Program-made: the position numbers and the translations under genes
Part shown: in pieces, positions 1-40,286 of the stretch
Numbering within the stretch: the stretch's first letter is position 1
How the letters are laid out: each line of letters opens with the position of its first letter
Origin: an uncultured Syntrophales bacterium
Lineage (GTDB): Bacteria > Desulfobacterota > Syntrophia > Syntrophales > JAAYKM01
Length of the DNA: 40,286 bases
Direction of reading: 5' to 3'
Assembly: GCA_964411235.1 (NCBI GenBank)
Contig: CAYPKE010000002.1
Span: forward strand, 1-40,286
Notes under the pieces: generated by a model
Told to the model about the DNA's origin: nothing
The model's database searches: none
The model's input: only the letters and a program-made list of their open reading frames with translations

Positions 1-345
1 CGCGAATACGGTGAGTCGATCTTCATCGCCATCATCGTCGCCCTGCTCCTGCGGAATCAGGGTTACCACGTCATCGACCTGGGAAAGGATGTGGCGGCGA
101 AAACGATCGTCGCCGAAGTGAAAGTACGGCGGCCTGACGTCGTAGCCCTGTCGGCCCTCATGACGACAACCATGGTCAACATGAAGGAAGTCATCGACCT
201 GGCCAGAGCCAAAGGGGAGACCTGCCCTTTCATGGTGGGCGGCGCCGTCGTCACCGCGGCTTTTGCTGCCTCCATCGGCGCGCACTATTCCAAGGACGGC
301 GTCGAAGCGGCAAAGGTGGTCGAATCGCTATTGAAAAGCAAATAA
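1..345 (+). CDS. Cobalamin (B12)-binding domain protein, C-terminal part (5' end lies outside the window)
   Basis: Frame 1 is open from base 1 to TAA at 343-345. The translation ...GYHVIDLGKDV...RPDVVALSALMTTTM...PFMVGGAVVT...GAHYSKDG resembles the Rossmann-like B12-binding module of corrinoid proteins. Confidence 0.6.
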   Translation, partial: REYGESIFIAIIVALLLRNQGYHVIDLGKDVAAKTIVAEVKVRRPDVVALSALMTTTMVNMKEVIDLARAKGETCPFMVGGAVVTAAFAASIGAHYSKDGVEAAKVVESLLKSK

Positions 346-377
346 GGGAAATATTCCCGCACGGGAAGCTGTACTTC

Positions 378-455
378 CTATTCTCTGAAACACCGGCGAA
401 GAATCTGATCCTTGCCTATCACAAAACGGATAGATTCTTCGTTAAGAGCGGTACC
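378..455. repeat. Degenerate copy (C) of a ~85-nt inverted-repeat element that is also present at 33903-33990 and 40004-40090
   Basis: The left arm tattctctgaaacaccggcgaagaatct and right arm agattcttcgttaagagcggtacc align with the arms of the other two copies. cgaagaat/attcttcg form a perfect 8-bp stem. The location is intergenic. Confidence 0.4.
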
Positions 456-678
456 GCAACAAAGCGCTTTGTCATTTCGGCCGCAGGGAGAAATCCTCGA
501 GCCCAAGCAGATAAAATAATGAAGATGATTTCTCACGTCCGCCCGAGATGACATGTCCGGGAAGGCCTATGAAGACGGTTTTCCCGGCACAAAAGACAAC
601 TTGCTCATTTTTCGCCGCAAAGCAGCCGTCAGGGCGGTTCTCTTTTCTGCATGCATATCTAGTAATGATAGGAGGTAC

Positions 679-1269
679 ATGGTGACTGATCTGAAACATC
701 GCCTGATTGAAATCGTACTGAAGAAATCTTTCCAATACCGGGACAACCCGCCCTTCACCCTGGCTTCGGGCAAAAAAAGCAATTACTACTTCAACTGCAA
801 ACCGACAACGATGGACCCGGAGGGAATGAACCTGATCGGGAAGGTCCTCTTCTGCATGCTGAAAGATGCACCGGTTACCGCCGCCGGCGGGCTTACCCTC
901 GGCGCCGACCCCATTGCCAATGCTCTGGCGGTCATCTCCTTCCAGGAGGGGAAACCCATCAAATCGTTTACGGTCCGCAAGGAAGCCAAGGACCACGGCA
1001 CGAAGAGCAAGATCGAAGGAAATCTCCAGCAGAGCGAGCGGATTGTCATCCTCGACGACGTCATCACGACGGGCGGATCAACCATCACGGCCATCGACGC
1101 GGTGCGCGATGCAGGGCTGATCATTGACCGGGTGATCGCTTTCATCGACCGGGAAGAGGGGGGACGGGAAAACATCCTGAAACATGTCGACCGGGTGGAT
1201 GCCGTTCTGACCCGGACGGAAGTGATGGCCGTTTACCGAAACCTGAACCCCAAAGGACCGCAGGTTTAA
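679..1269 (+). CDS. pyrE: Orotate phosphoribosyltransferase
   Basis: The translation has FTLASGKKSNYYFNCK and the PRPP-binding loop IVILDDVITTGGST. AGGAGG at 671-676 precedes ATG 679. The longer track ORF starting at 553 has no such RBS. Confidence 0.9.
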   Translation: MVTDLKHRLIEIVLKKSFQYRDNPPFTLASGKKSNYYFNCKPTTMDPEGMNLIGKVLFCMLKDAPVTAAGGLTLGADPIANALAVISFQEGKPIKSFTVRKEAKDHGTKSKIEGNLQQSERIVILDDVITTGGSTITAIDAVRDAGLIIDRVIAFIDREEGGRENILKHVDRVDAVLTRTEVMAVYRNLNPKGPQV

Positions 1270-1306
1270 GAACGGCGCAGGCGGGGGGAGGCCCCTGTTC
1301 TTTTTT
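1270..1306 (+). terminator. Possible intrinsic terminator after pyrE
   Basis: An imperfect GC-rich hairpin (GAAC..GGGG/CCCC..GTTC) is followed by TTTTTT at 1301-1306. It lies directly after the pyrE stop codon. Confidence 0.4.
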
Positions 1307-1431
1307 CATCATTCCGAACACAGGTGAGGAATTTTTTGGCGGTTTCTAAAAATATTTCTCCAGCGGTCGAAACGACTCTCTGCCCGGTTCGATTCATCTT
1401 TGTAAGATAATGTTAACAGAGGCGAATCGGT

Positions 1432-2115
1432 TCAGGCATTTTGAACCCGCAGTTCGTTCACCCGGTGATGGGCCCGTCGGATGGGTTCGGGGATACGATA
1501 ACCACGGCAACAGGACAATACCATTTCGGCCGCCTGTAACGGCCCGATGCGATGCCCCGGTGAGACAAACAGAGGCTTGACGTTCTTTTGGGTGCGGAGA
1601 ACCTTGCCGACCGGCTTACCTTTGTGAAAGAGGTCCGACATTTCCCCCCTTTCCGCCCCCGGTGGTGCAAACTCGCCAACCAGGCGCGTTTTGGCGCAAC
1701 CGACGGTTGGCATACCGAGAAACAGTCCCATGTGGGATGCCAGGCCGATTCGCCGCGGATGGGCAATGCCCTGACCGTCGAAAATGGCCAGATCGGGAAT
1801 GCATGAAAGCTGTTCAAAGGCCTTGAGCAGCGGCGGAGCCTCACGGAAAGACAGGAGTCCGGGCACATAGGGAAAACAAACCCGCTCCTTCCAGGATGCC
1901 TCTTCAAGCACCGAGAAGTCCGGATAGGTAAAGACGATCACCGCGGCAAAGAACAGATTCGAATGGCGGGCATAAGAAATGTCCGCCCCCGCAACTGTTT
2001 TCGGATTCAAAGGCATCGGATCCTCCGGAAGGATCAACCGGCCCACCATGTTTTCCTGAATCGCCAGGGCTTCCTGTACAGTCACATCCCAGCGGTGATG
2101 GCTCATGATCTTCAT
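1432..2115 (-). CDS. nfi: Endonuclease V (deoxyinosine 3' endonuclease)
   Basis: GADISY, PYVPGLLSFREAP, DGQGIAHPRRIGLASHMG and GYRIPEP match the Nfi family. The start is uncertain (Met at 2115 or 2106; the track ORF extends to 2166). Confidence 0.85.
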   Translation of the reverse strand: MKIMSHHRWDVTVQEALAIQENMVGRLILPEDPMPLNPKTVAGADISYARHSNLFFAAVIVFTYPDFSVLEEASWKERVCFPYVPGLLSFREAPPLLKAFEQLSCIPDLAIFDGQGIAHPRRIGLASHMGLFLGMPTVGCAKTRLVGEFAPPGAERGEMSDLFHKGKPVGKVLRTQKNVKPLFVSPGHRIGPLQAAEMVLSCCRGYRIPEPIRRAHHRVNELRVQNA

Positions 2116-2244
2116 CCGGGAAAAGCTCCCATCATCATTAACTGCGCTCTCGCAACACTCCGGCAACCCTGATGCAAGTGGGTTTCTTTTTGACCGGAAT
2201 GCCGTTATACTGGCGCCGCCTGAATACCATATAAGGGATCAAAG

Positions 2245-3765
2245 ATGAAAAAGAAAGCCCCCGCCACACCGAAGAACGCTTCTGGCACAAAAACCGCGCG
2301 GGACCATTCGGCTCTTTATGAAAAAGAAGAAATAATCCCCATTGTCGACGACGATCTTTACAAAACCCTGGCCGACAGTTCACAAGTCGGCGTTTATATT
2401 CTGCAGCATCGCCGCTTCCGCTTTGTCAATCCTCACATCAGGGAATATGCGGGCTACTCCGAGGAAGAGATGCTGCATATGGATCCCCCGTCGATCATCC
2501 ACCCGGCGGACCGAAAAATGGCGCGGAAGAACGCTATCCGCATGCTTAAGGGACAGCGTTTTTCACCCTATGAGTTCCGCATTGTGACGAAAGACGGACG
2601 CATCAAGTGGATCATGGAAACCGTCAAGTCCATTCAATACCGGGGAGAACAGGCCGTCCTGGGCAATTCGATGAACACGACGGAGCAGAAGGAAGCCCGC
2701 AGTCGCCTGGAGGATTTGGAAGCCCTGGAATCCTCCATTCTCGACGCTATCCCCCATGCCGTCATCGGACTGCATAACCGGGTGTTCATCTTCGCCAACA
2801 ATGCGGTGATGCAGGTCTTCGGGTGGCGTCCGGAGGAGTTGATCGGAAAAAATGTCCGTCTTCTTTATCGCAACGAAACGGATTACGATGAAATCGCCCG
2901 ACGCTTCTATGCAGCACTGGAAACCCAGCGAACCTACAGCACGGAATTTCCCGCCCGGCGCAAGGACGGCCGGGAAATTCTGTGCTTGATGAAGGCCTCC
3001 CGTATCGGCGCCGTCCTTCGGGAACGAAGAATCGTCATCACTTATGAAGATATAACGGAGAAACAAAAGGCACAGCAGGAACTCGAAATGTCGCGGGAGC
3101 AGCTCCGCAACCTGTCGCTCCACCTCCAGTCGATCCGTGAAGAGGAACGAACCCGCATCGCGCGCGAGATCCACGATGAACTGGGTCAGTCCCTCACGGC
3201 CCTCAAAATGGACATCGTCTGGCTCGGAAACCGGATTTCCGAAAAGAATGCGACGCTGCAAAAGAAAGTTGAGTACATGTCATGCCTGATCGACAGCACA
3301 ATCGATACGGTGCATCGGATTTCTTCGGATCTGCGTCCGGGGCTGCTCGATGATCTCGGTCTGGTCGCCGCCATCGAGTGGCAAACCCAGGACTTTCAGC
3401 GCCGCTTCGGACTGGCCTGCCGCATCAATCTGGCCATAGCGGATGACGAAGAGATCGAGCACCACCTTGCAACCGCCCTCTTTCGCATTCTGCAGGAAAC
3501 ACTGACCAACATCATTCGTCATGCCGTGGCTACGGAAGTTGCCGTGCGATTCTGCGAAAAAAATGATACCCTCATCCTCGAAATCACCGACAACGGCCGG
3601 GGTATCACTCAGGCGCAGATCGATGATCCCCGCTCCTATGGACTGATCGGGATGCGTGAAAGGGTTCACCCCTGGAACGGAACTGTTCTGATTGAAGGAA
3701 AAATGAACCGGGGCACCCGGGTAACCGTCACCGTACCTCGCCAGGAAAGGAAATCACCGCCATGA
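2245..3765 (+). CDS. PAS-domain sensor histidine kinase (HisKA_3/NarX-type)
   Basis: Two PAS-like segments are followed by the H-box IAREIHDELGQSLTALK and an HATPase region (LTNIIRHA...DNGRGI...GLIGMRER). The gene overlaps the downstream regulator by 4 nt. Confidence 0.85.
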   Translation: MKKKAPATPKNASGTKTARDHSALYEKEEIIPIVDDDLYKTLADSSQVGVYILQHRRFRFVNPHIREYAGYSEEEMLHMDPPSIIHPADRKMARKNAIRMLKGQRFSPYEFRIVTKDGRIKWIMETVKSIQYRGEQAVLGNSMNTTEQKEARSRLEDLEALESSILDAIPHAVIGLHNRVFIFANNAVMQVFGWRPEELIGKNVRLLYRNETDYDEIARRFYAALETQRTYSTEFPARRKDGREILCLMKASRIGAVLRERRIVITYEDITEKQKAQQELEMSREQLRNLSLHLQSIREEERTRIAREIHDELGQSLTALKMDIVWLGNRISEKNATLQKKVEYMSCLIDSTIDTVHRISSDLRPGLLDDLGLVAAIEWQTQDFQRRFGLACRINLAIADDEEIEHHLATALFRILQETLTNIIRHAVATEVAVRFCEKNDTLILEITDNGRGITQAQIDDPRSYGLIGMRERVHPWNGTVLIEGKMNRGTRVTVTVPRQERKSPP

Positions 3766-4400
3766 TCAGGATCCTTGTCGTCGATGACCACGCCATCGTC
3801 AGGGAAGGTCTCAAGCAGATTCTCGGCGACGTCAAGGATATGGATGTTCTCGCCGAAGCGGCAAACGGACAGGAGGCCCTGGACAAAATCCGCCGCCAGG
3901 CCTTCGAGGTTATTCTGATGGACATTTCCATGCCGGGACGGAGCGGTCTGGAAATTCTCAAAGATATCAAGTCCGAACAGCCCAAACTCCCAGTTCTGAT
4001 CCTCAGCATGCATCCGGAAGAACAGTATGCTGTCCGGGCTCTGCGTGCCGGCGCCGCCGGATACATGAACAAAGCGAGTGCCCCCGACGAACTGATCGGG
4101 GCCATCCGGAAGGTCGCCTCCGGAAGAAAATACGTGAGCCCCTCCGTCGCGGAAAGGCTGGCCCTTGAACTGGGAGCGGATCGATCGCATCTTCCCCACG
4201 AATTGCTCTCCGATCGCGAGTATCAGGTCATGATGATGCTGGCGGCGGGCAAATCCGTATCCGAAATCGCTCTTGAGTTGTGCCTGAGCGTCAAGACGAT
4301 CAGTACCTACCGGTCTCGCATCATGGAGAAGATGAGCTTGAAGAAAAATGCCGAACTGACCCTGTACGCTGTACAGCATCATCTTCTGAGCGACACATGA
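3762..4400 (+). CDS. Response regulator, NarL/LuxR family (REC + LuxR HTH)
   Basis: MIRILVVDDH...ILMDISMPG...KAGAAGYMNK is a REC domain. The C-terminal LSDREYQVMMMLAAGKSVSEIALELCLSVKTISTYRSRI is a LuxR-type HTH. The ATGA overlap with the kinase gene suggests translational coupling. Confidence 0.9.
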   Translation: MIRILVVDDHAIVREGLKQILGDVKDMDVLAEAANGQEALDKIRRQAFEVILMDISMPGRSGLEILKDIKSEQPKLPVLILSMHPEEQYAVRALRAGAAGYMNKASAPDELIGAIRKVASGRKYVSPSVAERLALELGADRSHLPHELLSDREYQVMMMLAAGKSVSEIALELCLSVKTISTYRSRIMEKMSLKKNAELTLYAVQHHLLSDT

Positions 4401-4412
4401 CGTATATTTCTG

Positions 4413-4441
4413 TTGACAAACCGCTTTTTTTCTTCTATGAG
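4413..4441 (+). promoter_or_regulatory. Sigma-70-like promoter for the cimA leader
   Basis: TTGACA (4413-4418), a 17-nt spacer, then TATGAG (4436-4441). It sits about 45 nt upstream of the leader-peptide ATG. Confidence 0.45.
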
Positions 4442-4485
4442 ATGACCATCTTAGGTAATAAGGGAAGTTTGAAGGAAGCAAAGTC

Positions 4486-4557
4486 ATGGCAAACATCATT
4501 ACGCGTTCCATTATTATTATTGAGGGCATAATTAGCCCCTCTGACATGGGGACCTGA
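4486..4557 (+). CDS. Ile-rich leader peptide MANIITRSIIIIEGIISPSDMGT of the cimA attenuator
   Basis: A 23-codon ORF with 8 Ile codons, including a run of four (4510-4521). A GAAGGA Shine-Dalgarno-like motif lies at 4471-4476. The stop codon overlaps the predicted antiterminator arm. Confidence 0.6.
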   Translation: MANIITRSIIIIEGIISPSDMGT

Positions 4558-4589
4558 TAATGGTGTAGCCTAACCGCACAAGAAACTTC

Positions 4590-4629
4590 AAAATCCGTTA
4601 TCAGGACAACCTGATAACGGATTTTTTTT
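4590..4629 (+). terminator. Intrinsic terminator (attenuator) upstream of cimA
   Basis: A perfect 13-bp stem, atccgttatcagg (4593-4605) with cctgataacggat (4610-4622), has loop acaa and is followed by TTTTTTT (4623-4629). The left arm can instead pair over 11 bp with cctgataatgg (4553-4563). Confidence 0.75.
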
Positions 4630-4644
4630 ACAAGGAGATCACCC

Positions 4645-6240
4645 ATGGATAAAATGGACGTCTTAATCTACGACACAACGCTACGTGACGGAACTCAGGG
4701 GGAACAGATCAACTTCTCCGCCGAGGAAAAGCTGAGAATCGCCCAGCGGCTGGACGAAATGGGATTTCACTACATTGAAGGCGGGTGGCCCAGCTCAAAT
4801 CCAAAGGACATGCGTTTTTTTGAGATGGCCAAAAAAACGGTCTTCAAGAGCGCCCGCCTCACCGCCTTCGGCAGTACCCGGAAAGCCGACACCCGCCCCG
4901 AGGACTGCCCCAACCTGAATGCCCTGCTGGAAGCGGAAACTCCCGCGATTACTATTTTCGGCAAAACCTGGGATCTCCATGCGACGGAGATATTGGGGGT
5001 AAGCCTCGAGGAAAACGAGGCCATGATCTGGGATTCCGTCCGGTACATGAAAACCAAGGGGAAAGAAGTGGTTTATGACGCGGAACATTTCTTCGATGGA
5101 TTTAAAAACAACCAGCGTTATGCCATCAGGACCATCAAGACCGCCCTGTCCGCCGGGGCCGACTTTATCGTCCTTTGCGACACAAACGGCGGCACCATGA
5201 CCCATGAACTGTCCGAAATTATCGAGGAGATAAAGGCCTTCGTTTCCCCTCATATGTTGGGCATTCATGTTCATAACGACTGCGGCCTTGCCGTGGCCAA
5301 TTCCATTGCCGCCGCCCGGGCCGGAGCCAGAATGGTCCAGGGAACGATCAACGGATTCGGAGAGCGGTGCGGCAACGCCGACCTGATTCCCATCATTGCC
5401 AATCTGCAGGTTAAACTCGGGCTGACCTGTCTCCCTGAAGATTCGGTCAGGCATCTGACAAACCTGTCCAACTTCATCAGCGAAGTGGCAAACATGCCGA
5501 TCCTGAATTCACGGCCCTTCGTCGGAAAAAGTGCCTTCGCCCACAAAGGCGGCGTCCATGTCAGTGCCATTCTGAAAAACGCCTCCGCTTACGAACATAT
5601 CAAACCGGAACTGGTCGGCAACGAACAAAGGGTGCTTGTCTCTGACCTCTCCGGCAAGAGCAATATCGATTACAAGGCCCGGGAGTTGAATGTCGATCTC
5701 AGCACAGGCGAGGGAATGAGCCGCAAGATCGTCCAGAAGATCAAGGAGATGGAGGACAAGGGGTATCAGTTTGACGCGGCCGACGGATCTCTGGCACTGC
5801 TCATGAAAAAGGCCACGGGGGAATTCAAGGAGCCGTTTACCCTGGAATGCTTCCACGTCATCACATCCCAGACATCCACAAACCCCGCGCTTTCCCAGGC
5901 GACCATTAAGATATCCGTGGGCGGTGAAGTGGAAATCACCGCCGCCGAGGGAAACGGCCCGATCAACGCGCTTGACTTCGCTCTGCGGAAAGCTCTTACC
6001 AAGTTTTATCCGCAGATCAGCGAGATGCACCTCGTCGATTTCCGTGTCAGAATTCTGGAGGGCAGCGACGGCACCGGGGCCATGGTCCGGGTGCTTCTGG
6101 ATTCCCGCGACGAAACCGACTTCTGGAGTACGATCGGCGTCTCCTCCAACGTGATCGAAGCCAGTTGGCACGCCCTCGTCGACAGCATCCAGTACAAGTT
6201 GATCAAGGATAACCTTAACAAGAATCTGAAGGCAGGATGA
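4645..6240 (+). CDS. cimA: (R)-citramalate synthase (Ile biosynthesis, IPMS-like family)
   Basis: YDTTLRDGTQGE, HYIEGGWPSSNPKD, LCDTNGG, HVHNDCGLAVANS and the C-terminal regulatory domain AAEGNGPINALDFALRKAL closely resemble Geobacter-type CimA. AGGAG precedes the ATG. Confidence 0.9.
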   Translation: MDKMDVLIYDTTLRDGTQGEQINFSAEEKLRIAQRLDEMGFHYIEGGWPSSNPKDMRFFEMAKKTVFKSARLTAFGSTRKADTRPEDCPNLNALLEAETPAITIFGKTWDLHATEILGVSLEENEAMIWDSVRYMKTKGKEVVYDAEHFFDGFKNNQRYAIRTIKTALSAGADFIVLCDTNGGTMTHELSEIIEEIKAFVSPHMLGIHVHNDCGLAVANSIAAARAGARMVQGTINGFGERCGNADLIPIIANLQVKLGLTCLPEDSVRHLTNLSNFISEVANMPILNSRPFVGKSAFAHKGGVHVSAILKNASAYEHIKPELVGNEQRVLVSDLSGKSNIDYKARELNVDLSTGEGMSRKIVQKIKEMEDKGYQFDAADGSLALLMKKATGEFKEPFTLECFHVITSQTSTNPALSQATIKISVGGEVEITAAEGNGPINALDFALRKALTKFYPQISEMHLVDFRVRILEGSDGTGAMVRVLLDSRDETDFWSTIGVSSNVIEASWHALVDSIQYKLIKDNLNKNLKAG

Positions 6241-6389
6241 GCGATTCAGGCCGTCGAAGAAGGGAAACTAACCGCATCGGCATTCTTTAAATCAGGGCAT
6301 TGCAGTAAGGAATGATTTCTGTTATAGGCAGGTTGCCTGTCTTGCGTGATGGAGGTAACCCCTTAACATGGCTTTCATACGATGTTTTT

Positions 6390-6998
6390 ATGCTAGTTTC
6401 TCTGCATGAGCAGAATCCTCAGATTCGCTGGATCAAGAAAGCGGTGGAAATCCTGCGTCAGGGGGGGGTTGTTGTCTATCCGACGGATACGGTATACGGT
6501 CTCGGTTGTGATTTACTCAACAAAAAAGGAATTGAAAGAATCTACGACATTAAAAAGAGAGACCGCAAACAGCCTCTTAGCTTTATCTGTTCCGACCTGA
6601 AAGACATCAGCCAATACGCACAGGTATCCGATTTCGCCTACAAGGTCATGAAACGGCTCCTCCCCGGTCCTTACACGTTTGTCCTCAAGGCCTCCCGGGC
6701 CGTGCCCAAAATCATCATCCCCAAAAGACAGACGACGGGTATCCGCGTGCCGGACAACCGCATCTGTATGGCCCTGGTCGCCGAACTGGGGCGGCCGATC
6801 ATCAGCACAAGTGTTAAACATGAAGATGGCGAAATCATCACTGACCCGCAGGAAATTGAAAAAAAATACCACCACCTTGTGGATTTGGTCCTCGACGGTG
6901 GCATCTCTTCCGCAACGCCGTCCAGCGTTCTGAACCTGGTCGAGGACGTCGTGGAAATCATCAGAATCGGAAAAGGCGACGTATCCGCCTTTCAATAA
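6390..6998 (+). CDS. tsaC: L-threonylcarbamoyladenylate synthase (YrdC/Sua5 family)
   Basis: VVVYPTDTVYGLGCD, RIYDIKKRDRKQPLSF and TTGIRVPD are typical YrdC-domain motifs. The likely start is the Met at 6390; the track ORF starts at 6312. Confidence 0.85.
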   Translation: MLVSLHEQNPQIRWIKKAVEILRQGGVVVYPTDTVYGLGCDLLNKKGIERIYDIKKRDRKQPLSFICSDLKDISQYAQVSDFAYKVMKRLLPGPYTFVLKASRAVPKIIIPKRQTTGIRVPDNRICMALVAELGRPIISTSVKHEDGEIITDPQEIEKKYHHLVDLVLDGGISSATPSSVLNLVEDVVEIIRIGKGDVSAFQ

Positions 6999-7063
6999 AA
7001 CAGATTTTGCCGTGCCGCTATGCGTGATCATTCCGGATTCATGGCAAAAGGACAAGGAAAAAT

Positions 7064-8995
7064 ATGAAACACCACATGCTGGTCAACGCAGTCCATCACG
7101 AACAGAAGAGGATGGCCACGGTTGACGAAAACGGCAAACTTCTGGAATTCAATATCCAGATGGCGGCCAGGGAACCGGTCACCGGCAACATCTACAAGGG
7201 AGTGGTCCTGAAAATCGAGCGGGGACTGCAGGCGGCCTTTGTCAATTACGGCGCCAACCGTGATGGCTTTCTTCCTCTCCGGGATGTTAATCCGGCCCTG
7301 ATTATCGACGGAAAAGACACCCCACCGGAACCGTCTTCGGGTAAATCCGCACTGAAAGCCGGACAGGAAATTCTGATCCAGGTTGTCCGGGAGGAAATCG
7401 GCAACAAGGGGGCGCTTCTGACCGGGTACATTTCTCTCCCCGGTCGCTACCTGGTCCTGCTTCCCCATAAGGAGAGCAGCGGCATCTCCCGAAAGATCGA
7501 GGATGAGGAAGACCGCAAACGCCTCAAAGACCTTGTTGCCCAGGTCAAGATCGAAGAAAATATGGGCTTCATCATTCGCACTGCCGGCTACAACCGCACC
7601 AAGCAGGAGCTTTCCCGGGATTACAACCTGCTGTCCCGTCTGTGGCAAGACATCGTGAAAACGGCCCGGTCAACTCCCGCTCCGGCGCTTCTCTACCAGG
7701 AAAGCGATTTCGGCGTCCGAACCCTGCGTGATTACTTTACCCCTGAAATCGAAGAAATCCTGGTGGATAACGTCGAGACCTTCCGGAAAATGAAGGCTTA
7801 CTGCAAGGCGGTCGCTCCGCGGAACGTCCGGATGATCAAGCTCTATAAGGAAAGGATCCCCCTATTCGACAAGTACAACCTTGAGGAGCAGATCCGGGTT
7901 ATCTACCAGGAACGGGTCAATCTGAAATCAGGGGGGTACATCGTCATCAATCCGACCGAAGCCATGATCACGATCGACGTTAATTCCGGCCGGGCCTCCA
8001 ACAAGAAGAATGTCGAGGAAACAGCTTATAAAGCGAATATTGAAGCGGCAGAGGAGATCGCCCGCCAACTTCGCCTTCGGGACTTGGGGGGATTGATCGT
8101 CATCGACTTCATCGACATGCTGGACAAAAAACATCAGAGTGAAGTCGAAAAGTCTTTCAAGAAAGCATTGAGCCTTGACCGTGCCCGGATCCAGCTGGCA
8201 AAGATTTCCAAATTCGGCCTGCTGGAATTGTCCCGGCAGAAAAAACAGTCCACCATCCAGGAAATCAGCTATACCACCTGCCCTTACTGCAGCGGCAGCG
8301 GTGTCCGGCCTTCGCTGGAATATACGGCGCTGAGTGCGTTCCGGAAGGTTCAATCCCAGGCGGTCCGGGGCGACGCAGCGGAGATCCGGGTTTCTCTGCC
8401 ACAGGAAGTAGCCGGATACCTTTTGAACCAGAAACGCATGGAACTCTGCCGCCTGGAAAGCGATTACGGCCTGACCATTCACCTGTCCGGAAGCGCAGGG
8501 ATGAACTGGGATGATGTGTCCATCACCACGGTTAAGCGGGAACCCGTGCACGAGCCGACCCTGCCTGCGGATAGCCCGGATATGAAACCGGCTGCAAAGA
8601 CACAAAAGAGCAAAGACGAAAAACCAAAAACCTCTCCGGAAATGAAAGCACCGGCACACTCCAAAACTCCACCGCCTCCCCCGGCCGAGACAACCGGGAC
8701 GGAAACCGTCCATGTCGATTCGGGAACCCTGTCTGCACCGGAAACGGCCGGCGACATACAGAAGAAAAAATCACGGCGGCGAAGCCGCAGGAGAAAGAAA
8801 AAACCCACCGACCATCCCGCGGAAGGGCATCAGACAGTGACGCCCCCTTCGGCATCGCCTTCGTTCGGGCAGGGGATTAGCAGCAGAACACTTACGGAAC
8901 CGTACGGGCATGATGCAGAGCATGGGCATACGGCAAATGGAGACCACTCCGCCGAGGTCGAACTGTCACCGGACGGAAATGCACCGGATGAATGA
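7064..8995 (+). CDS. rne: Ribonuclease E/G family endoribonuclease with a Pro/Lys/Arg-rich C-terminal tail
   Basis: An S1 region (GNIYKGVVLKIERGLQAAFVNYG), the catalytic core (ITIDVNSG...GGLIVIDFIDM) and the Zn-link CPYCSGSG are present. The low-complexity tail includes KKKSRRRSRRRKKK. The choice between E and G paralogues is uncertain. Confidence 0.85.
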   Translation: MKHHMLVNAVHHEQKRMATVDENGKLLEFNIQMAAREPVTGNIYKGVVLKIERGLQAAFVNYGANRDGFLPLRDVNPALIIDGKDTPPEPSSGKSALKAGQEILIQVVREEIGNKGALLTGYISLPGRYLVLLPHKESSGISRKIEDEEDRKRLKDLVAQVKIEENMGFIIRTAGYNRTKQELSRDYNLLSRLWQDIVKTARSTPAPALLYQESDFGVRTLRDYFTPEIEEILVDNVETFRKMKAYCKAVAPRNVRMIKLYKERIPLFDKYNLEEQIRVIYQERVNLKSGGYIVINPTEAMITIDVNSGRASNKKNVEETAYKANIEAAEEIARQLRLRDLGGLIVIDFIDMLDKKHQSEVEKSFKKALSLDRARIQLAKISKFGLLELSRQKKQSTIQEISYTTCPYCSGSGVRPSLEYTALSAFRKVQSQAVRGDAAEIRVSLPQEVAGYLLNQKRMELCRLESDYGLTIHLSGSAGMNWDDVSITTVKREPVHEPTLPADSPDMKPAAKTQKSKDEKPKTSPEMKAPAHSKTPPPPPAETTGTETVHVDSGTLSAPETAGDIQKKKSRRRSRRRKKKPTDHPAEGHQTVTPPSASPSFGQGISSRTLTEPYGHDAEHGHTANGDHSAEVELSPDGNAPDE

Positions 8996-9037
8996 CCAAG
9001 GCGGGAAGCAACCATCGCTTGGCCGGTGAGACGAAAA

Positions 9038-9071
9038 GAATGGGGAACGGTCCTTCATGCCGTTCCCATTC
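9038..9071. terminator. Hairpin between the convergent rne and proC genes (possible bidirectional terminator)
   Basis: gaatggggaacgg (9038-9050) pairs with ccgttcccattc (9060-9071) with one bulged G. The flanks are A-rich on the left and T-containing on the right. Confidence 0.4.
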
Positions 9072-9096
9072 TTCAGCAAAACATCCTGAAATTGCG

Positions 9097-9909
9097 CTAT
9101 TTGCCGAGAGACTTGGCGCGCAGGGCCGCCGCTTCCACCGCCTTCATCAGAGTGGCCCTGAATTTTCCCTCCTCAAGCACCTTAAGACCGGCGATCGTCG
9201 TCCCTCCCGGCGAGGCGACCATATCCTTCAGAACCGCCGGGTGTTTCTGCCCTTGCAAACAAAGCATGGCCGCCCCCAGCATCGTCTGGGCCGCCAGTTT
9301 CTGCGCCGTTTCCCTGGGCAGCCCCATGAGCACACCGGCATCGGCGAGGGCTTCTATCATCACAAAGCCATAGGCCGGACCGCTGCCGCTGAGGCCCGTG
9401 ACGGCATCCATCAGATCTTCTGTTACCGCCACGGAGATGCCGACGGCATCGAAAATTTCCCGGACGGCTTCCATGTCTTCCTCCCGGGCGAAGCACCCCG
9501 GGGCCAGAGCGGTCGCCCCGCAACCGATCAGGGCCGGCATGTTCGGCATGACCCGGACAACCCGCACCTCCCCTTCAAGGACCTCCTCGATAAAGAGGGT
9601 GGAAATACCTGCCGCAACGGAAACGATGAGTTGCTCCTGTCCGAGGTCTCCCTTCATTTCCGCGAGGATCTCCCGCATGTTCTGGGGCTTGACCCCCAGA
9701 ATCACCAGGTCCGATCCGGCCAGGGCCTCCCCGACACCCGCCGCACAATGGATCCCCCTTATTTTCCCAAGCTCATCCATACGCCCGGACGCCTTGTCGA
9801 AAACCGTGATCCGATCCGGTGTGATCAATTTTCTTGACAGGATGCCATCCAGCAGTCCCCCGCCCATCTTGCCCACGCCGATGATGCCGATCCTTTTTCC
9901 CTCCAGCAT
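9097..9909 (-). CDS. proC: Pyrroline-5-carboxylate reductase
   Basis: IGIIGVGKMGGGL is the NADP-binding motif. RVMPNMPALIG, SGSGPAY and SPGGTTIAGL are ProC signatures. GGAGG precedes the Met at 9909; the track ORF runs to 10014. Confidence 0.9.
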   Translation of the reverse strand: MLEGKRIGIIGVGKMGGGLLDGILSRKLITPDRITVFDKASGRMDELGKIRGIHCAAGVGEALAGSDLVILGVKPQNMREILAEMKGDLGQEQLIVSVAAGISTLFIEEVLEGEVRVVRVMPNMPALIGCGATALAPGCFAREEDMEAVREIFDAVGISVAVTEDLMDAVTGLSGSGPAYGFVMIEALADAGVLMGLPRETAQKLAAQTMLGAAMLCLQGQKHPAVLKDMVASPGGTTIAGLKVLEEGKFRATLMKAVEAAALRAKSLGK

Positions 9910-10118
9910 GCCCCTTCCTCCCTCACGTTTTGCTGCACTGTAGAAATCCAACATTTTGCCGGTCATGTCAACCTGAAATCCAGGGAATGAATCCTTACTG
10001 CCATGATTAAGCAACGTTTTTGACCTTCAACCTTGTATTTTCCGATGCTTTTATGGTAGGCAGGATGTCTCTGACTTTTTCAGAGTCGGAAGGAAACGAA
10101 CTCGCTCACAGGGGGTGC

Positions 10119-10418
10119 ATGGTGGTTCTCGGAAATCTTATCGCCTTGGTTGCCAAGATTCTCTTTTATGCTCTTAATATTTACATGTGGATCATCATTA
10201 TTCGAGCCCTTCTGTCCTGGGTCAACCCGGACCCGTACAACCCGATCGTACAGTTCCTGTACAAGGTGACCGAGCCGGTGCTCTCGTTTGTCCGGAGAAA
10301 GCTGCCTATCGCTTCTTTCGGAATTGATTTTTCGCCCCTGATCGTTATTCTGATTATCTGGCTCCTGCAGGAATTTCTGGTTCGGCCCCTGATGATAATG
10401 GGTCTGCGGCTGCACTGA
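10119..10418 (+). CDS. yggT: YggT family membrane protein
   Basis: IIIRALLSWVNPDPYNPIVQFLYKVTEPVL..R is the YggT signature. The start was taken at ATG 10119 after AGGGGG. Confidence 0.8.
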   Translation: MVVLGNLIALVAKILFYALNIYMWIIIIRALLSWVNPDPYNPIVQFLYKVTEPVLSFVRRKLPIASFGIDFSPLIVILIIWLLQEFLVRPLMIMGLRLH

Positions 10419-10420
10419 GC

Positions 10421-10825
10421 ATGGCCGATCCCGAGGAAAGGCCGGAAAGCATGTTGCCCTTCAAGGAAACATCCCAAGGACTCTTCCTCCCGGTACAGGT
10501 TGTTCCGCGTGCCGGCAAGAGTGAACTTGCAGGAATCGTGAACGATGCTCTCAAGATAAGATTGAAGTCGGCTCCTGTTGACGGCAAGGCAAACGAAGAA
10601 TGCCTCCGCTACCTTGCCGACTGTTTCGGCATAGCCAGAAATCGTCTTTCCATCCATGCCGGCGCAACATCCCGGAAAAAAACCATCTTCATTTCGGGCA
10701 TCGGTGCCACCGAGATGGCGGCCGTTCTATCGGCTCTGTTTCCGCGGAAAAAGACACCGGATCTATTTGAATACTCAGGGGAAAAGGATCCTCCACCTTG
10801 CAAGACACCGAGCAAACCAACCTAG
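10421..10825 (+). CDS. DUF167 (YggU) family protein
   Basis: VQVVPRAGKSELAG...LKIRLKSAPVDGKANEECLRYLADCFG...L.I..GATSRKK matches DUF167. The 3' end overlaps murJ by 28 nt. Confidence 0.7.
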   Translation: MADPEERPESMLPFKETSQGLFLPVQVVPRAGKSELAGIVNDALKIRLKSAPVDGKANEECLRYLADCFGIARNRLSIHAGATSRKKTIFISGIGATEMAAVLSALFPRKKTPDLFEYSGEKDPPPCKTPSKPT

Positions 10826-12375
10826 CGAGGGCAGCCGGTGTGGTGGGAACCGCCACCATGCTGAGTCGCATTTTCGGCTTTATCCGTGATGTGGTCGTGG
10901 CCGCATTTTACGGCGCGGCGGCGGCGACCGATGCCTTTTTCGTCGCCTTCCGGATTCCCAATCTTTTAAGGCGCCTCCTCGGCGAGGGATCTCTGACCGT
11001 CGCTTTCGTGCCGGTCTTCACGGAATATCTGACCAAAAAGTCGCGGGAAGAGGCCCTTGAGCTTGCCAACGCCGTTTTTACCATGCTGTCGATCATCCTG
11101 GTCATCGTTTCGTTGCTGGGCGTCCTTTTTTCTCCCCTGATCGTCCTGGCCATGGCGCCCGGCTTTGCCAATATGCCGTATCAATTCGAACTGGCCGTGT
11201 TCCTGACCCGGCTCATGTTTCCCTACATATTCTTCATTTCCCTGGTTGCCCTTTGCATGGGCATCCTGAACTCCCTGCGTCATTTTGCGGCCCCCGCTCT
11301 CTCCCCGGTCGTACTGAATCTATGCATGATTGTCGCCACCCTCCTGCTTTACTCTTTCTTCGACGAGCCGATCGTCGCCCTTGCCGTCGGCGTTCTGGCG
11401 GGCGGCGTCCTGCAGTTGGCCATGCAGTGGCCTTTCCTGGTAAAGATGGGTGTCCGCCTCAAACCTAACTTCAACTTCCGCCACCCCGGCCTGCGGCAGA
11501 TCGGGCGCCTGCTTGTCCCGACCCTGATCGGCTCCGCCGTGTACCAGATTAACATCTTCGTCGGCACCATCCTGGCCTCCCTTCTCCCCAAGGGCAGTGT
11601 TTCCTATCTCTATTATGCCGACCGCATCGTCGAGTTGCCCCTCGGCGTCTTCGCCATCGCCATCGGCACGGCAACCCTGCCCAGCCTGTCCACACTGGCC
11701 GCCAGGGGTTCGTATGAGGACCTCAAAAAGACCCTGGCGTTTTCAATGCGCCTGATCCTGTTTGTGGCGGTGCCGGCAACGGTCGCTTTGATCATGCTGC
11801 GGGTTCCCATTATTTCCGTCCTGTTCCAGCGGGGCGCCTTCGGTGCTACGGAAGCCCTTCTGACCGCACAGGCCCTGCTGTTTTATGCTGTGGGGCTTTG
11901 GGCCTTCTCGGTTATTCGCGTACTCGACGCGGCTTTTTTTGCGCTGCAGGACCGGAAATCACCCCTGAAGGCCGCCTTCGTTGCCTTGCTGGTGAATATT
12001 GTTCTCAGCATCGCGCTCATGTTTCCCCTCAAGCACGGGGGCTTGGCTCTGGCGACATCCATCGCCTCGGCGGTAAACGTGCTTATGCTCTGTGTCATTC
12101 TGTGGCATAAAATCGGACCGTTCCTGGACGGCGCTTTTTTCCGGTCCTTGGTGAAGGTTTTTCTCTCTTCGCTCTTCATGGGAGGCGCGATCTCCCTTGT
12201 CGGTTGTTTCCTGCCATGGAATATTGAAGGATCCTCTAATGCCAAAACCCTTTACCTGACAGTTTCCATCACGGTCGGCACGGTCGTTTTTTTCTCGGGG
12301 GCTTTTTTCACCAGGAATGCAGAACTCTTTTTCTTTCTCGACCAGGTAAAACGAAAAATCACCGGCCGCAGATAG
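10798..12375 (+). CDS. murJ: Lipid II flippase MurJ
   Basis: MLSRIFGFIRDVVVAAFYGA...TDAFFVAFRIPNLLRRLLGEGSL and about 14 predicted TM segments are present. The apparent TTG start at 10798 is needed to include the conserved N-terminus. Confidence 0.9.
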   Translation: MQDTEQTNLARAAGVVGTATMLSRIFGFIRDVVVAAFYGAAAATDAFFVAFRIPNLLRRLLGEGSLTVAFVPVFTEYLTKKSREEALELANAVFTMLSIILVIVSLLGVLFSPLIVLAMAPGFANMPYQFELAVFLTRLMFPYIFFISLVALCMGILNSLRHFAAPALSPVVLNLCMIVATLLLYSFFDEPIVALAVGVLAGGVLQLAMQWPFLVKMGVRLKPNFNFRHPGLRQIGRLLVPTLIGSAVYQINIFVGTILASLLPKGSVSYLYYADRIVELPLGVFAIAIGTATLPSLSTLAARGSYEDLKKTLAFSMRLILFVAVPATVALIMLRVPIISVLFQRGAFGATEALLTAQALLFYAVGLWAFSVIRVLDAAFFALQDRKSPLKAAFVALLVNIVLSIALMFPLKHGGLALATSIASAVNVLMLCVILWHKIGPFLDGAFFRSLVKVFLSSLFMGGAISLVGCFLPWNIEGSSNAKTLYLTVSITVGTVVFFSGAFFTRNAELFFFLDQVKRKITGRR

Positions 12376-12490
12376 CCCCTATTACCTTTCCCGCACAGCA
12401 GCGCTGTTCAGACAAAATCATTGACTTCACCTTTTCAAAGTGGTAGGGGAGTAAGTCCCTTGCCTGGGGCCAGGGACAGGAGCGTACGCC

Positions 12491-13762
12491 ATGCTGGATA
12501 TCAAATTCATTCGGCAGCATACCGACTTAGTCCGGCAGAAACTCACCGAAAGAGGGCAGACCCTGAATCTGGATGAGTTCATCCGTCTCGAAGCGAAGAG
12601 ACGCAACATCCTGCAGGATGTGGAAGCCCTCCGGAACGAGCGCAATGTTGTCTCCAAGCAAGTCGGTGAGAGGAAAAAACTCAAAGAAGACGCCTCTGAG
12701 CTCATTGAAAGGATGGGGGACGTATCCGCCCGCATTAAGGATCTGGACGAAAACCTCGCCCAGACGGAGGATATGCTTCACAAGCTGGTGATGATGATGC
12801 CCAATCTTCATCACGAAAGCGTCGTTTACGGCCAGGGATCTGATGACAACCCGATCGTTCGCTCCTGGGGAGAAAAAAAAGTCTTTCCGTTCAAACCGAA
12901 ACCACACTGGGATATCGGCGAAGACCTACAGATCCTTGATTTTGCGCGGGGCGCCAAGATTGCGGGCGCCCGTTTCACCGTCTACCGCGGAGCGGGGGCT
13001 TTGCTGGAAAGGGCTCTGCTTAATTTCATGCTCGATCTCCATACCCGGGAGCACGGATATACGGAAGTTCTGCCGCCGTTCCTGGTCAATCGGGACAGCA
13101 TGACCGGCACAGGACAACTGCCCAAGTTTGAGGAAGATCTCTTCCGGATCGAGAAATTCGATTACTTCCTCATCCCCACGGCGGAAGTTCCCGTAACGAA
13201 TCTCCATCGAGATGAAGTGCTGGGAGAAAAAGATCTTCCCGTTCGATACGTGGCGTGGACACCGAGTTTTCGCGCCGAGGCCGGCTCTTACGGTAAAGAT
13301 ACGCGGGGGTTGATCCGGCAGCACCAGTTCAACAAGGTGGAACTGGTCAAGTTCGCCCATCCGGACACATCCTATGATGAGCTGGAAAAACTGACGGCCG
13401 ATGCCGAAGAAGTACTGAAACGGCTGAACATTCCTTTCCGGACCGTGAGTCTCTGCAGCGCCGATCTGGGATTTTCATCCGCGAAAACCTACGATCTTGA
13501 AGCCTGGCTGCCGGGACAGGACACATACCGGGAAATCTCTTCTTGTAGCAATTTCGAAGACTTCCAGGCACGCCGCGCCTCGATACGATTTCGCCGGGAA
13601 CAGGGGGGAAAGATCGATTACGTCCACACCCTGAACGGCTCGGGTCTGGCCGTCGGCAGAACGGTGGTGGCGATCCTGGAGAACTATCAGGAAGAAGATG
13701 GCTCCGTCACCGTTCCTGAAATTCTCCGGCCATACATGCGTGGCATGGATCGGATTCGCTAA
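12491..13762 (+). CDS. serS: Seryl-tRNA synthetase
   Basis: An N-terminal coiled-coil arm (MLDIKFIR...) is followed by class II motifs [25 protein letters not shown] and GSGLAVGRT. Confidence 0.95.
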
Positions 13763-13782
13763 AAGATGGATGCAATTAAGAC

Positions 13783-13868
13783 GGAGGGATGGCCGAGTGG
13801 TCTAAGGCGGCGGTCTTGAAAACCGTTGACCGAAAGGTTCGCGGGTTCGAATCCTGCTCCCTCCGCCA
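13783..13868 (+). tRNA. tRNA-Ser (anticodon UGA)
   Basis: Manual cloverleaf: acceptor GGAGGGA/TCCCTCC, anticodon stem GCGGT/ACCGT, loop CTTGAAA, a long variable arm, GGTTCGAATCC T-loop, and an encoded CCA. Confidence 0.9.
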
Positions 13869-13924
13869 TATATAACGATCGGAAATGCCGTCCTTTACGG
13901 ATCCCCAGGAAGAGGACGATCAGC

Positions 13925-14018
13925 GGAGAGATGGCTGAGTGGCCGAAAGCGATCGCCTGCTAAGCGATTGTACGCCCTAAAAGGTGTACCGCGGGTTCAA
14001 ATCCCGCTCTCTCCGCCA
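13925..14018 (+). tRNA. tRNA-Ser (anticodon GCU)
   Basis: Acceptor GGAGAGA/TCTCTCC, anticodon stem ATCGC/GCGAT, loop CTGCTAA, a long variable arm, GGTTCAAATCC T-loop, and an encoded CCA. Confidence 0.9.
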
Positions 14019-14031
14019 TTTTATATATCAT

Positions 14032-14108
14032 GCGCCCATGGCTCAGCTGGATAGAGCGCCAGACTACGAATCTGGATGTCGGAGGTTCGAATCCTCCTGG
14101 GCGCGCCA
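14032..14108 (+). tRNA. tRNA-Arg (anticodon ACG)
   Basis: Acceptor GCGCCCA/TGGGCGC, D-arm GCTCAGCTGGATAGAGC, anticodon stem CCAGA/TCTGG, loop CTACGAA, GGTTCGAATCC T-loop, and an encoded CCA. Confidence 0.9.
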
Positions 14109-14117
14109 ATAAATAAT

Positions 14118-14149
14118 AGAGGGTTGCCACCTCATGGCGGCAACCCTCT
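14118..14149. terminator. Hairpin separating the tRNA cluster from the convergent GT2 gene
   Basis: An 11-bp stem forms between agagggttgcc (14118-14128) and ggcaaccctct (14139-14149). On the minus strand it is followed by attatttatt. Confidence 0.45.
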
Positions 14150-14225
14150 CTGCATTCACAAGCCCTGGCCTACCCGCACGGATGCCGGTAGCTTGCAGGG
14201 GAATGCATCCCATCACTGTTTTTCC

Positions 14226-14939
14226 CTACCCTTCCCCCGATTCCTTCCAGAGCGCCATCCGGAAAGACAACAATTCTTTAAAAGCCCTCAGGATAACATC
14301 GGGTCTCGCCCCGGTCGGGCTGCCGGCGATGCGCGGACGATGTCCGTTAATCGCTACTTCCTTGATTGCAAACCCGCCCCTTCGGGCCCGGACCAGGAAT
14401 TCGGCGCTGAATGTCGCCCCTCTCGACGCGACCTTGTCTTTCAGATAATCAACCACCTCTTTTCGCATCAGCTTGAACGCACAATCCACATCACGGGCCG
14501 TGTAGCCGAAACAAATCGTGATCAATGAATTCCATCCCCAGGCGTTCATTTTCCTCATAAAGGGATCCCTGCGGGGGGCACGGTAGCCGATCACCAGGTC
14601 GGCGTCATCACTTAAATCGAGCAATTTGGATATTTCCGTCAGGTCGAACTGCCGATCGGAATCGGTAAAAAAAATAAAATCCTTGCAGGCGTTGACCAGT
14701 CCGTTGAATACAGCGGCGCCATATCCCTGATTGATCTCATGCTCGATCAGGCACACCCGGGGATAATTGTTCATCACTGTTTTAACGATCTGCGCCGTTG
14801 CGTCGGCACTGCCGTCGTTGACAACGACAACTTCATAATCATTAGTGAGATTTTCGACCGTCTGGATCACATCCAGGATCATCGCCTCGATATTTTCAGC
14901 TTCATTATACGCCGCCAGGACGATGGAAAGGCTCTTCAT
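14226..14939 (-). CDS. GT2 polyprenol-phosphate glycosyltransferase (DPM1/GtrB/ArnC-like, soluble form)
   Basis: SIVLAAYNEAENI, VVVVNDGSADAT, the FFTDSDRQ (DXD) motif and DVDCAFKLMRKE match GT2 enzymes that charge undecaprenyl phosphate. Confidence 0.8.
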   Translation of the reverse strand: MKSLSIVLAAYNEAENIEAMILDVIQTVENLTNDYEVVVVNDGSADATAQIVKTVMNNYPRVCLIEHEINQGYGAAVFNGLVNACKDFIFFTDSDRQFDLTEISKLLDLSDDADLVIGYRAPRRDPFMRKMNAWGWNSLITICFGYTARDVDCAFKLMRKEVVDYLKDKVASRGATFSAEFLVRARRGGFAIKEVAINGHRPRIAGSPTGARPDVILRAFKELLSFRMALWKESGEG

Positions 14940-15084
14940 TGTTTGATCACCTCTCTTCCCTTACAGAACCAATTTTTTTACGAAGAACCCTATCAATTTG
15001 AGACCGCTCATCGCAACAGTTTTATCCTGATGTCGGCCTTTTGTTGACAAAAATACCGAAGGGTATATAAGCGATTATCGAATC

Positions 15085-16425
15085 ATGACAAAAGATATAA
15101 TAAATCCAAAGGCAAAACCCTATCTGAAAGAGGTCTTAATCGGTCTTGTCATACTGATCGCCGTATGCATGCCGTTTCTGCATAATATTGAAAACAGACT
15201 GTACCATCACGACGAAAATCACTGGATACACACCTCCAAATACTTCAAGTTATTCTTCATCGATCGTGATTTCCATAATCCGCAATGGAAAGAATGGTGG
15301 ACCTGGGACCAGCCATCTGTCGGCAGGTATATCATCGGCATTTCTTTGTATCTTGATGGCGGGGAAAAGCGCTTTGAAGAAGTCGCAAAAATGGCTGTAT
15401 GGAAGTCATCCCAGAGTTTCTTATGGAACACACTGAACGGAGCCCTGCCGATGAAGGACATTCTTTACAGGGCAAGGTTGCCGATGGCCATCCTGGGAGG
15501 GCTGACCTGTTTCTTGATCTACCTGGCGGGCACCATGCTCTTCAACCGCTGGACGGGCATTCTGGCCGCGCTGCTTCTGGCATACAATCCCCTGATGCTT
15601 GAATCCAGCCAAAGGGCCATGACCGATTCGCCCCTTATTTTTTTCATGACTGCAAGCATGGTCCTGATGATTTTCTTCTATCAATCGATAAATAGGCGGA
15701 AGCATTACACCGCGCTGGGGCTTTCCCTGTTAATAGGGGTTGCCGTCGCGCTGGCGGCGGGCAGCAAAATGAACGGCGCCCTGGCAGGGATCACATTCGG
15801 GACTTTTTGCATATTGCTCTCAGTTTTCAAGATCAAGCAACTTTATAGAAACTGCAATTTACCGGCTCTTCCACGAAGAATCATGACCGATATGGACTTG
15901 AAAACCGTATCCTCCTGCCTCATCATATCCGGCCTGACATCCATTCTGCTCTTTACGGCGCTCAATCCATACCTCTACAAGCAACCCTTAAAAGGTTTCC
16001 AGAAAATGGTTGAACACAGGATGGAAACGGCCAAGAACCAGCAGAAAAACTGGACCGCGATTCATACGGCAGGCGAAAAATTCCGTTTTGTAACCAACCG
16101 CTCCTTGTATGATGCACGTTACACTACATTGAAGAGCGTCTTTCATCTCCCTCTTGACCTGATTCTATTCATTACCGGATTAGTCATCCTTTTTTATACA
16201 GAGACCAGGCATGTAATCCAAAATGGGGCCCTCTCCATGAAAAGCATCGTCTTGGTCTGGACTCTCATCACCTATATTGGCATCATGGTTTGGATTCCCC
16301 TGGACTGGGATCGTTACTATCTGCCTGTTGTGCCCTGTGTCGCCATGATGTGTGCCTTCGGTACGGAAAGATTCATTGCCATAAGCTATAATTACGCCAA
16401 ACGCGGTGTCTTGCATGCAGCTTAA
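15085..16425 (+). CDS. GT-C fold membrane glycosyltransferase (PMT/ArnT-like, GT39/GT83-type)
   Basis: A polytopic membrane protein with a DE pair in the first loop (HHDENHW) and the typical LAGTMLFNRWTGILAALLLAYNPLMLESSQRAMTDSP block. It is divergent from the GtrB-like GT2 gene. Confidence 0.7.
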   Translation: MTKDIINPKAKPYLKEVLIGLVILIAVCMPFLHNIENRLYHHDENHWIHTSKYFKLFFIDRDFHNPQWKEWWTWDQPSVGRYIIGISLYLDGGEKRFEEVAKMAVWKSSQSFLWNTLNGALPMKDILYRARLPMAILGGLTCFLIYLAGTMLFNRWTGILAALLLAYNPLMLESSQRAMTDSPLIFFMTASMVLMIFFYQSINRRKHYTALGLSLLIGVAVALAAGSKMNGALAGITFGTFCILLSVFKIKQLYRNCNLPALPRRIMTDMDLKTVSSCLIISGLTSILLFTALNPYLYKQPLKGFQKMVEHRMETAKNQQKNWTAIHTAGEKFRFVTNRSLYDARYTTLKSVFHLPLDLILFITGLVILFYTETRHVIQNGALSMKSIVLVWTLITYIGIMVWIPLDWDRYYLPVVPCVAMMCAFGTERFIAISYNYAKRGVLHAA

Positions 16426-16496
16426 CTCTTTTATTGGAGGAGACACCATTATGCGCTCCATCTGCTAAAACGAAACTTCTTGAGGATTGACATCTT

Positions 16497-17750
16497 ATGC
16501 ATACATCCACGGCTTCTCAAGACCCCCGCCCCTTCACAGCGAATAAGGATTTATCCAACTCTGATATTCCTGTGAATCATAACTTAAAGGATCGTTTTTG
16601 CAGCAAGCCATGGGAGTTTATCGAAATAGGCCGTGAAGGAAAAGCGACCGCATGCTGCCCTTCCTGGCTTCCCAAGCTCATAGGGAAACTCCCTGAAGAC
16701 TCTGTGGAAGCTGCCTGGAATTCAGATTCGATGAGGGAAATACGGGCAAGCATTCTTGACGGGTCATTTCGGTTTTGCAGGCCTGCAAATTGTACACTGA
16801 TCGCATCCGGAACCCTGCCGAAAAGAAATAAAATCTGCGATCCGAAAATCAGAAATATTATCGCCGAAAACAGTACTTTCATGGCGGATGAACCCAAACG
16901 TTATTTTTTAAGCTACGATTCTTCATGCAACTTGAGCTGCCCCAGTTGCCGTACGGTTCGTGTCAATATTGCCGATGGTCCTGAATATGAAAGTCTGCAA
17001 AATATTCACAGTAGGGTGATAAAAGCGCTGTTTAGTCAACCCCATGACAGACATTTCTTGGTCAATATAACCGGAGCGGGAGATCCGTTTGCTTCAAAAC
17101 TTTTCAGAAGCCTTCTCACAACGGTTGATGGTGCTGATTATCCTAACGTTGTTTTTGATTTCCAGACCAATGGCGTGATGTTCACCAGGAAGTGTTTCGA
17201 ACAAATGGGAAAAATAAAACACAACCTTGGCCGGATCGCAGTGTCTTTTGATGCTGCAAATCCCTCCACGTATTCAGTGACGCGCCGCGGCGGTGATTGG
17301 AATCAACTTATTGATAATATGTCTTTTATGAACGAATTACGTCAGGAGAAACTGATAAAGAATTTGACGGTAGAGTATGTCGTCCAGGCTCTAAATTATC
17401 AAGAATTACCTGATTTTGTTAACCTGCTGAACCGCTATAAAGCGGTTGACACCATATCGTTCAGCCTTATAAACAACTGGGGCACTTATTCGGCAGAAGA
17501 ATTTAAAAAACAGGCGATATGGCAAACCGATCATCCCGAGTTCACGAATTTTCTAAGGGTTCTCTGTGATCCGGCACTTTGCAATGGAAGGATTTTCTGG
17601 GGTAATGTTTATCCTTACCGTCTCACAGCCCTTAAACAAATGGGGAACCGCATATTATTGGGCAATAAAATCCGTTCCAGAATCAATAAGTTGCAAAACA
17701 AAATCACCGTGACCATGCGGGATGCCCTGACAAGCTGCCAGAACCGGTAA
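16497..17750 (+). CDS. Radical SAM enzyme with an extra N-terminal Cys-rich (SPASM/twitch-like) segment
   Basis: CNLSCPSC is a CxxxCxxC cluster motif, followed by ITGAGDPF. The N-terminal part has C..PW....CCPSW....C....C spacing. The family was not identified further. Confidence 0.7.
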   Translation: MHTSTASQDPRPFTANKDLSNSDIPVNHNLKDRFCSKPWEFIEIGREGKATACCPSWLPKLIGKLPEDSVEAAWNSDSMREIRASILDGSFRFCRPANCTLIASGTLPKRNKICDPKIRNIIAENSTFMADEPKRYFLSYDSSCNLSCPSCRTVRVNIADGPEYESLQNIHSRVIKALFSQPHDRHFLVNITGAGDPFASKLFRSLLTTVDGADYPNVVFDFQTNGVMFTRKCFEQMGKIKHNLGRIAVSFDAANPSTYSVTRRGGDWNQLIDNMSFMNELRQEKLIKNLTVEYVVQALNYQELPDFVNLLNRYKAVDTISFSLINNWGTYSAEEFKKQAIWQTDHPEFTNFLRVLCDPALCNGRIFWGNVYPYRLTALKQMGNRILLGNKIRSRINKLQNKITVTMRDALTSCQNR

Positions 17751-17805
17751 CGTTTGCTGTTTTTCGCAACGCATTTATGATCACCTCCGGTTTTCACGGC
17801 ACAAC

Positions 17806-18315
17806 TTATTTCCAGTGGCAACGGAGATCGCTTAAGAGATTTAAGGCATTTTTTTCATGCTGGTACCGATATCGGGAGATGTGCGCCAAAGAGGCCATGG
17901 CGAAGAAAGGGAACAGCCAGACAAAGCGGCTGCCGAACCGCTGATGCGGCACCGAAAGGCAACCCGTGATAAATGACTGAAGCAGATAGGCAAAGGCAAT
18001 AAAAATGAGAAAGAAAATTGGATTATACTGGCTACGCCTCCGAAAAATGTAAAAAGCGGCCACCGTCACAAAAAGTGCCAAGGCATAGACCGCTATATGA
18101 AGAAAATTCAAGTATTCCAATAAATACAGCTTGTTTCGGCTTTGCAGAGAGTCGATGTAGGCCCGGTATTCTCCCGGGAAATAAGACCGTATTGGATTGG
18201 TCACGTAGTATTCAAGGTAAGGCCTTCGGAAAGTTAGCACTTTGATCAATTGAAGAAGGGTAGCAAAAAACAGTACGCTCCCAATTTTTAATCTGTTCAA
18301 TGCCAAATCCGACAT
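17806..18315 (-). CDS. Hypothetical polytopic membrane protein
   Basis: A 169-aa ORF with 4-5 hydrophobic segments. It is the last gene of the minus-strand glycosyltransferase string. No recognisable motif was seen. Confidence 0.5.
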   Translation of the reverse strand: MSDLALNRLKIGSVLFFATLLQLIKVLTFRRPYLEYYVTNPIRSYFPGEYRAYIDSLQSRNKLYLLEYLNFLHIAVYALALFVTVAAFYIFRRRSQYNPIFFLIFIAFAYLLQSFITGCLSVPHQRFGSRFVWLFPFFAMASLAHISRYRYQHEKNALNLLSDLRCHWK

Positions 18316-18421
18316 TAATATTTCACCCGCTACATTTTTTGCAGCAACTTCACCGTATTCTTTTCATAGCTCCTTGTCTTCACAGATCATCCATTGTTAC
18401 AGGAAAAATGGGGCTTGGTGA

Positions 18422-19105
18422 TTACCCACAACGTCTCCGGTCCAAAGCGGCTTTTAATGCATGAACGTACACCCTTCTATGGTCTCGTTGAGAAATGCCG
18501 AGGTTGGTTTTGTGAATACGTCGATTCATCAACACTTCCGGCAACATGGTCTGTTTCAAACCCATTTCCATGGCCCTGGCATACCAGTCAACAAATTCAC
18601 CAATTTTCAGGGTCTCATTAAAAAACCCGACTTGCATAAAAGCTTCTTTTTTGATGAGCATCGCTCCGGCATGGTATCCCCGCATGCTTTCAACGGGCAT
18701 GCCGATGCCGGCTCTTTCCTCCTCGGTCAATTCCGGACTGTAAAATTGCTGAATGTGCCCGAAAACCATCTCTAATTCTGGATCGGCCTCAAAGGCCGCC
18801 ATTTGTCGCCACAGCTTATCCTTCATCCAGAGGTCATCCGCATCAAGAAATGCCAGGAATCCTCCTTTCGCTAGGGATACGCCCCTATTGCGGGCAGATC
18901 CGGGACCGCTGTTCTTCTGGTAATGATATTGTATTGCCGACCCGAACCGGCGGGCGACTTCCGCCGTCGCATCGGTGGATCCGTCGTCCACGATGATAAT
19001 TTCCAGTGAACGGCAATCTTGAGTGATGATGCTTGAAACCGCCTCAGCAAGAAATGCCTCCCCGTTAAATGCAGGAATAATGACGCTGACCGCAATTCCT
19101 TCCAT
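18422..19105 (-). CDS. Glycosyltransferase family 2
   Basis: VSVIIPAFNGE, IIIVDDGSTDAT, LAFLDADDLW and a QFYSPEL region match GT-A fold GT2 enzymes. Confidence 0.85.
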   Translation of the reverse strand: MEGIAVSVIIPAFNGEAFLAEAVSSIITQDCRSLEIIIVDDGSTDATAEVARRFGSAIQYHYQKNSGPGSARNRGVSLAKGGFLAFLDADDLWMKDKLWRQMAAFEADPELEMVFGHIQQFYSPELTEEERAGIGMPVESMRGYHAGAMLIKKEAFMQVGFFNETLKIGEFVDWYARAMEMGLKQTMLPEVLMNRRIHKTNLGISQRDHRRVYVHALKAALDRRRCG

Positions 19106-19200
19106 AATGAAAGTTGTCTGCTCCTAATCTCTTTGCCTGCTTATCCTTGCCCTACGATCGGCAGAAACTTTCCCCCGGGAGCCCTTTTCCATTACACAAG

Positions 19201-19893
19201 TCATCCGCCGGCATCTTCATTTCGCTTCGCTTCCAGATGCGCTTTGATCATTCTCACACGGTCTTTGATAAAAACTCTATGCGTGATGCCTTTGTTGTGG
19301 TCATGCAAACGCCGCTTGTAAATCGTATCCGATAACATCACTGTTTTCAGACCAAGCCTTCGCAAGCGCAAAATCCAATTCACTTCCTGACCGACGTGAT
19401 AATTCAATTCGAACAATCCGACCTTGAAGAAACTTTCCCGTTTGATCAACATCATGGTGACCATTTCACCGGGCATTGGTTCGACGGGGCAAAACAGTTT
19501 CTTTTGTTTCTCTCCATCGAGTTCAGGACTGCAAAATTGCTTCACATGACCGAAAACCGCTTCAACCTCCGGTTTTTCGACAAAGGCGCCTGTTTGAAGG
19601 GCAAGTTTATTTGCCAGCCAGAGATCATCCGCGTCCAGGAAAGAAAAAAAGTTTCCCTTGGCCATTTCAATCCCTTTATTGCGTGCCGCGCCGCTTCCGG
19701 CGTTCTCTTGCCGGCAATAGCGAACGGACGGAAAAGACTGGGCGGCCTGCACGGCCGATCCGTCCGTCGATCCGTCATCCACCAGGATGATTTCACAGGG
19801 TTTGACCGTTTGCGACATGACGCTTGCAATGGCCTCGGTCAAATATGATCCGGCATTGTAGGAAGGAATGATGACACTAATTTTGAAATCCAT
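19201..19893 (-). CDS. Glycosyltransferase family 2 (paralogue of 18422-19105)
   Basis: ISVIIPSYNAG, IILVDDGSTDGS, FSFLDADDLW and KQFCSPEL are present. The start was taken at MDFKISVIIP; the track ORF extends to 19968. Confidence 0.85.
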   Translation of the reverse strand: MDFKISVIIPSYNAGSYLTEAIASVMSQTVKPCEIILVDDGSTDGSAVQAAQSFPSVRYCRQENAGSGAARNKGIEMAKGNFFSFLDADDLWLANKLALQTGAFVEKPEVEAVFGHVKQFCSPELDGEKQKKLFCPVEPMPGEMVTMMLIKRESFFKVGLFELNYHVGQEVNWILRLRRLGLKTVMLSDTIYKRRLHDHNKGITHRVFIKDRVRMIKAHLEAKRNEDAGG

Positions 19894-20011
19894 GACCGTT
19901 ACCCCCTGATCCTGCTCAAGCCCTTGCAGCCCTGAACGCAGGCACTGTTGTCCTTTCTGATCTTGCAATTATCTTTTGTGTTTAGGCCCTTACGTCTTAA
20001 ACTCGTTTCAA

Positions 20012-21790
20012 TCAGGCGCGTTTGCGGTCAATAAATTTCTTGAATATTTTCAGGGAATTCAACTCAACCATGTTCTTGCCTTCCGTCATGTTCCGGCCAT
20101 GCCGGCGGACAAACAGCCTTGTTTCTTCCAGCCGCTTGATGTTGATACCCATTTCACCGGCGCGAAGGTACCAGTCCGCATCCTCGCCGAACCGCATGGT
20201 CGGATCGAAAAGACCGACTTTTTCGAACACCGCCTTGCGATACAAACCCGCGCCTATATAATGGGGAAAAGACTCCAAAGGGTTACCGACGCAATGGTAA
20301 GATTTCGTCTGTTCATCAAATTCCATCAATTGGCCATAACCGCGAACGATTTCAAGCTCAGGTTGTTGCAACATTTCCTCCAGCAACGTGTGCAGGTTAT
20401 TCTCGGGCCATAAATCATCCACATCCAGAAAGGCGATGTAATCACCGGATGCATCCCGAATGCCGCGATTCCTTGCCGCGGCAGGTCCCGCATTGTCCTG
20501 CTTGAAATATCGGATATCCAGGGGCAGCCGATTGATTATTTCCTCTGTCCGATCATCGGAACCATCATTGACAAAAATTATTTCCAGGGCAGGGTAATTC
20601 TGGGAGAGGACATTGTCAATGGCCTCCTGTATGAAACGCTCTCCGTTGTAAACTGGAATGATTACGCTGATCAGCGGTTTTTCCCGTAAATCTTCATCAG
20701 CAGTAGCCGTCGCAAACTGGGGCGGGTCACCTTTTTTCACCTGATCGATCAAGTGCGAAACGGCAGCAGGAATGCTTGAGAAATCATTCCCGATTTCAAG
20801 TGTGTAATGAGGAACGGCATCGATCAGACGTCCAATGAAATCCTGCGTGTAGCGGCCGACATTGGGCAACTGCGACATGGTGGTAAAAGACATGGCGCCC
20901 TGGATCGACCTCTTCGCCGCCGGAACGATTTTTGCGTCCGGTCGGTGAACGATGACCGGCGTCAGGACCGCCCGGAGCGGCATCTGCGCAGCAATCTGTC
21001 TCCGCATCGGCGTATTGAGAAACATGACCGCCTTTTCGCGGTCCATTTTTTCAATGTTGCTCACATGGACCGCCAGAGAGGGAAAGTTCTCGACGTGGTC
21101 CGCGTCCAGTTTCGCCGTGCTGTAGAGGCTGTAAACGACCGGTTCCGGGTCAACCCGGGCGATCAAATAATCATCCGCCAGATAATACAGACCCGCCTGC
21201 AGGCAGGACAGGGCCGTTGTGGATTTACCGACACCCCCCTTTCCCGTGACCAACACGGCACCATTGTCCGTACCAACCGCCGCAGCGTGAAGGAGCTGGC
21301 ATCCGTTCATCTCCATCCACCAGTGAAAAAGCGTCCGCAGGGGGGAGGCATGTACCCAGAATGGCAGTTTCTCGGCTTTCTGAACCCAGAATATTCCGAT
21401 TCCCGCTTCCAGATCCATGAAGTTGACCGAATCCTCAACCCAATGAAAGGCCACTTTGAACCGCTTGCTGTTAAACCCCCATATATCCCCCCGATCGGTG
21501 AAGCAATCGACGGTGCAGGGAGGCGATATCATTTGGACACCGGTGGAATCGGTTTCCCAGATGCAGATCGTTAAATCGGCATTTTGTTTATCAGCCATAC
21601 GCAGGTGCTCCAACGCCGGCGTCAAAAGCGGTATCAAGGGTTCCCCGGCAAACCGGAGACAAACAACCGTTTGTCCGATCCGATAATAAAAGTCTCTTGC
21701 CCCGACGGCTTTTTCCGCCTGGCGAAACCGCTCATAGCTTCTCTGAAAAAAATCCTGCTGTTCCGCTTCCGTTTTCTGTGGTTTGTACAT
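20012..21790 (-). CDS. Fusion protein: N-terminal HprK-like P-loop kinase domain plus C-terminal GT2 glycosyltransferase domain
   Basis: The N-terminal ~390 aa contain LLHAAAVGTDNGAVLVTGKGGVGKSTTALSCLQAGLYYLADDY, the HPr-kinase-related Walker A context. The C-terminal ~210 aa contain ISVIIPVYNGERF, IIFVNDGSDDRT and IAFLDVDDLW (GT2). ATG 21790 follows AGAGGG. Confidence 0.7.
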   Translation of the reverse strand: MYKPQKTEAEQQDFFQRSYERFRQAEKAVGARDFYYRIGQTVVCLRFAGEPLIPLLTPALEHLRMADKQNADLTICIWETDSTGVQMISPPCTVDCFTDRGDIWGFNSKRFKVAFHWVEDSVNFMDLEAGIGIFWVQKAEKLPFWVHASPLRTLFHWWMEMNGCQLLHAAAVGTDNGAVLVTGKGGVGKSTTALSCLQAGLYYLADDYLIARVDPEPVVYSLYSTAKLDADHVENFPSLAVHVSNIEKMDREKAVMFLNTPMRRQIAAQMPLRAVLTPVIVHRPDAKIVPAAKRSIQGAMSFTTMSQLPNVGRYTQDFIGRLIDAVPHYTLEIGNDFSSIPAAVSHLIDQVKKGDPPQFATATADEDLREKPLISVIIPVYNGERFIQEAIDNVLSQNYPALEIIFVNDGSDDRTEEIINRLPLDIRYFKQDNAGPAAARNRGIRDASGDYIAFLDVDDLWPENNLHTLLEEMLQQPELEIVRGYGQLMEFDEQTKSYHCVGNPLESFPHYIGAGLYRKAVFEKVGLFDPTMRFGEDADWYLRAGEMGINIKRLEETRLFVRRHGRNMTEGKNMVELNSLKIFKKFIDRKRA

Positions 21791-22031
21791 GTTGCTGCAA
21801 CCCTCTTGATTATGTTTACAGTCTTTCTTCGCCGGCACAGGCGTTTCATATCTATTTGGTTCGCATCACCTTTGGGAAAACAAACCAGACCAAGACTCTG
21901 CTGTACCAGACTCACTTTTTTCCAGCCTGCACGCCCTTCGATGAAGCAGTGTCCTGTCTTGCCGTCTCAATCGAGCTTGACCTTTTTTCGCTAACCGGAT
22001 GAACCCGGAAACCTTCAATTGCGAGTATCCT

Positions 22032-23063
22032 CTACCCGTTTTTCGTGACAACCTTCAACGTTCGCGACAGCAGGCAGCCGTTATCAAAAATCTCTTTTTC
22101 CGATAAATCTTTATACCATTGCGGTGTCCAAGAGTTATCGAGACCTATAATACACTGGTTTTTAAGAAATACGTCGTGGACCTGCTTATCATTTTTAAAC
22201 CAGAAGCGGTCATACTTTTCATTGGGGGGCATCGCTCTTGCGGGGAAATAATTCGCTTCCGGAATAAATCCGTATTTGATTCGGTCAAGCATTTTTAAAT
22301 ACTTGGGAAACATGAGGTGAAAAAGAATCTCCCTCCTTCTTTGCCTGAGTGACCGGCATAATCGGCTCGCGATCACTTTAGCCCCCGCTTGATGATGCGA
22401 CAGCCTGGATTGAAAGGCCGCAATCGGTTCATCTAAAATTTTCTTCTGTAATTTGCCCAAGAAGCCGGTATTGTATATCATTGCGTCCATCACGTCGGAT
22501 AGGATGCTATTACCCAAATAATCCCAGTCCAGCTCTTTTTCGCCGGGATTGACACCGGCAAACTTTACGAGTTTTCGCTGTATCTCGCTTAACCACCGCA
22601 TCAGGATCAATGATCCGGGCCGAGCTGCCATAAAAGCCAAATGATTGTTAAACATAACGATCTCCGCATCATCCAGTCTGCCTATAAGCGGACGGATGTC
22701 TTTCATTACAATCGTGTCGGCGTCCATAAAAATACCGCCGTGCTCACTTAGCACAGCAATCATGAGGGCATCTTTCTGCATGGCCGGATTGAATTTTTTT
22801 AGTCTCGTAATATCGAGAGCGCCTGCAGGAATGTATCGGCTTAAATTGGAATAATTCAGAAAAACGATTTCATAAGCTGCAAGATGCCGTTCCCAAGTCT
22901 GCCTGCATAATTTCAGGTAGGGCGGCATGGCCTCCATAGGTTCCCAAAAGGAAAAAATGGTCTCTTTCTTTGCAGGAGAGGGCATTTCTTCTTCCTTATT
23001 CCGATCTAACCGGTCCAAGATTCCCGAGGTATTCTTTTCAGCGGTCAACCCATCCACCTTCAT
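22032..23063 (-). CDS. DXD-motif glycosyltransferase (capsular-polysaccharide-synthesis/Gly_transf_sug-like)
   Basis: IFSFWEPMEAMPPYLKLCRQTWERH...QKDALMIAVLSEHGGIFMDADTIV resembles Caps_synth/GT32-like enzymes. The start ATG overlaps the ABC gene stop codon (ATGA at 23060-23063). Confidence 0.6.
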   Translation of the reverse strand: MKVDGLTAEKNTSGILDRLDRNKEEEMPSPAKKETIFSFWEPMEAMPPYLKLCRQTWERHLAAYEIVFLNYSNLSRYIPAGALDITRLKKFNPAMQKDALMIAVLSEHGGIFMDADTIVMKDIRPLIGRLDDAEIVMFNNHLAFMAARPGSLILMRWLSEIQRKLVKFAGVNPGEKELDWDYLGNSILSDVMDAMIYNTGFLGKLQKKILDEPIAAFQSRLSHHQAGAKVIASRLCRSLRQRRREILFHLMFPKYLKMLDRIKYGFIPEANYFPARAMPPNEKYDRFWFKNDKQVHDVFLKNQCIIGLDNSWTPQWYKDLSEKEIFDNGCLLSRTLKVVTKNG

Positions 23064-24769
23064 TGACAGCAGCTTAACAAGGCTTCCTTCTCCGGAGATT
23101 TCACTGCATTCAACCTCCCATCTTCCAGCCGCCAGACCTCCTGAGCATGCTCCACGACAGAGTCATCATGACTGATGATCAGAATTGCGGGATGGTCCTC
23201 AAGGCGGTCGAGGCTTTCCAGCAATCTCCCTACGGTCACCCGGTCAAGATGATTGGTCGGTTCATCAAGGATCAGCAATTTCGGGCGGCGCAGCAAGGCC
23301 CGGGCAATCGCCAGGCGTTGACATTCCCCTCCGGAAAGAAGCACCCCGTCTTCCCCGATCTGAGTCTCGTATCCATCAGGAAGCTGGCGGACGAACTCAT
23401 CCGCCAAGGCGATCCGGCAGGCCTCAAAAACCCGCTCCCGATCAACGTCGGTAGCACCATAGGTCACGTTCTCCAGAAGCGTCCCGGAAAAAAAGGCCGG
23501 ATTCTGCGTGACGACGCCAATCGAACGCCTGAGATGCACCAGGTCAAGCTCTTCATAAGGCACACCATCGGCGGTCAGCCGCCCTTCAACCGGGGCATAG
23601 AAGCCCAGCATAAGCTCCACCAGGGTACTCTTGCCGGAGCCGTTTGACCCGATGACGGCCATTCGTGATCCGGGTTCGAGCGACAGGCTGACCGATTTCA
23701 GGACGGGCTGCCGGTCATAGGCAAAGGACACCGATTCCAGGGCGAGGAACCCTTGAAATGGGATTTGCCTGTCTCCCCGGTAAGGTTGCCTGTCCTGAGT
23801 CTGCGCCAGATTATAAAGCGTTTTCAGGGATTCGTTTCCGTTGATGAGATCCGTAATGCAGGCCGTCATGTTGTCAACATGATTGAAAAGAAAAATCGCC
23901 GCCACATAAAAGGAGAGGAATTCCCCCATCGTCATCCGCCCCCCGGCCACAAAGCCCCCTCCAATGATGATGAGAAGGATGCCGGAAAGACCGGTCAGCG
24001 TTTGCTGCATTTGCCCGTGAACGGCATAAACAAACGACATCCGGCCCGTTTGCGCCTCCAGGTCCTTCAGGACTTGCGTCTGTCGTTCCGTTTCCTTGGC
24101 CTCTGCACCCTGGATTCGCGTCAGGTCCATGTAACGCAGGACAAACCAGATCCCTTTCCCGAATGATTCAAAAGCACGCTGAAAAATGTAAACCCGCGAC
24201 TTAACGATTTGCCCCGAATACCGATTCGACAGAAAAATAACCGGGAAAAGGGAGATCATCACCAAAACGAGAAACCAGTTTAAAAAAAGAAGCACGAAAC
24301 AGAGGGCAAGGCTTATAAAGAACGAGGGCAGGAGGCGTGACAGAAGGGCGTTGCTCATGTTGCTGAGACGCTCCGAATCCTGCACAATGCGGGTGTGAAT
24401 GATTTTCTGGTCTTCCCTGGTATGAAAAGACCGGGAAAAAGTGTAGAGCTTCTTCAGAAGATCTTCCCTCAGCAAAAAGATCGACCCGTTGATGATGCGG
24501 ATATTGATGGACCGCAGCCATAGGGAGATGCCCGAATTGATCAGGCGAAAACCGAAAATCCCGGCACCTGCCAGAACAAGGAGACGGATGTCATTCTGCG
24601 GAATGGCCACATCAAAAAGATAGCGGATCAGAAACAGCGTAGGCAGGACGACCAGGGACTGGGCGGCCGATCCAAGGGAACTCAAACCGATCAACCAGGA
24701 GCGATTGCGATGAAAGGCCCAAAAATAGCGCCATGCGGCGATGTCAAAAATGCCTTTTGGGGAAGCCAT
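23060..24769 (-). CDS. ABC exporter, fused permease + ATPase (no N-terminal C39 peptidase domain)
   Basis: Six TM helices are followed by Walker A GSNGSGKST, signature LSGGECQRLAIARAL and Walker B LLILDEPTNHLD. Confidence 0.9.
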   Translation of the reverse strand: MASPKGIFDIAAWRYFWAFHRNRSWLIGLSSLGSAAQSLVVLPTLFLIRYLFDVAIPQNDIRLLVLAGAGIFGFRLINSGISLWLRSINIRIINGSIFLLREDLLKKLYTFSRSFHTREDQKIIHTRIVQDSERLSNMSNALLSRLLPSFFISLALCFVLLFLNWFLVLVMISLFPVIFLSNRYSGQIVKSRVYIFQRAFESFGKGIWFVLRYMDLTRIQGAEAKETERQTQVLKDLEAQTGRMSFVYAVHGQMQQTLTGLSGILLIIIGGGFVAGGRMTMGEFLSFYVAAIFLFNHVDNMTACITDLINGNESLKTLYNLAQTQDRQPYRGDRQIPFQGFLALESVSFAYDRQPVLKSVSLSLEPGSRMAVIGSNGSGKSTLVELMLGFYAPVEGRLTADGVPYEELDLVHLRRSIGVVTQNPAFFSGTLLENVTYGATDVDRERVFEACRIALADEFVRQLPDGYETQIGEDGVLLSGGECQRLAIARALLRRPKLLILDEPTNHLDRVTVGRLLESLDRLEDHPAILIISHDDSVVEHAQEVWRLEDGRLNAVKSPEKEALLSCCQ

Positions 24770-24779
24770 ATTCAGATAT

Positions 24780-25937
24780 CTACCGGGGCTTGACCGTGAA
24801 AGGACGTGAAAACAGCATTTCCATTGTCAGCCTGATTCCATTCCACATAAGTTCGGGGTAACTTTTCGCCTCCAGCCGCCAACGCAGGAAATGCGGAAAT
24901 CCAGCCAAACCGGGCAAACCCATCCCCGGCGAAACTCGCCGAAACTGGCAGAGATTGGCGCACAGGGCAACATAGGGTCTGCGGTTCCTGCGCTCCAGAT
25001 TTCCCATCCAGAAGCGATTCTCCATGGTTTCCAGGTATGTAACCGGAAGGCTCGACACCATCTGCATGACCTCCGGCGGTACAGAGGCGCGAAACGTTTC
25101 CACCAGATAAGCCATGCCGGTCTTTAATCTCAGGCCATACCGATGGGCTTTCGCCGTACTAACCAGCCTTGACCAGTCTATGGTATATTCCGGTGCATTG
25201 ATCAGGGTCAGCGCGTCGGCGATCCATCGTATGGAAGGCACAGGATTCCAGGGAACGCCGTGAACGATGGCGTGGAACAGCATGTCCGTCGGACCGGGTG
25301 CGGTCGTTGCAACCCCAGCCATCTGCACCGGCAGGGATTTATCCCAGAATTCCTGCTCGCACTCGGTCCGGAACCCGTGCAGGGGACGCCAATGAAGGTC
25401 GAATTCCCCCTGCTTCTCATGCATGAATTGAACGGCATGGCCATAACGCAAGTCAGCCTCGACAAAAGGGACCGGCATTCGCCAGCCTTGCCGGCTGAGC
25501 AACGCCACCGCTTTCCGGGCCTGCCCCCAGGGAACAAGCACGTCAATATCCGCCATCGGACGGGCGCCATTATTTTTATAATAAAGAAGGGACATGGCCG
25601 CACCCTTGAGAAGCATGGTCCGGATACCTGCGTCCTCGAGGCGTCTGATAACATTAGCCATGGCGTGAAAAAGGGTTTGGTTCTTGCTCCAGGCCTGGCG
25701 ATAAATCCCCTTCAATTTCGGCATGGCGTCACCATTGAAGCTCTGCCTCTGAAGGTTCGTATAAAGAAGGGGGAGCAGCCGGAAAGACCCCGGCTCAAGA
25801 TCTTCTTCCAGATCATTTTCGGCATGCCACGCGCGCCAGAACGCAACGGCTTCATCTCCGGAGAGGAGGGACGCTTTCAGAAGCCGCTCCTGGTTTAACG
25901 TCGCAAAGTTCGCCTTGGATAAGTCAGTCATATGCAT
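24780..25937 (-). CDS. Nucleotidyltransferase family protein (PF14907-like, 'uncharacterised nucleotidyltransferase')
   Basis: RTMLLKGAAMSLLYYKNNGARPMADIDVLVP and FDLHWRP are characteristic of this family, which is often found next to PqqD/HprK-like genes. It ends 10 nt before the ABC gene. Confidence 0.7.
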   Translation of the reverse strand: MHMTDLSKANFATLNQERLLKASLLSGDEAVAFWRAWHAENDLEEDLEPGSFRLLPLLYTNLQRQSFNGDAMPKLKGIYRQAWSKNQTLFHAMANVIRRLEDAGIRTMLLKGAAMSLLYYKNNGARPMADIDVLVPWGQARKAVALLSRQGWRMPVPFVEADLRYGHAVQFMHEKQGEFDLHWRPLHGFRTECEQEFWDKSLPVQMAGVATTAPGPTDMLFHAIVHGVPWNPVPSIRWIADALTLINAPEYTIDWSRLVSTAKAHRYGLRLKTGMAYLVETFRASVPPEVMQMVSSLPVTYLETMENRFWMGNLERRNRRPYVALCANLCQFRRVSPGMGLPGLAGFPHFLRWRLEAKSYPELMWNGIRLTMEMLFSRPFTVKPR

Positions 25938-26044
25938 ACCGCAAACCCGTTTGCCTGAGGAGAAGCGACCGACCGGTCAGCTCGCTGGCCAAACGGTCGA
26001 AACAGGCAAAGAACTCAGAAAATTCGGATAGGAATCAATTCAGC

Positions 26045-26512
26045 CTAATCAGGTGTTGGCTTGGTTGAGGGCCACCCGGCGGCATCCACTTCATGGATCG
26101 GGTCCAGAAGCAATAAATCCTTCATATCCGTATACTTGTTCAGCAAAGGCGGGCTGAAGGACTTTTCCCTTTCTCCGGAAGGATCCAAAACCGGCTGTGA
26201 CTGTGCTGCATCGAGAGGGGCATCCACCTGGTCCGCCGCAACGGCAGCGATCAAGCCTTCCCGCTCCAGTTCCGACAGAAAGGCATACAGTGATTCCTCC
26301 TCGCCCCCTGAACAGAGGTACCTTGACCGCATCAGGGCGAGCATGTCAGCCACGGGCATTTCCTTGGCAAGGCATTCCCAGATATCGGCTCCGGTCTCAA
26401 CGGTGCTGTAGTAATGGCCGGTGTCAAGATTTAAGATTATGGTCTCTCCATCGATGTTTTCATGCACGATCGTCGGTTCGTTGATTTTCAAGCGATCACC
26501 GTTACCCGTCAT
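26045..26512 (-). CDS. PqqD-family (RRE-type peptide chaperone) protein with a ~65-aa C-terminal extension
   Basis: VHENIDGETIILNLDTGHYYSTVETGADIWECL......LSELEREGLI is a PqqD-like fold signature. GAGG precedes ATG 26512; the track ORF extends to 26608. Confidence 0.75.
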   Translation of the reverse strand: MTGNGDRLKINEPTIVHENIDGETIILNLDTGHYYSTVETGADIWECLAKEMPVADMLALMRSRYLCSGGEEESLYAFLSELEREGLIAAVAADQVDAPLDAAQSQPVLDPSGEREKSFSPPLLNKYTDMKDLLLLDPIHEVDAAGWPSTKPTPD

Positions 26513-26663
26513 AATACACCTCATCCCCATGTATTTTTTCCAAACCTGTTTCCGTTTTCGTCCGGAAAAGGCTTTATTGATCGATCCGGCATGCCTGATG
26601 CCCACCATCAGTCATACGTTACGGTGCAAGACGTGTCTTTCGTATATAATGCAGCGGCATTTG

Positions 26664-26732
26664 TCAACGAAACAAAATACCGGGGCAGTTGCAGCTCCTC
26701 GTGCAGAAATCCCGGCCCGGTATCCGCGGCAT
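26664..26732 (-). CDS. Candidate small Cys-rich peptide MPRIPGRDFCTRSCNCPGILFR (possible precursor; speculative)
   Basis: A 22-codon ATG ORF sits in the 147-nt gap between the radical SAM and PqqD genes, on the same strand. It has three Cys residues within 7 positions. The SD is weak (GGTGG, 11 nt upstream). It could be a chance ORF. Confidence 0.25.
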   Translation of the reverse strand: MPRIPGRDFCTRSCNCPGILFR

Positions 26733-26755
26733 GAAAAGAACGACCACCTGTCCTT

Positions 26756-27721
26756 TCAGGAAACGATCCGGCCATTATCGTTATCAAAATCGACCCCTGC
26801 CTCGGCACACCGCAACTTATCGTAATCGATGAGCTCTTCGGTCGCCACATCATGCAAAGAAAGCCATTCCCGTGCGGGAACCATGCGATGAAGACGACTG
26901 ACGCCGATGACCCCCAGGCAATAACGGCAGGCTTTGAGGGGACGATCCCCCTCGAGATAGCGGACCAATTCTTTTTTCAATGAGGAGCCTGGATGAATGC
27001 GGATGCCGTCCTCCCCCATTGCGGTACGCTGCGAAAAAGGCGCTTTGGCCATGGCAACGGCCTCAGGACATTTATAAAAATAGCCGGCGTGCGCTGCGTG
27101 GCAATCCCACTGATGGGCGATTTTGCAGGTACGGTAGATGCTGGCGACCAGGCTGTCATCCGCGGTTCCCTTCAAAGCGAAGGCAGCGCGGAAATGCTCA
27201 TAATGTTTCCTTCGCAGTTCAACCTTGCCCGCATCGCACACGGCCCGGACACGCGAGAACACCTCTCCATCGGAAGGTGAATCGGGATAGACGGATATCT
27301 CGATAATATCAAAGCTTTTCAGGATATCTTCCGGAACGTCGCCCAGGTTCCTGCCGTTCGTTAACAACATGAGCCGTTCCGCAACGCCGCTTCGGCGAGC
27401 AGCCCGGACCAGCGATATCAGGTCTGGATGCAGCAACGGTTCCCCGCCGACGATCTTGACGCAGTCCGCCCGGTAAATTCCGGCAAGCGTCGACAGGTCC
27501 TGATAAACCTGCCGGGGGTCTGCCCACGCCGGGGCCAGGCAGGGCGCCGCCTGATTGCAGTCAAGACAGGAGTTGTTGCAGTGATCGACGGCACTGATTT
27601 CACAGGTGGAGGAAGGCTGTATCTTTCCGAAGCGATAGCGGGACCCCGTGTTTCGGATCCGTCCGTCCCATAAATGACCAACCAGCATCATAAAACGCGA
27701 GATGGGGGACTTGTGCTGCAT
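26756..27721 (-). CDS. Radical SAM enzyme with a C-terminal auxiliary Cys cluster
   Basis: VDHCNNSCLDCNQ is a CxxxCxxC motif, followed by VGGEPLLHPD. The C-terminal cysteines (CKIAHQWDCH...YKCPE...CRYCLG) suggest a twitch/SPASM-like auxiliary cluster. Confidence 0.75.
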   Translation of the reverse strand: MQHKSPISRFMMLVGHLWDGRIRNTGSRYRFGKIQPSSTCEISAVDHCNNSCLDCNQAAPCLAPAWADPRQVYQDLSTLAGIYRADCVKIVGGEPLLHPDLISLVRAARRSGVAERLMLLTNGRNLGDVPEDILKSFDIIEISVYPDSPSDGEVFSRVRAVCDAGKVELRRKHYEHFRAAFALKGTADDSLVASIYRTCKIAHQWDCHAAHAGYFYKCPEAVAMAKAPFSQRTAMGEDGIRIHPGSSLKKELVRYLEGDRPLKACRYCLGVIGVSRLHRMVPAREWLSLHDVATEELIDYDKLRCAEAGVDFDNDNGRIVS

Positions 27722-27826
27722 CGCTTCGAATGATTATTCGCCGCTTCAAAACTGAGCCCAGCATACGAAGACCGGCTCCGTACCCTCCTATTTATGAAGG
27801 CCGGGCTCCCTGTTTGCGACGACCTT

Positions 27827-28120
27827 TCAGATATTTTTGATTTCCGACATCAGGCGGTCGAACTGCTCCACATCGACCACCGGCGAGGTGCTGAAGGAAA
27901 TGCCCGTCAGCATGTTCAAGGCGACCGATGCGGACAAGGCCTTGTCTGCATCCGGAAAATCAAGGGTAAAGACCAGATCGTGCTCCCCCAGTACGGCGTA
28001 CATGGAAACGACCTTGCCACCGTTTTTCTCGATGACCTTGACAGCCTTTTTCGTCCGTTCTTCGGACACACCCTGAAGCGATTCCTGGTTGTATTTGCCA
28101 AACAACATGAATATCGGCAT
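27827..28120 (-). CDS. GYD domain protein
   Basis: MPIFMLFGKYNQESLQGVSEERTKKA...GGKVVSMYAVLGEHDLVFTLDFPD matches the GYD family. AGGAGG precedes ATG 28120. Confidence 0.75.
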   Translation of the reverse strand: MPIFMLFGKYNQESLQGVSEERTKKAVKVIEKNGGKVVSMYAVLGEHDLVFTLDFPDADKALSASVALNMLTGISFSTSPVVDVEQFDRLMSEIKNI

Positions 28121-28206
28121 CCTTTCAAACCTCCTGGAAGTGTTCGGGCGGGACCGACCGGGTGCGGGAATCCCGATCATGACGTCCCGGTCCTTTTTCA
28201 AGATGA

Positions 28207-28677
28207 TCAGTAATTCTCGGCAGAAAATCTGGCACGCTTGGGATTGACAAGCCTTTCATAATCCTTGTAGGACATGCGGAAAAGTTCCGTATGGGATCCG
28301 GCATTGAAACAGATTTCTTCATCCTCGGCCAGACTCTTTTCCACGTACACCTCCATGCCGTAGAGATTCCCGAAGGGGGGCATGGCACCGATTTCGCATT
28401 CCGGAAAGAGATTTTTGAATTCATCTTCCTCGGCCAGATGAACGTTTTCCCTGGCAACAACGGCTTTCAGGAGTTCGAAGTCCACGCGTTCCGTTGCCGG
28501 CAGCACGACCATGGCCATCTTGCCGTCAATTTTAATCATGACGGTTTTGGCCAGTTCCTTTCCGGGCAGATGGGCGGACTCGGCGATTTCCTGCGCCGTG
28601 TATGCCTTGGAATGCCTGATACTGACGTATTTCACGTCATTGTGATCCAGAAAATCTATCAGTCTTTTCAGTGGCAT
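28207..28677 (-). CDS. YbaK/EbsC-type aminoacyl-tRNA editing (deacylase) domain protein
   Basis: AKTVMIKIDGKMAMVVLPATERVDF..L and IGAMPPFGNLYG...ICFNAGSH are typical of the YbaK/ProX domain. AAGGAGG precedes the ATG. Confidence 0.8.
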   Translation of the reverse strand: MPLKRLIDFLDHNDVKYVSIRHSKAYTAQEIAESAHLPGKELAKTVMIKIDGKMAMVVLPATERVDFELLKAVVARENVHLAEEDEFKNLFPECEIGAMPPFGNLYGMEVYVEKSLAEDEEICFNAGSHTELFRMSYKDYERLVNPKRARFSAENY

Positions 28678-29110
28678 ACAGACCTCCTTTCCAGGATCGC
28701 CATTCCGGACTAATGGATAAACCTGTTGACCGAACCCGGATCATCAGGACGGAAGACCATCCGGCCGTGACCCGGAAGATTCACGCGGAGCGACCCGATT
28801 CCATGTGCCGAGGAATGTCGCCTGCAGCGAATTGGCCCGTCCCGCAAATCCGGTTCATTCACTTTCCGGCAGCCACTCATGGCAACACAGCCCAATCGCT
28901 CCTGGAAAACACTGGAAAAGAACATAAACAGCCCGCTTCGCAACTCAACCATATCATGTTGATTTCATGTTAAATAAACACCATGGGCGATGTCAATCAA
29001 TATTTGGAAGAGGTCCGATCGAAAAAAGAATACACGGAAGGAATGCCTGATGCCAGGAGATCGCCCTTGACAAGGCGGACGAGAAGGATGCATTCCGGCA
29101 ATGGAGGTGT

Positions 29111-29758
29111 TCAAGTATCCCTGGTTGAAACCAGGGCGTCTATCTGTTTCATCAGTTCACCCACACGACTGATTCCCCTGAGTATCTGGCAGATGCAATG
29201 CCGGCCCGGATCTTCCTTAACCGGCAAATCTCCGAGGGCCAGCTCCGCATAGCCCGTAACGGCTCCCAGCAGGTTATTTGCGTCATGAATCATCTTGCGC
29301 AGTTTTTTTTCGACATCCGGGTCTTTTGTTTGCTCCCGAGTTCTCCCGGCAGGAAACGCTCCCTCTTGGGTATCCTCGAATACAAAGAGGCAATCGCGTT
29401 CCTCCAGGAGAGTAAGGCGGATGGTCATCCCCGACCGGCCGCCGTTTCCGGCACAAAATGACACCTGCTCCTCGTGGGTCTCGCCCGGTTCACCGGTTTT
29501 GCGAAAATGATCGATGCGGCCGATCTTCTCCCCAAGTTCAGGGTCTACGGAAGGTCTCCCGCCTCCCCTTTCGACAAGGAAGGCCTTGAGGTCGCTCCAG
29601 TGATGCATATCGCCAACGAACCGTTTTTTCAATGACCGATTCATGTAATTCACGGCCCCCTGGGCATCCAGCACCATCACTCCTCCGGGGAGACGATCGG
29701 CAAGCAGTTTCAAAAGGCTTAGCGGCGTCTGCGCTGCCATGGCACGCGTTGCTTTCAT
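29111..29758 (-). CDS. PAS-like + HisKA (DHp) domain protein lacking an ATPase domain
   Basis: The H-box region KMIHDANNLLGAVTGYAELAL lies near the C-terminus and the ORF stops about 40 aa later, with no HATPase_c N/G boxes. It is the last gene after cheW-mcp. Confidence 0.55.
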   Translation of the reverse strand: MKATRAMAAQTPLSLLKLLADRLPGGVMVLDAQGAVNYMNRSLKKRFVGDMHHWSDLKAFLVERGGGRPSVDPELGEKIGRIDHFRKTGEPGETHEEQVSFCAGNGGRSGMTIRLTLLEERDCLFVFEDTQEGAFPAGRTREQTKDPDVEKKLRKMIHDANNLLGAVTGYAELALGDLPVKEDPGRHCICQILRGISRVGELMKQIDALVSTRDT

Positions 29759-29849
29759 GCGGAAACCTTTATCGGGAAACGGATGCGATAAAGAGGCAGG
29801 GGGAAAGCTCCCCGAAATCGCTTCCCCCTGCTTTCACAAAACGATCTGC

Positions 29850-31463
29850 TTAGAAATCCTTGAAATCCTCTTCCAGGGGAATGACCTGGTCGGGACGGAC
29901 TTCCTTGCCCTTGTGGGCCGAAAGGGCCATCATCCTTTCCGGCTTGGCCTTCGCGGGAACCAGCGCCTGATGGGACCTCCCGGATTTCTTGAGCGGCATT
30001 ACCGACCGGCGCCTTCCAGCCAGCCCGTCAGACTGTCCGCCGATCACCGCCATCAGATCACCCACGTAAACCTTCATCTGCTCGGCCTGGGCGTTCATCT
30101 CCTCGGAGGCGCTGGCCGATTCCTCGGCGTTGGCGGCATTCTGCTGCGTCACCTTGTCCATCTCCGTCACGGCAATGTTGATCTGGCCGATCCCGTGCGC
30201 CTGCTCCTGAGAAGCCGCGGCAATCTCCGCCGCCAGCTCCGTCACCTTCCTGGCAATCTGCGCGTTCTTGTCCATCGACTCGTTCACCTGGTCAAAGGTC
30301 GACGTCGCCTCCTTGATCCGTCCCGTCGAATTCGAAATCAGATCCTGCGTGTTCTTCGCCGCCTCCGTGGCCCGCATCGCCAGGTTCCTCACCTCGTCCG
30401 CCACCACGGCAAACCCCGCCCCGGCCTCTCCGGCACGGGCCGCCTCCACCGCCGCGTTCAGCGCCAGCAGGTTGGTCTGGAAGGCGATCTCGTCGATGGT
30501 CTTGATCACCTTCGCCGTATCCTCGCTGGCCTTCACCGACGCCTGCATCGCCTTTTCCATCGTCCCCATCCGCTCCATGATCAACTGGAAATTCGGAGCC
30601 GCCTCCTTGGACATCATGTCATTCGCAAGCTGCGCGTTATCCGCGTTCTGACGCGTCATGGACGAAAGCTCCTCCAGGGAGGACGACGTCTCCTCCAGCG
30701 AAGCCGCCGATTCCGAGGTCGATTCCGCCAACTGCTGGCTGGACGAAGAAACCTGGTTCGAAGCCGCCGCAATCTGCTCCGCACCGTCTCCCAAACCGAC
30801 TATCACTCGGTTGAGAGGCCTGGTGATTGCCCGCGTCAGGCCGAAGCCAAGGCCGACGGCCAGGAGCACCCCGAGAATCGTCATGATGGACATGATCCAG
30901 GTCGCCCGGCTCGCCATGGCCATATTTCCGGACGCGGCTTTTCCCGCAAGATCATCATTGAGATCAATCAGCTTATCCAGATCAGCCGTCAGCTTGATGC
31001 CGAGGGCTTTCCCCTCTTCAAGCCAATGCATTGCCTCTTCCTGATTGCCGGCAACCGCCGATTGGATCAGCTTGTCACGAAATCCCAGGTAAGCACCCAA
31101 ATCTGTTTTGTAGCTATCGTATAATTTTCGTTGCTCCGGATCAGTAATCAGCTTATCAACCTTGGCAACCAACTCCAGACCACCGTCATCACGCTTTTTC
31201 AAGTCGGCCGCCACACCCGAAACATCGTTACCTAGGGAAAACTTATTGAAAAGCGAATAAACAACGGCGATTCGCATATCCAGAAAGTCCTGGCTGAGCT
31301 GCGCCACGGTACTCATCAACTCCACATTTTCCTCATCCATTTTCTGGCTGGCCTTGCTGATGGAATTCAACTGACTCATACCGACCACGCCGATCAAGAG
31401 GGCGATAACGGCCACCATCAGAAAAGCTCCGATTAATTTTATTCCCAAACTCATATTTCTCAT
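29850..31463 (-). CDS. Methyl-accepting chemotaxis protein
   Basis: An N-terminal TM and 4HB-like sensor, a second TM, HAMP, and the highly conserved signalling hairpin [38 protein letters not shown] are present. AGGAGG precedes the ATG. Confidence 0.9.
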
Positions 31464-31526
31464 TGTTTCCTCCTGTACCTTGCCTTTCTTTTCTTTTCAG
31501 TTTTTGATGCCTTTGTTTGCGCTTGA

Positions 31527-32045
31527 TTAAAAGGCTTCCGCCAACGCAGACACTTCGCCTTTCGTAAGCACCTTGTCGATATCCAGCAGGATTTTTACGT
31601 TTCCTCCTGTTTTGGCCATTCCCATAATGTAGTCCGTATCGAGACGGCTGCCGAAATGGGGCGTGTCTTCGATTTCGGCCTCCCGGATCATCAATACCTC
31701 CGAGACGGAATCAACGACAATGCCCATCATCAATGTTTTGGCCGCCTGGATTTCGACAACAATGATGCAGGTGCGATCCGTGTAATCCATCGGCTCCAGG
31801 TTGAATTTCAGCCGCAGATCCGTTACGGGAATCACCTTGCCCCGCAGGTTGATTACCCCTTTCACCCACGACGGGGTCTGCGGCACCGTGGTAATGGTCA
31901 TCATCCCGATGATCTCCTTGACTTTGAGAATCACGACACCGTAATCCTCTCCGGCCAGGGTGAAGGTCAGGTATTTCCCTTCTCGATCGGCGCTTTTTCC
32001 CGGACTGGCCGCCGTCGTGTCCTCCCGATACCCTGTCATATCCAT
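31527..32045 (-). CDS. cheW: Chemotaxis coupling protein CheW
   Basis: YLTFTLAGEDYGV, GVINLRGKVIPVTDLR and GIVVDSVSEVL are CheW-domain motifs. Confidence 0.9.
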   Translation of the reverse strand: MDMTGYREDTTAASPGKSADREGKYLTFTLAGEDYGVVILKVKEIIGMMTITTVPQTPSWVKGVINLRGKVIPVTDLRLKFNLEPMDYTDRTCIIVVEIQAAKTLMMGIVVDSVSEVLMIREAEIEDTPHFGSRLDTDYIMGMAKTGGNVKILLDIDKVLTKGEVSALAEAF

Positions 32046-32166
32046 CCTCCTTTCACGATAAGCTTATCGAGGCCCGTTATGCAGGCCTTCATGACCGCCA
32101 CTGCGACAACAACGCCGGGCCGTTTTTTTTGCGCGACGCCCCTGCGGCGTGTGTCCTCTGGGATAT

Positions 32167-32182
32167 GACAAAAAGGATGCCA
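32167..32182 (-). promoter_or_regulatory. Possible sigma-54 (-24/-12) promoter upstream of cheW
   Basis: The minus strand reads TGGCAT-ccttt-TTGTC. The spacing matches TGGCAC-N5-TTGC, but the -12 C is replaced by T. It lies about 120 nt upstream of the cheW ATG and next to a sigma-54 activator gene. Confidence 0.25.
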
Positions 32183-32408
32183 AAGCGAAAAAGAAGAGGG
32201 TTAAATTGTGATTGTGGTGTAAAAACAGGTCATTACGTTTATTTACGCTGGAATGAATCGCGACAAACAAACTAAAACCTCAGGCGGAGGGAGGAATCCC
32301 GTCTTCCCCAAGGGTCCGGGAACGCAAGGCAATAACGATATTGTTTATGATAATGAATGATTAAGGTGATTCTTGTCCGGCGAGACCCGTCTTGCCGGAC
32401 AAGACAAG

Positions 32409-33806
32409 TCAGGCCGGGCGAATCTTGACCTCCGGATATTTCTTCAGCAGACTGTACAGCCGGGGACGCGACAACCCTGATACTGTACAGGCATTGCGGA
32501 TGTCGCCGTCGGTCGCCGTCATCAGCTCCAGCAGGTAATTTCGCTCCACTACGGTCAGCGCCGTTTCACGCCTCTCTTTGAGAGTTTGTGACGGTGGCGG
32601 TGCCGTTTCGGATTCAATCTTACCCCCGCGGACGGATTTCCGCACAAGGGCAATTCGGACATGGGGTGGCAGATGCTTTGAGAAAAGGATAGGTTCATCG
32701 CCGCTGACGGTGAGGGCGCTGTCGAGGGTGTGGATCAATTCCCGGACATTGCCCGGCCAGCCGTAGTCCCCCAAGGCCTCCAGGAAGTCCGTCGAGATGC
32801 CCTTCAGCGGCGTGCCGTCACGTTTGCCGATCTTGCTCATGTGGGATAAAACCAGGTCGGCAATGTCCTCCGGGTGCTCGCGCAGCGGCGGAAGTTCAAC
32901 AACCAGGCCACGGATCCGGTAAAAAAGGTCGCTCCGAAACTGCCCGGCTTCCACCATGGCCGCCAGATTGCGGTTGGTTGCCGCTATCATCCGGAAGTTG
33001 CTGGCTATTTCCTTTCTGCCGCCCACTGGACGAAAACGCCTCTCCTGCAAAACCCGCAACAATTCCTTCTGGATCGACAGGGGCAACTCCCCCACTTCGT
33101 CCAGGAAGAGGGTCCCTCCGTCCGCCTGCCGGATCAGGCCCTCTCTTCTGGCATCGGCGCCGGTAAACGAACCCTTTTCATGGCCGAAAAGCACGCTTTC
33201 CACCAGCGTCTGGGGCAGGGCGGCGCAATCGATCGTCACCATCTCACCGCCGCGCCGCGCGCTGTTGGCGTGCACAGCCCGGGCGAACAGCTCTTTCCCC
33301 GTGCCCGTTTCCCCCGTGATCAGGACGTTCACCTCGCTGGTCGCCGCCTGGGCGATACGTTCGAGACAGGCAAGCATCCGGGGACCCTTGCCGATGATTT
33401 CTTCCCGGTTCAGGATGACATGGCCGGTTTTCTCCGCTTTGGCTTTCCGGTATTCCAGGGCGCGGAGCAAAGGCAGTTTCAGACGGCTGAGGGAAGAAGC
33501 CTTTTCGATATAATCCCAGGCGCCGCTTTTGATGGCCAGTTCGGCGCCGTCGGGATCTCCGTAACCGGTAATGATGATCACTTCCGGAGATGACGGGGCA
33601 TTCTTAATGCGGCCCAGAAATTCGAGGCCGTTGCCGTCGGGCATATGAACATCCAGCAGCACCACATCAAACGGTTTGCGGGCAAGCTCCCGATCCGCAT
33701 CCTTCAGGGTGGACGCCGACGATGCCTCGCAATCCATGCGCTTCACGAGGTCACACAGCATCTCCGCCATCAGCGGCTCGTCATCGATGATCAATATATG
33801 CGGCAT
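32409..33806 (-). CDS. Sigma-54-dependent response regulator (NtrC family: REC + AAA+ + Fis-type HTH)
   Basis: ILIIDDEP...VLLDVHMPDGNG is the REC domain. GETGTGKELFARAVH is the Walker A, followed by GSFTGA (GAFTGA variant) and ELPLSIQKELLRVLQE. The C-terminal HTH is NACTVSGLSRPRLYSLLKK. The start is at Met 33806. Confidence 0.9.
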   Translation of the reverse strand: MPHILIIDDEPLMAEMLCDLVKRMDCEASSASTLKDADRELARKPFDVVLLDVHMPDGNGLEFLGRIKNAPSSPEVIIITGYGDPDGAELAIKSGAWDYIEKASSLSRLKLPLLRALEYRKAKAEKTGHVILNREEIIGKGPRMLACLERIAQAATSEVNVLITGETGTGKELFARAVHANSARRGGEMVTIDCAALPQTLVESVLFGHEKGSFTGADARREGLIRQADGGTLFLDEVGELPLSIQKELLRVLQERRFRPVGGRKEIASNFRMIAATNRNLAAMVEAGQFRSDLFYRIRGLVVELPPLREHPEDIADLVLSHMSKIGKRDGTPLKGISTDFLEALGDYGWPGNVRELIHTLDSALTVSGDEPILFSKHLPPHVRIALVRKSVRGGKIESETAPPPSQTLKERRETALTVVERNYLLELMTATDGDIRNACTVSGLSRPRLYSLLKKYPEVKIRPA

Positions 33807-33902
33807 TTTTTCTGTAATTCGGGATGACCGGGATCCTTTCCAACGTATTTTCGTGTAAAAATACCACAGACGTCCAAACGCGGCAAGGCCGCCGGCCGCA
33901 GG

Positions 33903-33990
33903 GTGTCGCAATATCACTCGGAGATGCCGGCCGAAGCATCTGTGCTTTTCAACACGCAGAAATAAAGGATTTACTTCGTTCAGCGTGACC
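33903..33990. repeat. Copy A of the ~85-nt inverted-repeat element
   Basis: The first 41 nt match copy B (40004-) at 33 of 41 positions. The right arm gatt..acttcgttcag..tgacc is shared. The arms are mutually complementary. The location is intergenic. Confidence 0.5.
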
Positions 33991-34035
33991 CCGAAGGGAA
34001 TTAGCGTATCAGGATACTCTCACCCGGACGCCCCG

Positions 34036-34692
34036 TCATGGCGTCGGATCCGGGCGTCCCGATGGGCCTTGGGCCGTCGGGAAGACCCCCCTTTCCCCCC
34101 GCATGGCCCCCGCCGGATAGGGCTGCAGCAAGGACCGCAGTCTATCTGCGTCGGCCAGCGAGGGCTCCAGCCACGCTGCGGCATCCTCCCCGCATACAAT
34201 GGCGGGCATGCGGTCATGAACCGGACGGATCAGCTCATTCGGCGCCGTCGTGATGACGACACCGGCACGGACCGGCCGGCCGTCACGTCCCGGGCTTTCA
34301 TCATACAGGCCTGCCAAACCGAAGGGCGCGCCGGAAGCGAGCCGAAAGAAGTGGGGGATGCTCTTTTTCGGCGACTTCTCCCATTCATAAAATCCATCGG
34401 CGACGATCAGGCAGCGGCGGCGACGGAACGCCTCGCGGAAGCTCGGTTTTTCCGACAGGGTTTCCGCCCGGGCATTGACGATCGGCCTGGCCGCCGCGTT
34501 TTTCCTTACCCATGACGGCACCAGCCCCCAGCGGAGCGGCACCAGGAGATTTCCCTCCTCCCGGATCACGGCGAAGACATCACGTCCGGGATAGGCGTCC
34601 GGAAGCGGCAGGTAGTCGACGAGAACCTTCTCCACCTGAAACGTTTCAACCACATGGCTCAAATCAGTCAGAAGAACAATCCGGCCGCACAT
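34036..34692 (-). CDS. yedK: SOS response-associated peptidase (SRAP/YedK; abasic-site DNA-protein crosslink protein)
   Basis: It starts MCGR (catalytic Cys2) and contains RWGLVPSW, NARAETL, RRCLIVADGFYEW and HDRMP. GAGGAAA precedes ATG 34692. Confidence 0.85.
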   Translation of the reverse strand: MCGRIVLLTDLSHVVETFQVEKVLVDYLPLPDAYPGRDVFAVIREEGNLLVPLRWGLVPSWVRKNAAARPIVNARAETLSEKPSFREAFRRRRCLIVADGFYEWEKSPKKSIPHFFRLASGAPFGLAGLYDESPGRDGRPVRAGVVITTAPNELIRPVHDRMPAIVCGEDAAAWLEPSLADADRLRSLLQPYPAGAMRGERGVFPTAQGPSGRPDPTP

Positions 34693-34703
34693 CGCCGTTT
34701 CCT

Positions 34704-35033
34704 CTAACGCACCTCGATCAGAATGTTCCGGAGCATTTCCCAGGCCCGATCCAGCTTCTCCTGCTCCTCCTGATCGATGGCGGTGCCCCCGGGACGTCCC
34801 GTCGAATAAATCACGACCGGCTTCCCGTCGGCATCCCTGATTTCCTTCGTCCCCAGTGTTGCATAAGGATCCTGGTTCGCCGCCATTTCCTGTTCGATCA
34901 TCAGGCGGATCGTCCGGTCTTCCACTCCCGCCTTCTTCAACTGCATAACCTGCTCCGGGGTCAGGGCCCGGGCCGAAAACGGGAAAAGGGCCAGAAGACA
35001 CCCCGCCGTCAGAAAAAGAATTTTGCCAATCAT
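34704..35033 (-). CDS. Small secreted hypothetical protein
   Basis: N-terminal signal peptide MIGKILFLTAGCLLALFPFSARA. No recognised domain was seen. Confidence 0.5.
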   Translation of the reverse strand: MIGKILFLTAGCLLALFPFSARALTPEQVMQLKKAGVEDRTIRLMIEQEMAANQDPYATLGTKEIRDADGKPVVIYSTGRPGGTAIDQEEQEKLDRAWEMLRNILIEVR

Positions 35034-35076
35034 CAGCTCCTCCTGATGCCGTTAATGCCCGTTAGGGGATGCCGCG

Positions 35077-35341
35077 GCTACCCTTCCCCGGCGTCGAGAA
35101 CCTCCCGGATAACCTGTGACAACCGGTCGATCTGAAAGGGCTTCTGGATGAAGACCTTGACCCCCCTTCCGAGGATTTTCTTGGCCTCGCCGGGTCAGAA
35201 GCATGACGGCCCTGCCTCCGGCGAAGCAAGGAAAACGCGCCTCTGCGGCCCCGGTATCGACGCCGCATCCGCCGCCGCCCATACCGTCCCTGAGGCGTCT
35301 CAACCATACATTATTTTCGGCAATAAAACTACAATCATCGA
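35077..35341 (-). pseudogene. Possible decayed response-regulator receiver (REC) gene remnant with a frameshift
   Basis: One frame reads ..VDD......DGMGG....VMLLT and stops making sense. The +1 frame continues GEAKKILGRGVKVFIQKPFQIDRLSQVIREVLDAGEG*. The frames join at the CCCGG run at 35189-35193. There is no proper N-terminus or RBS. Confidence 0.4.
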
Positions 35342-35369
35342 CACTTAGGCATGTCCGGCCAGTGTTGGT

Positions 35370-35825
35370 TCAGAAGATGCCCATCTGGCACCCGCCGGCC
35401 AGAATACCCCCCAATTCACGGCATTTATCCAGATCTTCAGGCCGGATTTCGCCTTTGGCAATGACCGGTTCGGATACCTTCCTGAACTTGTACCCCAGGG
35501 CAATCCGCTCCAGGGCACGGAGTGCCCCCGTCCCGTCGTTCCCGGCGCTGATGAACACGACGTAGGGTTTGCGAAATACCCGGTCTTCGACGGCGTAGAA
35601 TGTCCGGTCGAAAAAGTCCTTGATCATGCCCGACAGATAGCCGAAATTTTCCGGTGACCCGATGGCGATGCCGTCGGCCCAGAGCAGGTCCTCCGCAGTC
35701 GCATCGGCCGCCCGCCTGACCAAGACTTCGGCTTCCTCCATCGCCGCCGCCCCTTCGGCCACGGCCTTCGCCATCCTTTCCGTATGCCCCGTCTGGCTGT
35801 GGTATACGATGAGAATTCTGGCCAT
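35370..35825 (-). CDS. Flavodoxin-like fold FMN protein (WrbA/NAD(P)H-quinone reductase-like)
   Basis: ILIVYHSQTGHTERMAKAVAEG...ADGIAIGSPENFGYLSGMIKDFFD is typical of the flavodoxin-like fold. The start is at Met 35825. Confidence 0.8.
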   Translation of the reverse strand: MARILIVYHSQTGHTERMAKAVAEGAAAMEEAEVLVRRAADATAEDLLWADGIAIGSPENFGYLSGMIKDFFDRTFYAVEDRVFRKPYVVFISAGNDGTGALRALERIALGYKFRKVSEPVIAKGEIRPEDLDKCRELGGILAGGCQMGIF

Positions 35826-36039
35826 GTCACGCTCCTTTCCCGAGCCGCCGCATTCCGCCACACGCCCCCTGAATCAGGCGGTTAATATCATCCGGGCAGG
35901 GACGGAATGTCAACTCTTTTCGCCGGAAAAGGGTCCTCTGAGCGCAGGGTTGATCGCAAAGATGATGAGGACTGTCGGACAGGAAAGTTATGAAGTCGGG
36001 AAGCCGGTGGGGAACCCGGGAGCAGGGGTTACCGCCGGG

Positions 36040-36837
36040 TTAGGCGCCGGCCGTGTTGCCGTTATAGAGGCTGGTGACGCGGCTGATATAGTTCCGCGTT
36101 TCCGCGGGCATCCGGTCACGGCGGGCTTCGAGGTTTCCCATTCCCCAGTTGTAGGCAGCCAGAGCCAGGGAAACGTTTCCGTCATAGCGGTTCAGGAGTT
36201 TTTTCAGGTAGCGCGTCCCGCCCATGATATTCTCCTCCGGATCGTAGGGATTATTGACCCCCAGTTCCCGGGCCGTACCGGGCATGAGCTGCATCAGCCC
36301 CATGGCACCCTTGGGGGAGCGGGCGTTGGCGTTGAAGCTGCTCTCCACCTGGATGACGCCCCGGATCAGTCCGGGATCGACATCATAGGCCGCCGCCGCC
36401 TTGCGGATGAGGTGATCATAGTTTCCGGCATCCGCCCTGGTCATGCCTTCCCGCGTCGCCGGCGCCGCTTCCGCGGGGGGCTTCACGGCGGTTGCCCGCT
36501 CGTTCCGGGAAGTCTCCGGCGGCAGACCGTCAAAATTCCGACTCCAGGCCATGGCAAAACCGTCGCCCTCGACGGACCGGAGCAGACGCTCGTTCATCCG
36601 GATATTGATCCACTGGATGAGCTGCAGGATTTGTTCCTTGTCCAGAGGCTTCCCGGCATCCGTCTGTCCCGGTGCTGCGGGACCGCCATTCCCCGTCATG
36701 CTCTCGAGGATGCGGCTGAATTCGGTTGCAACGCCCGGCTGAAACGGACGGCGGTCCTTGCTGACGGCATCTTCCGCCGCGCCCGCCGGCGCGGGCCGCG
36801 AATACAGCCAGGTTTTCATCTCGGGATCAATATGCAT
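36040..36837 (-). CDS. Lytic transglycosylase (SLT domain)
   Basis: [28 protein letters not shown]...[13 protein letters not shown]...ALAAYNWG is the SLT catalytic domain. The start is at Met 36837. Confidence 0.85.
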
Positions 36838-36884
36838 CGGCAATCCTTTCGGAAACGGACAAACCATTCCCCGTAACGATTGCA

Positions 36885-36900
36885 AACAATATTCGTGCCA
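36885..36900 (-). promoter_or_regulatory. Possible sigma-54 promoter upstream of the lytic transglycosylase gene
   Basis: The minus strand reads TGGCACGAATATTGTT. It matches TGGCACG-N4-TTGC except that the -12 C is a T. It lies 48-63 nt upstream of the ATG. Confidence 0.3.
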
Positions 36901-36972
36901 GAAAAAGCGATTTGCAGCGGGAGGATGACAACCCGGGAGGGAATGCCGGGTCCTGGTAGGAGCGGGAAAAGG

Positions 36973-38463
36973 CTAATGCAGCAGCAGCTTCACCAGGCAA
37001 TCGACGACTTTTTCGTCGAACTGGGTGTTGCGGTTCTTCAGCAGCTCCACGATGGCCTCTTCGGGGCGCATCGCGTGCCGGTAGGGGCGGTTGTTGGTCA
37101 TGGCGTCATAGGAATCGACGACGCACAAAATCCTTGCCAGGAAGGGAATGGCCTCGCCGGCCAGGCCCTCCGGGTAGCCTCGTCCATCCCAACGTTCGTG
37201 ATGGTGCAGGATGATGTTGCGCTCCTCCTCGAAAATGACGATGGACTGGAGGATGCTCTCACCGATGCGCGGATGCTTCTTGATGATCCCGTACTCCTCA
37301 TCGGTCAGGCGGTCGGGCTTCATGAGCACGCTGTCGGGGATGGCGATCTTACCGATATCGTGGAGCATGGCCGCGATTTTCAGGGACTCGCACTCTCTTT
37401 CACTGCACCCCATGGCCTGTGCCACGTCCACCGAAAGGTTCATGACCCGGTACGAATGCTCTTCCGTGTAATGATCCCGCACCTGGATCGACGCCACGAG
37501 GGATTTGAAAGTCTCGATCAGGTTGCCGTAGAGGCTTTCGTAAAGGACCTTGTTTTCCAGGTTCAGCGATGCCCGCTTGGTCAGGCTTTGAATATGCATC
37601 AGGTCGTTCTGGCTTACGCCGGGTCCGCGTCCGTCCTTCTTGACCATCAGAACGCCGAACACATGGCCCCGAATCATCAGGGGCGCACAGATGATGGTCG
37701 GCAGAAATTCGCCCGCCTCCGCACTCATGGCCGCCACGGCTTCGCGCTTCGCCAGGACTTCGTGAAACAGCCTGGTCATGGCGGGAATCCGGCGGTCGAG
37801 ATAGTCCTGTGTATCATCGCTTTTGATGATCTGGGGGAGGAAAAGGTTGTCGGATTCATCGTAAAGCAGCAGGGCGGCGCTTTCGCCATCGACGACCTGC
37901 ATGGCCATATCGACGATTTTCTGGAATATCTGGTCGTTCTCCCCGGCCGCGTTTTCTATGTTTTCGTAAATGTAGCTCTTCAGGGAAAGCTCTTCCTTCT
38001 TGTTGATCAGTTGAATCGGTTCGCTTTCGGGCTGTGAGAGATCGGTGCGCGAAATCGCGCTTTCCTGGAGGGAAACGCTGACCTTGAAAAGCAGGGTGTC
38101 GATATCGAAAGGCTTGGCAAGGAAATCGACGGCCCCTTTTTTCATGGCAGAGACGGCCAGGTGGGTCGCGGGATAGGCCGTGATGACCAGGACTGCCGTA
38201 CCCGGCTTGGTTTCCCGGATCTGGGTGAGCAGTTCCATGCCGCTCATGCCCGGCATCATCATGTCCGTGATCACCAGATCATAGGATTGGCCGCTGATTT
38301 TTTGCACGGCTTCCGTGCCGCTCTCGGCCTCCGTGATTTCATAATCGCTGGAAGAAAGGGCCTCGGCGATCATTTGCCGGAGGTTGGCATCGTCGTCGAC
38401 GAGGAGAATGCGTTTCCTGGGTCTTAATGCGCTTTGATCTTCCGATACGGCCAGCTGCAGCAT
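36973..38463 (-). CDS. Response regulator with HD-GYP c-di-GMP phosphodiesterase output domain
   Basis: ILLVDDD...LVITDMMMPGMSG...KPF is the REC domain. A central GAF-like region follows, then HD (MLHDIGK) and HHERWDGRGYPEGL (GYP motif). Confidence 0.9.
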   Translation of the reverse strand: MLQLAVSEDQSALRPRKRILLVDDDANLRQMIAEALSSSDYEITEAESGTEAVQKISGQSYDLVITDMMMPGMSGMELLTQIRETKPGTAVLVITAYPATHLAVSAMKKGAVDFLAKPFDIDTLLFKVSVSLQESAISRTDLSQPESEPIQLINKKEELSLKSYIYENIENAAGENDQIFQKIVDMAMQVVDGESAALLLYDESDNLFLPQIIKSDDTQDYLDRRIPAMTRLFHEVLAKREAVAAMSAEAGEFLPTIICAPLMIRGHVFGVLMVKKDGRGPGVSQNDLMHIQSLTKRASLNLENKVLYESLYGNLIETFKSLVASIQVRDHYTEEHSYRVMNLSVDVAQAMGCSERECESLKIAAMLHDIGKIAIPDSVLMKPDRLTDEEYGIIKKHPRIGESILQSIVIFEEERNIILHHHERWDGRGYPEGLAGEAIPFLARILCVVDSYDAMTNNRPYRHAMRPEEAIVELLKNRNTQFDEKVVDCLVKLLLH

Positions 38464-38538
38464 GGACGTCTCCTATTCCTGAGATAAAAACCCGCACGGA
38501 ACGCAATGCCGCTTTGCGTTTGACAGGGAGAATGAAGA

Positions 38539-38748
38539 CTACAGCCTTTCTTTCAGGATCACATCCAGCAGGCTGTAGGAGATTTTCTGATATGCTTCTT
38601 TCTTGTCCACATGGGTCGAAAGGGAGACCTTGTCCAGATAGGCTTCGCCTTGCCTCACATCCGGACCGGCGGACGGGCGGGAATTAAGCCTGTTCTGCTT
38701 GTTGTAGGCCTTGATGACGCTGTCCACCTGGTAAGTCGATATGGTCAT
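38539..38748 (-). CDS. Small hypothetical protein (69 aa), probably sigma-28-dependent
   Basis: GGAGAGG precedes ATG 38748 (MTISTYQVDSVIKAYNK...). A FliA-type promoter lies 40-65 nt upstream. The family is not recognised and similarity to FlgM is not convincing. Confidence 0.5.
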   Translation of the reverse strand: MTISTYQVDSVIKAYNKQNRLNSRPSAGPDVRQGEAYLDKVSLSTHVDKKEAYQKISYSLLDVILKERL

Positions 38749-38786
38749 AGAAACACCTCTCCGAACCAATAATCCCTTCGATCATT

Positions 38787-38814
38787 CTATCGGCAGAGGG
38801 ATAAAAAAACTTTA
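38787..38814 (-). promoter_or_regulatory. Sigma-28 (FliA)-type promoter
   Basis: The minus strand reads TAAAGTTT-N12-GCCGATAG, against the enterobacterial consensus TAAAGTTT-N11-GCCGATAA. Confidence 0.5.
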
Positions 38815-38841
38815 GCTGTCGCCCCCTTTTTTTCTCGTGCC

Positions 38842-38857
38842 TGTGAAAAAGTTCACA
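38842..38857. promoter_or_regulatory. Perfect CRP/FNR-family-type palindrome TGTGA-N6-TCACA
   Basis: tgtgaaaaagttcaca lies in the divergent intergenic region between the small sigma-28 gene and the TPR gene. Confidence 0.4.
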
Positions 38858-39128
38858 GGCTTTCCCTGCCCCCCCTGTCATATCAAGGGGTTGGGAAAAG
38901 CCTTTTTTTGAATCGTTTTTCCCTGCCGAAACATGCCATCTTTCCCGGAACAAAGAAGCCGTTTTGCCCTTTCGGGGAAACATACAATATAAAGGAAGGC
39001 AGCCGCCCGGAATCACCCATAAAAAAATCGCGCTTCACCCACGGCATGTCACGGTTATTGCATTAAATACTCCGAAGAACCGCTGCGAAAGAGTCCGGGG
39101 GGCGATAAAGATAACAGGAAAGCATCCC

Positions 39129-39872
39129 ATGAGCGACGCCATCGACCGAAACGCCGTAGTCAGCATCAACATCAAACTGAACGAATGCAAGACCCACCTG
39201 CAGAAGCAGAACATCTATTCCTGCATCTCCGGGTTCAAGGAGGTCCTGGAACGGCTGAAGGCCACGCCGATGCTCGCCTCCGACTCCAAGGAACTGCACA
39301 AGGACATCAACAAGTTCCAGGATCAACTGGCCGCGTCGAAGACCTTCCGGGACGTGTACGGCCCCGTCACCTTCCGGGACGATGATTTCGACACCACCCT
39401 CGACTTCATGCACCAGCTCATGATCCTCAAGGAAGAGGAAGTCCGCGAAATCATGAGCCAACGTCAACTGGATGACGCTGCCGTCCCGGAGCTGGGCGAA
39501 CTGGCCTCCCGCAAGGACGTGATTCAGCAGGCCTGCCTCGCCCTGGAGCGGGGCGATTTCGCCGCCGTCCAGGACATCATCGGCGAAGACGAAGCGGTGC
39601 GCGACTACCTGGTGACCATGTACAATGCCGACGGCATCCACAACCGGAAAAACGGGGATTACGACAAGGCGATCCTGCAGTACCGGAAGGCCATCGCCAT
39701 GCAGAACGCCGACGAGCATCTCTATTACAACCTCGCCCGGGTGCACCTGGAAAAGGAGGAATGGCAGGAAGCGGAAATCGCCCTGCAGCAGGCCATGGAG
39801 ATCAACCCCGGCTTCCGGGAAGGCCGGCAGCTCGGCCAATACCTTGCCGGGCAGAGTCCGCCCCCGGTGTGA
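39129..39872 (+). CDS. TPR repeat protein
   Basis: The C-terminal GDYDKAILQYRKAIAMQNADEHLYYNLARVHLEKEEWQEAEIALQQAMEINPGF forms TPR units. The start was taken at ATG 39129; the track ORF begins at 38964. Confidence 0.7.
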   Translation: MSDAIDRNAVVSINIKLNECKTHLQKQNIYSCISGFKEVLERLKATPMLASDSKELHKDINKFQDQLAASKTFRDVYGPVTFRDDDFDTTLDFMHQLMILKEEEVREIMSQRQLDDAAVPELGELASRKDVIQQACLALERGDFAAVQDIIGEDEAVRDYLVTMYNADGIHNRKNGDYDKAILQYRKAIAMQNADEHLYYNLARVHLEKEEWQEAEIALQQAMEINPGFREGRQLGQYLAGQSPPPV

Positions 39873-40003
39873 GGAGCGCACAAGGGGAAAGCCTTCACCA
39901 GCCGGCGGCACCGCCGGACACCCCTACCCAAACCAAACGCCCTCCTTCCTTTTTATTACATCGTCATGTATGTATCAAAAACATCATGCCCGACTCGGAG
40001 AAT

Positions 40004-40090
40004 GTGTCGCAATGTCATTCTGAGGCGCCAGCCGAAGAATCTTTATAACTTGTCGTATTAATTAGATTCATCACTTCGTTCAGAATGACC
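40004..40090. repeat. Copy B of the ~85-nt inverted-repeat element
   Basis: gtcattctga (40017-40026) pairs perfectly with tcagaatgac (40081-40090). The left and right arms are homologous to copies A and C. The location is intergenic. Confidence 0.5.
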
Positions 40091-40286
40091 ACAACCACAA
40101 ATTAACTGTCATAACTCCGCCGCACGACCCGGCACCCGGTCCATTTCATAATGGATGCCGCCTTGCGACGGAATAATGGGAATGAAGCTGTTCCATTGCC
40201 GACGTCATCATCCTGGCCTTGATTTCAGGGCCGTTTGAAACCTCCTTCACAAAATTCCTAAAGTTGTCCGCCTCCCCTGCCGATAA

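Follow-up and report, generated by a model that had tools for sequence, protein, structure and literature searches.

The closest described counterparts of the element reported here are the leaders of the ilvGMEDA (ilvL) and ilvBN (ivbL) operons of E. coli and Salmonella. In these systems, a short ORF rich in codons for the end product accompanies four RNA segments that form alternative 1:2, 2:3 and 3:4 helices, an intrinsic terminator lies before the first biosynthetic gene, and isoleucine supply is controlled via tRNA charging as read by the ribosome. The logic of the switch is that of trpL: stalling of the ribosome at the regulatory codons leaves region 2 free to capture region 3 first, whereas a ribosome that has reached the stop codon occludes region 2, and transcription then ends at the 3:4 hairpin; the terminated conformer is thermodynamically favored and the switch is kinetic. 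In thrL, a gene that supplies isoleucine synthesis is likewise modulated through Ile codons of a leader peptide. Classical leader-peptide attenuation of this kind needs tight coupling of transcription and translation. Other lineages have met the same problem with T-boxes on leuA-family genes (Geobacter, Bacillota) or, elsewhere, by placement inside leu or ilv operons. T-box leaders on these genes also sense tRNA charging and choose between a terminator and an antiterminator, for the same enzyme family (PMC2700814, PMC12452182).

Here we describe an element in a 40,286-nt stretch of DNA from an uncultured Syntrophales bacterium (contig CAYPKE010000002.1, positions 1 to 40,286 of the forward strand; hereafter the window) that is very probably a ribosome-mediated, isoleucine-specific leader-peptide transcription attenuator controlling cimA (Table 1). 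The mechanism itself is textbook, and understanding of attenuation is unchanged by it; what appears to be new is the gene, cimA, and the bacterial group, Syntrophales. The identity of cimA, proposed in a preliminary description of this DNA, is confirmed by a match of its product to the TIGR00977 equivalog (citramal_synth) far above the cut-off (721.3 bits against 450, E 5e-217, residues 6-524), together with the Pfam architecture HMGL-like (PF00682), HCS_D2 (PF22617) and LeuA_dimer (PF08502, the C-terminal regulatory domain); its enzyme activity is predicted. Citramalate synthase leads from pyruvate and acetyl-CoA to 2-oxobutanoate, and its product goes solely to isoleucine. Thus a leader enriched in Ile alone fits cimA, because citramalate-derived 2-oxobutanoate serves isoleucine alone. 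In contrast, ilvL and ivbL are multivalent (Ile, Val and Leu, or Val and Leu) and control ilv genes, and thrL mixes Thr and Ile codons and serves the threonine route, whereas the citramalate route is threonine-independent. The Syntrophales leader also has no sequence similarity to ilvL or ivbL and no Rfam leader match, and it belongs to anaerobic syntrophs rather than to enterobacteria.

We compared the window with 80 Syntrophales cimA loci (81 loci in all), the genome scan having given Syntrophales only, and with an outgroup of six cimA loci from other phyla, inspected out of the profile-search matches. Structure statistics refer to a MAFFT alignment of 72 sequences, ribosome modeling to 66 parsed loci and codon counts to 65 leaders.

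Table 1. Features of the cimA leader region, in positions of the window.
Feature	Position	Strand	Basis and remarks
Sigma-70-type promoter-like pair: TTGACA 4413-4418, 17-nt spacer, TATGAG 4436-4441	4413..4441	+	Direct reading
Shine-Dalgarno-like GAAGGAAG, 7 nt 5' of leader ATG	4471..4478	+	Direct reading; putative
Leader ORF, 23 codons + TGA: MANIITRSIIIIEGIISPSDMGT	4486..4557	+	ORF list and sequence; 8 Ile
Region 1	4493..4516	+	Overlaps Ile codons; MFE helices 4493-4503/4555-4566 and 4505-4509/4549-4553 with region 2
Local hairpin P1, CCCC 4536-4539 / GGGG 4548-4551	4536..4551	+	Local fold -7.8 kcal/mol
Region 2, core r2 CCTGATAATGG 4553-4563	4542..4566	+	Antiterminator 5' strand; holds leader stop TGA 4555-4557
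Region 3, core r3 CCGTTATCAGG 4595-4605	4590..4605	+	Shared strand; partner is region 2 or region 4
Region 4 (CCTGATAACGGATTTT), core r4 4610-4620	4610..4625	+	Terminator stem 3' strand; 16-bp stem in MFE
T-run, T8 (T7 beyond 13-bp stem), intrinsic terminator	4622..4629	+	Direct reading
Putative Shine-Dalgarno of cimA, AAGGAG	4632..4637	+	Direct reading; outside terminator hairpin
cimA, (R)-citramalate synthase, 531 aa	4645..6240	+	Regulated gene; TIGR00977 equivalog and Pfam domains

The preliminary description had recognized a TTGACA-17-TATGAG promoter-like pair, a 23-codon leader with eight Ile codons (four consecutive), an 11-bp region 2:region 3 pairing and a 13-bp region 3/region 4 stem with T7 ending 15 nt before cimA, and the sequence bears out each of these. 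The eight regulatory codons (8 of the 23) form three clusters, at 4495-4500, 4510-4521 (ATT four times) and 4528-4533, compared with two adjacent Trp codons in trpL. Four consecutive in-frame Ile codons are expected 0.27 times per window and were observed twice; the second ATHx4 site, at 10191, belongs to a YggT-like membrane-protein ORF rather than to a leader. The cores of regions 2, 3 and 4 are each 11 nt long: r2 pairs with r3 over 11 bp with a single G-U, and the terminator stem (ATCCGTTATCAGG, 4593-4605, with CCTGATAACGGAT, 4610-4622) comprises 13 perfect bp, or 16 bp with the A-U extension (4590-4625). Unlike in trpL, where it falls between regions 1 and 2, the stop codon is part of region 2 (13 nt past the start of that region in relatives). 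Immediately 3' of the Ile run and adjoining region 2 is the hairpin P1, which may cause pausing or serve as an anti-antiterminator. For region 1, the earlier proposal held in part: CCATTAT (4508-4514) and ATAATGG (4557-4563) are exact reverse complements, but the minimum-energy structure uses a different register (4493-4503 and 4505-4509). Neither the window nor the related loci gave a further copy of the r3-r4 motif, the one minus-strand match being the same hairpin, whose stem is near-palindromic with an A-run on its 5' side and scores as a minus-strand terminator too.

Folding calculations show how these segments compete. The minimum-energy structure of the full leader combines the 1:2 hairpin with the terminator (-58.5 kcal/mol; z -4.46 relative to shuffles), and the duplex energies in the window are -20.5 (1:2), -17.0 (2:3) and -24.4 kcal/mol (3:4). 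When the transcript is ended before r4, the outcome depends on the position of the mask: 1:2 forms in the unmasked RNA, the r2:r3 antiterminator (-16 to -17 kcal/mol) forms when the RNA is masked up to the Ile codons, and r3 is unpaired and available to r4 when the mask extends to the stop codon. Mutually exclusive structures, which the preliminary description had named as a test of attenuation, are therefore seen in these folds. In the full-length leader the terminator is always kept, even with the Ile codons masked, and forcing the antiterminated conformer costs 15 kcal/mol relative to the terminated one. Because the terminator is always favored in full-length equilibrium folding, the switch must operate kinetically, during transcription, as it does in the trp paradigm; the full-length masked folds reflect equilibrium and say nothing against the attenuator model, the informative folds being those of the transcript ended before r4. 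The same energetic order is found in the relatives, 68 of the 72 loci having a 3:4 hairpin of greater stability than 2:3 (means -20.3 versus -16.2 kcal/mol), and a footprint-mask model with the ribosome at the first Ile pair gives r3:r2 in every parsed locus but one (66 loci). Compared with trpL, the 1:2 pairing is less strong and less well kept: in 56 of 72 loci, 7 or more nt of r2 are paired with upstream sequence, in variable register, and in many relatives 1:2 is not robust and r2:r3 often wins without a ribosome, as it also does in a shorter construct from the window.

The element is conserved throughout the order. A terminator lies upstream of cimA in 79 of the 81 loci (76 recovered by a motif-based search and three by eye, a perfect-stem finder having missed most relatives), and in 76 of 81 the stem is followed by five or more T residues; the element is absent from the six outgroup cimA loci. 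Ile-rich leader ORFs precede cimA in ∼74 of the 80 relatives, so that orthologous leaders retain the Ile run, and the nearest relatives carry compensatory U-A to A-U and A-U to G-C changes in the terminator stem; the preliminary description had proposed both observations as tests, and the changes that we found keep both the terminator and the antiterminator helices. Pairing in the terminator is present in 85% of alignment cells, compared with 29-48% in slid controls, with six pairs showing double changes and a covariation score reached by 0 of 500 shuffles. For the antiterminator, alignment columns 87-100 pair with r3 in 88.8% of cells, compared with 29-53% when the partner is slid (72 loci). 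Only about four r3 haplotypes occur in the 72 loci, and r2 and r4 vary yet remain complementary to r3. At r3 column 150, for example, the r2:r3:r4 combinations are G:C:G (37 loci), A:T:A (12), G:T:G (8), G:T:A (7) and A:T:G (5), with 3 mismatches. Much of this covariation separates two clades, a GTTATC type and a GCTGCC type, so the cell counts overstate the number of independent events. From the 72-sequence alignment, RNAalifold gives the terminator alone; the antiterminator and P1 were tested as named structures or per sequence. The arms of P1 are out of register in the MAFFT alignment, and column-based covariation was therefore abandoned in favor of per-sequence folding, in which an equivalent hairpin with different arm sequences is found in 94% of the 72 loci (mean z -2.4).

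The classic attenuator reading, which draws directly on the elements, their energetics and mutual exclusivity, their order-wide conservation and covariation and their linkage to cimA, is thus strongly supported in silico. In this mechanism, transcription would begin at the putative promoter at ∼4413-4441, giving a nascent RNA that bears the leader with its eight Ile codons. With ample charged tRNA-Ile, the ribosome would reach the stop codon and, because this codon lies inside region 2, cover that region; the 3:4 stem (13-16 bp plus U-run) would then form and RNA polymerase would terminate 15 nt before cimA. With charged tRNA-Ile scarce, the ribosome would stall at 4495-4533, covering region 1 and P1 and leaving region 2 free to take region 3 upon its emergence, so that the terminator would be unable to form and cimA would be transcribed. 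With no ribosome present, region 1 would tend to sequester region 2, and the terminator would form. We infer that the leader is translated, that polymerase pausing and coupling occur and that read-through depends on isoleucine; as in the ilv leaders, isoleucine supply would be controlled through tRNA charging, here as predicted from sequence, and the enzyme is probably made only when isoleucine is short.

Could the same RNA work without translation? A switch that responds to a ligand, a protein or uncharged tRNA, like a riboswitch or T-box, with the Ile-rich ORF incidental, would be compatible with the terminator/antiterminator pair, and the near-invariance of r3 across the order and the possibility of r2:r3 pairing without a ribosome in many loci are consistent with it. 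The genome paper on Geobacter describes a Leu T-box on leuA, not on cimA (PMC2700814), and COG0119 genes (IPMS/citramalate synthases) in Bacillota are T-box regulated, with tandem T-boxes (PMC12452182). The preliminary description had referred to T-box regulation of leuA/cimA-like genes in some deltaproteobacteria, which is only partly right: the T-box described for Geobacter is on leuA rather than cimA, and the present locus gives no T-box match. Rfam scans of the window at the gathering score, and of 4380-4680 at E≤10, matched no family to the element, neither the T-box (RF00230) nor an amino-acid leader (Leu, Thr, His, Trp and similar), and scans of eight related loci and the six outgroup loci gave no relevant match. 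A T-box binds uncharged tRNA directly, with no need for translation; here, a Stem I/specifier and a T-box sequence are lacking, and the locus has instead an Ile-rich ORF whose translation is predicted. There is also no conserved structured aptamer-like domain 5' of r2, consistent with the terminator-only RNAalifold consensus. The Ile columns have nearly invariant A and T at codon positions 1 and 2 and a third position free among A, T and C (G is rare), and this codon periodicity indicates that selection acts on translation and not on the RNA sequence. The stop codon, moreover, stands at fixed offsets from the start of r2 across loci (+13, +2, -3, -7). We therefore regard a translation-independent switch as very unlikely.

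If the element is a ribosome-mediated attenuator, it might still sense translation in general (global starvation or lost coupling) rather than isoleucine. Such an architecture answers the position of the ribosome whatever the cause of the stall, and ATA, as a rule a minor codon and slow to decode, makes up 31% of the Ile codons in the leaders, roughly double its share in cimA (14%). The composition of the leaders nevertheless makes this highly improbable: Ile accounts for 496 of 1579 codons (31%) across the 65 leaders, counted from start codons that for many leaders were assigned heuristically, compared with 6.6% in CimA, all three Ile codons occur, and the second commonest residue, Gly, reaches only 10%. 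This enrichment in a single amino acid is matched by a regulated enzyme that is specific to the Ile branch.

The position of the hairpin, 3' of a response-regulator gene ending at 4400, together with its near-palindromic stem, 5' A-run and minus-strand terminator score, would also suit a constitutive terminator or insulator of the upstream two-component operon (or an RNA-end stabilizer), with cimA expressed from elsewhere and the ORF and r2 complementarity due to chance. The relatives argue against this reading. The response regulator that lies 5' of the leader in the window recurs there in 0 of the 80 related loci and the histidine kinase in 1 of 80, yet the leader stays with cimA; the element is linked to cimA, not to the upstream gene. 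The covariation of r2 with r3 is likewise not what chance complementarity would give. Between the upstream gene and the leader lies the promoter-like pair: TTGACAA is unchanged in the three nearest relatives, and 52 of 71 related loci have TTGACA-17-TAnnnT at a constant distance (∼200-230 nt 5' of the T-run end). Its -10 hexamer in the window, TATGAG, is weak, and because it lacks the final consensus T the pair was not listed by a consensus promoter scan; this putative promoter would drive both the leader and cimA. The 15-nt gap between the T-run and cimA is too small for another promoter, and the only promoter-like match there (4627-4655) has its -10 on the 3' side of the cimA ATG. A plain terminator is thus extremely unlikely.

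The length of the leader ranges from ∼13 to 31 codons, and only the Ile content and the nucleotides of P1 and r2 are conserved. In the window and one other locus (L057), a 1-nt indel places the conserved 3' nucleotides in another frame (...DMGT* versus ...IGDLIMV* in the nearest relatives), indicating that selection does not act on the C-terminus at the protein level. Although the ORF is kept in most loci and a C-terminus ...FPIGGLAVE recurs in Smithella-type leaders, it is hence extremely improbable that the ORF encodes a functional hydrophobic micropeptide, such as a small membrane peptide, with the hairpin merely as its terminator, the more so as a terminator 15 nt before an essential, promoterless biosynthetic gene would leave cimA unexpressed.

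As an isoleucine-specific attenuator, the element provides independent, regulation-based evidence that a LeuA-family enzyme serves isoleucine synthesis in Syntrophales, and it implies the citramalate route as the regulated entry point to isoleucine in these syntrophs. Members of the LeuA family are easily mis-annotated, and such a regulatory element helps pathway annotation; many database copies carry the name 2-isopropylmalate synthase. The finding also extends leader-peptide attenuation to Syntrophus, Smithella and their relatives, a lineage of slow-growing anaerobes in which we know of no attenuators described so far. Our literature search on cimA leader peptides or attenuators, on attenuation in Deltaproteobacteria, Geobacter or Syntrophus, and on cimA T-boxes found no earlier description. 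With about 80 members and an unusually clean three-way covariation of r2, r3 and r4, the element suits a curated RNA family and could also serve to benchmark methods for the detection of alternative structures.

The control may reach beyond cimA, a possibility that we consider unlikely. In most loci cimA is followed by tsaC after a gap of ∼85-100 nt, which contains no strong terminator in 56 of 62 loci. TsaC makes threonylcarbamoyl-AMP, which is needed for t6A37 on ANN-reading tRNAs including tRNA-Ile, and the IleRS of E. coli uses t6A37 as an identity element. Read-through under isoleucine starvation might accordingly raise both isoleucine synthesis and t6A37 on tRNA-Ile, with the leader ATA codons reporting chiefly on tRNA-Ile2. 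This extension is weakened by a strong terminator in the cimA-tsaC gap of the Syntrophus loci and by a conserved TTGCnA-17-TATAnn promoter-like motif in the gap (6300-6328 in the window), because of which co-transcription of the two genes is less secure. If it were nonetheless true, cimA-tsaC read-through would aid the charging of tRNA-Ile and decoding alongside isoleucine synthesis, and the enrichment in ATA might tie the sensor chiefly to the minor, lysidine-dependent tRNA-Ile2.

The elements of the cimA leader, the energetics and mutual exclusivity of their structures, the way they are conserved and covary among relatives, and the fact that they stay with cimA support the preliminary description, in which an Ile-codon leader peptide controls (R)-citramalate synthase by transcription attenuation; every element coordinate given there proved correct when the sequence was re-read (see table). 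Sequence and modelling together make it very likely that this leader is an Ile-specific ribosome-mediated attenuator. cimA would then be under classical Ile-specific attenuation, with use of the promoter, translation of the leader, polymerase pausing, coupling of translation to transcription, and a response to Ile.

Features of the cimA leader and its upstream genes in the window
Feature	Position	Strand	Basis or remark
PAS-domain histidine kinase	2245-3765		then response regulator, 4-nt overlap
NarL/UvrY-type response regulator	3762-4400		5' of leader
Promoter-like pair	TTGACA 4413-4418, 17 nt, TATGAG 4436-4441	+	sequence
Shine-Dalgarno-like GAAGGAAG	4471-4478	+	sequence
Leader ORF, 23 codons, product MANIITRSIIIIEGIISPSDMGT	4486-4557	+	sequence
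Region 2 CCTGATAATGG	4553-4563	+	encloses leader stop TGA 4555-4557
Region 3 CCGTTATCAGG	4595-4605	+	sequence
Region 4 CCTGATAACGG	4610-4620	+	sequence
T-run 3' of the 3:4 stem	4622-4629	+	sequence
AAGGAG between T-run and cimA ATG	4632-4637	+	sequence
cimA ATG, 531-aa gene	4645	+	sequence

The leader ORF contains 8 Ile codons, which fall into three groups at 4495-4500, 4510-4521 and 4528-4533. Regions 2 and 4 are near-copies, and region 3 is complementary to both, pairing with region 2 as the antiterminator (2:3) and with region 4 as the terminator (3:4). The terminator stem has 13 perfect base pairs (4593-4605 with 4610-4622), or 16 including an A-U extension. The promoter-like pair is absent from the consensus-scan list because its -10 hexamer is weak. 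The top match of that scan, TTTACA-17-TAAAAT (10/12, 4627-4655), shares sequence with both the T-run and the start of cimA, and its -10 falls 3' of the cimA ATG. A match so placed, in A+T-rich sequence, most likely arose by chance. A minus-strand ORF of 326 aa (3666-4646), which runs antisense across the entire leader and the response-regulator gene, is most likely spurious.

NCBIfam equivalog TIGR00977 identifies the 531-aa product as a citramalate synthase (721 bits, cut-off 450), and the isopropylmalate synthase models score far under their cut-offs. Citramalate synthase carries out the committed step of a threonine-independent pathway, found in methanogens, Leptospira and Geobacter, that leads to 2-oxobutanoate and isoleucine. 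Ile-only sensing on cimA makes biological sense, a logic that leans on this established pathway knowledge. The C-terminal LeuA_dimer domain suggests feedback inhibition of the enzyme in addition.

Folding yielded the mutually exclusive structures when the transcript was cut before region 4. In equilibrium folding of the full-length leader, the terminator was kept in every case, with Ile codons masked or not, and the forced 2:3 conformer was 15 kcal/mol less stable than the minimum-free-energy (MFE) structure; a terminator that wins at equilibrium is the expected behavior of a kinetic switch. We represented the ribosome as masked nucleotides on a transcript ending at 4609: no mask gave a long region 1:2 hairpin, a mask to 14 nt past the Ile codons (a stalled ribosome) gave the antiterminator at -16 to -17 kcal/mol, and a mask to the stop codon left region 3 single-stranded and open to region 4. 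Duplex energies in the window are -20.5 (1:2), -17.0 (2:3) and -24.4 (3:4) kcal/mol, and, of terminator and antiterminator, the former is the more stable in 68 of 72 loci. Of the 66 parsed loci, all except one form 2:3 when a ribosome is modelled on the first Ile pair. The distance from the start of region 2 to the stop codon takes fixed values (+13 in most loci, +2 in the window and in four more, and -3 or -7 in the few remaining), and therefore a terminating ribosome covers region 2 in every case.

Of the model's parts, the 1:2 element is the least robust. Region 2 does pair upstream in the MFE structure, as had been proposed, but its partner is 4493-4503 and 4505-4509 rather than 4508-4514. 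Without a ribosome, region 2 is mostly paired upstream in 56 of 72 loci; in 94% of loci a local hairpin, whose arm sequences differ between clades, lies directly 3' of the Ile run and abuts region 2.

Scanning the CimA protein against one genome per species gave 80 loci, all from Syntrophales (Syntrophus, Smithella, and Syntrophaceae and Smithellaceae MAGs; 68-75% protein identity). The Ile run is conserved: an Ile-rich small ORF precedes cimA in ∼74 of the 80 (e.g. MNTIIMIYIIISIIIISFPIRGLVVE). With the window included, the terminator motif CCGYTRYCAGG...T-run lies 5' of cimA in 76 of 81 loci by motif and in 3 more by inspection. The attenuator is missing from L005 and L019 only; there cimA is immediately 3' of another gene (solute-binding-protein-like in L005), a placement suggesting that a rearrangement removed the attenuator. 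TTGACA-17-TAnnnT keeps a constant distance (about 200-230 nt) to the end of the T-run in 52 of 71 loci. The window's upstream genes are rare among the 80 loci (kinase 1/80, response regulator 0/80), whereas tsaC and RNase G, 3' of cimA, are conserved; thus the element goes with cimA and not with the upstream operon. L087 and L089, the closest relatives of the window, are alone in having the kinase/response-regulator pair 5' of cimA, in contrast to the 80 species-level loci.

The alignment of 72 leader regions also contains compensatory stem changes: double changes occur at 6 terminator pairs, but much of the covariation divides two clades, so that independent events are modest in number. In the terminator helix 85% of cells are paired, compared with 29-48% when the partner strand is slid; for the antiterminator the values are 88.8% and 29-53%. 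Region 3 has only about four haplotypes because it has two partners to satisfy, while regions 2 and 4 vary, mainly by transitions, yet keep their complementarity to it. At region 3 column 150, the 2:3:4 combinations are G:C:G 37, A:T:A 12, G:T:G 8, G:T:A 7 and A:T:G 5, with 3 mismatches; among the alignment data, we regard this three-way table as the clearest result pointing to RNA-switch selection. The nearest relatives (82-88% CimA identity) show new compensatory changes, U-A to A-U at the stem base and, in L089, A-U to G-C.

The leader ORF shows selection on translation. Ile accounts for 496 of 1579 codons (31%) in 65 parsed leaders, compared with 6.6% in CimA genes, and all three codons are used (ATT 206, ATA 153, ATC 137). 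In aligned Ile columns, codons almost always begin with A and T (positions 1 and 2), the third position is free among A, T and C, and G, which would encode Met, occurs there in only 3-5 of 72 sequences; such a pattern marks selection on the amino-acid codon and not on an RNA sequence. At the 3' end of the ORF, in contrast, the nucleotides are conserved and the peptide is not. The window leader has a 1-nt deletion at 4546-4557 relative to L087 and L089, likewise in L057 and L023, and therefore ends ...DMGT-TGA within region 2; L087 and L089 read ...IGDLIMV, with a TAA/TAG stop 13 nt past the region 2 start. Of the Ile codons, ATA accounts for 31% in the leaders (65 loci) and 14% in the cimA genes, an enrichment that could reflect sensitivity to minor tRNA-Ile2 or merely a need for A+U-rich unstructured RNA.

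In-frame runs of four Ile codons are expected 0.27 times in the window, and the only one besides the leader (10191-10202) lies inside a YggT-like membrane-protein ORF (10020-10418) and is not a second leader. The leader-region fold, at -58.5 kcal/mol, is 4.5 SD below dinucleotide shuffles. In our judgement, the comparative sequence data are the decisive evidence that the leader exceeds chance.

The enterobacterial ilvL, ivbL, thrL and trpL leaders share the proposed mode of action with the cimA leader but no sequence. Rfam gave no match to a T-box or any leader family, at gathering score or at E≤10. The idea that leuA/cimA-like genes in some deltaproteobacteria are T-box regulated holds in part: T-boxes occur on COG0119 genes in Bacillota (PMC12452182), and Geobacter has a Leu T-box on leuA, not on cimA (PMC2700814). 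Six outgroup cimA loci from a profile search (Thermodesulfovibrio, Paenibacillus, Zhaonella, Calderihabitans, and Bacteroidota and Nitrospinota MAGs) had no Ile leader adjoining cimA and no Rfam match; in some, cimA lies within leuCD-leuB or 3' of ilvC. We found no earlier description of a cimA leader peptide in literature that included few subscription journals, so one may exist. The cimA leader is a real feature, very likely an order-wide, Ile-only leader-peptide attenuator of a well-known kind, neat rather than surprising to the specialist. It is of value for pathway annotation, would extend attenuation to syntrophic Thermodesulfobacteriota, and offers a clean case of three-way covariation.

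Several neighboring features were also observed. The attenuator T-run and cimA are set apart by a structured insert (45-250 nt) in ∼13 Smithella-type loci, among them L010, L014, L016, L040, L042, L060 and L077 (∼2908-2991 in L014/L016/L060) and L015, L018 and L064 (2916-2982). The insert comes in two types, one reading GTGAGATCCCAATTTCAG...CTGAAATTGG...GAACAATCCCGCAAAGCGGTGGTTTT, and has no Rfam match. A 19-nt piece of the insert in L014 has an inverted copy directly 3' of cimA, so the insert could be a small repeat, or else a second hairpin with a U-run. The order cimA-tsaC-RNase G is kept in ∼59 of 80 loci. The cimA-tsaC gap (6241-6389 in the window) is mostly 85-100 nt; only 6 of 62 loci have a strong terminator there. 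It also carries a conserved promoter-like TTGCnA-17-TATAnn (6300-6328), which implies that ATG 6390, not 6312, is the real start of tsaC, giving the 202 aa called in relatives. Elsewhere in the window (12491-14108), serS (12491-13762) is directly followed by tRNA-Ser(TGA), tRNA-Ser(GCT) and tRNA-Arg(ACG) at 13783-14108.

What the first reader, a model, noticed from the sequence alone, without database searches (positions are those of the whole stretch)
17806..27721. Orphan peptide-maturation-like cassette: radical SAM + PqqD/RRE + PF14907 nucleotidyltransferase + ABC exporter coupled to an HprK-like kinase::GT2 fusion and three more glycosyltransferases
Ten same-strand genes are tightly packed, with an ATGA overlap at 23060-23063 and a 10-nt gap at 24770-24779. 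In order they are:
- a radical SAM enzyme (CNNSCLDC plus a C-terminal Cys cluster)
- a 22-codon Cys-rich ORF
- a PqqD-like protein
- a PF14907-type nucleotidyltransferase
- an ABC exporter without a C39 domain
- a DXD glycosyltransferase
- an HprK-like P-loop kinase fused to GT2
- two GT2 genes
- a membrane protein

PqqD, an HprK-like kinase, a PF14907 enzyme and an ABC exporter form the accessory set known from phosphorylated or glycosylated lasso-peptide clusters. From memory, the same set appears in the uncharacterised 'HprK-related kinase/PqqD' cassettes in TIGRFAMs.

Here there is no Asn-synthetase-like lasso cyclase and no leader protease. Instead there are a radical SAM enzyme and four GT domains. 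This predicts a carrier, most likely a small peptide, that is rSAM-modified, phosphorylated and (phospho)glycosylated, then exported. I know of no characterised system with this composition.
Basis: partly seen in the sequence, partly recalled or inferred. Interest (0 to 1): 0.85.

Follow-up and report, generated by a model that had tools for sequence, protein, structure and literature searches.

The report
Lasso-less peptide phosphoglycosylation gene cassette
The genes are real and belong to a large, unstudied family found in more than ten bacterial phyla: it keeps the peptide-binding protein, kinase and sugar-adding enzyme of decorated lasso peptides, has lost the ring-forming enzymes, and probably builds a phosphate-linked sugar chain on a peptide tail fused to the binding protein.

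Summary
The gene order, overlaps and domain calls are confirmed. All genes lie on the minus strand.

In 28 of 28 well-flanked related loci from more than ten phyla, the kinase domain travels with a PqqD-like gene. PF14907 is present in 25 of 28, and the kinase is fused to GT2 in 25 of 28. The ABC exporter is present in only 14 of 28, and the window-type radical SAM in 0 of 28.

- **Radical SAM:** a full-length homologue of the SpcY/SpeY-type enzyme (PDB 7WZV), so probably a sugar-tailoring accessory.
- **22-codon ORF:** not conserved, and it overlaps a promoter-like TTGACA box.
- **PqqD protein:** a lasso B1-type recognition domain, then a disordered linker, then an always-fused, highly conserved C-terminal tail. 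The tail starts with the lasso-leader motif [FY]xxPxL.
- **Kinase:** carries the exact catalytic signature of validated lasso-precursor kinases.
- **Absent:** no lasso cyclase or leader protease anywhere in the window.

Best reading: a lasso-derived cassette that phosphorylates and glycosylates a tethered peptide. The acceptor and the product are not shown.

No description was found in the paper library searched. I score interest at 0.7.

The parts
26756..27721 (-). Radical SAM enzyme (CX3CX2C = CNNSCLDC), SpcY/SpeY-type. An optional accessory of the cassette.
   Evidence: Pfam Radical_SAM 36 bits. Full-length match to PDB 7WZV/7WZX/7X0B, E 3e-54, whose sequence is near-identical to Streptomyces SpcY-type proteins. 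Adjacent to the cassette in 6 of 9 sampled genomic contexts, in different positions. A tenth relative is the Streptomyces protein named SpcY; its neighbourhood was not inspected. Absent from 28/28 genome loci and from L058.
26664..26732 (-). 22-codon Cys-rich ORF; judged not to be a gene.
   Evidence: No counterpart in L001, L004, L007 or L058. Its stop codon overlaps the TTGACA box at 26667-26662.
26513..26755 (-). 243-nt intergenic region with a sigma-70-like -35 box (TTGACA, 26667-26662) upstream of the PqqD gene.
   Evidence: A TTGAC box in the equivalent position is the only element that aligns across the window, L058 and L001. TTGACA/TTGACT with a -10-like hexamer is seen in L001, L004 and L007. 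The consensus scan did not pick up the window site.
26045..26512 (-). PqqD-like protein (155 aa): lasso B1-type RRE (residues ~11-95), disordered linker (~97-112), conserved C-terminal tail.
   Evidence: PF05402 40.3 bits; lasso_PqqD_Bac 45.5 bits, the same score as validated BsfB1. AF2 pLDDT >90 for the RRE and <50 for the linker. Foldseek best hits are TbiB1 5V1V/5V1U and 6JX3. Profile against BsfB1: 48.8 bits.
26048..26158 (-). C-terminal tail F119-D155: FSPPLLNKYTDMKDLLLLDPIHEVDAAGWP plus the variable end STKPTPD. Leader-like [FY]xxPxL motif followed by a core-like peptide.
   Evidence: Invariant F119, P122, Y127, M130, L134, L136, D137, P138, I139, H140, G146, W147, P148 in 48 sequences. 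1864 representative proteins carry the motif; nearly all of the 150 best listed have it at the C-terminus of ~145-160-aa proteins. The two short hits looked up lie at contig ends. Residues 121-130 have pLDDT 89 with a strand at 125-127.
24780..25937 (-). PF14907 (NTP_transf_5) nucleotidyltransferase-fold enzyme, PsmN-type.
   Evidence: 131.9 bits. K111, G112, D130, D132, E178, D180, H182 and W183 are conserved in at least 90% of 32 homologues. In PsmN the D134A/D136A mutant is inactive (PMC6993621). Present in 25/28 loci.
23060..24769 (-). Half-size type IV ABC exporter (MsbA/ABCB-like), no C39 peptidase domain; optional.
   Evidence: Pfam ABC_membrane + ABC_tran. Generic MsbA/ABCB matches. 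Present in 14/28 loci; absent from L058.
22032..23063 (-). DXD glycosyltransferase (Caps_synth / Gly_transf_sug).
   Evidence: Shared only with the closest relative L058; absent from 28/28 genome loci.
20726..21790 (-). Kinase domain of the fusion: PEPCK/HprK-fold P-loop phosphotransferase with the lasso-kinase signature.
   Evidence: H168-x14-G183-x2-G186-x-G188-K189-S190-x15-D206-D207, conserved. Spacing is identical to BsfK H148/G163/G166/G168/K169/S170/D186/D187. hmmsearch 24 bits and hhalign 94.8% against BsfK. AF2 pLDDT 92; Foldseek best hit ATP-PEPCK, E 2e-10.
20012..20725 (-). GT2 (GT-A) domain fused to the kinase.
   Evidence: Glycos_transf_2 119 bits. Generic soluble GT2 relatives in the PDB. 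Fusion present in 25/28 well-flanked loci; all 120 best database hits listed are GT2 fusions, 116 of them full-length at ~590-620 aa.
19201..19968 (-). GT2 glycosyltransferase.
   Evidence: homologues follow the fusion gene in most loci.
18422..19105 (-). GT2 glycosyltransferase.
   Evidence: homologues follow the fusion gene in most loci.
17806..18315 (-). Remnant (C-terminal ~170 aa) of a ~460-aa polytopic membrane protein that follows the GT block in some cassettes.
   Evidence: no Pfam family.
16497..17750 (+). Second radical SAM with an N-terminal twitch/SPASM-like domain; convergent neighbour inside the same low-GC island.
   Evidence: SPASM 30.9 bits + Radical_SAM. N_Twi_rSAM 80 bits, below the cutoff of 170. 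A homologue ends the cassette in L017.
15085..16425 (+). PMT/ArnT-like GT-C membrane glycosyltransferase.
   Evidence: PF02366 57.7 bits. Same gene in the same place and relative orientation in L058.
14226..14939 (-). GT2 of the polyprenyl-phosphate-sugar synthase type (ArnC / Dol-P-hexose transferase-like); likely donor supplier for the GT-C enzyme.
   Evidence: a GT2 sits in the same position beside PMT in L058.

Best explanation
The locus belongs to a large, undescribed family of 'lasso-less' cassettes. They descend from the tailoring half of phosphorylated or glycosylated lasso-peptide clusters.

**Conserved core.**
1. A lasso B1-type recognition protein. After a disordered linker it carries its own leader-like [FY]xxPxL motif and a conserved core-like C-terminal peptide.
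2. A peptide-kinase domain of the HprK/PEPCK fold, fused to a GT2.
3. A PsmN-type PF14907 enzyme.
4. Two to eight further glycosyltransferases.

**Proposed mechanism.**
- The recognition domain binds the tethered leader in cis and presents the flexible C-terminal peptide to the kinase. This step is inferred, with AlphaFold support.
- The kinase phosphorylates a hydroxyl residue in that peptide. This is inferred by analogy with BsfK, PadeK and PsmK.
- The PF14907 enzyme and the fused GT2 start a phosphate-linked sugar. This is inferred from PsmN.
- The other GT2 and DXD enzymes extend the chain (inferred).

**Optional, lineage-specific modules in this window.**
- The SpcY/SpeY-like radical SAM, probably an oxidation or epimerisation of a sugar.
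- The ABC exporter.
- A periplasmic GT-C enzyme with its polyprenyl-phosphate-sugar synthase.

**What is shown.** Co-inheritance, domain identities, catalytic motifs and folds.

**What is not shown.** The acceptor, the chemistry and the product.
For: **Co-inheritance.**
- 45 genome loci in more than 10 phyla.
- Of 28 loci with at least 5 kb on both sides: PqqD 28/28, PF14907 25/28, Kin::GT2 fusion 25/28.
- The same gene set appears in rearranged order in L004, L007, L055 and L057.

**Recognition domain.**
- Foldseek best hits are the lasso B1 proteins TbiB1 and 6JX3, target-normalised TM 0.85-0.90.
- The family profile scores 48.8 bits against validated BsfB1.
- Its score against NCBIfam lasso_PqqD_Bac equals that of BsfB1.

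**Tail.**
- Always C-terminal and fused; 1864 representative proteins carry it.
- The two short hits looked up are at contig ends.
- It begins with [FY]xxPxL, the motif at lasso-leader positions -17 to -12 (PMC10368454).
- AF2 gives pLDDT 89 and a strand for residues 121-130, after a linker with pLDDT below 50.
- No separate precursor ORF is conserved in any locus.

**Kinase.**
- Identical spacing of all eight catalytic residues of BsfK.
- hhalign probability 94.8%; PEPCK/HprK fold.
- BsfK is stimulated by its B1 protein (PMC10368454).

**PF14907 enzyme.**
- The DxD motif is conserved.
- PsmN is required for hexose addition on the phosphoserine of pseudomycoidin (PMC6993621).

**Precedent.** Predicted Butyrivibrio lasso clusters already combine the kinase, the nucleotidyltransferase and a GT2 (PMC7533575).
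Against: - No Ser or Thr in the tail is invariant. 21 of 120 family members have none after GWP.
- The core-like segment is more conserved than RiPP cores usually are. That fits a docking or regulatory element as well as a substrate.
- A 150-aa protein is an unlikely cargo for a half-size ABC exporter, and no protease is encoded.
- The exporter is missing from half of the cassettes.
- Cis-docking is inferred from pLDDT and DSSP only; the model's coordinates could not be inspected.
- PsmN chemistry has not been reconstituted in vitro (PMC11912497).
Confidence: 0.42

Rival explanations
1. Built-in leader with a trans acceptor. The tethered [FY]xxPxL tail is a permanent pseudo-leader that keeps the recognition domain loaded. 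Through its conserved DPIH..GWP segment it recruits or activates the kinase::GT2 and the PF14907 enzyme. The real acceptor is something else: an unlinked peptide or protein, or a glycan or lipid.
For: - The tail's core-like part is nearly invariant across phyla and has no invariant hydroxyl residue.
- BsfB1 stimulates BsfK, and its authors leave open a direct B1-kinase interaction (PMC10368454).
- The exporter is optional.
- The glycan genes diversify as they do in surface-glycan loci.
- PMT-type GT-C enzymes act on other proteins.
Against: - No candidate trans substrate is conserved in or beside any of the ~50 loci.
- The variable C-terminal end after GWP looks like a short core: 99/120 have Ser or Thr.
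Confidence: 0.3
2. No peptide is involved. The kinase and the PF14907 enzyme form a sugar-activation pair (sugar kinase plus nucleotidyltransferase giving an NDP-sugar). The GT2s use it to make a polysaccharide or glycolipid, and the PqqD protein is only a scaffold.
For: - The kinase model's best structural matches are small-molecule PEP carboxykinases over both domains.
- GT2 relatives in the PDB are polysaccharide synthases.
- The radical SAM belongs to a family that includes Streptomyces SpcY. From memory, SpcY acts on a sugar.
- Accessories are epimerases, sulfotransferases and GT1s.
- The ABC exporter is MsbA/PglK-like.
Against: - The kinase has the exact signature of peptide kinases.
- The PqqD protein is a B1-type peptide-binding domain with a leader-like ligand.
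- No initiating phosphoglycosyltransferase, Wzx/Wzy, Wzm/Wzt or outer-membrane export genes are present in the cassette.
- PsmN acts on a phosphopeptide in vivo.
Confidence: 0.15
3. A small separate peptide, for example the 22-codon Cys-rich ORF, is modified by the radical SAM with PqqD as its chaperone. It is then phosphorylated, glycosylated and exported.
For: - The radical SAM sits next to PqqD here and in L001.
- HprK-like + PqqD + rSAM/SPASM sets exist as a curated NCBIfam cassette (SynChlorMet models).
- Five related cassettes contain a SPASM-type rSAM.
Against: - The 22-codon ORF is not conserved and overlaps a promoter-like box.
- The rSAM has no SPASM hit and is SpcY/SpeY-like.
- It is absent from 28/28 genome loci and from the closest relative.
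- Where present, it usually follows the last GT2 rather than PqqD.
- Homologues also stand alone.
Confidence: 0.05

Closest known systems
Phosphorylated or glycosylated lasso-peptide clusters: paeninodin (pade), pseudomycoidin (psm), Bradymonas (bsf)
   Same: - B1-type RRE.
- HprK-like precursor kinase with the same catalytic signature.
- PF14907 (PsmN/BsfN-type) enzyme.
- Half-size ABC exporter.
- YxxPxL-type leader motif.
- The kinase works with B1.
- The product carries phosphate, and hexoses on the phosphate (PMC6993621, PMC10368454).
   Different: - No Asn-synthetase-like cyclase, no B2 protease and no free precursor gene.
- The leader-like and core-like peptide is fused to the RRE.
- The kinase is fused to a GT2.
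- Two to eight extra glycosyltransferases are present.
- Position 1 of the 'core' is an invariant Leu, which cannot be a lasso start.
Curated NCBIfam/TIGRFAM cassettes with HprK-related kinases (HPr-rel-A system, HprK-related kinase B, SynChlorMet ScmC/ScmD)
   Same: Same kind of pairing: a PqqD-family chaperone with an HprK-related P-loop protein, and for some a nucleotidyltransferase or rSAM/SPASM enzymes.
   Different: - All scores are far below the curated cutoffs: 29.7 and 20.7 against 200 for the kinase models; ScmD 17.6 against 100.
- Those families have no tail on PqqD and no GT2 fusion.
- A classical untailed triad coexists with the tailed cassette in L009.
SpcY/SpeY-type radical SAM enzyme of spectinomycin biosynthesis (PDB 7WZV)
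   Same: Full-length homology with the window's radical SAM (E 3e-54, ~35% identity to SpcY), CX3CX2C motif and a C-terminal Cys-rich region.
   Different: - Different pathway.
- That SpeY is a twitch dehydrogenase acting on a sugar hydroxyl is recalled from memory (J Am Chem Soc 2022). The paper was not in the library searched.
- The substrate here is unknown.
Borosins (omphalotin OphMA) and engineered leader-fused RiPP enzymes (from memory)
   Same: The modified peptide, or its leader, is covalently tethered to the protein that recognises it, so no separate precursor gene is needed.
   Different: - In borosins the core is fused to the catalytic methyltransferase. Here the tether is to a non-catalytic RRE.
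- The chemistry is phosphorylation and glycosylation.
- This is an analogy only; there is no homology.
GT2 glycosylation of RiPPs (glycocin S-glycosyltransferases such as SunS; IgtG on a lasso peptide; MftF on mycofactocin)
   Same: GT2-family enzymes add sugars, sometimes iteratively, to ribosomal peptide products (PMC11912497). The window's GT2 proteins give weak MftF and SunS hits.
   Different: Similarity is at the generic GT2 level. None of those enzymes is fused to a kinase or works on a phosphate-linked primer.

Membership tests
Lasso peptide biosynthetic cluster | Discrete B1 RiPP-recognition protein (PqqD-like wHTH) | tested here: met
   PF05402 40.3 bits. Foldseek top hits TbiB1 5V1V/5V1U and 6JX3. 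48.8 bits against BsfB1. Same NCBIfam score as BsfB1.
Lasso peptide biosynthetic cluster | Separate precursor gene with a YxxPxL leader | tested here: not met
   No conserved small ORF in ~50 loci. A [FY]xxPxL motif exists only as part of the PqqD protein's own C-terminal tail.
Lasso peptide biosynthetic cluster | Asn-synthetase-like macrolactam synthetase (C) | tested here: not met
   No Asn_synthase hit among the major ORFs scanned across the 40-kb window, nor among large flanking ORFs of related loci.
Lasso peptide biosynthetic cluster | Transglutaminase-like leader peptidase (B2) | tested here: not met
   No such domain in the window. No recurrent unassigned family of that size in related loci.
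Lasso tailoring set (precursor kinase + PsmN-type enzyme) | Kinase signature H-x14-G-x2-G-x-G-K-S-x15-D-D, shown by mutagenesis in BsfK | tested here: met
   H168, G183, G186, G188, K189, S190, D206 and D207 are conserved. Spacing is identical to BsfK. hmmsearch 24 bits, hhalign 94.8%.
Lasso tailoring set (precursor kinase + PsmN-type enzyme) | HprK/PEPCK-like fold | tested here: met
   AF2 pLDDT 92.3. Foldseek ATP-PEPCK E 2e-10, query-normalised TM 0.5-0.58. HprK 1JB1 E 0.0016 on the P-loop.
Lasso tailoring set (precursor kinase + PsmN-type enzyme) | PF14907 enzyme with a catalytic DxD | tested here: met
   131.9 bits. D130 and D132 conserved in at least 90% of 32 homologues. PsmN D134/D136 are essential. 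A direct alignment with PsmN was not possible.
Lasso tailoring set (precursor kinase + PsmN-type enzyme) | Phosphorylation of a precursor Ser/Thr and hexose addition on the phosphate | not testable with these tools
   Needs mass spectrometry of expressed proteins.
RRE-dependent radical SAM/SPASM peptide maturation (PqqE/PqqD type, SynChlorMet cassette) | rSAM with a SPASM domain that co-occurs with the RRE and a precursor | tested here: not met
   No SPASM hit. Best relative is the SpcY/SpeY-type 7WZV. Window-type rSAM in 0/28 loci. ScmC/D/E/F scores far below cutoffs.
NCBIfam HPr-rel-A / HprK-related kinase B systems | Scores above the curated cutoffs for TIGR04352, TIGR04355 and TIGR04353 | tested here: not met
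   20.7 and 29.7 bits against a cutoff of 200; no TIGR04353 hit. Validated BsfK also scores only 21-26 bits. The failure therefore excludes membership, not the kind of system.
Conventional polysaccharide locus (Wzx/Wzy- or ABC-2-dependent EPS or O-antigen) | Initiating phosphoglycosyltransferase, flippase/polymerase or Wzm/Wzt, chain-length regulator or outer-membrane export | tested here: not met
   None among the island's genes. MurJ at 10798-12375 is the housekeeping lipid II flippase, outside the island. An O-antigen-ligase-like gene appears only sporadically in other loci.
SpcY/SpeY-type radical SAM family | Full-length homology including CX3CX2C and the C-terminal Cys-rich auxiliary region | tested here: met
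   E 3e-54 over residues 28-312 against 7WZV; 35% identity to SpcY P0034. The substrate is not testable.

The most novel reading that the evidence does not exclude
Bacteria in many phyla use a ribosomally made, RRE-tethered peptide as a covalent primer. On it, a kinase::GT2 fusion and a PsmN-type enzyme start a phosphodiester-linked, lineage-variable oligo- or polysaccharide. This would be a protein- or peptide-primed glycan pathway, glycogenin-like in logic and lasso-derived in ancestry. It would be a new class of ribosomal glycoconjugate made without any lipid carrier.
Probability: 0.2. Interest if true: 0.9.

Novelty: new variant of a known kind. Interest (0 to 1): 0.7.

Why it matters
**Scale.** The cassette is not an oddity of one contig.
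- The tail motif alone defines about 1,860 protein clusters at 50% identity.
- The kinase::GT2 fusion has more than 750 homologues.
- Hosts span Desulfobacterota, Nitrospirota, Bacteroidota, Cyanobacteria, Acidobacteriota, Gemmatimonadota, Planctomycetota, Chlamydiota and others.
- No paper in the library searched describes it.

**What it would add if the proposed mechanism holds.**
- A new way to start a glycan: a phosphate on a tethered peptide.
- A natural case of a leader fused to its own recognition domain.
- A first physiological context for the unexplained PsmN/PF14907 chemistry.

**What it shows about mining.** RiPP genome-mining rules that require a cyclase or a free precursor would presumably miss this family.

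**It is testable.** Cultured carriers exist: Rhodohalobacter sulfatireducens WB101, Aerosakkonema funiforme and Argonema galeatum.

Tried and rejected
- **Separate precursor gene.**
  - Six-frame small-ORF listing upstream of PqqD in 42 loci.
  - All-against-all clustering of every ORF of at least 25 aa.
  - Motif search for the tail outside PqqD genes.
  - Nothing conserved was found; recurring small ORFs are shadows of real genes.
- **Standalone tail peptides.** The short hits looked promising. The two looked up (P0325, P0348) lie at contig ends, so they are probably fragments.
- **22-codon ORF.** Rejected as a gene.
- **Lasso cyclase or protease.** Not found among the major ORFs scanned in the window or in related flanks.
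- **Island boundaries.** No att-like direct repeat beside the tRNA cluster.
- **Promoter and terminator scan.** Counts do not exceed shuffled expectation.
- **Rfam.** Only three tRNAs, no riboswitch.
- **Single-sequence BLASTP of the window PqqD against BsfB1.** No hit; only the family profile detects it.
- **PDB by sequence for PF14907.** No hit.
- **ABC exporter.** PDB and NCBIfam matches are generic and do not separate peptide from lipid-linked-sugar export.
- **Literature.** 'HprK-related kinase' and 'SynChlorMet' each returned no papers. 'PF14907' returned one unrelated mention. The SpeY/7WZV paper was not in the library.
- **Acceptor residue by conservation.** No invariant Ser, Thr or Tyr could be identified.

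Full report
**1. The observation**

All the described genes are on the minus strand.

| Gene | Coordinates | Note |
|---|---|---|
| Radical SAM | 26756-27721 | |
| 22-codon ORF | 26664-26732 | |
| PqqD-like | ORF 26045-26608 | likely start 26512, 155 aa |
| PF14907 | 24780-25937 | |
| ABC exporter | 23060-24769 | |
| DXD glycosyltransferase | 22032-23063 | |
| Kinase::GT2 fusion | ORF 20012-21838 | called product starts at 21790, 592 aa |
| GT2 | 19201-19968 | |
| GT2 | 18422-19105 | |
| 169-aa ORF | 17806-18315 | |

The ATGA overlap and the 10-nt gap are exactly as stated.

Pfam supports Radical_SAM (36 bits), PqqD (40.3), NTP_transf_5 (131.9), ABC_membrane/ABC_tran, Caps_synth/Gly_transf_sug and three Glycos_transf_2 domains. 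Hpr_kinase_C is below threshold: 23-25 bits against a cutoff of 33.3. No Asn-synthetase-like or transglutaminase-like protein was found among the major ORFs scanned across the 40-kb window.

**2. The unit that is actually inherited**

*The radical SAM family is small.* A search found only 62 homologues. Their neighbourhoods fall into two groups.
- Six contexts carry PqqD, PF14907, kinase, GT2s and the rSAM together: the window, L001, L004, L007, L055 and L057. The rSAM's position differs among them: upstream of PqqD in the window and L001, after the last GT2 or PF14907 elsewhere.
- Three contexts have the rSAM alone: L005, P0014 and L056.

*The kinase domain family is large.* It has more than 750 homologues. 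All 120 best hits listed are GT2 fusions, 116 of them full-length at ~590-620 aa, from many phyla. A scan of species-representative genomes returned 45 loci. They come from Desulfobacterota, Nitrospirota, Lentisphaerota, Bacteroidota, Dadabacteria, Acidobacteriota, Gemmatimonadota, Alphaproteobacteria, Cyanobacteria, Chlamydiota, Margulisbacteria and Chloroflexota.

*Mapping the window's proteins onto these loci.* Among 28 loci with at least 5 kb on both sides:

| Feature | Present |
|---|---|
| PqqD | 28/28 |
| PF14907 | 25/28 |
| Kinase fused to GT2 | 25/28 |
| ABC exporter | 14/28 |
| Window-type rSAM | 0/28 |
| DXD GT | 0/28 |

*The closest syntenic relative confirms this.* L058 (fusion protein 79% identical) has the same flanks, tRNA_edit on one side and SerRS/MurJ on the other. 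It has PqqD, PF14907, the DXD GT, the fusion, three GT2s and the PMT/GT2 pair. It has neither the rSAM nor the exporter.

The core is therefore PqqD + PF14907 + kinase(::GT2) + GT2s. The rSAM and the ABC exporter are optional modules. Other optional genes are typical glycan-tailoring enzymes:
- a different SPASM-type rSAM;
- epimerases;
- sulfotransferases;
- GT1 enzymes;
- an acyl-AMP ligase-carrier-thioesterase protein;
- an O-antigen-ligase-like protein.

**3. The radical SAM**

It aligns over its full length with PDB 7WZV/7WZX/7X0B (E 3e-54). That sequence is nearly identical to Streptomyces proteins in the hit list, one of which is named SpcY by UniRef.

From memory, SpeY/SpcY is the twitch radical SAM dehydrogenase that oxidises a sugar hydroxyl during spectinomycin dioxane-bridge formation. 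I could not retrieve that paper.

The window protein has no SPASM hit. Taken with its optional, variable position, it is best read as a sugar-tailoring accessory. It is not a PqqD-dependent peptide maturase.

**4. The 22-codon ORF**

It has no counterpart in L001, L004, L007 or L058. Its stop codon overlaps a TTGACA box. That box is the only element of the intergenic region that aligns across relatives. I do not consider it a gene.

**5. The PqqD-like protein is the key part**

*Architecture.* All ~150-aa family members have three parts:
- a PqqD domain;
- a variable linker of ~25-35 aa;
- a C-terminal motif that is better conserved than the domain itself: [FY]xxPxLNKY[ST]DMQDLLLLDPIH[DE]VDxxGWP, followed by 3-26 variable residues.

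*Distribution.* A full-library phmmer search with the 41-aa tail found 1864 representative proteins. Nearly all of the 150 best listed are 145-160 aa with the motif at the C-terminus. The two short hits I looked up are at contig ends. No free-standing version of the tail was seen.

*Structure prediction.* AlphaFold2 gives pLDDT above 90 for residues ~11-95, below 50 for residues 97-112, and 89 for residues 121-130. A short strand is called at 125-127, and confidence is lower after residue 136. A confident strand after a disordered linker implies docking onto the domain. I could not inspect coordinates, so this is an inference.

*Relatives.*
- Foldseek's best matches are the lasso B1 proteins TbiB1 (5V1V, 5V1U; target-normalised TM 0.88-0.90) and 6JX3. 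All three were crystallised with leader peptides.
- The family profile matches experimentally validated BsfB1 at 48.8 bits.
- The window protein and BsfB1 score the same against NCBIfam lasso_PqqD_Bac: 45.5 and 45.3 bits.

*Motif.* YxxPxL at leader positions -17 to -12 is the conserved lasso-leader motif (PMC10368454). The tail begins with [FY]xxPxL. HMMER places BsfA's YKKPQL on it, although that score is not significant.

The protein therefore looks like a B1 recognition domain fused through a flexible linker to a lasso-type leader and a core-like peptide.

**6. The kinase**

Residues H168, G183, G186, G188, K189, S190, D206 and D207 are invariant or nearly so. They have exactly the spacing of H148, G163, G166, G168, K169, S170, D186 and D187 in BsfK. 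In BsfK, alanine substitutions at six of these eight positions reduced activity or solubility; G166A and G168A retained activity (PMC10368454).

- Profile searches match BsfK over this core: 24 bits, and hhalign probability 94.8% with 40% identity over 52 columns.
- The AlphaFold model (pLDDT 92.3) is most similar to ATP-dependent PEP carboxykinases (E 2e-10). From established structural knowledge, that fold class also contains the HprK C-terminal domain.
- HprK 1JB1 is the best PDB sequence hit.
- Validated BsfK scores as poorly as the window protein against the curated HprK-related models. Sub-threshold scores are therefore normal for this class.
- BsfK phosphorylates Ser3 of its precursor and is strongly stimulated by BsfB1.

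**7. PF14907**

D130-x-D132 and a third acidic cluster are conserved in at least 90% of 32 homologues. In pseudomycoidin biosynthesis, PsmK puts phosphate on the C-terminal Ser. PsmN, an uncharacterised nucleotidyltransferase whose D134A/D136A mutant is inactive, is required for adding one or two hexoses onto that phosphate (PMC6993621). Its in vitro chemistry is still unresolved (PMC11912497). Predicted Butyrivibrio lasso clusters already combine the nucleotidyltransferase, an HPr kinase and a GT2 (PMC7533575).

**8. Surroundings**

- The cassette lies in a low-GC island of ~14.2-27.7 kb, GC 0.45-0.52 against 0.53-0.62 in the flanks.
- The island sits between a cluster of three tRNA genes next to SerRS and a YbaK-like tRNA_edit gene.
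- It also holds a PMT/ArnT-like GT-C enzyme, a polyprenyl-phosphate-sugar-synthase-type GT2, and a second rSAM with an N-terminal twitch-like domain. The GT-C enzyme and a neighbouring GT2 are conserved in L058.
- The 169-aa ORF is a remnant of a ~460-aa membrane protein found in other cassettes.

**9. Most likely mechanism**

*Shown.* The co-inherited gene set, the folds, the catalytic motifs and the tethered leader-like tail.

*Inferred.*
- The RRE binds its own leader in cis and presents the flexible C-terminal peptide to the kinase.
- The kinase adds a phosphate.
- The PF14907 enzyme and the fused GT2 begin a phosphate-linked sugar.
- The further GTs extend it.
- The rSAM tailors a sugar.
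- Where present, the ABC exporter and the GT-C enzyme handle export and an extracytoplasmic step.

*Main weaknesses.* There is no invariant hydroxyl residue in the tail. The core-like segment is unusually conserved. No protease is encoded that could release a peptide small enough for the exporter.

*Rivals.*
- A built-in leader that activates the enzymes on a trans acceptor (0.30).
- A peptide-free sugar-activation and polysaccharide pathway (0.15).

**10. Comparison and novelty**

The system works most like the tailoring half of phosphorylated or glycosylated lasso clusters. It fails the defining lasso features: no cyclase, no B2 protease and no free precursor. It also fails the curated cutoffs of the HprK-related and SynChlorMet families. 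It lacks the hallmark genes of conventional polysaccharide loci.

No paper in the library searched describes it. I class it as a new variant of a known kind, RiPP-type recognition and tailoring. It is widespread and experimentally tractable.

Noticed in passing
window 13783-14108: Three tRNA genes (Ser-tga, Ser-gct, Arg-acg) sit at the left edge of the low-GC glycan island (14.2-27.7 kb). This suggests an island insertion site, but no att-like direct repeat was found. L007 also has a tRNA directly upstream of its PqqD gene.
   Followed up: partly
L058 (whole locus), compared with window 14226-28677: The closest syntenic relative has the same flanks and cassette, but no radical SAM and no ABC exporter. 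It shares the DXD GT, the PMT-like GT-C gene and the GT2 gene next to PMT. Accessory content therefore changes between close relatives.
   Followed up: yes
window 17806-18315: The 169-aa 'membrane protein' matches only the C-terminal third of a ~460-aa polytopic protein with no Pfam family. That protein follows the GT block in L008, L009, L016, L021 and L040. The window copy is a gene remnant.
   Followed up: partly
L009 15-2534: A second, classical triad lies 7 kb upstream of the tailed cassette in the same Smithella contig: PF14907 (397 aa), an untailed 88-aa PqqD and an unfused 335-aa HprK-like kinase. It is followed by DUF362 and a B12-binding radical SAM. No precursor was recognised.
   Followed up: partly
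window 26048-26158 (tail), compared with BsfA from PMC10368454: Numbering the tail like a lasso precursor (F=-17, P=-14, L=-12) gives a hydrophobic residue at -2 and E6-V7-D8 in the 'core'. BsfA has Ile(-2) and core GTSGNEVD8. This may be a fossil of a lasso precursor, or coincidence.
   Followed up: no
PqqD-family proteins P0183-P0302 (C-termini): Some tails duplicate the ...D..GWP..[KR]xPD module, for example GWPNVDDKKGWPTRNPD. K or R at position +3 after GWP is the best-conserved residue of the variable end (101/120).
   Followed up: no
L009 12515-13609 and homologues in L010, L014, L022, L040: Five cassettes contain a different radical SAM with a true SPASM domain inside the GT block. Its best, sub-threshold hits are ScmE, StsB, WgkB and PqqE. 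This hints that some variants do modify a peptide by radical chemistry.
   Followed up: partly
window 16497-17750 (+): A convergent radical SAM has its SPASM/twitch-like domain at the N-terminus (N_Twi_rSAM 80 bits, below the cutoff). A homologue ends the cassette in L017, so it may also be an accessory of this system.
   Followed up: partly
L004 6770-7893: The kinase::GT2 gene appears split into 228-aa and 118-aa pieces with overlapping tblastn segments. This probably reflects frameshifts in the assembly rather than a real split.
   Followed up: no
window 29111-29758 (-) and 29739-31124 (+): A 215-aa ORF without any Pfam family lies between tRNA_edit and the MCP gene; L058 has a 212-aa gene in the same position. 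The 461-aa plus-strand ORF is a shadow of the MCP gene (29850-31463, minus strand).
   Followed up: no
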